This document shows positions 1 through 64,000 of a DNA stretch of 64,000 nt, piece by piece; position 1 is the first letter of the stretch, and each line of letters opens with the position of its first letter. Source of the stretch: Styela clava (lineage: Eukaryota). Made by a program: the position numbers and the translations under genes. The DNA lies in the NCBI RefSeq assembly GCF_964204865.1, contig NC_135252.1, positions 10,850,001-10,914,000 of the forward strand, given 5' to 3'. Under the pieces are notes generated by a model. That model was not told the DNA's origin. It did no database searches and saw only the letters and a program-made list of their open reading frames with translations.

Positions 1-1924
1 AAGCAGTCTATATGATTCAGAATGGAAAAGCTAATAAATCCAATATCTCATGTTTTAATTCAAAAAATATTTTACTGAATTTGGTATATAAACCAACTAA
101 TAAAAGGGTTTAGTCAGAAAATTACAAGCATTCGTGGCTCCAAATACTTGAGAAATCAGACTATACAATATAGACCGGTATGAGTGAAATGTTAGGTGAA
201 CTTGTTAACACTTTGATTCAATACGCAAATAAAAGTGAATGCGTAATAGTATGTTACAATGAGCAGCAATCAACAATGAGTATATATCCTCACTGATTAA
301 AAAAATCTAACTGGAGGTGCATGAACTATTTGAAACCATAAGGGGTAAGTAAATATGTAATTTCGGCAAATGGGCAACTACGTACCGTACTGAATTAATA
401 ACTTCGTAGTATTTGACAAAGGCTGGCTTTCCCACATGTACTTAACAGTGCGATGCCCGGGTGTGATATACAACAATAGTATTCACCTTACCTTTTACCG
501 ATTTCTTTTTACCCCAACTTTCAAAAATATCATTAAAATCGACAACAACTGTCAAAGCAGGCACGAACACCATTCGTGCTACGCCTTGAAAGCAGCACAC
601 ATCCGCTCGTTTTCGTCTCGTCAAGTATGTGCATTGGAGCGTGCTATCGAATACGATCTTCGGCCAAAAATGCCGGAGTTGCGCATCATGTTGTTTAATG
701 TCATTGATCCAAGTTACATTAACAAAAATAGGAAAATTATTTTAATAGAAGCAATTATGGCAAATAAACAACTCTTACTAACATATGGATTAGCAAACAT
801 ACACTAAAGTTTAATGTTTTATTTTTATATGCCCTTTACAAATAACAAGTTTAGGTCTAATTTCTCATTTAACATTTGCCTTATAAGCTAAAATGCTGAA
901 TAAATATTAAATATTACTAGATTAGAATGGTTCCTTTATGAAATTTGAACATAATCATATTCAAAGAACTAGTGAAATACTACACGAAGCTATTGTGTTA
1001 GAAAGTATCTTCAATACATCTTTGTACCAGGGTAAAGTTACTATAACAAAATAGAAACCTCTATCAGCTGAACGATTATTATCTCTTTTTAATGAATTGT
1101 CCGAAGCAATGATCAGCAATGATACCAAATCTGAAACGTAAGTTTCAGCACTTCAAATTCATAAACATTCTCAAGTTTCAGAATATTTGCAGATTGAACC
1201 AATACACAGTAGAGTATGTGAGCCGGTCATCAACTTCAAAACACAGTTTTGAAGTACAGAGATAGTTTTGGAGATAAAACTATATTAAGTCCCATGTCAC
1301 AATTCATTTGTGGGCATGTAGTGGACATATGGATCGTTTTGTTATTATGTTGTTGTTCTTTGACAAATATTGAAAAACCGCTTTTCTTGTTGATTACTGG
1401 ACGAATTGCTTTGAAATTTTCAATGGTTTAAGATAATTTTTGCCTGAAGGCTATTACTTTCATATATTTCCAATATTTCTGAGAGCTGCATGGAATTCAT
1501 TTCTTTTGTGCTATGACCTCATCAAAAATTGCCACCATGTGGCGGTTCATCGTGCGAGCGAGTCGCGAGGTCAGCGAACATTGGTGCTTCTAGTGTTTAG
1601 CGAACCGTCAAAGGTAAGCTGGACTACTGCTTCACTCAGGCTGCGTGTCCATATATTTGAGCATCGCTCTCTTGTTGAAAGTGCAAACTATAAAGTTCTT
1701 GATCCCCTTTCTGGCACAAATAGACTCACTTCAGTCATTGCAGCAATATCCCTAAAGACTAGATAACCTTAATCTTCATATCTGAAATTATATCAAAATA
1801 CTTGACAGAGTTTCAAGTAGTCAATATAGACTTAATGTCATTTACGATAAAATTTTATAATGGAATTGGAAGTTCGGGGCTTTTACTACAGTTAATTAAC
1901 ATGATATGTGTCTCGCTCGGATTA

Positions 1925-2199
1925 ACGATAGGATCTACATATCTATCCCAGGAGAGAGATATTGGACCAGATGGTGGAGGAAGCTGTAACCGACCAGCGG
2001 TTATGTGAACCACCCAACTGCGACGAGGAGTCCAGTAATCCTCTCGCACATAACCATGGGGTGACGAGCGTATTCCTAACGATCTCCACATTTAAACCTG
2101 CGAACCTACACAGACTGACATACGGTAGTGTAAATAATAAGAGGTGCGATGCCAAGCTTATTCCGCCTACAGGCTTAGCACGATGAGCCACACCACTGC
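1925..2199 (-). mobile_element. tRNA-derived SINE, degenerate copy
   Basis: Matches the family core seen at 45019-45364 (reverse complement GGTTATGTGCGAGAGGATT...TGGGTGGTTCAC...CCGCTGGTCGGTTAC) with internal deletion and rearrangement; boundaries approximate. Confidence 0.85.
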
Positions 2200-2468
2200 T
2201 AATTTGAAGTTAGACAATTCAGCAATTAAATATATCAAATAGTTAGAATGCATATTAACATTTTGCTTAGGTCTGCGGAGTTCACTCAAACAGTCAAATG
2301 TCTTTAGCAGTTTCACTTTTTAGTTTATCGCTTGCTCCACACAATGCTGCAATGTTACTGGTACCAGTCCCAATTTGACATACCGTGTTCGTGCCTACAT
2401 CTTGCCACACAATAATTCTACCGCGAAGGCATACCGGTACCGGTAGTCCGATGATACGGTAGTCTACC

Positions 2469-2482
2469 GTTACCATAGTAAT
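2469..2482. promoter_or_regulatory. RFX/X-box-like site
   Basis: GTTACCATAGTAAT resembles the X-box consensus GTTNCCATRGNAAC; target gene not identified. Confidence 0.3.
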
Positions 2483-2622
2483 TAAAAGTCCAAGTCTGGT
2501 AACTCTGGCATATGCAGATACATTCAGGCTACATGCTAAACTTAAGAACCTTAAAATGTTCGTACGGTACCGGTATACGGTACGGTAACACTGACACCAT
2601 GCCCTTCACTTTCTCAAACGTC

Positions 2623-2908
2623 GCCATCCCTAATCTGCCACCACAATTCGACCGCATTTTGCCATCCCTAATCTGCCACTACGCTTCGACCGCATTTTGC
2701 CATCCCTAATCTGCCACCACGCTTCGACCGCATCTTGCCATCCCTAATCTGCCACCATTCGACCGCATTTTGCCATCCCTAATCTGCCACGCTTCGACCG
2801 CATTTCGCCATCCCCAATATGACTTTTCGACCCTATTTTGCCATCCCTAATCTGCCACCTTTCGACCGTATTTTGCCATCCCTATTCTGCCATCCCCAAT
2901 ATGACTTT
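2623..2908 (+). repeat. Minisatellite, about 8 copies of a 33-38 bp unit
   Basis: Head-to-tail units GCCATCCCTAATCTGCCACCACGCTTCGACCGCATTTT starting near 2623, 2661, 2699, 2737, 2772, 2807, 2840, 2875; no unique spacers. Confidence 0.95.
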
Positions 2909-3366
2909 TATGCTACCACCACTATAGCAAAATTTTGTTCCGGTAATCAACCGCCCACAAACAATCCTTCTCCCTAACCAACTCTATTAACTTCGCAACT
3001 TCCATTTTTCGGGTTTGGGTAGGCCTAATTAATAATTGGTTAGGTTTTCGATAGTTAAATTTATTTCGCAGATGACACGAAATTTCCCGCCATTGTTACG
3101 TAATAAGTGAACCGTAGCACGCTGCGTTAACGCATTTGAAGTATGAACACCCTCAACGCAATTGCGTTGGATTCCGTTCCCAACGCAACACAAACCTATG
3201 CGTCAGTGTGAACCATTGAGGTGTGGTGTGAACGGGCCCTAAGACTACGAAACGCGCAGCGTTTGAAATGAACTTAGCGGAACGCGCAGCGTTCAAAATG
3301 AACTGGCGTTTTTAGTAGCGTCTCCTATTATCCGTTAGTAAACTGAAATGATGCGGGCCTCAAGCA

Positions 3367-3400
3367 ATGGCGGAGATCCAACTGGACTATCTATCTACCG
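3367..3400 (+). other. Candidate 5' leader exon of PISD carrying an upstream ATG
   Basis: ATGGCG...ACCG followed by a consensus donor GTAAGT at 3401, downstream of a GC-richer stretch with a 2x 24-bp direct repeat (3251-3274, 3281-3304). Linkage to PISD is inference. Confidence 0.4.
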
Positions 3401-5053
3401 GTAAGTCGGCTGATACAGAATATGGAATAGATGTTTTGTAACAATTACGTCGGATATAATATTGAACTTGTACAGAGTCTTTTTCGTTTGAAAACATAGA
3501 GTAGGAACAAAGAATTATATCGCCAAAGGTTACACTGCATCTTGGGTTAAAGTTGAAGGGTTCAAAGTCCGTTTCCACCTTTGATGTCGAAAGAGAGCAA
3601 TATTGTTTTTCATCTCTTTTTGTTTTGACTTAGGCTGTCTTTTTATGAGTGGTTTCATCCGATGCGATAGATTCTAGGATTTGAAACGGATGTGAATATT
3701 TGGCAATTTAAAAATTATTATTTCGCATGTTATCCTTGTATCAGATCGTACCGGTACGGTAGCCTATATTAAAAGTAGACTAGGTATGGTACAATGTTGC
3801 CAAACCTTGCGCACATGTCTGTATGAAGGACCATATTAATAAACTTATTTGATTTATTGCATTTTATGCTTATCATAGGGGTGTATGCCGCACTTTCATG
3901 TGTCTTAGGCTAGTATGGTCTTGTGTATACATCCCGTCTTCAATGTTGATAATCACTAACTGTTTTTTATTTTGCTTTTACGAGACGAATGAACATACAT
4001 ACATACATTTGCGTATTTTTTGTTCATTTCTTACCCAAGCCTCGTTTGCCTAGGTTTGTGTTTTGGCTTAATTCTTTGTGTGTGTGTTTGCAAAACAGAA
4101 AATTGTGCAGGACAAGCTAAACTCTATTTTAATCTATACATCAGTTGTGAGCAAAAACAAAATGTGTGAACTAATATTGTTTTGAAAATCAAAGAAATCA
4201 ATCAAAGTTCAATTTTATCAATTCATTTAAGCAGTATCATTACTATTTATCTGAATTAAATTGGACCACCATTCACATATAGCTATATATACAGATATAT
4301 ATTCCCTCCCAAGTCTATAATAATTATATAATGAATTACGATAGTTATCTGTCATATATTTTTAACTTATAATTTTGTGGATTTATTTAAACCTATGTGT
4401 ATATCATTTTGTGTGTAAACAAGTCAGACTTTGTATCAACTTATATCTAACTGAAATTCTGACAGGAATACCCCCACAAGAATGCATCTTAACCAAGCAT
4501 GAGAGCTGGAGTCTGAGCCAAGCTTTCAAAGTTAGATAGACAGATAGAGCTGGAGATACCAGAAATATCAGTGGCTCATCTCCTAATCTAATTATCTGTC
4601 AACATTTATAATTTTTTCAAAACTTCATACAAATAATAAAAACTACCCTTTTCAGCTTGTAAATTTTTATAGATTTTAATTATAATATTAATTAAAAAGT
4701 TTCCGAGTTCAATATATATATTTGAAAGTTTTAATTTTGAAAAGTTAAACCCTTGTATCATAGTCCAGTAGTCCTGAGTCCTACTTCCACCAAGCGGTAT
4801 TTGGGCAGATATAATAATGAGTATGAAGAAAATAAGCTGGAGCTGGAGCCCAGCTCTGACGTATAAAATGCCAGAGCTGGATCCACAGTTCGAATATACT
4901 TTGATGCTGGAGCCAAAGTCACTTTGATTTCGAACCAGTTCCCCAGCCCTGATCTAAACTGGAAAAATATAAAAAGAGTGATTGGGGGCGATTACCGGTA
5001 CTTGATTTGTAAAACTGTGTCTTTGATACTAGTTTACATGATTAACAAGCAAT

Positions 5054-5350
5054 ATAGGTGTTGAATTTTGGTTAGTTGACTCTGAGCAATTATGCACATC
5101 AATCACACTCTTAGTGTCAATGTGTTTTTTCATCAATTTTCACCTTATCAGATAATATTTAAAATCCAATCAATAGAATGACAGCGAACGATGCTCGAAA
5201 ATAGGTGTTGAGTTTTGGTTTGTTGATTCTGAGCAATTATGCACATCAATCACACTCTTAGTGTCAATGTGTTTTTTCATCAATTTTCACCTTTCTTATC
5301 AGATAATATTTAACATCCATAAATAGAATGACAGCGAACGATGCTCGAAA
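5054..5350 (+). repeat. Tandem duplication (147 + 150 bp) spanning the PISD acceptor and start codon
   Basis: Unit 1 5054-5200 and unit 2 5201-5350 both run ATAGGTGTTGA...ATGACAGCGAACGATGCTCGAAA, with a few substitutions and small indels. Confidence 0.95.
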
Positions 5351-6797
5351 AATACTATTTGCTGCTGTTTTCCGATATGTTGCCAAAAACACTCCTAGAC
5401 CAGTAAAACATGGTTGGACAGCTACTGTTTCAACTTTCAGAAATGCTTCAAACACTTTACCTCCACTTTCACCCATTGGTCGTCTTATATATAATGCATC
5501 ATGGAAACAGCCAAGTCTCCTACCAAAGTCTTGGAAAACTGCAGGGATTAGAAGGATTGCTTCATGCCCTAACCTTTTTAGAATGTTTGGTTTACCTTAT
5601 AAAGGACAAGGTTTAAAGAAGCATGCAGCAACTGTTAAAGAATCAAAAAAGCTTCAACAGTTCATAGATAACAGGAAAAAGGAGCAGGAATGGGGAAGAA
5701 AATATTTTCCTGTTTTCCCAGATGTAATAACCTTTTTCAAGGCAGCCATCATTGCTACATCTGGAATATTTGTTGGATGGATATTTTATCCTGATATTGT
5801 TGATAGAAAGTCTGCCCTAAATGATCCCACTTTGAGACTCAACAGTGCAATTATGCCTCAAGAGAAAAGAAATATTATGTTGAAAGTGTATCTTGGCCTC
5901 CCTTTACGAGCAATTTCACGTGCTTGGGGCAAAGCCAATCAGAGTATGAATCTACCAGTTACATTAAGACCTTATTTTCTAGGCTTGTTTACAAAAGCTT
6001 ATGGTGTAAATATGGAGGAGGCATTAGATTCAAACCTGAAAAACTATGCAAATTTATCCGAATTTTTTCGCAGAGCCATCAAATCTGAAGTACGTCCAAT
6101 TGACTACAAAGCTGACTTAGTAAGCCCCGTAGATGGTACAGTTCTTAATTTCGGAGAAGTTACAAATGGTCTTGTGGAACAAGTGAAGGGGGTTCACTAT
6201 TCTTTGCAAAAATTTCTTGGGCCATTACACGCTGATCCTGTTCATCAGGAATGGGGAGAGAAAGATCTCTATCAGCACAATTGGTGCACTGTTCCACTGG
6301 AGAACTACATGAAAGCTATAATGCATAATCCAACTGAAAACAGTCTTTATCATTGTGTAATCTATCTTGCACCAGGTGATTACCATAGGTTTCATTCTCC
6401 AGCTAATTGGACTGTGCAGCATAGAAGGCATTTTCCTGGTGATCTTTTGAGTGTAAGCCCAAAGATAGCATCAATGGTGCCAAGTCTGTTTGTCTTGAAT
6501 GAGCGAGTGGGTTTGTTGGGGAAATGGCAACATGGATTTTTTTCAATGACTGCAGTTGGTGCGACGAACGTTGGGTCTGTTGAGATATATGGAGATATTA
6601 CACTAAAGACGAATAGACCAAAACGAGTTTATGGTGGATATTACGATGAGGTGTACAACAATGTTGAAGCACAAAAGGGGTTGTCAATGGGAGAATTTAA
6701 TCTTGGTTCAACCATAGTACTTATTTTTGAAGCCCCAAAAGACTTTAAATACAGAGTTGAGGCTGGTCAGAAAATACAATTTGGCAAAGCACTGTGA
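5328..6797 (+). CDS. PISD: Mitochondrial phosphatidylserine decarboxylase proenzyme, intronless CDS
   Basis: 489 aa; SPVDG, YLAPGDYHRFHSP, VGATNVGS and the GEFNLGSTIVLIFEAP self-cleavage (LGST) motif; basic N-terminus and one hydrophobic segment. Confidence 0.97.
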   Translation: MTANDARKILFAAVFRYVAKNTPRPVKHGWTATVSTFRNASNTLPPLSPIGRLIYNASWKQPSLLPKSWKTAGIRRIASCPNLFRMFGLPYKGQGLKKHAATVKESKKLQQFIDNRKKEQEWGRKYFPVFPDVITFFKAAIIATSGIFVGWIFYPDIVDRKSALNDPTLRLNSAIMPQEKRNIMLKVYLGLPLRAISRAWGKANQSMNLPVTLRPYFLGLFTKAYGVNMEEALDSNLKNYANLSEFFRRAIKSEVRPIDYKADLVSPVDGTVLNFGEVTNGLVEQVKGVHYSLQKFLGPLHADPVHQEWGEKDLYQHNWCTVPLENYMKAIMHNPTENSLYHCVIYLAPGDYHRFHSPANWTVQHRRHFPGDLLSVSPKIASMVPSLFVLNERVGLLGKWQHGFFSMTAVGATNVGSVEIYGDITLKTNRPKRVYGGYYDEVYNNVEAQKGLSMGEFNLGSTIVLIFEAPKDFKYRVEAGQKIQFGKAL

Positions 6798-8400
6798 TTT
6801 TCTAGACATCCTTGTTGCCTCCGAAATGCTCAGACCTTGATTATTTTTGGTATTGCATTCAATTATCCAGCCTGAATTCTATCTACCTAATCTTGTTTTG
6901 AGCAATTATTTTTGTGAAATTCTCAGTTCAAAAGTTCCATATGTTCAAATCAGCTGGATAGCAGATAACTTAGTATGCTATTTATTCCATGAACTATGTG
7001 TTTCAAATCATGAGATGTGGATATTATAATTGACTGTTTTCTGTATGAAAAGATTGCACATCTTAAACACACAACGCTATCACTTTTTATTCATTTGGTA
7101 AAAATTATTTTTTTTAACTTCATCTGCCTAATTGAAGTATTTAGAATTATTCTAGCCAACAAATGTTAATGTTTTATTCCTAAAGGATTGTCCCTTTATT
7201 TAGTACTGGATTATATGAAACAAAAAAGGTAGGTGACCCAATTTTATTATGTTCTTCAAAGACTTCCATTAATGTCTTTGTGGTTCTCATTTTGAATCGT
7301 TCTGTAATTAGCATTATGCTAACATATTTAACGCTTATCATACGTTCATTATTTGAAAGATTGTACTTGTTTTTAATGCAGTCACAATTATCTTATTTTA
7401 ATAAACTTTCCCTATCAGGTAATTTGATTGATCTTTCTTCAGATCGATGATGGTATTTGGTCAGGCATATATTTTGTGCCAGGATGATAAAAAGCCAGCG
7501 TTCCATCGATCATTTTATTTAGGTCCTCTGACATAAATCAAAACAACACGGAAAGTAGACAGATGAATAGAATACAGAAATACCTAGTTTGAGCATACCT
7601 TGAATAAAGTTAAAAACGTACGAGAACGCACCCACCTGCCAACAAAAACAGACGCACAAGTGTGAACGCGAATCAAGTATGTTCACAATCGGAATGCAAT
7701 AAATGCTTTGCTTGGTTTTCTAAAACTGGTACCAGTATAGAAAAACACTAGTTGCAGGAAGCCAAGCGCCTTAACGGCACGGTCAGAAGTTTTCTTGCCT
7801 ATATTTGTTATAACTAAGTTTGTATGAATTTAACAAAATATCAATTCGTTATCAACAGCACTCTACTTTTTTCTGAAAATGATTAGGCTGACGGAACCCC
7901 TAATTTTTTAGAGACTGATCTGCACCGGAAATTTTGATATTTAATCAAAAGATCTTATGTACCGCAACTTATGCAATGCGGGATTTGGGAAAAACACCCC
8001 CGCCACGTTTTAAAATAAAGTAGTAATTATCCAGTTGGGGTTCGGAATGATTTGAATTTCCAGCTCAATCTCGATTCCTAGCTGAATAATCACTATTTTT
8101 TTTATTTTAAGCGGTGACCGTTTTTTTGTTTGTTGAGGCTTTGTCCAAAAAATCCGACCATTGCTGGCAGGTAGAAAGCATCTCATGCTCCGAACCCATT
8201 GCGTGACAGTGAGCATTGGAAATTTGGTTTATATCTAAATTTACTGAATTCTTTGATGCTCTGTGAAAAAATTTTTTCTGCACAATATGTAATGAGTAAC
8301 AATCAAATCAGAGCGGTTTCGTTTCAAGTTGCAAACCAGTAGGAGTGCTGAGAAACAGAGCTTTCATCAAGCTAAGTGCTAAATGGAAAAGGGGAATGAG

Positions 8401-8727
8401 CAGAAGATAGCATTTACGTATGCGTCCCGGGGAAAAAGAAAACCTGAAAGACGACTTAATCATATGGCTAACCACGACCTCTCGTCCGGTTGTCAGTCCA
8501 TGTCGGGTATAAGATTAGAGAGTTATTTGTTTCAGTTGCATGGACTTAATGGAGGAGGAAGGCATAACCGATCAGTGGCTACGTGAACCTCCCTGCGGCA
8601 GTGAAGAGTCCATCAATTTTCTTGCGCATAATTATCCCCCATTGAATCAGAACCTGCGAACCGACGCGGGTTATCAGTGGTGGATGGTGATCGCATTCCT
8701 AAGCCTTAGCAAGATGCGCCACACCGA
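8401..8727 (-). mobile_element. tRNA-derived SINE, old near-full-length copy
   Basis: Colinear but diverged match to 25860-26202 (CATATGGCTAACCACG..CTCTCGTCCGGTT..., GAACCTGCGAACC, GCCACACCG). Confidence 0.85.
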
Positions 8728-9769
8728 ATACGCCATTTCCTCAACGACTCGTGAGGAACATTTCCTGAAAGCTGACTTATTCGTGATTTAACCACGTAAT
8801 TAAACACGGTGGTTCAGTGATCCCCAAAGCGGCAGGTTTTATTAGCGTAATTAATTTTGTTTTTTGGTTTGGAATTGTTTAACCATTTGAATTTTAAAGA
8901 GAGGCACAAATTTTCTTTCAAAAGATTCAAGCTAAGTCACTGTATAAATACACCATACTTACATAAGTCTAATAACATTCCAAACGCCAACTATAACGCA
9001 AGTGTGAGTTAACCACTCGCAACGGCCGTCTGACGTCTTAAACAACAACGGGTTCGGGAGTACCATGACATTTCATGAACGGGATCGTGTGAACCCCCTG
9101 CTGGTCTTTGGGCTTATGCTGAAATGGCCAAACTCAAAAGTAAAAATACACTCATTCCAATCTTGGCTGTAATTGCAACAAAATTTTCCCTGTACTAGTA
9201 AATGGACAGTGTTCAAGTAGAAAAATGCAAAAAAATATAGGTCACAGAGTGTCAGAAATTGTGGCAAGATACAGTAATATCAGACACGCTTGCATAATAC
9301 AAAATTAATACATGATTGATTGATCAAGATATCACTGCAAAGTTTCACGAAAATGTGGCAAGAAAACTGAAGTGATATGAATGCTGTAATATAAACAAAA
9401 TATTAACACTGATGTGAAATCAAAATTCACAAACCTGTAGTAAAGTTGCTGAGTATAGTGACAAAGTATAGATGCTTGCATACATTAGGCAATATAATAA
9501 TAGCTGTGGTAATGACTGGAGAAGTACACATACTTACAATACAAACTGTCTGTCATATATATGTACATTTAACCATTAGCGTAAGACTCAAGTAACATAT
9601 TAGGCATGAAATAGTGACAACGGACTAGAAGCAAGCTGAAAATAGAAACATGGTTGGTTTTGATTCGATATTGTATCGAATTTCTTTCTCCCCATCAGCC
9701 AAAGCCTCCCTGTCAGTGATAAAAGAGACAAGATATTGTTATGTACATAAAACTCTTACTAAGGAGTTA

Positions 9770-12700
9770 TTATTTGTTTAGCCATGTGACCTTGTTACTT
9801 CGATCATTAAACTGTACTTGACCACTAGCAACTAGATCAAGTGCTTTAGGATACGTTTGGTGTTCTGCAGTTTTCACTCTTTCAGAAAGAGAAGTAACAT
9901 CATCATCTATTTCAACTGAAACAGCCGTTTGGGCTATAATTGCTCCTTCATCCATATTTTCAGTCACATAATGTACTGTACATCCTGTTATTCTCACACC
10001 AGATTTCAGAACTTGTTTATGAGCATCCATGCCCTTAAAAGATGGCAGTAAGCTGGGATGAATGTTGATTATTCTACCCCGCCAAGTCCTAGTAAACCAC
10101 CCAGATAACAATCTCATAAATCCTGCTAGGCATATAAAATGAACTCTTTTCTTCATCAAAACCTCATGCACTGCAAGATCATATGCTTCACGTGTGGGAA
10201 AGTTTTTATGGTCCAGCACAATATATGATATGTTAGCAGCAGATGCTTTCTTCAACCCTCCCGCATTGGCTTTATTAGATATGATAAGTGATATTGTGTA
10301 CGAGGATGAAGCTGTATTTTCATGGTTAATCAATGCCTGCATGTTAGTCCCTGTTCCAGATATAAATACTGCTACACTCGGTTTTTCAGAATTTCCAATT
10401 GATGGGAGATTTAGGGCATTATCAACTTCAGTTACATTAGGATCCCACGAGTTTTTTAAAGCTTCGGCAAAATCATTGACAATAACTTTATTTTCAACAT
10501 CTGATTTTTCTATATATCCGATGACATATGCATTTAGCTTAGATGAGGCCAAACGAACTCTACAATTTTCCATAACAGCATTTACCCCTTCTTTGGCAAT
10601 AACCATGCACATACCAAGGCCACAATTGAAAGTCTTGAGCATTTCTTGGAAGTCAATATCACCTACTTTCGACAACCATCCAAACACGGGTTGAATTTCC
10701 CACTGCTTGGCACAAATTATAGCACACATTCCATTAGGAATAACGCGAGCTAGATTACCATTTATACCACCGCCCGTGATATGAGCCAAAGCTTTTACAA
10801 AGTTTCCAGATCTCAAAACTGGTAAGAGACTTGTGTAAATTGCTGTTGGTGCAAGAAGACAGTCCAGCAGATTGCAATTGTTATCAAATGGTGCTGATTC
10901 CGATAAATTGCAGCCAGATATCTTGACAACTTCCCTAACTAGGCTGAAGCCATTGCTATGTAAACCATTTGAAGATATACCAACGATAACATCTCCTTCC
11001 GATATTTCATTTAAACGAGGCAATGGTGTGTGTAACTTTTTATCATAAGCACCTACTGCAAAGCCAGCTAAATCATATTCTCCATTTGCATACATGCCTG
11101 GCATTTCAGCTGTTTCTCCACCAATAAGACCACAGCCTGCAAGTTTACAGGCTTCAGAAATGCCATGAACAACCTCAGTAGCAATTTTAGATTTGAGTTT
11201 TCCACATGAAAGATAGTCCAAAAAGAACAAAGGCTCAGCGTTATGAGTCAAAACATCGTTCACACACATTGCAACAAGATCTTGACCTATTGTCGAATGA
11301 CGACCACTTCCCTGAGCAAGTAGAAGTTTAGTTCCAACACCATCAGTTCCAGACACTAAAACAGGATTAGAGTAACCAGCTGCAGCAAGGTCAAAAAGGG
11401 CTCCAAATCCACCAAGCACTGCAGTGCATCCCTTACGGGCAGTTGACGAAGCTATTGATGAAATTCCATGAACAAATGCGTCACCATTAGATACACTAAC
11501 ACCACATGATGCATATGTAAGTTTCGGCTGGTTTTTTATATACTCCAAACCTTTCCATCCTATATCCTTTCGATAAAATGACCCTTCAAATTTGATCACT
11601 TCAGCACCAGCAAGAGCAATTCTTGTTGCATCTTCTAAGTTAGATGCTGTTGAACAAACTGACAAGACACGTCCTCCAGAAGTGATTTTGTTGCCATCAG
11701 AATCTAACTTTGTTCCTGCTTCGAACACCTTCAAATTTGGATTTTGATTGCCTGCCCCTATACCTGTTATCACTTTGCCTTTTTCATATGCTCCAGGGTA
11801 ACCTGAGCTAGCCAGGACGATACAAACAGATTTTGTGTTTTTCCAGCAAATATGAGAAGAGTTGAGGGATCCTTTGCAACACTGTGTGAAAATCTCATAT
11901 AAATCAGAATCTAATAATGACATGAGAACTTGACACTCTGGGTCTCCAAATCTACAATTAAATTCTAACACCTTTGGTCCATCCTTTGTGAGCATGATAC
12001 CAGCATATAAAACTCCAACATATTTTTTACCTTCATTCTTCATACCATTAACTGCTACTTGCAAAACATGATTCGTTATATATTCGACCACTTTATGATC
12101 TATTTGAGGACATGGGCCATAGGCACCCATCCCTCCAGTATTTGGACCTTTATCGCCATCATACACCTGTTTGTGATCTTGTATTGGTGGCATCACAGCA
12201 ATAGTGTCACCATCTGTAAAGCAAAGCAATGAGAATTCTTCACCATAAAGCCGTTCCTCCACAACCAAAGTATCACCAGATGAACCAAACAAGTTTTGTT
12301 CAAAAATATCCTTTACAGCTTTACAAGCTTCAGTAGCAGTTTCACATACCACGACACCTTTGCCTGCTGCAAGTCCACTTGCCTTCACAACCAACGCATC
12401 ATAATTCGCTGTATTTATATGAGCAATGGCTGAATCAGCATCTTTAAAACTTTTAAATTGTGCGGTTGGAATGCCATTTCTCACCATGAATTCTTTGGCA
12501 TATTCTTTACTGGCTTCCAGAGCAGCAGCAGAAGAGGTTGGCCCAAAACATCTCACACCGTTTTTTGCTAGTACATCACATATTCCATCTGCCAGTGGTA
12601 CTTCGGGACCAACAACAACAAGGCTAATTTCATTCAGTTTGCACCACAAACTGAGACTTTCATAATTGTCTGATGGAACATCAATGACATTCATTACTTT

Positions 12701-12865
12701 TTGGTATTTCTTAGCATGTTCCGACATTTCGTTTTCCACAATGTTGTTATCAGTTCCTCCATTTCCTGGGCTCACCAAAACGGACTTAACAAGAGGTGAC
12801 TGTGACAGCTTCCATGCTAGTGCATGTTCTCTTCCCCCAGAACCAATTATCAAAATTCTTGCCAT
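9770..12865 (-). CDS. GART: Trifunctional purine biosynthetic protein GARS-AIRS-GART, intronless CDS
   Basis: 1031 aa; GSGGREHALAW and LEFNCRFGDPE (GARS), GTDGVGTK, GGETAEMPG and HITGGG (AIRS), ISGTGTNMQALI and NIHPSLLPSFKG (GART), in the animal domain order. Confidence 0.99.
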   Translation of the reverse strand: MARILIIGSGGREHALAWKLSQSPLVKSVLVSPGNGGTDNNIVENEMSEHAKKYQKVMNVIDVPSDNYESLSLWCKLNEISLVVVGPEVPLADGICDVLAKNGVRCFGPTSSAAALEASKEYAKEFMVRNGIPTAQFKSFKDADSAIAHINTANYDALVVKASGLAAGKGVVVCETATEACKAVKDIFEQNLFGSSGDTLVVEERLYGEEFSLLCFTDGDTIAVMPPIQDHKQVYDGDKGPNTGGMGAYGPCPQIDHKVVEYITNHVLQVAVNGMKNEGKKYVGVLYAGIMLTKDGPKVLEFNCRFGDPECQVLMSLLDSDLYEIFTQCCKGSLNSSHICWKNTKSVCIVLASSGYPGAYEKGKVITGIGAGNQNPNLKVFEAGTKLDSDGNKITSGGRVLSVCSTASNLEDATRIALAGAEVIKFEGSFYRKDIGWKGLEYIKNQPKLTYASCGVSVSNGDAFVHGISSIASSTARKGCTAVLGGFGALFDLAAAGYSNPVLVSGTDGVGTKLLLAQGSGRHSTIGQDLVAMCVNDVLTHNAEPLFFLDYLSCGKLKSKIATEVVHGISEACKLAGCGLIGGETAEMPGMYANGEYDLAGFAVGAYDKKLHTPLPRLNEISEGDVIVGISSNGLHSNGFSLVREVVKISGCNLSESAPFDNNCNLLDCLLAPTAIYTSLLPVLRSGNFVKALAHITGGGINGNLARVIPNGMCAIICAKQWEIQPVFGWLSKVGDIDFQEMLKTFNCGLGMCMVIAKEGVNAVMENCRVRLASSKLNAYVIGYIEKSDVENKVIVNDFAEALKNSWDPNVTEVDNALNLPSIGNSEKPSVAVFISGTGTNMQALINHENTASSSYTISLIISNKANAGGLKKASAANISYIVLDHKNFPTREAYDLAVHEVLMKKRVHFICLAGFMRLLSGWFTRTWRGRIINIHPSLLPSFKGMDAHKQVLKSGVRITGCTVHYVTENMDEGAIIAQTAVSVEIDDDVTSLSERVKTAEHQTYPKALDLVASGQVQFNDRSNKVTWLNK

Positions 12866-13102
12866 TCTTACGGTTTCTTATACCGTTTTCCTATCTTATT
12901 TTTTGCAGACCTGAATTTCAGAATTGCGAGATTAAAAATCATTAATTAAGTATCCTATATAGCCTAGGAGACTCTTATTTTACAGTCTTATTCACATACT
13001 CAGTAGATTAATTTAAATCAATTCAAGTTAAGCCATTAAGCACAGTCAGACAGTGGGTAAATTCGGGATTGTAAATGACGGGCAACACTGGGCGATGAGA
13101 TA

Positions 13103-13428
13103 CAGTATCTACCAAAGTTACCCCAGCCCACACTCACCCTGCGGTCAACGGGTTAACCCACTATTTTACTCACTTTATAAACCTTATTTCATGAAAACTA
13201 TTTGCCCTGATAATATATAGCCCATACTGCCATAGCTGATATATTCCACGCAAATGCAATACCAAGCTCAGCCTACAGGCCTAGTTACACCTAACATGGC
13301 CTAACAAAAACGATTGTGGGCTGGCATCCCATGACTGTGGGGCTGGCGTTCTGATGTTATAAAGTGAGTAAAATAGTTAGTTAACCCGTTGACTGCCGGT
13401 GTAGGCTGGGGTAACTTTGGTCGGTATC
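13103..13428. mobile_element. MITE with ~65-bp imperfect TIRs upstream of GART
   Basis: Left arm ACCAAAGTTACCCCCAGCC...GTCAACGGGTTAAC...CTATTTTACTCACTTTATAA is mirrored by TTATAAAGTGAGTAAAATAG...GTTAACCCGTTGAC...GGCTGGGGTAACTTTGGT; exact ends uncertain. Confidence 0.85.
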
Positions 13429-13577
13429 TTTACATCTTGGTTACTTTTAAATAATTACATTAATTTTTTCAATAAACTATGATTGTATGAAAGATAACGA
13501 TGATTCTAGTATTTTAAAGGAGCTAGGTACGGTATCGTGCAAGTTTTCTGAATCTTCAATCAGTACTGCAGTATATC

Positions 13578-13790
13578 ATAATCAATCAATCAATCAATTT
13601 TATTCGATCACTCTGATACAAACAAAACACAAAACAACAACAAAGGGACAAACAAAATACAGAGGACCTGGAGGACGGGCATAACTTAATAAAAAAGTTA
13701 AATACGTACAAGTACGTGCCCGTCCCCCAAAAACAGGCAAAACACAATAAAACAAAAACATGATGTGACATCGGGCAATATCTTATAAAT
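13578..13790 (-). mobile_element. LINE-like (CR1/L2-type) 3' end with stem-loop and (TTGA)n tail
   Basis: Minus strand ends AATAAAA(TTGA)4; inverted pair GGACGGGCA (~13672) / TGCCCGTCC (~13717) forms a 3' stem-loop. Family assignment is inference. Confidence 0.6.
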
Positions 13791-14039
13791 TCAAATTAAA
13801 ATGTGAGACGTGTATGTGCTTTTCCTATACAGATATATGGATTAAAGAACACTCGCTGACGAAAAATGGTGATGTTGTGGGTCTACTTCAATTATATTGC
13901 AAAAATAACACAGTGACAAATTTTTTTTTACTAAAAAACAAGCTTGGTAAATGGATTGAATGTTCCATAGCAGTCTATGCACAAATCATGAATTGGGGTA
14001 TTGGGTTCTTTTGTCGTTTTCGGTTAGTTCACTTTAAAA

Positions 14040-14252
14040 TCATTGTATCCGTTCCAATGCTTCCAACATTAATATCGAATTTCCACGAACGACCACCATT
14101 CAGCCATTCCAACAGGTGCAGTGATCCCATCTTTTCTATGCTCTGTTCCATCATACACGACTAGATTCATAAAAGGATCGTCCACCATTTAACTTTAAAT
14201 CCAATCTTTTATCCATAAACTTCTCTTATTTTAGTGGATGGGCTTTGCTCAT
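14040..14252 (-). pseudogene. SNRPG: Sm protein G processed pseudogene
   Basis: Translates MSKAHPLK*EKFMDKRLDLKLNGGR / DPFMNLVVYDGTEHRKDGITAPVGM / VVVRGNSILMLEALERIQ*; premature TAA at 14226-14228, deletion of the V.G.LRGF segment, an 8-nt insertion, no introns. Confidence 0.93.
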
Positions 14253-15134
14253 GTTGATATTGCGCGATACAGATTACAGATACCGAAACATACAACGCGT
14301 AGCATTCACTAGTCTTTTCAAGCTGACACGTCTGCACCCGACGAAGGTCGGAACGGAACTCGAATGGAATAAATATAAACACATGTTACTTTTAAATAAT
14401 TACACTAATTTTTTCATTAATCATTAAACTATGAAGGATAACGATGATTCTAGCATTTTAAATGGAGCTAAGTATCCTGCAAGTTTTCTGAATCTTCCAT
14501 CAGTACCGTACTGCAGTAGGCTATATCTTGGATATAAACGCACCTACACTCATGACTCAAGACACTGTCAGCGCGTAGGCGGCACACTAATACTCCGAAC
14601 CGTGGTCATTTACTACGGTACCGTACGGTAGCTCCTACCGGTACGTAAATTACAACAGAAATATCTAAATATTTCCACAATCTTACCAGATATAGTCTGG
14701 CGGTACTGATGTCTGCAGACTTTTAAGTATATTATATATACTTACCCTATATTTATTTGCAATACATCGTACCGTAATGTCTGAATGTAACAACATCCTG
14801 GCATCTAAATAAAATATCAACAACAAGGCTACACACGTGGTTTCAGTGATAGTGGTTGTGGGGGTCTCCCTAACACCGGGCGCTTGCGAATTCAGGCACT
14901 TTGATATTTTATTTTTACCGTACGTCATTGGGGTTTCCAATTTATTGGACACGTGAGTGGACCTATGGATCGTTTTTGATATTATGTTGTTGTTCTTGTT
15001 GATATTCTTCTCTTTCGTCGAGATGAAATCGCTTTTCTCTTCGAATACTGGACCAATTGCTCTGATAATTACCTGTAAGAATAAAATGATCAAGGTATTT
15101 GAGAATCAAAACAGTTTTGAGGGTAACGAAGCAT

Positions 15135-15628
15135 GGATCTTTCCCCGAGCATCTACTTTCTTGTTTACTTTATGACATTGGCCAATCAGCAAAATGCAAA
15201 AAGTGATGTAACAATGCTCTGTTTTCGCATCCGCTCAGACACTTTTCTCACTCAGAGCATAGATGCATTGTCTCTGCCCAGACAGATTACCTCGTTTTTG
15301 GGTTTTTGAACTCTATTCGTTAGTTTTCAGTTGTGTTTCGGAAATTTAAATATAAATCAGATAATTCAATGACCACTCTGTCTTCTTATGAGTTTTAATT
15401 TAATTGCAATAATAAAAAATTAGTGTAGAATTAGCTGTGATAGACTGGTCTAAAATTCTTCACCGGTACTTTTAGAAAACAGACTGTTGTATGCGATGAA
15501 TCATAATGATGGTTTGAAACACATACCCTATTTTACAGGCACCAACTCGCGAAACCACTCTTAAAATATGCCCCAGAAATTTCGCAATGGAAGATTTTTT
15601 TCAGAAGTCAAAGGTCGGGCAATGGTTC
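15135..15628 (+). mobile_element. MITE, older copy of the 43995-44475 family
   Basis: Shares GACATTGGCCAATCAGCAA...TCGCATCCGCTCAGACACTTTTCTCACTCAG...AAAGGTCGGG; AT on both flanks. Further fragments at about 30275-30440 (-) and 43653-43860 (+). Confidence 0.85.
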
Positions 15629-15632
15629 ATTA

Positions 15633-16612
15633 ATAAATAAAGCTGAGGAATTTGTTTGTTCACTGTACGGAGTAAATATGAACAACCTAAATGATACCAG
15701 GGCACGTCACTCCAAAACTTGCAAATATATGGATTAAACTCTTCCACCCAACAATGATTCACTCTAAAGAAGCATATTCTGAAGGATGAGGATTTCGGAA
15801 GCAATTCAGAGGAAAGTGAATTATATTGAAGTCAATTTAATGAATATTTTTAATCAATTTTTCTCAAACATCTGGTAGTTTCGAAAGTCCTATTTCCCAT
15901 AAATAATATTGACTTTGTATCAAATACACAGCCACATAAACTGAAAAAAGACTAATTTCTGTTTACGACTTTTTTGTGTAAATTTTTCAGTGAGAAATAG
16001 CCGATTTATTTGTGTTTTTGTGCTCACGATGTTAATTTGTGACTTCATTGCATAAAAATAAATGCGTTTGATAGCTTCTATAAAATGAATGCAACTTCTT
16101 ACGCTGTTTTTGTAGTAAACTGATTTTGGTCAGTCGAAACGTTTCAGAAATACATTTGTGTTAGTGCGCTGCAGGACTTTTGAATTGCGTAATTCTTATG
16201 CTGTGTTGTTGTAAAGCTATGGAAATTGATTTTCTGAGAATCCCTCAAATGCAATTTTGCATTTTCATTTAAACCGATTTACTTGTGTTTTTGTGCGCGC
16301 AAAGTTAATTTGTGACTTCATCGCATAAAATTGATGCGTTTGATGGAGTCTATAAAATGAATGCAATTCTTCATGCTGTGTCGTTGTAAACCTATGGTTA
16401 TTAATTTTGGGGAAATCTCCTTAAATCGAGTTTTTCATCAGGGTTTTAGAAGCATGTTTTACAGAAAATGTGTAACTTTCGTTAGTGGGAACAAGCTGTA
16501 GTGCGTTCAATATATTCATTCTCATACAAAACTAAAGAACTCATATAGTTTCCAGATGGGCGCTACGAAACTCACTTTTTAGGCGTTTTTCAGGGCCTCG
16601 TCTCACGGCCTA
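15633..16612 (+). mobile_element. 3' part of an Academ(X)-like DNA transposon
   Basis: Decayed frame AEEFVCSLYG..LNDTR..*TLPPNNDSL/KKHIL resembles the FVCxLYG...LPP...H segment of XPG-domain Academ proteins; subterminal ~120-bp repeats (about 16000-16120, 16273-16400); ends CTCACGGCCTA (Academ ends are TAG..CTA). Confidence 0.55.
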
Positions 16613-16781
16613 AAATGTATGAAAATATTTTATATAATCGAATCAATTAAAAAAAAAACGCGTGCTATGAGGGTGTTCTAGTTAGATTTCAAAAATAAAT
16701 ATTATTCTACTGAACTAGTAATAGCTAGGCTTAAGGAAATGATAATTTATATAGCAGTACAAACAAGAAGATCACCTGCGC

Positions 16782-17470
16782 GATTCTTTTGGTCCTCGCT
16801 GCAGCGTTCGATATGGTTCATCACTCAATGGTATAAGAGGCAAATCACTTAACCTCATGGCGTCACACTTAAGCGGGCGTCAGAAATGTGTTCTGAATGG
16901 GGTATATATTCATGAAATGGGCTTTACTAAATGCGGAGTTCTACAGGGTTACACAATTGGTCCTCTGCTATTTTCATGTTATTAAATTATCTACCAGTTG
17001 CATCTTCCTTATTCAACGCTATTTGCTGATGATACTTCCCCGTTAAAATCTACGTCATGTTTGTCCTAACTTGAGATCGTAGTGAATACTGAAATACAAA
17101 ATGTTGATATTTGGCTAAAGGAAAATATATAAATTATCTTTAAATTACTCTAAAACAAAGGCTCTTCTGTAATAAGGGAAAAGATATTACCCACTTCAAA
17201 CTTTTTTAGGCAGTAAAAAAATTGGGCGAACCAATAGTATAAAATATTTGTGGGTCACCATCAATGATAATCTAAGCTGAAACTGCATATTAACTAGCCA
17301 GGAAGCTATCGCAAACCGTTGGTATTTTTTATGAACTAACTAAACACATCTTGAATTCTGAAACGCTTAAAGTAATTCATTATAGTTTATTTCACTCACG
17401 ATTGCAATATGGAATTATTAGTTGGGAATCAGCAGCTAAGTCTTCATTGTAGCTAATTCAAGATGATAAA
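16782..17470 (+). mobile_element. Decayed LINE reverse transcriptase (CR1/L2 group)
   Basis: Ordered motifs FLVLAAAFDMVHH, CGVLQGYTIGPLLF, LFADDT, KYL.VTINDNLS, YSLFHSRLQYGIISW with stops and frameshifts. Confidence 0.9.
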
Positions 17471-17555
17471 AGAGATGTGCATAAATAAATATTGTCAGAC
17501 TAATAAAAAATTGCCTAAGTCAAATTTTCACATTTTAAGTGAAAAACTTTTTTTC

Positions 17556-17965
17556 TTCGAATTTAGGTAACCACGTCCATCGCTCCAAACTATGATATGC
17601 TTCAGCTCGGGATTATTACAAATGATTCGCTTAAAATGCTCAAACTGCAAGTAAGTAAATACTTCACTAGAAAGTTTGCCTTCAGTTTCATTCCAGACGT
17701 AACAGTAACCTGCTTTTGATTTTGTATCATATAGTGTGAAATTGTGTACCTATAGCTTAGTTCTGTATTATGAGGTACTAGCTCTCGTTCTAGAACATAA
17801 AAGCACGGCCTGTAGATCCATCGTCCAAACGGATTTTTTTGCACTTGCAGAATCTTTGTCGGTTATCGTTTTTTTCATAGCATCATCCTTCAGTTTGATA
17901 TGCAAGCTATACTCAACTGTACTCATGTTACCATGTTTGTAACCTACACACTTATCAGATTATCG
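17556..17965 (-). mobile_element. Sola1-like DDD transposase fragment
   Basis: Minus frame reads WTMDLQAVLLC...*YRTKL*VHNFTLY...GYCYVWNETEG...IIVWSDG, the DLQ / YxxKLxVxNF / CYxWxExEG / SD pattern of Sola1; two in-frame stops. Confidence 0.75.
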
Positions 17966-18468
17966 AGACTTACATCAATATCTAGTAGTTCGTGAAACGG
18001 TAAATAGCCACTTTTACTATATAAATATGCATCGGAATTCTCCTTGCAGCCATCGAGCTGAAGCTCTATAAAACCCTCCCAACTTCATTCACCTCATCTG
18101 TGAAAATTAAATACGGAAACATGTGAAGATCGCTCACTACTATCGCCGTATAAATTCGCATTTTTTGGCGTTCAAAAACTTGTCACGTGTGCCACTATCA
18201 TTTGCAGAAGCATTTCCAAGTAGAGCATAGTTTCTCAGCTTCCTGGACTTCATACCGTTAGTACTCGATCACTACAATTACTTGCCGGTAGCGTCCAGAT
18301 GTTGAAATATATATGTCAGTACACCCTATTTAACCAGAAAGCACTGCTCGTCAAAGAGTGTCGTAACGATGCCAGAACGTACCAAACCTAGATGAGGACA
18401 AGCGTGTTTAAATGTGCCTATCTCAATAATAGTTCCGGTTAGCGCTGGTCAGTTACGGCTTCCTCCAC

Positions 18469-21088
18469 TGTTGGCGTAGTAATGGACGATGTCTTGGTTC
18501 ACGGACGAAACCAAGAGGAACATGACAAAAGACTTGACGCTGTTTTGAAAAAGATAGCAAAAGCAGGTCTTGCGTTAAACGACAAATGTCAGTTTTCCCT
18601 CCGAAAATTAAAGTTTCTTGGTTTTATGATAGATGCAGAAGGTGTGGAGGACCCTCAAAAGGTCATGGCTCTTTCCAAAATGCCAGCTCCCACAAATGTT
18701 TCCGAACTGAGACCCTGAAACAGAAAAATTCTAAAGGACAATGGAAACCTGTGGCGTTTGCTTCGCGCGCTATGAACACCACAGAGCAGAAATATGCGCA
18801 AGTAGAAAAAGAGGCATTAGCAGTTACGTGGGCGTGTGAGCATTTTCAAGATTTTCTCGTAGAAATGCATTTCATGATAAACACAGACCACAAACCACTA
18901 GTTGCTTTATTCGGCACGGAAAGCCTAGATGAGTTGCCTCCGCGAATCCAAAGATTTAGGATGAGATTGATGCGGTTTTCCTTCGATATTTCTCACATCC
19001 CAGGAAAGCACTTGATAATAGCAGAAACTTTGTCTCGTGCACCACTGGACGACATGCGAGAAGAAGAAATTCAGCTGAATGAAGACAGCGGTATTTATGT
19101 TCGTTCTGTTATTGATGGGTTCCCGGCATCAGATAAGCGCTTGCAGCAAATTCGTGTACATTTAAATGAGGACATTGTCTGTAAAGAAATTATGAATTTT
19201 TGTATGCACGGATGGCCGGATGAATCCAGGCTTAATGACGTATTGTTGCCGTACTACGAAGTACGCGGTGATCTGCCACTGATCTTACTGTAATTGACGG
19301 ATTGTTGCTACGCGGAACCAGATTATTAATTCCAGCATCGTTGCGACTTGATATTTTGGAGAAAATACATGAAGGATATATGGGGATCGTAAAATGCCGA
19401 CGTCGAGCAAGATCTTCAGTGTGGTGGCCTTACATGAACAAGCAACTGGAAGAAGTTTGTAAGAGCCGTCCTTCTTTTTGTGAATTTTCACAAACCAAAA
19501 CTCAACCATTAATTCCGAGTGAATATCCTGATAAACCATGGAAAAAGATTGCAACGGATTTATTCGAGTTGAAAGGTTCAAAATATTTGTTAGCTGTTGA
19601 TTATTTCTCCAGTTGGATCGAGATTGCTTTGTTACATGATACGACGTCGCTTACAGTAATCAATCATCTAAAGTCAATTTTCGCAAAGACCACAATACGC
19701 TTCGGGAGAATTTTCCAAATTTGCAGTAGAATATGGATTTTGTCATATAACGTCAAGTCCTCGCTATGCTCAATGTAACGGAGAGGCGGAGCCTACAGGA
19801 GTGGTGACTCCTCTACGGCCCATGGGCCGGGGCCACGGCCCATCTAATTGGGCCACATGGGCCGTGGCCCATCAAGCTATGGGCCGTGGCCCATCAAGCT
19901 ATGGGCCGCGGCCCCATCAGGAAAATTTCAATTATCTTACCAAAATTTTCAATTTTTACAAAACTGTCAATATTCGAACAAAAAAATATACTCCTGTAGT
20001 ATGTGTACCAGGTTAGGGTTAGGACAAAAAAAATTCAAATTTTTTACATTATAGTTCTATTATGAATTCGGGGACTGTCTGTGTTAGCCAAGTGAATAGT
20101 CCCTTTACACAACTTGATGGGCCGCGGCCCATAGCCTGATGGGCCGAGGCCCAATTCGATGGGCCGTGGCCCCGGCCCATGGGCCGCAGAGGAGTCACCA
20201 CTTCCACTCGGCGGAGCGTGCAGTCCAAACTATTAAAAATCTGCTTAAAAGAACAAAAGATCCATACATGGCATTGCTGAATTATAGAAGTACAGCTTTG
20301 AAAAATGGTTATTCTCCAAGTGAACTTCTCATGGGAAGAATGTTGAGCACGAAGTTACCAGTTTATTCAAGTGAATTGATTCCAAAATGGCCTAACATGG
20401 ATGAATTGCAAAATAAAGAGTTGGGCGATAAAATGAAACAAAAGATGCATTTTGATAAAAGGCACAGAGCTCAAAATATGGAAAAATTGCAGATTGGTGA
20501 TCATGCATGGATCAAAGATGGTCTTCAAAAAGAGCAAGGTGTTATAACTGGGTATGCTGATACACCACGTTCATATATGATTTTAACACCGAGTGGTACG
20601 TTGAGACGTAATCGTCGACATCTCAAGAAAGTTCCAGAAAGACCAACTTCGGACGAAGAAACACAATCTCCCATCAAAACGGATGTACAGGTTGAACCGA
20701 ACGAGCCTGTTCAAGAAAATACGGAGAAAGTGAACATTACAAGATCTGGACGAATTTCCAGACCGCCAGAAAAACTAAATTTGTAAATAATTATGAAGGC
20801 GGTCATATTGTGATAACATCGTTATTGTGCAAGTTTCTTTAAATTGTTTTATGTTCACTTTTTGATAATGTTTAGAAACATATCTTTCCTGTAAGGGGGG
20901 GGGGGGGTGTATGTTAGTATTGTGACGTAATAATAGCGTCTGGGTCTACCCGACGCAGACGCGTAATAATGGGATTTGGAGTGGGCTGTTGTTGATGTGA
21001 TGGTACTGTTTTGCTGCTAAGATTAAAGACTATTCCATTCATACGAACAACGTGTCTATTTGCCTCCAATATAATAAGGGACACGACA
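18469..21088 (+). mobile_element. Ty3/Gypsy LTR retrotransposon remnant (partial RT, RNase H, integrase, PPT, 3' LTR)
   Basis: MDDVLVHG (RT), PVAFASR..YAQVEKEALAV..TDHKPL (RNase H), IHEG..VWWP and DLF..VDYFS..NGEAERAVQTIK (integrase), multiple frameshifts; G-run PPT 20893-20907; LTR about 20908-21088; TG...CA ends with 5-bp TSD TCCAC (18464-18468, 21089-21093). Confidence 0.95.
19793..20209. mobile_element. 417-bp MITE with subterminal inverted repeats and 8-bp TSD, inserted in the integrase
   Basis: TSD GGCGGAGC at 19785-19792 and 20210-20217; ~54-bp inverted repeats AGTGGTGACTCCTCT.CGGCCCATGGGCCGGGGCCACGGCCCATC set ~7 bp inside non-matching termini; internal GGGCCGTGGCCCATCAAGCTAT repeats. 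Confidence 0.95.
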
Positions 21089-21884
21089 TCCACCATCAAG
21101 TCCATACATCCGAAAACAAACAATATAACTAATCCCATACCGGACTCGGAATGCTAACTGGACGAGAGGCCGTGGTTCGCCATATGGATAAGCCGTCTTA
21201 TCGGCTTTCCGCTCCCCCGGGATAAATATGTAAATCCTATCCTAATTCACTGAACTAAAGAAGAAAGGGTCATATGGTAAAATATCAGAAGCGAAAGATC
21301 TTGAATCAAGAATATGGACTTCAAACGTTTCCACTCAAATAGACAATAAAATTGTCTATCCCAAATAGTCGTAATGTAACATGATATGCGCAATGCGAAA
21401 CGCCAAACATTCATTAAATTCCGTATTATTATTGTTTTGTTCAATCACGGACCCGTGTACATGTGATGAGTGCTTTTTCCGATGCCGTATTATTATTATC
21501 ATTTGTTCAATTACGGACCTGTGTATGTGTAAGTAGTGATTTCCCCGATGATTGTTTCATCTTCATGTGTGGCGTGCACTTGCACAGAATTTACCTACAG
21601 TTTTGATTTGATTTGTGTAGTCTTGAATATCTTTCTTATATGTGGTCCAATCAACGTTGGCCTAGGTTTGTGTTTTTTTGTTAAATTCTTTGCGCGAGTG
21701 GCGGTGATCGAGCTGCGAGCGCGTGATTATCTCTCGTGTATAAAACTTTTTCGAAGGTCTTTCCATATCTCCAGAATTTTCTTATTCTTAAGTGGTTTGT
21801 ATTTTTTAAATCATTTAGGCACAGATGAATCCAAAGACACTAGGTCGTATCCTCGTTTTCTATCCACTCCAGAAAACTATGTAA

Positions 21885-22160
21885 TAGCCCTGTGATTATC
21901 TCGAATCCCAAGCGGGGTTTATTATGTGCGAGAGAATTGCTGGACTCCTCTCCTTGGTAGGGTGGTTCATTTAACCACTTGTCCGTTGCGGCTTTCTTCA
22001 CCATCAAGTCCATGCATCTGAAAACGAATAACTGACAACTAATCCATAGCCGACATGGACTGGTAACCGGACACAAATGGCTTGGTTCACCATATGATTA
22101 AGCCGTTTTATTGTTTTCCTCTCCCCGGGATAAATAATAAATATGTAAACACTATCCTAA
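21885..22160 (+). mobile_element. tRNA-derived SINE, degenerate 5'-truncated copy
   Basis: TTATGTGCGAGAGAATTGCTGGACTCCTC...CACCATCAAGTCCATGC...CCCGGGATAAAT. Confidence 0.85.
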
Positions 22161-22516
22161 GAATAAACTTTCTGTTCTATAGAGAGGTGAAGGTACAACC
22201 AGTGATTAGTAATATGAGATGAATTGAAATAAGCAACTCTCCGTTTGTTTTTAATGTATTTGAAATGGGCAATCAAATTCGAAGCATAAAGAAGGGATAT
22301 TTTAATAGGTCTTATCAGATAAGCTAATCTCATTACGAAGAGTTATATGTAATTCTGTGCCCAAAAACCCGAAATGAGTGGCCGTACACATGGTTCAGAC
22401 ATTTATAGCAAGTACCTATATATACAAATTATGTACAATTCCAATATTGAAGAAAAACGAGGCTGAAAAAAATTACCACATGGATTATACAGTTGAAACA
22501 TAACAAGATTAATTGG

Positions 22517-22756
22517 GCATGATGAATTTAGTCCAATACACTGAACAAAAGAAACATGAGAAGGCAATATCTAAAAATATAGATGACTGCAGGGAACAGA
22601 TTACAGGCCTCAATTTCAAAAAAATTCTCAACCTTATTTGAGCATGATGAATTTGGTTCAATATACAGAACAAAACAAACATTATGAGGAGGCAATATCA
22701 AAAAATATTGATGACCGCAGGGAACAGATTACAGGCCTCAATTTAAAAAAAAAATT
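22517..22756. repeat. Two-copy ~126-bp tandem duplication
   Basis: GCATGATGAATTT...GCAGGGAACAGATTACAGGCCTCAATTT at about 22517-22626 and 22643-22756. Confidence 0.9.
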
Positions 22757-23755
22757 TGCATAGATGAGATGTCTCGTAGATGCAAAGTGATGCAATGCAT
22801 ATAATGCTCCTTGACCTGGAACATGAGCATGTATCAATAAAGACAATAAATTTGTAACACATTTTCAAAAACTTATCAGAGTATCACAGAATTTTTTAGA
22901 AGGACTGAAAAAAGTTGTGATGTTTGTTATGAAAATACATTTCATCAATATGATTAGATACATTATTACTGTGCTACAGAACAAAACAAAGCTTATAGCA
23001 TGAATATTCATTTTTGCAAATTTCAATGTTCAAGAATTATTTTGCACAGGTAATTCGAACATCTATTCTTGACTACCTCTAATTATATAAAACATGAGAC
23101 ATCAGCTAATCTTGTAGCTTCAGATAGTTAAAGAATCTTTGTGATGTAAAAAATGAAAAAAAATGGGACAGGTTCATATAAACTTATAAAATTAACATGA
23201 TTCAAAAATTAACGTGGTTATTTTAGCATTAAAAGTGCTTTAACAAAGATGCTGCCTGAAGTTGGCCATAGATAAAAAAGGAGTATTTTATTTTTCGTTA
23301 AAATGATTTCATTTATTAAAATAAGAATATAAAAAAGTTTTTGAGTAAAAGGTTCATTACATTACCAATACAATTAAGAAACCGGTAAGAGATATTCAAA
23401 AGAAGTTATACATTGGAATTGTTAGTTCAATTTAGATGCCTTTCTCCTTATAGAGTGGTGATTTGCTACTATTCACAATTTTTCCATAAACAATAAACTT
23501 TAATGAAGCACAATTAAAAATAATCGCATTTAATCTCAACCATACTGATGCCAACGTTTAATCTTTGGGAAATCTCCCTTATCATAAATAGCTATTAATA
23601 AATTGCTGTGTAGTTCAACCAATAAAATTATAAAAATATAAGAACCTTCAATACACATTTGAAATTTCCGGGCATACGTATGCAACCTGCAAATCCCCAA
23701 GAGTATATGTAAGGTAAAAATGAAAAAGTCTTTTAAAAAATACCATAGCATCTAT

Positions 23756-25549
23756 CTATCTTGGCGTTTGTCTGTTTTGTGTGTTATTGGGAGATGGACC
23801 AGTGCCTTGTTGCATCTGCCTGGCATTGGTCTGGCTACCATAAACGTTTGGGTAACCAACCATTTGGTCATTTGGTGGGAAGTTTGGTGGTGGTGACATA
23901 TAATAAGGGGGTTGGTCTGTCGGAGGTGACTGATGATAATACGTTGGCTGACCTCTTGGAGGGATTGTATTCGGACCATAACCTGGATAGGACTGACTGG
24001 CATGATATATTGGCATGCCTGAGTTGGGAATAGTCCCATGTGAAGGGTGTGTGATTTGGCTAGGGCGCATTTGATTATAGTCTATAACTTGGTGGCTGTG
24101 TCCAGCATTTGGCAGACTTGGTGGAACAGACTCCAGAGAAGTGGCAGAATTTTGATGATGAATACGATTGGACTGATGCACCCCAGATGGCGGGGGTGAT
24201 CGGAGGGTGGCTTCATATGTTGGATTCTGTCCAGGTACAGTGCTGGAACGATTACCTAATTCTAATCTCATATTTTCATTTTCTCTTCTCAAACGTTCCT
24301 TCTCTTCTATGATTCTTTGCTTTTCCTCTCGCTCAGCAAAATAGTCATCTTGAAAAGCTTTAATCTGTTCCTCATACAAACTATTCTCCCCAGATTTGGT
24401 ATCATTTTGAAAGGTGTCAAGCTGAGATTTCAAGGTATTATTTATAATTTCCAATTCAGATATATATTTTTCTTTCTCCTGAATGCCTTGACGAAGACAA
24501 TGAAGTTCATGAGTCTGGGCTTGTAAATGTTCATTTGATATTATTAATGATCTTGCAGCATCTCTTTCTTTTTGTATATCAGAAATATTTATCATCATTT
24601 TTTGCATTTTCGCTTCCTGCTCAAGAATATGATCTTCTTTTTCAGATAATTTGTGTTCCAAATCTCTACATTTATCTTTAAACTCTACCACCAAATTTTT
24701 GTAATGCTCAAATTTCTCCATATCATACCCTTCAGCAGGACTTTGATATTCTTGGGTACTTGTAGAAGGTTGAACAGATACGAAGCTTCGAGATTCTTGA
24801 TTTTTAACTCTGAGCATTAATTGTAATTTGTCTCGTTCTTCAACAATAGCCTGCATTTGCTCTGTAAGCTTCCTAGTGTTTTCTTCAAGAAACTCATTTT
24901 TCTTTTCAAATTCCTGTGCTTTCGTTTGATTTTTTATGACTAATTCATAATATTGAGATAAGTAGTGTTTCAACTCCAAAATATATTTAGCTTTTTCTTT
25001 GCAAGATTCACATTCTTTTTTGTTTTCAGTTTCAGAAATATTTTCGCCAGAACCAGACTGGCAAATCTCTTGCTGTTGTTCGAAAGTCTTTTCTCTTTCG
25101 GAAACCAACCCTGAAGTATTATTCAGCACCATCAATTCATTCTCCAATCTTTGTCTCTCTTTTTCTGCTGATTCAAATTGCCTAAATAACTGTGCATTTG
25201 TACAAGATAATATATTGTTTTTTTGTTTTAGTTTTGAAACTTCTTCGACTTTCTGCAAAAGATTGGATTGGCCAGACGAGGTCATTCCCTGCTTTAGGGC
25301 TTTTATCTGATTTTCATAATCGGCAATAAGATTTTTGACTTCTGTCATTTCAAACACATCTTGCTCTTCCAATTTCATTCGTAACTGTTCATTTTCTGAG
25401 ACAACTTCATCTAGTTTTGAATTCGCAACTTGCAAATCTATCCTCAAATCAGCCATAGCAGTCTCTAAATCCTGTGGCTTCTCAGCAGAAGAAGTGACAG
25501 GATTATCCAATGTTATAGACATTGCAGAATTCTCATCAAGTCCTTCCAT
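23756..25549 (-). CDS. Coiled-coil protein with UBAN-like segment and Pro/Tyr/Gln-rich tail (TNIP/ABIN-NEMO-optineurin-like), intronless CDS
   Basis: 597-aa ORF with long E/K/Q/L heptads; EEQIKAFQDDYFAEREEKQRIIEEKERLRRE resembles the UBAN core Q..I...DF..ER..RE...EEKE.L; acceptor TTTTTCAG at about 25621-25628. Confidence 0.7.
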   Translation of the reverse strand: MEGLDENSAMSITLDNPVTSSAEKPQDLETAMADLRIDLQVANSKLDEVVSENEQLRMKLEEQDVFEMTEVKNLIADYENQIKALKQGMTSSGQSNLLQKVEEVSKLKQKNNILSCTNAQLFRQFESAEKERQRLENELMVLNNTSGLVSEREKTFEQQQEICQSGSGENISETENKKECESCKEKAKYILELKHYLSQYYELVIKNQTKAQEFEKKNEFLEENTRKLTEQMQAIVEERDKLQLMLRVKNQESRSFVSVQPSTSTQEYQSPAEGYDMEKFEHYKNLVVEFKDKCRDLEHKLSEKEDHILEQEAKMQKMMINISDIQKERDAARSLIISNEHLQAQTHELHCLRQGIQEKEKYISELEIINNTLKSQLDTFQNDTKSGENSLYEEQIKAFQDDYFAEREEKQRIIEEKERLRRENENMRLELGNRSSTVPGQNPTYEATLRSPPPSGVHQSNRIHHQNSATSLESVPPSLPNAGHSHQVIDYNQMRPSQITHPSHGTIPNSGMPIYHASQSYPGYGPNTIPPRGQPTYYHQSPPTDQPPYYMSPPPNFPPNDQMVGYPNVYGSQTNARQMQQGTGPSPNNTQNRQTPR

Positions 25550-25859
25550 ATTACCACCTAATATATCTCAAGCATTACAAATTCAAACTGAAACGCTTAA
25601 AATCAATTGCTAAAAACTACCTGAAAAATGGAAACAACAGTGTTATTAGCATACAGCAGCATTACTGCATTCTGGCTTATAGAACTTTCTACAATAAAAT
25701 TTATTACTTGTTTCGAGAAAATTCCGATTATTGAATTAATAATTGCTTGCAATTGATTGAACCAGAAAACATATCGAAGTCCTCAAATCTCCGTATACAG
25801 GTATATAGACTACTGGTATACTTATTTATGAAGACAAACATGCTGCAACACAGCAACAT

Positions 25860-26202
25860 GGATAGGATAAGATAGGATTTACATATTTATCCCGGGAGAG
25901 AGGAAAGCCGATAAGACAGCTTATCCATATGGCGAACCACGGCCTCTCGTCCGGTTACCATCCCAAGTCGGGTATGGGATTAGTTATATTGTTTGTTTTC
26001 GGAAGCATGGTCTTGGTGGTGAAGGAAGCCGTAACCTACCAGCGGTTACGTGCACCACCCAACGACGGCGAGGAGTCCAGCAATCCTCTCGCACATAACC
26101 ATCCCTGCATGGGATTCGAACCTGCGAACCCACGCAGAGTAATTAGAGGTGCGGTGGCGAGCGTATTCCTAACGCCTAGCCCGTTGAACCACACCGCCGC
26201 GC
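25860..26202 (-). mobile_element. tRNA-derived SINE, full-length young copy
   Basis: A-box TGGTTCAACGGG, B-box GGTTCGAATCC, 3' (CCTAT)-type tail; very similar to 45019-45364. Confidence 0.95.
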
Positions 26203-26459
26203 AATGACATTCCATAACGCTGTAATGCAGTAATGTGAAGCAAATATCTGAATATGCCAATACAGTATTAGGCATATAAATACCATGTGACTATAAAGTT
26301 TATAGTCACTTTGTAAATACCAATGTCAACAAAAACTAGAATTGCAGAGTTTTAACTTCACGATTGCAGAAAAAATCCCACTGACATTAGCACTTGGGAT
26401 TTTTAAAATAAGACCATTTATTTCAATCTCTTCCATGAAAAAATGAAGAATGACTACGC

Positions 26460-26785
26460 ACAAGACACTGCTCCGCTGATTACCCTACGAGGATTCGAAT
26501 CCCATGTAGGGATAAATATAGGTGATACGAGATAGGATTGCTGGACTCCTCGTTGCCGTAGGGTGGTTCACGAAACTACTGACAGACTGGTCGATTATGG
26601 ATTCCTCCACCATCAAGTTCAGGTACTGAAGTATCTAAAACAAATAACTGGCTAACTAATTCTGTAATCACATACCCCACATGGGGATGGACTGGTACCG
26701 GCGAGAGGCCGTGGTTCTTCATATGATTAAGCCATCATATGAGCTTTCCCCTCCACCCCAGGATAAATTTGTAAATCCTAATCCT
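26460..26785 (+). mobile_element. tRNA-derived SINE, degenerate copy
   Basis: TTCGAATCCCATG...GGATTGCTGGACTCCTCG...GAGAGGCCGTGGTTC...GGATAAATTTGTAAATCCTA. Confidence 0.85.
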
Positions 26786-27358
26786 AAAATGGCAGCATGG
26801 GTAGATTCACTTTGGCAGTTGCAACATGAAGTATAAATGAAAAAACATGAGATACTTTTTAATCCTATGATCTGATATGCCCATGTCATTATTAAGGGCA
26901 GGGAATAATATAAGGAAAAAAAAATAAGCAATGACTGTATGAAGTGATATATACCGGTACGGTAGGCTACAACACACAATTTTTTCCCAATTTTCTGTGT
27001 GTTCATTGTTTGTGCTTTGTATATGATTTTTTTTTACGGGAAAATCAAAATATACTTACCGTACCGGTACCCGGTACCGTATTCCATATACATGGCATTC
27101 CTGGTTCTTTAAACCCTGACAAGTATACCGGTACATTTCACTGTCTTCACCTCACAAATATCCCCTAAACTTGAACAAAGTTCAAAATAAGTATAAAAAT
27201 CATATAAATTCCTATAAAATAAGCCCTCAGACTGAGTTAGAGGGTTCGTCAACAACGATGAATAACCGACCGCTGTCAGAGCTGTGTACTGGCCGTTAGT
27301 CGTTGGTACTGGCTTACGGGGCTGCCACTTTGTCCGACAAATAACATCTAGAATAGAT

Positions 27359-28200
27359 CAAGGGTCTCCAACACGCGGCCCGTAAAGCATTTTGAGATTT
27401 TACCAGAAAAAACTAAAATAGTATGATGTTAACTATGAGTTTTATCGTGTTATTTAACATCAAGAGAAGAGTCCGGTACAACAAACTGTTAAAAGTAAAA
27501 TAAAAATTCCCCTCGTTATTCCACTTCACCACGTTCATATTTTATTCTTTCGTAATAATTAAATCGTAAATTCAATCATTTCATTTTGCGTTTTTATCAT
27601 GACGAAATAAACATGTTTTGGTCAGATCATTGAAGTGTGCAGTTGTGAATCATTAATCATATGTGCATTTGCGGCAAAACTAGATTATTATAAACTTATG
27701 GATCTTTACGCAGGGAAAAATACCATGTTTATACTGGAACAATTCGTCACGATAAGGTATCGCAAATAAAATTTTCACTGATGAAACAGAGAAATTCCCC
27801 AGAGATAAACAAAACTTGTGAAGATTCGATGAAAGTAAGCTTTGCCATAAGTGAGATGATTGCGAAATCGTCGCGTCCTTTCGTTGAGGGAAGCTTAAAG
27901 AGTGTATGTTGAAGGCTTGTGAAATAATTTTTCAACAATGAGAGTTAACAAATCAGCCTTTCGCACACGACTAACGGACGAGAGTTTGTTGTATGCTGTA
28001 CAAAGACAAGCAAACCAACGCAAGTAAACAAATATGTTTCATGTCTCGCTTGGTGTAAGATTCAAGAGTAGTTTCAACAAATATATTCAGATTTACTTTG
28101 TTAATTTTTGTATAACAATTTTGCATATAATTTGTTAGTTTGCGGCCCGCGTCGTCAATGAATTTTAAAAAGTGGCCCGCGACATGCTTTGACTTGGAGC
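27359..28200 (+). mobile_element. hAT (Charlie/Buster/SPIN-type) internal-deletion derivative
   Basis: Starts CAAGGGTCTCCAAC..GCGGCCCG and ends with GCGGCCCGCG/GTGGCCCGCG subterminal motifs; 27826-27985 encodes VSFAISEMIAKSSRPFVEG / LKECMLKACEII / ISLSHTT, typical of GTF2IRD2/SPIN-type transposases. Confidence 0.8.
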
Positions 28201-29475
28201 GTTCCTAATTCGAACTTTTTGAGTATTCGATTTGGACGGCATCTGATGCTTTATTTTGGAGTAGTGGCCTCATTAAACTTCGGATATACATGCAGGTAGA
28301 GGTTTATTGTTGATAAATAACTTTCATTTATATTTCTAGAGTTTAATTTATTATTTGTTCACATTTGTATTTCTTTTATGCTGATGATGAAGCCGCACAC
28401 GATAACGAAGAAATAATTGATGGCTAGATAGGAAAAGGGAGGTCAAAATCAGGTTTGAAGCTTATTTCGGAAGCAGATTGTCTGCTGAATCATTGTTCGA
28501 AGTTGCTTTGAAGTCTAAGTTTGCTATAGAGTAAGTAGGTATATATATATTGCGTAGGTTTTCAACAATTTAACCAATTCAGAATACAAGCACTGTTTCA
28601 CTGTTTAATAAAAAAAAAAAAATTTTCCTATCTCGGGCCATTTTTTGAAAAGAACAGGAACTGCTTTAATGCTTAAAAAAGGTCCAATCCGAGAAATAAA
28701 ATCTTGTTGCAATGATGATGATAGTCTTGTTATGGTATCAATGGGAATGTGTTTCGAATTTATATAAAAATTAAAACAAATCTGAACCTGAATATCTTTT
28801 CATCTTAGTGGGGCAAAAATCAGACTTTGGTATTCAGATAGTGGGATAAATCTTGAATGATTTATTTTTTCTGTGAATAAGGTTTAAGCTACTGCCTGTC
28901 GACATCAGTATTTTTTTAGTAAAGACCCTACACCAGGGGACGAATAAAAGAGTTACACGGCAATAAAACATTCTCAGATATTCTTTGAAGTTACAGATCT
29001 GTTTTTGCATCGTATTGTATTTATCACGACGCGACGTTTTCAAATGACTTTTTACAACCTAAAATGATAAAATACGTGCATATATTTTTCGTGTCTATGA
29101 CAAGGCGCAGTCCTTAATTCGCTCATGACGTAGGCCTACCTGCATATAAAATTAGTAGCATTCACCAATACGACAACGTAAGCCGTAAATTAAAAAAGAT
29201 AAATGAATAATTTTTTATTTGGTCAAATTTTATTATTCAAACAATGGCCAGTAAGTTTTCCCACATACACGCCTATATCATGAATATAGCCTAGACCCTA
29301 GGTCATAAACTGATTTATCTTGTGACCTGTGGGCAACAATCACAAGATAGATATGATTAGTCATGCTATTTCCTGGAAAAGGGCTATATATTTCAGTAAG
29401 ACTGCAGAAGATTGGAATTATTAGTCTGTATTCATCTGTTCTTGTTTATTCGAATACCCCCCTCCCCCCTCTCTA

Positions 29476-31214
29476 ATGGCAGGGACTTTGTCTCCGCCCA
29501 TGCCAGCAAACGAAAAAGTGCAAGGAATATGCAATTTGGTGAGAAACAAATGAAGGAAGGCATAATGAAAGATTGACAATTAACAGACGCAGTAATACCG
29601 TTCAACTGAGACGCAATAGGAAAATTGAAATGACTTATGCTCCAAGAATATATTCTGGAAGTCGGCCTGATTTATACGAAATTCTCTGAATACATATAGA
29701 CTAAGTTTTAAACAACGGTTATATTTATTTTCGCGTAAATTCTCGCTATTCCAACGAGATATTACATCTAAATCAGAGGTCACCAAACTTTTTTGTATGG
29801 GCCAGGTATGCCTCAAACCGCAGTAGTATATATTTTCGCTCAAACTGTGTTGAAAACGGGCCAGACAAATATTTTTATCAATGCAATACAATAAATTCAC
29901 AAAAGTTGGAGAATCCATTCAATTCATTCAACAATATAAAATTCTACATTTCTCAAAGACTTGGATATTAAATTCTATATCGCAGAATATAGATCGAGAA
30001 CATCATAGAAAAACAAATATATATACAAGATTTCTAGACAACTATCCTGACGTTAGCTCTATATGCTCATTGGTTAGCTGTTAGCAAAACATTGCTGTCA
30101 TGAATATCCGCATGTAAGCAGTGACTTGTGAAATTGGAGCAGTACGCGAGAGATTACAGTACTATTAGCGCAAAATGCACGCTCGACGTTCATTTTAGCA
30201 CAAGAAACGTATCCAGCAGCAATTTCGCCGAGAAAGCACGCGCCACGAGTGCATCCTTCGCAGAAATCATTGCGTACCGGTAGAGAATTTTAGCCCATTT
30301 TATCACAGCTATTTCTAGACTAATTTTTGATTACTGCAATTAAACTACAACTCTTAAAAAAGCAAAATGATGATTGACTTATTTGATTTATACCTAAATT
30401 TCCGAAACACAACCTAAAACTAATGAATAGCATTCAGAATAGTCAAGGAATGATATGTATTAGTTTCATTACTAATTTGAAACATATACACAGTTACTAC
30501 AGGGGGCGCAGGTGTAGTCACTTCCTATATACTCACAAATGTAAATATATTTGATTCTCTGAATTTCTAACTCTAAAGAATAATGTTAATTTGAATAATG
30601 TAATCTTCACTTTGTTTTAATTTCTTCCAACAACAACATAATACCAAGACAATCTATATGTCCCATTCGTGTCTAATAAATCTTGTGTCAGTCAGGTAAT
30701 CTGTTCACCGGAATTGTTCCGTAATACTCAAATCAATACTTAAAACTCGCAATCAACCCTTTTTTTATTGTTTCACATTCAGCTAGTTGATTTTTGATTG
30801 ATGCAAGTAAAACAGCGATTCGATGTAATGGAGGTTGTTCAACCTGTTATGTTATGAGTGACGAATTTTTTGTTATTTCATGGTATATTTTGTGTTCTAG
30901 AAAACTATAAAATCACCAGTCATATTTATTCTACTAATTCATATCTTTGGTGAGCAACTTAAATACTGATTTTGTTGGGCCAATCGTTTTTAGGTCGATT
31001 TTAAAAAGATGCTACACTTTGAAACTTGAAATTGTACTTGTTGTCTAAAATATTAGTATTATTTGGAACTTTTATTTTTTAAATTTAGGTCCATGTTGGA
31101 GAGAGAAATTATATCGAGCCCAGAATTTTAGTGCTCGACAATGTGACACAACTTGAAGGACTTCTGCCTGATCAAAACGAAGAATCCGAAATCATTTATT
31201 TTGACTCTAATTAA
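29476..31214 (+). pseudogene. Stefin (type 1 cystatin) paralog with disrupted exon 2
   Basis: Exon 1 29476-29538 MAGTLSPPMPANEKVQGICNL|GTGAGA; exon 2 candidate 30783-30882 (100 nt, in-frame TGA, no QxVxG); exon 3 31089-31214 VHVGERNYIEPRILVLDNVTQLEGLLPDQNEESEIIYFDSN*. Same 3-exon phase-0 layout as the stefin at 60990-62482; TATA-like TATATAT near 29385. Confidence 0.8.
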
Positions 31215-31584
31215 GTTATTTTTATCAAAACCCCCGAAATTTGTTTTTATCATTGCACGTTTATAATTGTACAACTTTTAAGTTCGTAATTCAGAAACCC
31301 TATTTACCCGAAAATGTGAAATCAATATCAAGCTCATATACTCATTACATTTTAGCATTGAACGACCTATATCAAAACTGTAGAGGTTATGTGCCCTTAA
31401 AATTAAATTGCGCTCGGAATTTGCGCAACTCAACTCAAAAAATATACTATTCATATTGGAAAATAACATTCTCGCATTCTGATTTTCGTCCAGCTCATTT
31501 CATTCTGTATTTTTTTTCTTTTGGTCCACAGCCCTCGAATATCTATCTATTCATGTTAATAAACAATCTGCAGAGCGAAATTGC

Positions 31585-32414
31585 ATATCGTCACGCTAAT
31601 AACCGAATTGCGTAAGTCATTTTTAGCAGTTTTGAGAAAAACGTAAAAAACTTCCTAATGATTTTGTTATGCAATTGAGAGTCAATAATTTGCCATGGTT
31701 CAATTTTTTGATCGTAGCCGGATTTAAGTTAATTTGTATGACGCAGTTAAGTGACGTCATAATGGCGCACTGTGACTTAGGCAGAAATGTGTCTATGACT
31801 TGGTGACATACGCAATTTTGCAACCTCACTGTATGCACCAGTCCTGAAAACTAAACATTCCAAAAACGAATGTAATTCTCAGTATCTACAATGTCTAATC
31901 CCCAAAATAGCTAATCAGTTTCAATTACATCATTTTTTATGTTCAAAAATATATATTTCATCAATATAACACGTTCTGCACACCCACCGAAATAGGACTA
32001 AGATTAGATATAAAGAATAAAACAGCAATGCACCCAATATAAAATCCAACCAAGGTAAATTGGACTCGGACAGTGAATATCACAAGTGCACATCTTCCTA
32101 TACTGTAGTAAAAATTCAAATTAATACGCGCTAAGCTAGAATCCGAGATGCAAAAACTCGAAAATACTTCGCCGAGGTTATTTCGCCTTTGTGCCGTCAC
32201 AATAGTACTGCGGTAACAAGGATAATTCATTATGACGAAACAATTGCACAAATGTGCATGTCATACTAAATCTCCATTTTTATGGGTTTCGAAATTCCTA
32301 AAATAAAATCTGATTTAGCAGACAGGTGCGCAGCATTACATAAATACCTATTTTATTAAAAACTCAAAATCGCCAAAAATGACATACGCAATTCGGTTAT
32401 TAGCGTGACGATAT
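31585..32414. mobile_element. Non-autonomous TIR element (~830 bp), superfamily unassigned
   Basis: ATATCGTCACGCTAATAACCGAATTGCGTAAGTCATTTT mirrored by AAAATGACATACGCAATTCGGTTATTAGCGTGACGATAT (one mismatch). Confidence 0.92.
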
Positions 32415-32855
32415 ATAAATTATAAGTACAGTATATATTTTATGAAATATCCAATATATATACATATTTGCAGAACTGTATTTAACGTTCACATAATTGC
32501 AGTATTCAAGTCATTGATACAAGATCTGGATTTTCTATTTCTCTCGTCAGTTTTACGTTTCAGCAACACTTTGATTCATTTTATATGTACAGTATATAAA
32601 AATATTTATATAAATGGATATACTCTTACTTTGAGTAACTAAATTAATTAAACCGCATGCTTCAAAGTAATTACCGAACCACACTCTTGCATCCAATGAA
32701 ATATAATACATTTAACATGATTTCATTTATAGTATAAACATTTATTGTACTAACTTATCTTTTTTCAATCGAGAAATTGCATAAACTTTGTTTGAAGGCA
32801 TTGCAAAATATAAAATGTTTACGATAACGACACTGTCAGTTTGGTAACTAGATAT

Positions 32856-35800
32856 TTATTGTAGCAAATTTGCAGGATATGGATATCCAAATATGTCATA
32901 ATCCGGTTTATACATTTCAAATAGTTTCAAACGTTTATATTTTGGAATCATGTTATACGCGATCTTAGTTTTTTCATATGAAGTTTGTGCTTTAATTGAG
33001 TTATCACTAGCCCCATGAAAAAGTGTAATTGGCTTATACTGCCTTAGTTCTTTGTTTAATCCCAGTTTTTCTTCCAGATAACGAGCGTCTTTTTCTATTG
33101 TTTCCAATCGTGCAATGTAGTCATATTTGTACACACAAGGATCGCAAGCTCGCGTGTACAAATCCCAATGCAAATCTAAAGTTTTCCCTTTTTGATTCTG
33201 ATCGAGTAAAAAATCTATAAAATTTTCAAATGTTGCCATCTTCTGTGTCGTATTAGAACGGTGAAACTTTTCCCGGATGTATTCCGATATTGGAGTATAT
33301 TTTGGATGATAAAAATCTTTTTTGGGTGCTAATTTGTCGTTGTAAGCCGACAGCAATCTTTGAAAAGGTTCCCTGACTATCATGATTTTGAAATATGTAT
33401 CGATGACTTCCTTGATCTGAAAAATGTATATTAGTGTATATACGTATAAAATGTATGCTACATACAACTAATTCAATGAACGTGTGTTTAATGATTTGAA
33501 AAATTGTACTGATATACTGGGAAATTTAAAAATACCCTTAAATTGACTTGAAAATATAGACATACATTTAGAAGGTATCAGTGTTTCAGGTGCAAGTTTT
33601 GCACCACTTTGAAAATTCTTCGTTTCCGTAATAGCACAGCTCTCGGTTCTGCTAAGGATCACCTTTTTTCAAATAGTTGTCGAGCTTATTATGTAAAATT
33701 CCAAAACAAGGAAACAGACAAACGTATCTACTAGCTCAGACTTCAATTATTGTGTACTTGATGTCGCTCTATACATACCTTAGTTAGATTATTCACGTGT
33801 TCTAACATGGTTCGACTATCATATGCCGCAGCATGAATATCTTCGTGCTCCAATTTGTAAGGATCTCTAACGATATTTTCCATTTCCAGAAGTGCAAGTT
33901 TAAACTGTGTGCACCCGACTTTTGCTACTTCACAAAACATTACCTGCAATAAAAAGAATAAATATCGTAACAAAGTAATCAAGATTACTTGAGTTCAAAA
34001 ACAACTTTTTGCTCAATTGCGCAATATGAAACAAAATTGTCAATTTAATCGAAGTTTATTGAAAGAAATTAATAAAAACTCTCGTTACGATTTGTTAATA
34101 TTCACAAATAACGTATATATACCGGTACATATTCAAAATTTAATAATATATTTTAACGAGTTATCATTAAAAAATAGCGTTTTATGCACAAATCATATTT
34201 TATTACATATATATAGAATCACTTGTCATGGAAAAGTGTTGAATGGCCGAGTTAGTTACTTAGCCTTTTGTTGCAAAAACCATATGCGAGAATGGCCATT
34301 TTTCCATGAATCCGACATTTTACGACAAAAATATAATCATTCTGGACGGATTATACCTATCCTTACACGGAAAATTCCACCCGATCCTATATCGTCATAT
34401 TTAACTGGGACCGATGAACTTTGTTACATTGCAACTTACATTGTATTTAGAGGAGTAATAGATGGTCGGATGTCTTCCTAATGATATGTTTAAAAAAGAT
34501 TCATAATTCGGTTGGGCATTCAAACTGATTGGTTTCTTAACCCCCTCACATCCATTAATCACAATTTTTTGTCGTTCAATTTGAGTTGCTGACATTGATC
34601 CAATGAACATCTCAAACTGCTCCTCAATCTCTTCCTGTTAAATACATTATCAAAATGAATATATCGAAAAAAAATATTATCTGTAAAATGACAGAATTAA
34701 TCCTGTACTGCTTGTACCGAAATTCCTCATGAACATTTCACAATAGGCAACATCTTGTAATATATCAGAAAAAATATTTTCGGATGTTCAATTTTTCAAC
34801 AAACAAAGTTATGATTTAATATAGTCATTTGGTCGCATCTATAATTCCAATCATTTCGTCGAATGTATTGATTTTCTAAACGAAATCGGATGGTACCACA
34901 TTTTATGTACAAAAACTTTCAGCGTTCATTGTTCATAGTATTTTATGTTCTCACTTCTAAAGTAGTATATTTCGCTTTTTCCGTTTTGCACGTTCCTATT
35001 ACTAAATATAATATAGGGTTGTATTGTAAATACCAAATTTTCGTTTTCAGAGCATGCAATTCCCTTTATCTAGCAACTGGCAGGTATGAAATCGGACCAA
35101 ACTTAAAAATATACTTATTCATACTTTCATCTTATATGAATTATTTGCATATTCCTGCTTGAGTGCTTCCAAATCCTCTTTGCATTCAATATATCTATTG
35201 GGAGTTGTTGGGGCGTTGGTCGAAGAAAATGTTGTCGAAATTATTGAAGGTGACGTCTCCGATTTTTTACTAAGATGTCGTTGAATGTTGGAATCCTGGT
35301 GCTGCTACATAACAAAAAAAGGTGGGGGTTTAGCTCCCGTAAAATTTGCCCACGAATACTTGCACCTATAATCTGCACCCAGGATATTTCTGCATGCATA
35401 CTTTTGCACCCATGGACACATGAAAATCATTTGCACGTGGATGAATATTTTAATATTATAGGCATACTAAGTAATGAATGCCACCTCATGGTAAACTTGC
35501 ACACGATTAATTACGATTTTCATCCATCAACTTATAGTTCAAGAAAAATCTAACTAGAAGTCAAATAATCTTTCAAAGGTTGACACCAATAAAGAAGACC
35601 AAGCATCGAATGAACTTACTCGGCGCAAAACTTACTCCTAAGTTTCTCTTTCAATATTTTCTCAATACTTTGATCCGTGTAACGGCACGTTTCTAGTGTG
35701 GAATTAGTTAACTTTGACAAGATGCTTATATTTGAGGCCAGTTTTCTGTACGATTTATAATTGTAGATCGTTCGGGTTTTTCGGTGTAAGAAAATGATCG

Positions 35801-36803
35801 GAACATGGGATAATAACGAATTGGAATATTGCTTTTAATGGCTATAAAAAGGTGGCGACCGTAACAAGGATTACACTTATATATTTTTACATATTTGAAG
35901 GAGAAATTAAATTTTGTTGTAAACACAAGTATTCGTGAATTGAAGATGGTCGTGGATGCAAATATCCATGAATGCAAATGTACGCGAGTTCAAATGTTCG
36001 TTTTTGCAAATGTCGGTGAGATTTAATGTTCATGGATGTATGTACGCGGATGTTAAAACGTATACGTGCGTGCAAATGTCTGTGGGTGCAGATGTTACTG
36101 GGTGCAAATTTTTGCAGGTACAAATGGTAGTGCAAATGTGTATGGGTGCAAAAGGTAAATACTCAAAGTTGTTTAAATTGTTAAGCTACCTCCGTTGCAC
36201 GTAGTGACAAATCTTGCTCCTTATTTCTTACATCCAGTTGGTTGCTTCGTACTATCATATCTCTTACGATGTTTGTAGATAATAATACGCCGGCCTAAAA
36301 TTTATTTATATATCTGAAAGCTTGATTGCGCTAATATTTTGGAACTGAAAACCTAGCTTTAATCTAATCCGTGACGTATGTCCCTAATATATGACACATA
36401 CCTTTATATCAACATTCCAGAAGTGGGCAAACATTTGCCAAGTAGGTTTTATGGAGTCAAGATAAATAGATGCCATGTCCGCTAAAGTTGAGTGGTGATA
36501 TTTAACTCATCGCATGGATTGGGCTAACTTTAAACATACACAAAATTTATGGATTTTTGGGGTACATTTTTAATAAAAAAAGTTGAAACAGACGGAGTAT
36601 GTTTTCCCATACTTAATGCGGGAAAATGTGATTTAAACGAAGATATTATCACCCTAGTTCCTAATAAAGTTTAACTGTTCTTTTTGTGCAATTTCCCAAT
36701 ATTGGTAATGAATGAATTGGAAAACACTTACGTAATACAAATATCCCAAAACGAATATACAGACTCCTACGATCAATGTTGAGCCTTCCCGTTTACGCAG
36801 CAT
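32856..36803 (-). CDS. Golgi carbohydrate sulfotransferase (Sulfotransfer_2, CHST8-14 family), 5 coding exons, 390 aa
   Basis: Exons 36803-36732, 35304-35125, 34634-34440, 33943-33779, 33416-32856, all phase 0 with GT-AG; N-terminal type II TM, 5'-PSB FCEVAKVGCT, 3'-PB VREPFQRLLSAY, HW...CDPC..YDYIARLET, MYKPDYDIFGY. Confidence 0.93.
35321..36192. mobile_element. Foldback-like element with arrays of TGCACCC (left) and GGGTGCA (right) in sulfotransferase intron 1
   Basis: Repeated TTGCACC/CTGCACCC at about 35345-35440 and inverse GGGTGCAAA/GTGCAAAT at about 35955-36152; ends approximate. Confidence 0.65.
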
Positions 36804-39800
36804 ACTGAAATTAAATACAATATTGTTGCAACCCTTACGAAATTTCTGAATTTCCAAAATACACTAAAAAATTAAAAAGTAAAATTGTGTTTCATTTTAT
36901 CTATTCGTCCGAGCTGTATACTGAAATGGAATACAAATATATATATATTTAGGTTTCACTTCTAAGAAATTATTATTATAGAGTAATACACTGAAAAATA
37001 TAGAAGCCAAATTATTTATCATATATATCTGCTCATCGGTTGTAACCGAAACGAAACCAAATGAAAAATATTAATTGATCAGGCCGTCGCTATGATCAGG
37101 TAGATAAATGTTAATACGTTCTTCTACTGGTCTGATCGCGACATTTGTTTATTTTAAATAATGCTGGGAAGATTGAATAATAGTGCAGCTGGCAAAATAA
37201 GTTAAACAACCTTAGACACACCAGACACAAAGTTGGCTTAATACGTTTCATCCACACGTGACTGGGGTAATAAGGTCGACTATTGCACGGACCGTGCTTG
37301 GAAAATGAGCCAGTTTTTGATTACCCTTCACTTGAAGACCAAATTACCAGTTTGGAATACCAGATCACTTTACGGAATCTTAAAATTGGTTTCGCATCCC
37401 TAATACCTCATTCAAAATTTGGAAAGCGGATTTTGCGTCATTTAGTTGGATCTACGTCCGGGTTCCGGCTATTTGAATGTCGTGAAAACATGTCATGAAT
37501 CAGTTCAATCATGTTCATATGAGCATGACGCAAAGGAATTTTTCACAATGGGTTATCTGCGATTCGTCCAGAGTGGCTTTTGTTTGCTTTTAGATGGATT
37601 AGTTCTCGGAATAAATCAGTTTCAACGTTCCAACCGCCAGATAGAATGTTGATAACCAAATGCACATAAACGTTTTAAAAAAGCTATTATGATACATTTT
37701 ACAAAATTATAGGAACAGCAGATTTTTGATTATATATGTGCAGTATATTTCACTAACGTTCTGCTTATGTATACCTATGCAGTACAATAAACAGAACAAA
37801 ACCTGCCTCGTCTCCCTTTCAAAGCAATTTAAGAGCTAAATTTGAGGAATTTTATTTTGACACATGTGTCATTGCAATCCAATTCTTCACTCAGTTGTAT
37901 ACTAATATATAATTGTTGCTAATATCTTCGTGGAAAACATAGTAATATAACATACAAGAAAAAAGAAATTGGCACAATGAATTTAAATACAAATGGTAGT
38001 CCTATTTTAATGCCATGAAGGTTGAAGAAGAAAAATAGGATATCACAATGTAGAAAAGTCGAAAAGTTATTCTAAAAGTGACATAAACACATTAAATGAT
38101 TTCTAATTTTGAGCATTATAAGCGCAGGCACTCCAGTAATTGAGACCAAATGGTTTTTACGTAGGCTGTTATACTTTTTCATTGGTAGGCCTATCCTTCC
38201 TGCTTGGGAAAACTTTAAAATGTGTGGTACATATGATTCTTACAAACGGCAACATCAAAAATGCAATGTTAATATCGAAGTTATACGTTACGGTTACGCT
38301 AATTCATTTGTGAATACTGCAAATACGAAAAATAATTTCTGACATCGAATACGCGATTCCGCTCAGCCATATTGACGACTTTACTGAAGCATTTCTGATG
38401 ATATGGATCTCTACTAGTTCTTTATTTATCATAAAACAGCTAGCTAAGGTCGAGTTAAAAAATCCAAATATTGTGCATTCCTGAGGCGCGTTGTCTCAAT
38501 ATTGTTGCTGTTTTCACAGAGGCGTATTTCTCATTCTTAGTCTGTTTATTTTGGCGCGTCGTCAATGCCTTGTAGTGGAGAAAGTAGACATATAAATGAC
38601 GAAAACTTTCAATTTATATTTGAAATTGGCTATGTGAATATTCAATAAAATCAATTACGCTCGATATGCTCATTCAAGAAAGGGTATTATCTTTCCGAAA
38701 AGCCCTTCTTTTTGAGAATTATATTTGGTCATATAAAACTGTTTTTCCTCCTCATTATGCTACACCTCATATTATTTGTCTGTACTCCACCATCATTTGA
38801 AGAGAATTGTTGAGAGTTGAGATGCTGTCCGTTACTAGATATATGCTGATACATTGAATAACGATCAATTATGAAATAAAATAGTTGTTAAGAATACATA
38901 GCTGTCTGATTTTATATTCCGACGTATAAGTATACTTCTATACCGTGGACCTATCCCAACTGAACAAATATGATAGGCGGAAAGTGCAATGTCCAGACCA
39001 TCGTGCGCAAAATATGTCTTTATCAGTTTCTGGAACGAAATAAATAAGTTCTTATGAGAAATGTACAAAAACATCCCTAAACGTTAACTTCATCATAAGG
39101 CTTGACTGGCTGGCCCCTTGTAGAGAACACTTCGTCGGCGTTATCGAAAAATCGTTTATTATCTTTAGAAGTTAAAAGTCAACGTTATTGCCATTATATG
39201 TAATCAGATCTCGTCTTTAATTCTTATTCTTAAATATACTGACATTAGGTAGTATTACAGCTAGAGGTCTTCAGCTAGGCTATATGTTGCCTACCCAGGT
39301 ACAGTCTGAGGTCTAACCCTAATCCTAGTCTACGTAGAAATTAAAACATGTAGCGTTCCAGAAGCTCGTTGTCTCGATTTTGAAAAATATGATCTATTTG
39401 AACAGAGGGCTGTTTCCGGATTCTCCAATGGGATATCGTTTATTTTGGCGTGTCATCATTGCGATTGAATGAAAAGAGTAAGCGCAAAATACAGAACAAA
39501 AAAACTTGTGCACACAGAAACAAACCGCGCAAAAATAACAGTTGCCCCATCAACCCCCCAAAATATTTTGTTGAAAATGGACTGTGTGAATTTTCGGTAA
39601 ATCTAATATTGCTTGATTATTTCTAATACCTCTTTCCCTATGCAAATTTGCAGTGATTTTCAACCTTTTTGGAACCTCGTAACACTTAGATCACGAATTT
39701 TTCGCGAAACACTATATGAAAAAATCTTCGATTTTTGGAAACTATCCGAAAACACGATAATCCCTACCAAGATTACAGCAAGACCAATAGCTTATGACTC

Positions 39801-42800
39801 GAGTTGTAAAGAGACGTTAATTTAACAAATTTAAATTTATCACTACAAAGAACAAGAGTACGCCAATAGGAATCAATTTCAACCTGGCTGTTTGTAGCGA
39901 ATAGCGATGCAATATTAATATGATATATGAGCTTGTTTAGGTGAGCTTCAATGATTGTTGGTTTCTTATCTGTATGATATAACGCGCGGTCTGTATTATA
40001 AATAAGTTAATAAACTGCCTTGATATAGCTAACTAAATTATTCTCCCGATGTCATAAGCCTCCAAACGAATATTTTGGTATCGATTTGTTTATTACGTAT
40101 TGATGACCAATCAGCAATACAATAAAACTAAAATTTGGGCGGCCGCTTAGATCGGTTCTATGTAACATTTGTCAGTTTTCATTAATGTCTCTAAAATTTA
40201 GACATAAATAAAATAAGTCTTTCACGCGTGAAAAATTCTACCTGTACTTTTGTCATTGACTAATTTTAATGCTTCCTTTGAGAGTATTCTACGTGCTACG
40301 GCATTTGCAAACAGTTTTAAAATCAATACCATCTTCTTGAATATCTGGGCAGCTGTCATTAAAAAAAATGAATCTAGTCCACTTATTAATATATATTTAT
40401 TAATATATATATCCTAACTTTTTCGTAATCGTTTTTTTTTTATTACATTACTTCAATTGGACCAAGGTTCCCCCGCGTGACCAAGATTCAAGCAATATTT
40501 TTTAAAACAAGATGAATGACAGCTTGATTCAAACCTAAATTCTAAAAACATGTAGAAATTGACCAATAACGCCTGACATTACCAAACCGAGTCAATATTC
40601 ACGACAATGCTTGAAAATAGCGTCTGATTAAATTTCAAATGTTACGTGTCCGTTTTGCTTTTTAACTATTGTCACGGAAATAAACTAGGAAGTCCGTTTC
40701 GAGGAAAACGTTAATTACACGCAAGAAAATCTTCTTAAAAACTAAATATGTGCTTGGTGAATTTTCGATTTCTTTTTACAAAAAATGGGTACAACTATTT
40801 GACGCGGAACATCGGTTGAAAATCACTGTTCTATATAACTGGTTTTCCTTTGCGCTGTTTTGCACTTCGTACTCTTTGTTTCAATATTCTAATGCTCTCA
40901 TTTCTGTAATTTAATCACAGAGTAAAATGCTATTGTCCTTCGATCTAGTTGCTTATACAGACCCTATTTCCAAGCATATATCTGATTGAACACACCAAAT
41001 TTTCAGTAGTTACTTATGCAGAGCCTGATTCAGGGCAGGGTTGTAAATTAAATAGCCATATCTTGTCTATGTGTCATGACTAGCCTACAGCATGTATGAC
41101 CATTTTCGGAGACAAATCTCAGCCAAATGATTCAGCGACGGCCAGTTTTGTACACACAGCATCGAGCTTTGCTTCGCCTAAACAATTTGTGTTTGATTAA
41201 CAGAAGAAAATATGGTGTGATTTCACATAATGGATAGGAAGTAGATGAGTCAGCCAAGATACTAAAACGTTTTCAGTTGTGCAATATAATGCAGATGGAA
41301 GCGGTCCCGTCCTGGGATGGATCTCTATGAAATCATTTCCGTGGTTGCCTCATCCTCACTCTCAAACCACATACAGAAAAATTCAGACTTCCCTAGTGGG
41401 TGATATTTAGTTTCCAATTTATTTTTTGCAATTTTACCTGATCAGTTCCCTTTCTGTTGTATCTTCTTTTTAAGGTAGAGTCATGACATCTTATCTTAAT
41501 TTCGTTCTCTGATAGTTAGAAGACTATCAAGCACGACACGAGATCAAAACTTAACGTCCGGTGAAATACTTGTTTTCGGACTACGAGCCTACGACTCGGA
41601 TCATTCACAGCTGTCAGGAAATGTATTGCTATGATTCCCTCGTTTTCTCATAATGCAAAGAATCTGAGTCCTGTTAACAGCTGGTATTAACATCTTTGCC
41701 AGAATTACTAAATTTTATTTTAACTTGATATGAATGTGCCTACATATGCCCCCTTCGCTGGTATGTGGAACATACCCTATTGTCTACAAAAAATAACTGT
41801 ATAAATTGTTCAATGTCAATCTAAATAAAACAAATTGATTGTGTCTGTTGACTTAATACTTCAAGAAACAATGGAGCAATGCTCAAATATATGGACACGG
41901 AAGCCAAAACAAAGTAGTACGGGTATGCAATCTTTCTCACAGTACCGGAAATGTATTATTGTAGTCCTCCGGACTTCAACCCACCTCCAGAACGCAACAA
42001 ATCTCATAGTCATAGAGTCCACAGAAATTTTTGAACTAAATAAAAGTAATGGGCTTCTAGCCACAAATAAAATTTCTGAAAATTTGAAAGTTTTTGGTCC
42101 ATTAATGAAAAAAGCGATTCTTCCACAATAATAACAACACGGAAACAAAAAGAAAAAAAGAATACCTCTATCAACAACATACTATTAAAAATCGAATTAC
42201 ATTGAGTTCACAGAAATTTTTGAAAACAACAAAGTAATAGCCGACAACAACAATCTTTGATCAGCGAAAATTTCAGTAATTGGTCTTATAAATAAAGATA
42301 AATTTTCACAACAACAGGAGGTAAAATACAAAATGACAAAACGATCAATAGATTCATTTCGTATCCAATAAATATAAATTACCCAAGATCAGTGAATGTC
42401 ACATTTGATATATCATTAAGTGAACAAATAAACGAATACGGGAATGCTCGAATTTAAGACAATAAATAATGATAAAGTATACCTGAATATGAGATAAAAT
42501 TTTGGAATTGAAGAATAATTCTAATATTCAAAAATATAAATATAGTAGGCCTAAAAACAATTCAACTAATATAATAATATAAAATTTATACATAAGTTTA
42601 CCTGAATTGTTTCATGCATAAATATATATTCGTTTCATCTTCGTAATTTTGATTCTGTAATTATTTCATAGTTATATTTATACTAATATTAATGTAATGG
42701 GATACTGAGTGTAAAGACTGAAAACTTATCTCTTATACGCAATTTTAGAAACTTACTCAACATTCAAATTTGTCTCTAGATATAACCAATTCTTAATTAC

Positions 42801-43471
42801 TAATGGAAGTTTCACTAGAGTCGACATCAAACGCGTTAAGTTTTTATTTTATTAATAATCTCAGAAGGGTGCTGCTAAACAATGGATATTTCCTCGACCT
42901 TTGGTACCAAAAAACTTTGTTCTCTGCAATTCACCATTGCAAAACACAACTAAAAAATAGCATACTAAATCAATCAAACGAGCTAATGTTCACCACCACC
43001 ATACCTGAAAATTTGTGGAAAAAATCTGCACATGAATAATTTTTTGGTTATTGATATTATTCATTTATTTGTGATTGTGTTTTTAATATGTGTTTCAAGA
43101 TTCTGTAGTTGCTCATGGAAGAATTGAATTACAGTAATTCAATTTTACCATCTATCCATAATGTTTTCCGACCCTTGACCCCAGTAAATTTACAAATTTT
43201 TCGAGGTCAATTTTGGCGAGTTTGCGCTTACAAACTGGTTTACCTTTTAAAAACCATCATTTTTTTTTATAAAAGTATTCATCCCTTTGCTGCTTACAGA
43301 TACAGATAGCTAGGTAGCCTAGTCCCTTGTAGCTTTTCCAGGGCCAGTTTTTGATTATTGCAACTAAACAATAGCTCGTGGAAAGACATAATTACAATTA
43401 AGTCATTTGATTTACTACAACCGGAAACTCAAAAATAACACGCAAAACAACGAAAACAAGGCAATGTTTAC

Positions 43472-44594
43472 CAGAGTCGGATCAATTGTAATTTGTAATT
43501 GATGTAATTAATTACAGTTTTTCTTGTAATTGTAAATGTAATTTGCTAAAATTTTGGCTCAATTACACTTTCAATTACACAAGGGATCACCAAACTACGG
43601 CGTCCTTTCATCTAGCCCGCAATAATACGAAAAAGGGCGAAATATTTTTCCAAGGGGCTTTTCCGAGAATCGCCTTCCTTTTTTATTTCGTAACATTAGT
43701 CAATCAGCAAGATGCGAAAAAGTGACGTTACAATATGCCTTTTCGCATCCAGTCGTGGTTGTAAACAATATCACAGTTTGCAATTTCGAATGCTATTCGT
43801 TAGTTTTTAGTTGTGTTTCGGAAATTTAAGTTTAAATCAAATAAGTGAATTATCATATTGCCTTCTCGCGACGCGACGCTTCTACGCGAAACTCGGAATT
43901 TTTTTTGAGGGTAGCGGTAGCGTCAAGGGTAAGGACTGCTTCGCTCTGTGTAACGTGTCCATATATTTGAGCATTGCTCTGTTGTAATTGTAATGGGCCT
44001 TTCCCTGAGCATCGACTTCCTCGTTTACTTCGTGACATTGGCCAATCAGCAAGATGCGAAAAGTGACGTAACAATGCTCCCTTCTCGCATCCGCTCAGAC
44101 ACTTTTCTCACTCAGACAAATTTTCAAGCGTGGTCGTAAACATTACCTCATTTTCGCGTTTTTGAACTCTATTCGTTAGTTTTCTGTTGTGTTTCGGAAA
44201 TTTAAATATAAATCAGATAATTCAATGATCACTCTGTCTTCCTAGGAGTTTTAATTTAATCGCAGTAATAAAAAATTAGTGTAGAAATAGCTCTGATGGA
44301 CTAGGCAAAAATTCTTTACCGGTACTTTTAAAAAACAGATTGTTGTATGGTTTGAAACACATACCCCATTTTACAGGCGCCAATTCGCAAAAGCACTCTT
44401 AAAATAGCCCCGAAAATTTTGCAATGGTAAAGTATAGGAAGAATTTTTCGGGGGTTAAAGGTCGGGGAAAGGCCCATGTATTTGTAATTTGATATTTTTT
44501 GCACGGAGTAATTGAAATTGTAATGTAATTAAAACATTTAAGGGAGTAATTGCAATTGTAATTGAACTGAATTTATGTAATTGATACAACTCTG
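43472..44594. mobile_element. hAT-type MITE with GTAATT repeats carrying nested insertions
   Basis: TIR CAGAGTCGGATCAATT / AATTGATACAACTCTG; 8-bp TSD ATGTTTAC (43464-43471) / ATGCTTAC (44595-44602). Confidence 0.85.
43995..44475 (+). mobile_element. MITE with GGGCCTTTCCC TIRs and AT flanks (ISL2EU/PHIS-like)
   Basis: AT-GGGCCTTTCCC ... GGGAAAGGCCC-AT; homologous to 15135-15628. Superfamily is inference from GG..CC ends and the AT flank. Confidence 0.8.
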
Positions 44595-44824
44595 ATGCTT
44601 ACACCCATTCTTGAATGGTTGTCTAAGCTAAGGCTCTAAGCGAATAAAGTGTCCGATCGGCTTCACGAAATTCAATTGTTACATCATTGTTGAGTTATTG
44701 CCGATTGGTCATTGTTACGGAAATAAACAAGGAAACCGACGGTCTCGGGTAAACATCCATATTCCATACCGTACATCTCAATCAACGACTAACATACCGA
44801 TCTCAATGCATAAAATAAAAAAAT

Positions 44825-45388
44825 GGTTCCATTACATTTGAACCCACGTACATTTGAACCCATGACAATTGCACCTGTATGCTATTGCACCTATGGAATT
44901 TTTTTTGTTTCACGGATAGTTAAACCCATACTAACCCTAACCCATGGGTTTTAGCACCCGCATATAGATTGAACCCGTGGATATACGCATGGGTTCAAAT
45001 GTACATTTGGTACATTCGGCGCGGCGGTGTGGCTCAACGGGCTAAGCGTTAGGAATACGCTCGCCATCGCACCTCTAATTACTCTGCGTGGGTTCGCAGG
45101 TTCGAATCCCATGCAGGGATGGTTATGTGCGAGAGGATTGCTGGACACCTCGCCGTCGTTGGGTGGTTCACGTAACCGCTGGTCGGTTACGGCTTCCTCC
45201 ACCACCAAGTCCATGCTTCCGAAAAAAACAAACAATACAGTAAAAACTAATTCCATACCCGACTTGGAATGGTAACCGGGCGAGAGGCCGTGGTTTGCCA
45301 TACGGATAAGCCGTCTTATCGGCTTTCCTCTCTCCTCCGGGATAAATATGTAAATCCTATCCTACATGGGTTCAAATGTACGGTCACC
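44825..45388. mobile_element. MITE with ACATTTGAACCC/GGGTTCAAATGT subterminal repeats, interrupted by a SINE
   Basis: Left TACATTTGAACCC x2; right CATGGGTTCAAATGTAC x2 (44988-45004, 45365-45381) on either side of the SINE; internal CTAACCCTAACCC. Confidence 0.75.
45019..45364 (+). mobile_element. tRNA-derived SINE, full-length young copy
   Basis: A-box TGGCTCAACGGG (~45031), B-box GGTTCGAATCC (~45099), tail TAAATCCTATCCTA. Confidence 0.95.
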
Positions 45389-45727
45389 TAAAAAGATATA
45401 TTTGAGAGGGCGACCGATGCGCCTCGATGCACATGAGTAAGCCATTGAAACAACAAACTTTGAACTGAAAAGAAACGTTGGATTGCCGATTCACTTTCTT
45501 CGTACTGTCGTGCGGTCGTTCATTCATTGTTCTCTTTCTGCATTGTTCTGGCTTTTGAATTACGCTATTGTAATTTGAGGATTGATCATTGTAACAGCAA
45601 AGGAAAAGAACTTTTTTTATAAGTTCTGAATTGTCGCAATTTACTACTGTATGACTATGAGCATTTTTTCCACCTAATATCTGGAATATAGTCACATAAA
45701 TTCAGAAATTTAAGCCAGAATCAGATA

Positions 45728-48700
45728 ATGTCAGTCGCTCCAGAAAGTGTTTCTATTCGACACCGTGGCTCATATGATTTTGAAACACATTACAGTAGTT
45801 TATGTTCTCTGCAAGATACTGTTCCATTGCTTGAAGTGAAGGTAAGAAGTCTTGATAAATAATTTGACATTGTTGAATGTTGCTTACTCGTGAAAAAGAC
45901 ACCATATTTCATAGAAATATGAATTTTTTTATACAAATGAATACATTTTCCTTTTCATGGCTGTGTATTATTTTTTCAATATTTCATAAATAAATTTCTA
46001 TTTCAATATTGGTAATGTTAAATTATTCACAATACATCTGCTCATTGGCCATTGCATTGATTGATTCTACTTTCATGGCGTTCTAAATTTATTGCAGCAA
46101 AGTTTCGGAAGTTTATAGGCTATTGTTATGAATAAAGATTTTGAATATTTTATCTTAAAGTAGACTAGATTAAAAATTATTTCAGTATTTTAACATCAAA
46201 TGAAAAAAATGCATTCAAGAAATATCAATCTTATCATACTTATTGTACATTGTATATAATACCTCATTAATTGGGCTACTTATTCTTTATTTTGTATTGT
46301 CATAACTCTGTATCTAGCAAATGTAACATTTTTTTGCAAGCATCATGGCATCAACCTAGTAATAGGAATCCCACACTAGTCAAAATATTTTCAACACTTC
46401 TCACTAAATAATGGAATTATCAAAAATCTTGATTCCAAAAATATGAGAAATTTCATATGATGTAAGGGACAGGATATATTTTGATATTTCTAAATTATTA
46501 TAGGTTACTAAATTCTAATGTTGCTCAACTAAAAGCTACCTTTAAAATGATCTTACTTACTCTTATCTCTAACTAATAAGACATTAATACGTAATTCATT
46601 TTTCCAACTATATACTTATTCAGATATTTCTAACTGTTCAAAAGGTTTCCATTCAATTTTATTGGCATCAGTGTGGGACTGTGATGTATTCTTTTATTGA
46701 TTTAGTTTCATTTTTGTTCAAAATTGTATTGTGAAAAGCTGATCACAATGTCTTGATCATTAAAAGTTATACAGCAATTATCATTATTAACATTAAGTAA
46801 TTATATGTCTGTATATCGAGTGCTTTTAGATCTTGAAATTTTTTGGATGTACCGGTATATACAAAGGAATTGGTCAAAAAAGTATAACTGAACAAAAACT
46901 TATTTTTGCAGGCACATTTGGGTCAAGGAGTGCTTGACATAAACAGTGATAAAATACGATTGGTTGACTGGTCACCTGTTCTTAACTCACTTCGGATAAA
47001 CAAAAATTTGAGATTTATTGCAATTCGAAGCTACTATTCACAATCAGCGGAGAAGGATGGTATATTTCATTTTGTTAATTTCAACAATTTAAGGATATTC
47101 AAAATAGTAAATGGTAGCCTATTTGAATTCTGAACTACCTGGTTACCTAACCATTTATTCAATATATAATATGGGATATTTTTTACCAGTTTTGCACTTG
47201 TTAAATAATTATTTTCAGATCTGTCAACCACTAGCAGTAAAAGTATTATGTACTTCTTATTAATTTATTAACCATATGGTAATAGAGATTTCACGAAATA
47301 TATGTGTTCCAGGGATGGCTAAAACCGACTATTTCATTGTTACGAACAAATATTGAATGCACAAATTGGGGGCAAGTTCATGTGGAAAATTACATAAATC
47401 ACTATATGTTCATGTTATATCATATCTAAAACGACATAAATATAAGGGTCATTGTTTTCTCTGAGTTGTTTGTTACCAGTTGAGATATTGTGCTTTAATA
47501 TCCGCTTGTCTGACAACTCAAAATCCCTTAGTTGCCACCAGCATATCCGAAGCTGTATGCAAACGGGAAAACACATGTAGCTATTAATATAATTCATTAA
47601 TAGGCCTACAGTTAAATTATTAATATTGTTAAAATCAAGATGTGCAACTCACCTGAGACAAGTAATCATCATATATTTACCTTGCAGCTTTAATATGCTT
47701 CTGATTATTCATTCTATGTCTTATGTGATGCTGGGAGTAGGTTCAGGGTTTTTATTCACCCACGACCCACCTATCAATTATCTGCCATAAGGCCCATAAC
47801 GTATATTTGTATTATATACACAATACACTATACACAAGATCTATTTATTCAGGGGAACAAAAGAAATCTCATTATTTCAAGCGTCGACCACCAGCAATTC
47901 AATCCAAGGATATGACACTGCGATTAGCTCAAGCCATTTCTGAATGTTTGAAACAAACAGAAAACTTGAAGTGCTTGGACTTGCAGGGAATTCCATTTCG
48001 AAAGAAGGATTTGGCTTTCTTGTCAAAGGTGGTGTTTGCTAAGTTTTGAGTGTTTGGTTTTTTTTTAAAACGATTCTTCATTCCTTTTTTCTGGCTTTTG
48101 CTTCAAACAAGGCCTTCTATGTATCCCTCCGATATCTAACAATATGTAGAAAGCTTCTATTATTTCCAAAAACCAGAATCATTCAGGCTCAATATTGGCT
48201 TCTCAATTTACACACTAATGATACGGGGGGCATGAGATTTGAACCCAAGATGTTAGTCTGCAATGTCATCACAGTTAAGTCGAACATGTTAACTGCTGTG
48301 CCATCCCGTTTCTCAAATTATATTTTTGCCACTGGTCTTACTGAGATTTAGCATTTTTGGTGATCAAATTTGCTATGAGTTGTTATTTTTCAATGTGAGA
48401 TTTATTCTACTTGTTTTTGAATAATTCAATTTATTAGCCATTTTTTATATCATCAATTATGTTTATAGGGGCTTGAAAGAAACACCACACTTACTCATGT
48501 ATCATTGGAATATTGCTATATAGGAGATCAAGGATGTGAACGTAAGTATAGTTGAAGCTCTTTTTGAGCTTTGATATGTCCTATAACATTGAAACATTTT
48601 ATATGCATCATTTTTATTAGAATAGTTATTATTCACTATACTTAATTCAACCACGGTACAAAGTCAGCAACACTTGAGTAAACGTTGAGTAGATAGTCTA

Positions 48701-51700
48701 TAACAGGGGTGTGCAACATGCGTCCAGCGGGCCACAAACCGGCCCGCAAGCCATTTTGTGGGGCTCGTGTCAACACTCCCATCTCCATATTTTCCCCATC
48801 AAGCAAAAAATCCTAATCCGACAGTTTATGTTTAAAAATGCACTCACACAGGGAAAAAAACATACTGTCGCTGACTTAAATCTTTCGCCGTTTTGCCTGG
48901 TTGGTGACTTTATTACTAGAAGGGTAAGCGATAGCTGTATTCTCTTTTCTTGCCTTTTTCGCGGTGCTCTGGTTGTCATTCATTTTTTAATTTGTTTTGT
49001 ACGGGGAAAAACTAATTTTTTTGTGTGGGCCAGCTAGATGTCTGAAGTTGGTTATATGGCCCTCAAACATAAAATTGCTGCACACCGCTGGTCTATAATA
49101 TTACTGGGTATGACCAGAAATATATTTCATAGAGTGAAGATGCTCTTTAATTACTCATAATGTTTGGACACTTTATTACTTATGACTAGGAACATTGAGC
49201 TTTATATTTTTCGATTGACCCATGTGTTTTTTTACAATGGGCTATTTATTTGATCATTTTTTTTTATATACGGGGTGTCCAAAAATTTCCCCCAATCTCA
49301 TAGTAATAACAATTAAAAAGTTCGCCCATCTTATAGTAATAATTCCTCCAGATCTAACAGCAAAAACAATTGGAAATTTTGCACGATTTTATAGTAATAA
49401 CGATTGTAAATTTAAATATATTTTATTGTATGATAAATGAGAACTACAAGCACAATCAGAACTATTAATAAACAAAGACAAAGAAAATTTTAATTGCTAA
49501 ATCGGGGATTTTTTGGACACCCTGTATTAATCTTATTCTGTAATCTTCAATCGTTTTGGTTTCTATTCAGAAATATGTGAAGCCTTGAAACATCATTCTT
49601 CATTGACTCATTTGAATTACACAGGATGTGGTCTTACATGCAAAAGTGCTGAAGCTGTAGCCAAATTGATAAAGGTTTATTTCAAGTCTATATTGTCATT
49701 TTCTAATTTGAATTATAGATCCAAACAGATCTCATTTAGAGGATTTATGGTGTGATATTGAATGAACAAATTAAAAATAATTCAAGTGGATTCAAATGCA
49801 TAAAAATATTTTAAAATTTTGTTATATTTCATTTTTTACCATTCTGAGCCATGTAGAAGCTGAGGATATATATGTCTGTATTCCATAGTTGGTAGCTAGA
49901 GATGTTTCACTGAGGATGCTGGGTTCGACTCAAAATTGCTCTTTTGCTCATAGGTGAAATTTGTACTCAATTTCATTTGTATTTCCTGCCTTTGCTATTA
50001 TAAAGCATTCTGGAATACTGAATTGAATGCTTATCAAACCTTTTTATGATGACACAAATACCAAAAATTGGAAATTGGCAATTAAAATAGATTTTGAATT
50101 GCTGTTGTAAACAGGAAAAAAAGGGAAAACTATCTATCACCCAATAGGCATCAACATAACATATTCATGTTCTAGTTCCAAATTTAATCAAGAGACTCGT
50201 TTTCATTGTGTAATCTTATTTTTAAGGCAACAGAATCACATATTAGTTTAGGTTTATTTTTTGTTTTGGATCTACATGGTACACTGTTTAAGCTACACTG
50301 GTTTGGGCATGTTTAATTTAGACTAAATCTGACTGATTCTTATAGCATCAATCTACTGAAAGACATAGTGAAGCTTGGATTGACAGCTTACGATATAGAC
50401 AACCAAACTTGAATAGCATGACTGGACTCCGAAGAATAACTTTAAATCACAACCCTATGATTGGAGATGAAGGTGTTCGTTTAATAGCAGAGGCTCTCAA
50501 GGATGACTTATGGCTAAAAGGTTGGAATTATTGTGTAATATTAATTAATGTCCATTCTGCACTGACGTCTTAGCTGAAATAAAGTTGAATGCTCCGCCAA
50601 CTCACACTTAGACCATTCATTCTTATCCACTATGGCAGTGATCTCCAACCTTTTTCAATTATTCCACCTTCGATAGCGATAAATGTTCCATTTCCATCAC
50701 TTATTCAATTCTCAAAGGCTTCCTCAAAGATATATACAGGCTTTTGTATGATTGAATAATTTGAAATGTGTGCATGAATGAGTAGACTTACATTAATAGG
50801 TACTCCTGAAGTATGCGCACCAAGATGTCGCATTATCTGAACCCTCCCCTGGTACACAACTTGAGTTCTGGGTTGTGCGCCGTCTTGGTGTGGTGCGCAT
50901 ACTTCAGAGGTCCCATTAATACTAAATAATATTAGTAAAACTACTTTTAAAACAACCAAATTGTTTTCTGGGGGGAATTCCTTCTCGGTTGAGAAAAGCT
51001 GAACTATGGTATGCACCTGAATTGGTCTGATTGATTCAATTATTCTCGTGTCTGGAATGGACTGACATTTTGATTTTTTTAAGATAAGCATCCTTAGTTG
51101 GACAAATGATTCCTGTTTGGATCAGTCAGGGAGTATAGTGGTTAAAGATCTAGATATTAGAAGTTGTTACTTACTAATGGTGGTATATCTTGTGCATGAA
51201 ATATAATTTAATATAGGTACATATGATTTGCCTGAATCAGTGTACATCAATACCATACCCTGAACTTACCTGATCTATTTTCTCATTTTTATTCTTTGTA
51301 TAGTTATTGTAGGCTTATCTCTAAGAAAGAATCAATCTTTTGTTTGTTGTTTATAACTCTATCTTTCTATTTACAGCCGTTGACCTTCAAAACTGTGGAA
51401 TTGGTAGGGATGGTGCAAACGTTTTGATTGAGACTTTGAATCAGAATAAAACATTACTTGTGCTTGATGTCAGATTCAATCCATTGATAGGTAATTTTAA
51501 TGTTGTACTGAAATGAATGATCTGCTCGAATTTCACTGAAATTCATTGAAGTTTAATATAAAATTGCCACGAATTGTCAAAGAAGTTTTCTTGTCCTGCC
51601 TCAGTACAACAAGATTGCTCGATTTACTGGCAGGGAAATGCCATACATATAGCCAGAGGCTTAGTATTGGTATCCAAATTGAATGAATAATCAACTAACC

Positions 51701-54700
51701 AGGGTTTTAAAATATGGGTTTCAATTGCTGTGAAGTTGTGAGGCATAAGACATTGCATATCTATGTACATTTTTCGGCGATCCCGTAGTATGTGCACCAA
51801 GATGGTGCACAACCTGAACCCCAACCTGGTACACATACTATGTTCTGGTTGTGCGCCATCTTGGTGCACATACCACGGGAGCACCCATTTTTCATAGGGT
51901 GTTTTCTAGTTTACAATTGAGTGGTTTCCTACTGTATAGATCGTATGAAATTCCTATTTAGTTTTTTTTTAATAAGGTACTCTAATTGTTGATCCAATCA
52001 CAGTACTTTGTCAAAGTTTTCACAAATAATTTTGTCTATATCTGTTTGTTGAATACATTCTTTCAATTGAATATATATTTCATTATTACTCTTCAGACAG
52101 AAGCCTCTTACATACTGTGATCGGTCAAGTTTTGATCAACTCAAATGGATACGATGACAAAGAGGCAAGTCATCATTGGATTTGATATTATTTTGAATCT
52201 GTTACTGTTTTCCTAAAACTCATTTCCTCTATTAGTTGAACTGGTTTGCATCCATAAATATTGTTCAGTATTGGCCACTGCTATAGTTTTCAGGTTTAAT
52301 ATTATTTCAGTGTGGTTGTAAGCAGTGGTTCAATTTTTTGTCAGCCGGTTCCATCACAAAAGTCATATTTTTCACCAGGTTCTGTTAAAAAAGTCATTGA
52401 GAGTAACCAGTAATGCTAACCGGTTCGCTGATCTCATAAAATCACGTGAGACGGTTCTATAGAACCGTCTGAATCCCACCACTGGTTGTAAGTATTGAAA
52501 ATACCTAGCCCCATACATAGTAAGGCAGAGGGACATTTTAGAAGACCTGACATATTAATTGATAATCGTATAATTGTAAGAAATTATTTTAATATCTTTA
52601 TCTTACAAAGTAAACAAATTCATTTGCATTTCCAAAATGCCATTTTCTAATATTTTTTCACATATCCAATAATATATTGCTATGAATCCAATCGTGCCAT
52701 AGATTTTTCCCAGGAATTAAGATTTTGTGGCAATCGTGGTGTTTTGGATAGTCATTCAAAAAAATACTCAATAATTCTGCGTTGCAGATTTTTTACCATC
52801 AGTAATACACGTTTGATAATCTCTATACTTACGGTATTAATTTCAGTTTCCCTGGATTAAGTCTGAACCACCCAAAGATCCATATCGTACAAGGCCTAGA
52901 AGAAGATTCAAACAGATAGGAAATACATATGGAAGGAAAACCAGTATAAGATCAGGTAGATCAATCGCAATTTCGTATCAACTATCAATAAAATGTTGCA
53001 TAATTTTCACTTAGTGTTAAATATGGTGTTCAGTTAGATATGATAATTGTATATAAACTGTAGTCAGCGTAAGAAAACTCTGAACAGTTGATTGCAGGGT
53101 AAATCGTGATCTTTATATTTTTATTCATAAGATAAAAACTGTTTTTATGCAGGTCTCTACTTATAAATTATCATTATCACCATACATTTATTGGATCAAA
53201 ATAACAATTTTCTAAATCAAACATGAGTCACATGACTCCTTCTAATTATGTCAGCATAGACCTATTTTTCAGATATTTTTTTGAGGGTTTTTTACTTTTG
53301 TTTTATAATTTTCTTTAAAAAAACAAACCAATATTATCAGCTCCCAGGCAATCCGCCAGAAGTGGTCGAAGTCAAGCAAGCCCAAGTCATAATCATCCTG
53401 GTGATGAAGGGTTCGTGCCATGGAGAACAGCATACAGAGCATCTCAGTATAAAAGGTATAATGAGAAGTCATTTGTGAAACTCAGTAGTTTAAAAGTCTT
53501 GCTTCGCATTTTGTACATTATTCACCATTTATATACACAAAGTCAACCAACGGTGAAGTGTTTCAAGTTCATTCATTCATAAATCTTTTAGGGATTGTCC
53601 ATTTTTGCTGAGTGAATTACTCATGTCATATTGTCTGATATGCTTCTCTATGATGTATCGCAAATTCTCTATCAAATCATTTTTTGTATTTACGACCAGT
53701 GATAGATGTTTTTCCATTTTTGTAATAAAAGTCTATGCGGAGAGCCAATATCCAAAAAACTGACCTTCATTTTGTGTGCTTTTTTATCTGAATATGTTGA
53801 TAGTCCTTGTTAGCTTATATTTTTTCTTTTCCTTAATTGTATTATTTGATCTCACCTACAGTTAAATGCTTACATGTTTAGAACATACACCGACAATGAG
53901 CAGATTGGAACACCAAGATATTTACAGAATCCAGAGGTAAGAATAACTGCCCGATGACAAACTTTATTAAATTTGTCATTTTTGATGTATTATTTATTGA
54001 TAAATCATTATAACTTGTCCGAATGCTAAAAAGACATTTTAATACGAAAACCATAAAAACAATATCTCGACTTAGTATAAATTGATGAATTCATTGGCTT
54101 TATTCTTCCTGTTAGATAACTAATTCACCTGAAGCTACAATACAAGTCGGGAACCAAGAACAATCAAGTGATGATGATGACTATGAGACAACCCATGAGC
54201 AAACCCCTAGAATGAAAAAAAGTTTATCCCGTTCTCGCCGCCATGTTTCTCCCGATAATATGGCGTCTCCATCTAAAGCGTATAACAATGTCATTAGGGA
54301 GCTCAAGGTAATTTTTAGAATGTAATGTTTAATATATATATAATATTACGTGTTAAAAAATGTTATGTTGCCACTTGTTTTGCGATTATTTCATTCACTT
54401 ATTACTTGAAAAAAAATTAAAGCTGTAAGTAGCTGCTCAGCTACATAAGTTAACTGTGTTTGAAAGAAATAAATTACTCTGAATGATAAAGTGGGGCTTC
54501 CATTTAGTGAAATTTGATTCAGGGCAGTTTTACCAAAACTTACAAGGTATTGACAATTTGAATTAAGCATGCTGGTCAATTATTTGATTCCTAGTTAATT
54601 TTAAAATTTTGATGTTCACACATAAACATTATTCAGACATTTTAAAGTTTGAATATAATTTTCAAAATAATGGGATGGTTTTTTTTTGCAAATAGAATTT

Positions 54701-57674
54701 GTCGAGATTTCACGATTAATATTATAGAGTTTTAGACAATCAAAATAGCATAATAAACAAATTATTCAATAAACAAAATTCCATTTATCCGAATACAGAT
54801 TGAACTTTTTGAGGCTCGTAAAACTGTTGCAGAAGAGAGGAAGGCTCGTCGTATAGCAGATCAACATGCAACAAATTTAGAAGTATATTTGTTTATTTTT
54901 TTCTCAGTTTTATAAAAAATGATTATGAATAACTTTCAAAAAAGACTAATTTAGGAGATATTTTTTGAGAATGCTACTTTATTGATAAAAATAATAAGAT
55001 ATGGTATATGTGATAAAAATACAAACATGAAATGAAATATTACAAACATGATTTTCAATGGTAGAAGCTTTTTTGGCATGACGACCAAAAATTTTTGTAT
55101 GTATGTACAGTGGAAACTCTACCTACGAACGGCTCTGGATACGACAATATCCAACTTACGAAAATTCTTTACGTAAAATATTGCTTCGGCTAACGTAAGA
55201 TTTTCTACATACGAAAGGCTGAATACTGAAAACTTAAACGTGTGCAATGATATTTGCTCATTTTAGGTCAATTTAATCCACGGATGTCCAATTCAAATTT
55301 AATATTAAAATATCGCGACCTTCCAATATTGTTTTTTCATGTTTATAAGAATATCGAATAGGGCCCCGTCCAGCCGGCACGAAAGGATTTTAAAGAGCGC
55401 CGACATGAAGTGCTCGTAGGCCGTCGAGGGCGTTTTTGATTAAAAATGTTTTACAATTATTTTACGTACAGGTATATTTCAATTTAGTTTGTGCAACCTC
55501 GGCAATAATTCTAAAAGCAAATTGTGTGGTAATTATTTGTTTTTCATCCTCAGTTTCAATAGTGACCCAACATAACAGAATTTTTATTCATTTTTTGTAA
55601 TTTAGAGCATATAAAATAGCTGCTAAATATTATTTAGTATCTATACCGGATTTTAGCATTATCCCGACGTCGATAATGACAATATTGTTCAGTTTGAGTT
55701 GGCGGTATTGATTTATAAGCAAAAATAAAACCATAACAGCCGACATGAAATATTTAAATAAGCGCCGACTAGAAAAATACTAAAGTACTTTTCCCGTCTT
55801 AATTCTTCATCATTGGCGATTACTGTATTATAATTCATACAAATATAATGTTCAAGTTTTGTGTGGTCTTGGAACGGATTAGGGCATTTACATGTAAAAT
55901 GTGTTCCTACTTAAGGACTTTTTACCTAAGAAGGGGCCATAGAACGGATTAATTTCGCAGGTAGATATTCTACTGTATATAGAATTTAAATATTAATATA
56001 ATATATATACTACATAATTACAGTAGAGCGTAATGAATTTGGATTGGGAAACCACTGGAACTGCATCTTCTTTTTTCGTAGATTGAAAATGTTAGATTAA
56101 AAAGAGAACTAGAAGAAAGAAATGAAGTTGATGGAATTCGTTCATCATTGGATGATGATGTTCTCCTGGAAAGTATAGAAACTTCCTTCAACAAATTTCA
56201 TGATTTTCTTGACCTACTGAAGCAATTAGGGTGAGTTGATTAAATGCCTAATTTTATTTGCGATGCATTCTTTATGAGAAAATTTTTATATAATGTATAT
56301 GTCGTTGTTCCTATCTCAATATTGAATCTAATGCTGAATGTTAATTCTGTTAGCCCTCATTTCATTGCATGGTCTTGGACAGAGGTTTGACCTTTCTTTT
56401 GGTAAGTAATGCAACGTATAGAACGAAATATAAATCTTGTGCTTCAAAATCACTTCTATAGATCATATGTTCGACACTACTAATGTTATTAGAATCTACA
56501 CTTACTAATATAAATGATTATGATACTTCACAGTAAGCAAATTGTGGTGAAATATTCTCTAAATATTATTTTTATATTGTTGCAGGTTGGGAGGTCTAGT
56601 TGCATATGCTGGAATGAGCGATATATCTTTTCCTCTTGGTGATAATCATGCTCCTCTTGGTGACAATCAGGATAAGGGGAGGGAAAAATTGCATAAAGCA
56701 GAGATGCAGAAAGTTAAAACTCCATCAATTTCAGAAGAACGTAGCAAACATTCAACCAAGGTATCTTGCTCTGATGTGCCAAATTGGCAATGTTGAATTT
56801 GGTAGAATGTTCTTGATAAGCTCAAAAGAAATATTAAATTTTTAATTGTGGTTTTAGGAATCATCAAGGCACACAAGCCAAGGAACAGATGTTTCAGAAC
56901 ATGATGATGTAAATTATCCACCTCCAATAACAATACACAGTCAATCTACAAAGGGCGAAGAAGAAGCAACAGGGAGCCTACAGGTAATAAAATAACTATA
57001 CTATTCTTGATCAATTTTAATATGTAATTTGGGCTTTATGGACACATTGACACAGTCTTCTAGAGTTTCTATGATTATGCTATTTATATTTATTATGTAT
57101 TTTTTGAATTCTGCACTAAATTTTTCAGTATCCAAACTTTCACCTGAATTTTCTGTTTTTTTTTCTGTTACAAAACTAATGTTTCATGGCTACTGTGGCC
57201 ACTCTAGCTTTCGGTTCAAATATTTCCATATGTTCATATTTGGAAGGAGAGTAAGTAACTCATTTTAGGCGAGAGTTGTATGTTTCTATCTCAATCCTGT
57301 AAGTGGAGAGTATTATGTGAAATGCTTTTCTCTCATGATCAACGAGTGTTTTACTTTTTGGTGACAGTTTATTGCTGCCACCACCATTGCATTATGAATG
57401 TTCAGCTGGTTCGATGCAACTGGGCATGAAGCTCCCTATTAATGCATAGCTAAAATCCTAACTACTGTCTTCTATCAAGGATAAATATGTTATTCATATT
57501 ATGTTCCATCATATTTTGTAAAGTTCATTTTGTTCGGAAAGTCTGTTTACTCAATAAGCTTAATAATGATTTAGAATCCGTGGTTCTTTTTAGTGTGCTG
57601 GTGATGCTGGTTTGGTTCACAAACCACAAAGTCGTCATGCAGAAACCAGTGATCTTTCTCTACCCAATATGTAG
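45728..57674 (+). CDS. CEP78: Centrosomal protein of 78 kDa, 17 predicted coding exons
   Basis: Exons 45728-45841, 46912-47059, 47853-48028, 48469-48541, 49571-49674, 50346-50520, 51377-51490, 52097-52164, 52847-52955, 53341-53455, 53882-53936, 54116-54307, 54799-54882, 56082-56230, 56586-56760, 56858-56983, 57594-57674 join in frame; motifs DFETHYSSLCSLQDTVPL, RLVDWSPVLNSLRINKNL, SLRYRQPNL..MTGLRRITLN, GFVPWRTA, SIETSFNKFHDFLDLLK match CEP78. Last two exons less certain. Confidence 0.95.
48704..49090. mobile_element. hAT MITE in CEP78 intron 4
   Basis: TIR CAGGGGTGTGCAAC / GCTGCACACCGCTG; perfect 8-bp TSD GTCTATAA (48696-48703, 49091-49098). Confidence 0.93.
49271..49524. mobile_element. 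Tc1/mariner-type MITE
   Basis: TA-CGGGGTGTCCAAAAATTTCCCC ... GGGGATTTTTTGGACACCCTG-TA. Confidence 0.9.
50799..50913. mobile_element. 115-bp palindromic MITE (Merlin-like), copy 1
   Basis: GG..CC ends, arms CTGAAGTATGCGCACCA / TGGTGCGCATACTTCAG, 8-bp TSD CATTAATA. Confidence 0.85.
51776..51885. mobile_element. 110-bp palindromic MITE (Merlin-like), copy 2
   Basis: GG..CC ends, arms GTATGTGCACCAAGATGG / CCATCTTGGTGCACATAC, 8-bp TSD CATTTTTC. Confidence 0.88.
52323..52484. mobile_element. 162-bp hAT-type MITE
   Basis: CAGTGG...CCACTG ends, perfect 8-bp TSD GTTGTAAG, internal palindrome AGACGGTTCTATAGAACCGTCT. Confidence 0.88.
55108..55975. mobile_element. Tigger/pogo-like non-autonomous element
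   Basis: TA-CAGTGGAAACTCTACCTACGAA ... TTCGCAGGTAGATATTCTACTG-TA. Confidence 0.85.
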
Positions 57675-58329
57675 CCGGAAAAATTCAGTCAGGTCATGAA
57701 TATGGAGAGTAGAGTGCAACACACACGGAGTCTTTTTTTAGGAACTAGCACATGAAATGCATAGATAAACAGTGATGGTGTTTATTAAAAATTTTAAATA
57801 TTGTAACTTGATACTTCGTAGCATATGATATCTTTTATTTTGCAATGTGAATGATCATTTTTACACTTAACTGTGTAACCTTTCAATAAATATTGAAACT
57901 GTGATTTATCATTATACTGGACTGGTAGTATATATGCTATTTAGCAAAAATATTGATATGCTTCGATTGATTAGCAATTTTTATGCTTTATAGATGAATC
58001 TTTTTTCAAAGTCTTGAATAACATTTAATGGACATTTTTGATATGGATAATGCAACTTCAAGAATTGCTGTTGTTGTATCATTTGTCACATTCAATCAAA
58101 ATTTGACGCGGTTTGGTTGGTTTTATTTTGATCAGCTTTATTATTTTCTTGAAATTAGGGTCAAAATTATGCTAAACATCAGCAGTTCTTATATATTTTT
58201 AATATTTTAGTTCACTGTATTCTTTATAAATATTGACCATTTTTATCAAATATATATAGATTGGTAAAGGTGTCTTCGGATGTTAGAAATGGATTACAGT
58301 AAGGTTAAAAATCACAGGGAATGTTCAAA

Positions 58330-58876
58330 CAGGGAATTTCCAAACTTTTTGTTCGTTCGCGCCAAATTACCAGGGAAAATACTCATGGCGCACTTCAACG
58401 AAACAAAATTGCTGCCTTTAAATAAAACCCAATTTTGTGATCGTTAATGTGTACTTCATGCCTTTTAAAGTTAGTAAACATGTAGGCATAAGGACTAAAG
58501 ACAAACGGTCAACTTCTCTTCCTCCTCTCCGCCTGATTTTCCTTTAAAATACTAAAAAAATCACTAATGCTCACTGAACTCTGTTCGGTAAATAAATAAA
58601 TTGCAGCAACTACGTTACGTCCCCAGAGTTAATCACTACCTAACAGAAAGTAAACGAAATAAAACGGTGAAATGATTTGATTGATCCATATACGCAGCAT
58701 TCAAAGTAAGAAACAATCAAACAATTAAAATAAATGCAATATGTAAAATATTCAATCACATATTAGTTAAGTTTAACCGTAAATATATACTACTACGGTT
58801 TAACTGTAAATGAAGAACACAATTCTGTTAGTTTTCGGGGAGCACTTCGAATCGACGCCCACTTTGGGAGCCGCCG
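58330..58876. mobile_element. Decayed hAT-type MITE
   Basis: CAGGGAATTTCCAAACTTTTT start and CACTTTGGGAGCCGCCG end resemble hAT TIRs; no clean TSD. Confidence 0.45.
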
Positions 58877-59317
58877 ACTTGACTGACACTGTGATTAGAT
58901 TAAGATTATCTTTATGGCGTTATGCACAACAATGTTCAGTCTGAACTTTTTCTACTTAAACGGATGCACATTCAATAATCGACCCATCTTCAATATATTT
59001 TTATCGACAACCGAGATGAATATGACTTTGTTATGTGACATTTTTTAATTCTCTGTTGACCAGGAGAAATTATTCTGAAATGTATAGTAAAACCAGAGCC
59101 GTTATATAATGACTTTGGTTAAACTGCGACAGATCAAAAGCGACAGCGAAAGTTTTGAGATTGAGAGAATTTTGATAATAAAGTGTATACACAAGCGGCG
59201 CTAGAAGGAGAATGGCGTCCCTTGTTACCATGTCCATGAGATTTGAGTCTAATGTCGTATTTGATTTCATGGTTGTAAAATCATTGTGACTTTAGGGAGT
59301 AAAAATGCAAGTGGCTG

Positions 59318-60130
59318 ATGGACGATGATGTAGAGTTGTTGATCGAAAAGGTTAAAATACGGAAATATCACTGTTTAAACGTCAGTCACCGTGGGCTTAC
59401 GTTTTTACCACAAAACTTCAATGAAATTGAGAATCTGAAAATTCTTTTATTGAATGACAACAGATTGGTGCTACCACCGGTGGAGTTACTGTCGTTGTGT
59501 TCTTGCTTGGAAGAGCTGGTGTTGGACAACAATAACTTTACTCTTTTACCAAGTGGAATTGGGAAGTTCAAAGCATTAACTATACTCAGTGCAAATCATA
59601 CGTCTCTTGGGGCATTGAATCCAGAAATTGGGGAGTTAATCAGTTTGAAAGAACTTTGGTTAAATGATTGTTCATTGTTTACAATACCAAAAGAAATTGG
59701 ACGTTTGAAAAGACTTACAAAATTAGGTCTGAGGTGTAATAAGTTAGAAGTTATTCCCAAAGAAATTGGAAAATTAAAATTGCTCAGATGGGTATCTTTT
59801 GCAGAAAACAATCTTTTCACAGTTCCAAAAGAACTTAATCAATTACAAGAATTAAGATATGCAAGCTTCAGTGGCAATAGATTACAAAAAATTCCTGATC
59901 CTTTGCTTAACATATCAAATTTACGAGTAGTGTTGTTATCAAACAACAAAATTGAAAATGTAAGTGATGATGTTTTGCTCAGTTTTGCGTCAATGGTAAA
60001 AGTTGATCTGAGACATAATCCTATGATAAAAAAGCCTGATCACTGGAAAGGAATGGATTTTATTCTAGTTGGACATGAATTACAGCAGAAAGATGAAAAT
60101 GTTTTTGATTCAATGTCTGGTATGAGTTGA
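59318..60130 (+). CDS. Intracellular leucine-rich-repeat-only protein, intronless CDS
   Basis: 270 aa with about nine 23-aa repeats LxxLxLxxNxLxxIPxEIGxL; no signal peptide or other domain evident; ortholog not assignable by eye. Confidence 0.9.
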   Translation: MDDDVELLIEKVKIRKYHCLNVSHRGLTFLPQNFNEIENLKILLLNDNRLVLPPVELLSLCSCLEELVLDNNNFTLLPSGIGKFKALTILSANHTSLGALNPEIGELISLKELWLNDCSLFTIPKEIGRLKRLTKLGLRCNKLEVIPKEIGKLKLLRWVSFAENNLFTVPKELNQLQELRYASFSGNRLQKIPDPLLNISNLRVVLLSNNKIENVSDDVLLSFASMVKVDLRHNPMIKKPDHWKGMDFILVGHELQQKDENVFDSMSGMS

Positions 60131-60989
60131 CTTGACCTCACCATATGACCTCCTCCGTTGTTTGCTGTTGTAAACACAAATGAGATTTTCATTATTAAGA
60201 TAATCATTGTAATTTTTGTTGAAAACAAATTTTGCATCATTTTAGTATTTGGTCTATATATGGGAATTACTCTTTGTAAGAATTTTCAAATCTGCTGGAA
60301 TTTACTGCTTCTATATTCATTGCCTTCCCTTTCTAGGCTGGAAATATCTGTTCCGTCTGATGTCTGTCCTATGACAAATGTTTCACTTTATGTGCTTTAA
60401 ACTACAATTTTGATCTCAATCTTTGCATACATATGACATTCAAAGGTATTATTTGAAGCATTCCTTGATAGACAATAGTTACTGTGATGTGCCAAATTAT
60501 GTTTGAATATTTTATTTTTTAAGAAGGGTTTGTAGATGACAAACAAATTATACTCTAATTGCGTGAGAAATATTAAATTTCTTCAAATGTCTTGCATTCT
60601 TTAACATGCTACTTTCGGCTACTTCATACACTACTTTAGTTGAAATTCGAAAATTATATCCAAACTATAAAACGTTTTGTGCGTGGAAGATTATATAGTC
60701 TTCATAAATAAATTTCTGATCATTTTAAGGGGGTCCGTACGAATACACTAGAAAATTAGGATATAAAAATATGAGAAAATTTTACATACCATGAAAACTT
60801 TTTATTTAGGATAGTAAGTTTGATATATATATATAGATCATATACGGTATATATATAGCCAACCTTTATATCCTAATTCTTGCAGAAAAGAAATAGAGAT
60901 CACATGATGGATATTGTTTATTATAATGTTTAGGAAGTGTAGTTAGTGATTGAGACTATGCTTGTGAATTATAGAAATAACAACATGCT

Positions 60990-62482
60990 CTAAAAATATT
61001 CTATTGGAGAATCTTTAGTCTGATCTTTTTGCAGATTTGAAAGGGTGGCTTTCCCTTCGAGTGATTTAAAGATCCTCAACACAATGTAGTCTTTTTCTCC
61101 ACTTCCAACTTGAACCTGTCAGTGGAATTGAATCCATGATATAATTTCAAATTATTTTTTTGTATGCAAAATATGTCTGACTTGTATTCATCAAAAAATG
61201 CTATCGTGCCAAATCACTATTTAAGTATTTATTGCCTAAGGAGCTTTGTTCATGTCAACAAAATTGTAAATGTTTCATTAGGAGAATTCCTATGTGAGAT
61301 TTCCAACATTAGGCCACTAATCAAAATTTTTAATTTTCAATGTTTATTGATAATTTGATCAAATTAGGAATGGGTTGGGATAGTTTTAGAAAATATCGAA
61401 AAATTTTACCTTGACAAAATAGTTCATCCCAGCCACAACTTGAGTTTTATATGCAATTGGTGTGAATGTTTCATATTTAATTCCAGCTTCTTCAATAGCT
61501 GCATCTTTCACCTGAATATAAAAAATTGACTGATTTTAGAGTTTCATTTATTTTCTATTTAGTTAATTTTTGTAGGAAAATGATTTAAATATTTGTTCAG
61601 AATCTTTAACAATTTTTATGTGATATTTTTCTCAGTCTAACTCAAATTAGGCTTTGGAGAAGAGGTCGGTCCCTCATGAGTAAGAACAGCAAAAAAGTTT
61701 TTTTATCAAAATCTTACCGAATATGGTACACCCTGATTGAGAAGGACCCTCGGTTTGGCGATTGGACAAGCTAGGGCAGGGAGTCCAAAATCCGTGTTTT
61801 AAGAATTAAACGTAGTTAGGCCAATATGTTGGATAATTCTACGTCACCACTGTATTTTCTCTATATTCAAGTGCTTTTGTGAAACTTATAAACATATAAT
61901 TGATACAGTATTACGAGCAATACTGAAACAAAAATTAATATTGCATTTGATACATTCAATTTATTTATATAACCTTCATCTGGATTCTGGATTATTAATT
62001 AAAATTAGTAAGGCACAACTCACAAAAGGTTCATTCAGGCTTCGCTATATTGATTACTAATAATTTGGGGTTAGCAATCTGGAATGTTTTATCCAATGTG
62101 TTCATAAAGTTATAAGAATTTTTAAAATTGCAAGGGAAGTTTATTGATACTATAATATATTGTTTTGGCCCTCACAGATGTATTAATTGAAGTAAAAATA
62201 CTGATTACTGAACAATTAATTACTGATTAAAAAGCAACAAACCTGGTTAAGATATACTGAGAACTGCCTTTATAACAAAATTGAAATTGTAAAGGGACTT
62301 TCTGTATAACAAAATTAATATGCCGTGCTGAAAAATGATACTTTGTTTTTGTTCATAACAATATAATGTCCTTTATATAAATAATTTAATAATGTTAGAT
62401 TTCTTACCGATTCACATAATTTCTTGACTTCTTCATCTGCAACATGCTCAACTGACAATCCTCCAACTTCTGTTTGCTCCAT
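60990..62482 (-). CDS. Stefin / cystatin-B-like cysteine protease inhibitor, 3 exons, 100 aa (missed by ORF track)
   Basis: Exons 62482-62408 MEQTEVGGLSVEHVADEEVKKLCES, 61511-61410 VKDAAIEEAGIKYETFTPIAYKTQVVAGMNYFVK, 61115-60990 VQVGSGEKDYIVLRIFKSLEGKATLSNLQKDQTKDSPIEYF*; N-terminal GG, QVVAG, terminal YF, GT-AG phase 0. Confidence 0.95.
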
Positions 62483-63143
62483 CGTAATACACTGACTGAT
62501 TGAAGAACTATTTTGGTCCCAAAGAAATAATGGTAGACTGATCCTGATTATGAAGCATGACTGTTTTTATAGCTTACGCCTACGTGCACTCATGGGTCTT
62601 TACATTTTTTTGTCTCTTCATTGGAAAATACCATATTCATTGCCTAACTCTCTTGTGATGCGGAAACTTGATATTCACTGACGCATTCAAAGCCTGTTGC
62701 TTGTTTTTGAAAATGACTCGAGCATGACTATTTTGTTTCATTTCGACAATGTATTATTTTATTGTCATGTTTGACCAAGCATGGATCATATGTTTTACTG
62801 TAAATAAATTTGATGATTCTTTGCGCCAGTTTATGATCTAATCAAAATGGATATAAAGTGAATAAAACTTTATGCCAGTATGCAGTGTTATCAAAATTGA
62901 TATTTTTGTCAAGTGCTAGCTTGACACATTGTTTGCGTATATCCCTATTTTGCTGTACTTAGTACAACTCATCTTTTATTTTGTATTCAAATGCTTGACG
63001 TATGATTTTGCATTTATTGAAATTTTGCTGTGCTTGGTATTACTCATTCTTTTTTTTTATTTGTCATAAACCACACATACATTAGTCAATTACATTAGTA
63101 TGTGAATGAAACTATTATCATGGACTGATATTACCAAATAATA

Positions 63144-63784
63144 ATGCCTCCAAAAAGACCCCCAGCCAAGGCATCTGTGCCTGCTGCACGGAATGTTTCT
63201 AACAAAAAACAGCCAGTGAAGCCAGCAGCAAGTATGAAAAAGAAATGATTTTTTAAAATTTGTTGTAATTAGCACAAACACAGATTAAGTCTTTGACATG
63301 GGATGGACTGAATCACATCTAGAAAATGAAAGTCGATATCTATATCTTTTTATTGAATTAATTTGAAATTGCATCAAATTTGCTGCATTTTTTACATAGT
63401 CTTGGGCTGTGTTATATAAAAACAGAACTTTGAGAAAATTGGATATTGCTAAATTGTTCAAACTTTTTAATTTTTCCGATTTCACCTATTTTTATCACAT
63501 TTATTATATGTATACATTTTCATTATATGGTAAAATAAGAAAACTTCATTGGATTGCGATTTGTGTGCATGCACCCGAAAAACAGAGTAAGATTTTATTA
63601 CAAAATTACTTGTGTCTGCTATTTCACTCATAATGACTGGTAATTTTTTAGATACTGCGAATAAAAAACCTGGACCACCAGGCAGAAAAGCTCCACCAGC
63701 GAAAGCTGCACCAAAGAAAGAGGAGAAGAAAGGGCCATCACCTCAAGATTTAGCTGCGATTGTGATTCAAAAATACATCAGAAG
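63144..63784 (+). CDS. First two exons of an IQ-motif protein (IQANK1-like N-terminus); gene runs off the window
   Basis: Exon 63144-63231 MPPKRPPAKASVPAARN... (phase 1) joins 63652-63784 ...KKGPSPQDLAAIVIQKYIRR (IQ motif); IQANK1 identity is from recall only. Confidence 0.7.
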
Positions 63785-64000
63785 GTAGTTGATCTTTATG
63801 GTATTATCCTTACTGTTTTGTTATTAAGAATTTCCTTTATAAATTTGGAAAAATATTAAGAAACTTTGTTGTATATTTCAATTATAAAACAACAAAACTT
63901 GCAATTGTGATATAAGTTTAAAATTTCTTATTTATCATAATGGTATGAAGATATAGGGATTGAAACAACATAATTAAAACATGCATTAGTTAAGACAATA

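Follow-up and report, generated by a model that had tools for sequence, protein, structure and literature searches.

Short insertions at TA sites in the Styela clava genome, probably excision scars of resident pogo transposons

Three 5-bp indels distinguish the two copies of a local duplication upstream of GART in Styela clava, and with a probability of about 0.8 we assign them, from sequence comparison, to a class of derived TA insertions (TACCGTA/TACGGTA, TACCGGTA, TAGGCTA/TAGCCTA, and TAGGCCTA) that would be excision scars of resident TA-targeting pogo elements. The class is real, and its members are likely pogo excision scars, of a known kind that occurs here on an unusual scale. The indels lie within a window of 64,000 nucleotides (NC_135252.1, positions 10,850,001 to 10,914,000 of assembly GCF_964204865.1), which is the whole stretch of DNA analyzed and whose own numbering is used in Table 1.

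Table 1. Coordinates of the duplication, indels, scar words, and neighboring features in the window.
Feature	Position	Strand	Remark
Second scar cluster, 12 CC-type words	2121..4993		upstream of phosphatidylserine decarboxylase ORF (ATG 5328, +)
Phosphatidylserine decarboxylase, single uninterrupted ORF	5328-6797	+	
GART, single uninterrupted ORF, about 1030 aa	9770..12865	-	GARS, AIRS, and formyltransferase domains
Inverted-repeat copy of dispersed repeat family	13111..13421		adjoins copy 1
Duplication copy 1	13440..13577	+	two-copy local duplication, ~140 bp
Indel 1, TACGGTA, likely CC-type excision scar	13528..13534		copy 2 has plain TA at 14473-14474
Duplication copy 2	14385..14527	+	two-copy local duplication, ~140 bp
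Indel 2, TACCGTA, likely CC-type scar	14504..14510		copy 1 has empty site AG-TA-CT at 13564-13565
Indel 3, TAGGCTA, likely GG-type scar	14517..14523		copy 1 has plain TA at 13572-13573
Nested scar-word string (TACGGTA, TACCGTA, TACGGTA sharing TAs; TACCGGTA, TACGTA)	14614..14647		just past copy 2; unpolarized
Two more TACCGTA words (14770, 14916)	14770..14922		same cluster; unpolarized
603-codon ORF, no Pfam match	23756-25549	-	
Third scar cluster, 6 CC-type words	26952..27133		upstream of 603-codon ORF (ATG 25549, -)

The duplicated segment occurs twice in the whole 377-Mb genome, and a pairwise alignment of its copies shows 85% identity over 128 columns, with three 5-bp gaps in about 50 aligned bases. 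These gaps are the TACGGTA, TACCGTA, and TAGGCTA insertions that an earlier note on this DNA had described between the repeats, and all three are present where it placed them. When the alignment was repeated under four gap settings, indel 2 was clean in all four (CAGTA-CCGTA-CTGCAG in copy 2, CAGTA-CTGCAG in copy 1), and its empty site fits both the target of a CC-ended Fot-type family described below and the target of fish Passer, given in excerpts of PMC9976928 as AAGTACTT. Indel 1 forms one 5-bp gap under the stiffest setting and is split 3+2 by softer ones. A G/A mismatch lies one base before its TA, four of its five inserted bases repeat the preceding GGTA, and its flank, GG-TA, fits the preference of scars for G before TA; taken alone, this indel could have arisen by slippage. 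Indel 3 is whole under one of the four settings and stands at the edge of the alignment, with TATC as its right anchor before homology ends. Because the genome holds no third copy of the 140-bp segment, the three focal indels cannot be polarized, and because the cores of indels 1 and 2 are one base from a neighboring triplet, the slippage filter used in this analysis would flag both.

Across the genome, the scar words are more frequent than expected. In 160 random 10-kb stretches (0.4% of the genome), with expectations from an order-2 Markov model, TACCGTA/TACGGTA was counted 231 times against 114 expected, TAGGCTA/TAGCCTA 180 against 97, TACAGTA/TACTGTA 339 against 252, and TAGGCCTA 58 against 9.4, or 25 without one 33-copy array. 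The 6-bp form TACCGGTA, a partner overlooked by the earlier note, is 11-fold enriched (138 vs. 12 expected) and, for CC, as common as the 5-bp form; around CCGG only TA flanks are enriched (154 vs. 15), and other flanking dinucleotides are not. The products of 3-nt GGG overhangs and of long CCG overlaps, the TAGGGTA class (121 vs. 104; 92 with one array limited) and the TACCGGGTA class (2 vs. 4.6), are not in excess. Within the window, TACCGTA, TAGCCTA, and TACAGTA rank highest in enrichment among TA-NNN-TA words, with class counts of 20 vs. 5.5, 11 vs. 4.8, and 21 vs. 9.8 expected, and TACCGGTA occurs 14 times; the excess over other TA-NNN-TA words, for which the earlier note had proposed a test, is found in the window and in the random stretches alike. 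Extrapolation, with a bootstrap over loci, gives an excess of 57,000 (44,000-71,000) CC-type, 25,000 (17,000-34,000) GG-type, and 25,000 (15,000-35,000) CA-type words, from which natural scars are estimated at 80,000-107,000, about 100,000, genome-wide. Element ends were rejected as the cause of the TACCGTA excess, which amounts to 117 words, since TACCGTA opens 2 of the 22 sampled ends. CpG decay of TACCGTA was likewise rejected as the origin of TACAGTA, since TACCATA, its twin product, shows no enrichment (252 vs. 268).

Gains and losses were told apart by aligning each of 273 sequences with all the others (2.04 Mb in total, with 8 overlapping loci left out), scoring each TA-Nx-TA site by the number of homologous repeat copies with or without the insert, and setting aside gains that resemble a neighboring triplet; the polarized events are few and come from repeats only. 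At 1447 informative 5-bp sites there were 35 derived gains, 20 of them set aside as possible slippage, and 12 of the remaining 15 are CCG/CGG, GGC/GCC, or CAG/CTG. The three gains in other classes are 5 bp away from a scar event and seem to be those events over again, read in a shifted register. By class, derived non-slippage gains were found at 6 of 25 TAGGCTA sites against 3 of 1337 other sites (p = 2e-9), at 4 of 36 TACCGTA sites (6 before the slippage filter; p = 1e-5), and at 2 of 49 TACAGTA sites (p = 0.01). Among 6-bp sites, TACCGGTA gained at 5 of 24 against 6 of 1588 (p = 2e-7) and TAGGCCTA at one of four, with no gain in 10 sites of TACATGTA. TAGCTA had three derived gains in 40 sites, and TACCTA/TAGGTA, in which one whole 2-nt end would be kept, had none in 81, an absence for which the 2-nt reading set out below does not account. 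Losses numbered 0 of 10 in the three 5-bp scar classes and 1 of 32 in the 6-bp CC or GG classes, at a TACCGGTA site, and single repeat copies carry scar gains against up to 29 copies without them. The class is thus in excess and derived by gain, so that neither a lack of excess nor deletion between two TAs describes it; the view that these are insertions holds for the class, with the focal three remaining unpolarized.

The dispersed repeat that adjoins copy 1 belongs to a family whose other copies show polarized gains from TA to TACCGTA (L025, L016). As an observation in its own right, the left end of this copy recurs inverted at its right, unlike the 29 other aligned copies. Among the matches listed for reads and contigs over 2950-19750, second-haplotype contigs show a net +5 bp at 3356-3826 and 16617-17117, in a comparison where X1, X3, and X4 are one sample, which may be the window's own, and where the indels are dominated by repeat copies; the two +5 bp contigs are thus no more than a lead.

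Footprints left by end-joining after excision are textbook mechanism for Tc1/mariner elements, and Tc1 and Tc3 leave 2-nt overhangs. We propose a similar course here, in which an element would insert at TA and duplicate it, TA being seen on both sides of intact copies, and the transposase would later cut the element out and leave terminal bases on each flank, a step established for Tc1/mariner. End-joining would then keep one or two bases per end, C(C)+(G)G from CC…GG elements and G(G)+(C)C from GG…CC elements. Up to two bases per end would yield TACGTA, TACCGTA, TACGGTA, and TACCGGTA from the former and TAGCTA, TAGGCTA, TAGCCTA, and TAGGCCTA from the latter, and derived gains are seen for both series. 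We lean toward 2-nt overhangs in this excision. Among the sequences compared, no site was observed in both states, occupied by an element and scarred. The scar bases equal the ends of TA-targeting elements in the same genome fully for CC…GG and over two bases for GG…CC. Every scar would add a second TA open to new insertion, and insertion likely prefers GTAC and open upstream DNA; repeated hits on such TAs, together with this preference, would produce nested strings and clusters like that upstream of GART.

Candidate donors are present and young. The pogo domain DDE_1 (PF03184) has 126 matches in the genome, compared with none for the Tc1-type domain PF01498 and two for PF13358, and TIRs were sought around 30 of the 126. 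Two pogo families have TA[CCGTATTT…]TA ends. In one CCGTATTT-ended family, whose copies are 98.8-99.1% alike, an intact ORF of 440 aa encodes BrkDBD, HTH_Tnp_Tc5, and DDE_1 domains with, by hand count, DD35D spacing; a homologue search gave the same domain set. The Passer-type candidate donor (L233, L234, and L248) has a short TIR starting CCGTA and a TA duplication. Passer-type ends, MITEs included, number 830 by exact match and about 5,000 with mismatches allowed, the latter an extrapolation from 22 ends in the sample, two of them doubtful; CC-ended elements amount to about 2,500, against 57,000 CC scars. Copies of one MITE (L047) lie inside larger duplications, so that their flanks are uninformative. 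A third CC family, of 2938 bp, has CCGTAAA ends, 17 of 17 of those listed following TA. We presume this family to be Fot-type from the resemblance of its motifs. Three candidate Fot-like donors (L277 for the CC family, L243 for the GG family, and L250) encode DDE_1 with DD35D and have a TA target, and neither HTH_psq nor HTH_Tnp_Tc5 was detected at E 0.001 in four of four Fot-like ORFs, those of L277 and L243 possibly lacking the first exon. Separately, the CCGTAAA-ended pogo element forms a tandem array at G000:C6:21823664-21841302, with a unit of 2937 bp repeated about six times. As judged from their sequences, the members of the 440-aa family match Passer as defined in excerpts of PMC7386202 and the donor vector end in excerpts of PMC9976928.

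Among GG-ended elements, a GGGT-ended pogo family of about 4.1 kb encodes a 673-aa ORF, and its copies are 98-99% alike; 59 of its 65 ends follow TA, with no longer duplication in the three pairs seen. A second GG-ended pogo type begins GGGG. These donor ends match the scar bases for two bases, the third being G and not C, and the GG+C scar probably mixes bases from both GG…CC ends, which would imply 2-nt overhangs. A GGG-ended pogo leaving three bases would give an excess of TAGGGTA, and the absence of one favors the two-base reading. Of the TA-flanked TIR families predicted to carry CCG and GGC termini, the former were found, whereas the TIR survey and the sample contained no abundant GGC-ended, TA-flanked donor. 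TAGGC-ended elements were rejected as such a donor because all four copies have 8-bp duplications outside TAGGC…GCCTA, which means that the TA belongs to the element itself; these hAT-like elements (L074, L122, L133, and L179; 1.6-2.2 kb) have TAGGCTTGCACG ends and perfect 8-bp duplications, with four copies in 1.6 Mb. Other elements seen include a TA-flanked TIR element starting CAGT at 55106-55977 of the window, a candidate for the weaker TACAGTA class, and, in the sample, CAGGGTG-ended repeats. Two pogo-type DD35D transposases from young multi-copy families, at L243:1174-3192 (Pfam E 8e-6) and L251:841-2535 (1e-3), have a PHD-like finger at the C terminus.

The bases flanking the scars offer a further comparison with these donors. 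G precedes TA in 17% of the background, and in 84 of 244 TACCGGTA flanks, 116 of 431 CC 5-bp flanks, and 124 of 356 GG 5-bp flanks; CA words show no such preference. By hand count, the CCGTAAA family has G before TA in 11 of 17 listed ends (9 of 15 without a pair sharing flanks); for the GGGT family the figure is 19 of 59. Passer-type ends have it in 8 of the first 100 of 584 listed, also by hand count, which is below background and a poor fit to the scar flanks; Passer is therefore probably not the sole or main CC donor. The best-fitting CC family has 17 listed ends, and the most abundant one, the Passer type, fits poorly.

Excision with 3-nt overhangs, as in Sleeping Beauty, is the alternative closest to our reading. 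CCG-ended elements would give TACCGTA/TACGGTA, and TACCGGTA by CG pairing, so that CCG ends cut in this way predict the same 5- and 6-bp words and fit the CC series equally well; Sleeping Beauty footprints are of 3 bp (excerpts of PMC6943129), and no derived TACCTA gains were seen. A separate GGC family, rare or extinct, would have to supply TAGGCTA/TAGCCTA, and one TA-flanked GGCAAC-ended element does exist (L199), but a genome search with it matched its own two ends only. The GG scars also share their preference for G before TA with the GGG-ended family, active GGG families leave no TAGGGTA excess, and GC pairing should favor TAGGCCTA as CG pairing does TACCGGTA, yet the ratio of 6-bp to 5-bp excess, 1.1 for CC, falls to about 0.2 for GG. 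We regard 3-nt overhangs as unlikely.

Alternatives that dispense with excision fare worse. Microhomology deletion or aborted gap repair between a TA inside the TIR and the far target TA could leave TACCGTA as an element remnant, and Passer and Fot-type CC TIRs do start CCGTA. Such remnants are improbable, since the process cannot yield TACCGGTA or the GG series, whose candidate donors lack an early TA, and among the 22 CC ends sampled, 20 start otherwise than with CCGTA. Replication slippage, a tandem 5-mer duplication followed by a point change at each focal site, draws on the GGTA repeated at indel 1, on the CAGTA-CCGTA-CTGCA context of indel 2, and on the 20 of 35 derived 5-bp gains that the filter attributed to it. 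An identical additional substitution would have to recur each time, gains that are not slippage fall in three words only, and the GGC of indel 3 is unlike either neighbor, all of which makes slippage a very improbable source of the three. Barely credible is an ancestral state with the long forms, which selection would have maintained as protein-binding sites near promoters, the short forms being deletions between TAs: the focal sites are unpolarized and the clusters lie upstream of genes, but losses are nearly absent from the CC and GG classes, and single copies gain against many without.

The distribution of the scars also speaks to the idea, raised in the earlier note, that the DNA upstream of GART is a special hot spot. 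At the genome-average density, three scars in 280 bp have a p of about 3e-5, which shows that scars are clustered. With one array locus dropped, 118 of 363 CC words have another no more than 100 bp away, compared with 145 of 2331 controls. Nesting, in which a TA is common to two scar words, is seen for 59 of 369 CC words and for 49 of 2369 controls. Scars thus occur genome-wide and cluster in many places, in this window upstream of three genes, and GART is no exception among them. The GART cluster lies 0.7-2.1 kb upstream of the first ATG and the duplication 0.6-1.7 kb upstream of the ORF. Of the 34 CC words in the window, 26 stand no more than 3.3 kb upstream of one of three long ORFs, in DNA that holds 16% of the TAs, although this DNA was picked with the data already in view and the words do not count as independent. 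In the random sample, with CpG edges as a proxy for promoters, the link is 32 of 112 against 100 of 534 for CC (p = 0.03) and 16 of 72 for GG (p = 0.5), so that promoter association outside the window is weak. Survival of CpG is not supported as a cause of clustering, CC sites in CpG-poor DNA being 20 of 112 against 92 of 534 controls. The GART, phosphatidylserine decarboxylase, and 603-codon ORFs all lie in CpG-poor DNA, which suggests methylated gene bodies. Elsewhere the window holds retroelement fragments (RT RNase H and integrase zinc domain, 18538-19778) and sulfotransferase and leucine-rich-repeat ORFs (32856-33467 and 59303-60130).

Footprints of Tc1/mariner elements likewise consist of a TA duplicated around two to four terminal bases of the element; they are known from assays and single loci, in contrast to the estimated number of natural scars reported here, in a CC and a GG series. 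Excerpts of PMC6943129 and PMC7913693 give overhangs of 2-4 nt for the superfamily, and these together with excerpts of PMC2874221 give footprints of TACAGTA/TACTGTA for Sleeping Beauty and of 0-3 bp for ZB. Passer, a pogo element with DD35D (excerpts of PMC7386202 and PMC9976928), leaves footprints of 0-4 bp (excerpts of PMC9976928), and the local ends, which start CCGTA with a TA duplication, agree with its entries there; the clustering of scars upstream of genes fits its published bias to promoters. Fot and Fot-like elements have DD35D, DDE_1, and, in many, a TA target (excerpts of PMC7386202), and the local CC- and GG-ended families have DD35D by hand count. Outside subscription journals and bioRxiv supplements, we found no report in the literature of such scars as a genome-wide class. 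What is new here are the polarized counts for two series in one genome, the matching of candidate donors by ends and flank preference, and the upstream clustering.

The activity of transposons is commonly judged by the copies that survive, and the inferred scars outnumber CC-ended elements by about 20 to 1, so that a count of copies would fall far short of past activity. Scars of this kind would form a specific, countable class of mutation, which brings words with CpG and fresh TA targets into the DNA upstream of genes and from which target preference, turnover, and cut position become testable from sequence alone; such enriched words should not be taken for transcription-factor motifs. A larger claim, which we put forward as a possibility and hold with some doubt, is that pogo insertion and excision are the main source of non-slippage 5-6 bp germ-line insertions, with some 100,000 fixed scars that amplify themselves at GTAC and concentrate upstream of genes, at least 20 for each surviving CC-ended element and perhaps more than 1,000 for each copy of the family with the best-fitting target. 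If this is true, the scars would record, like fossils, where elements once inserted and where germ-line chromatin was open; they would also be the trace of a continuing promoter mutator and would reveal the cleavage geometry (2-nt overhangs) of pogo families.
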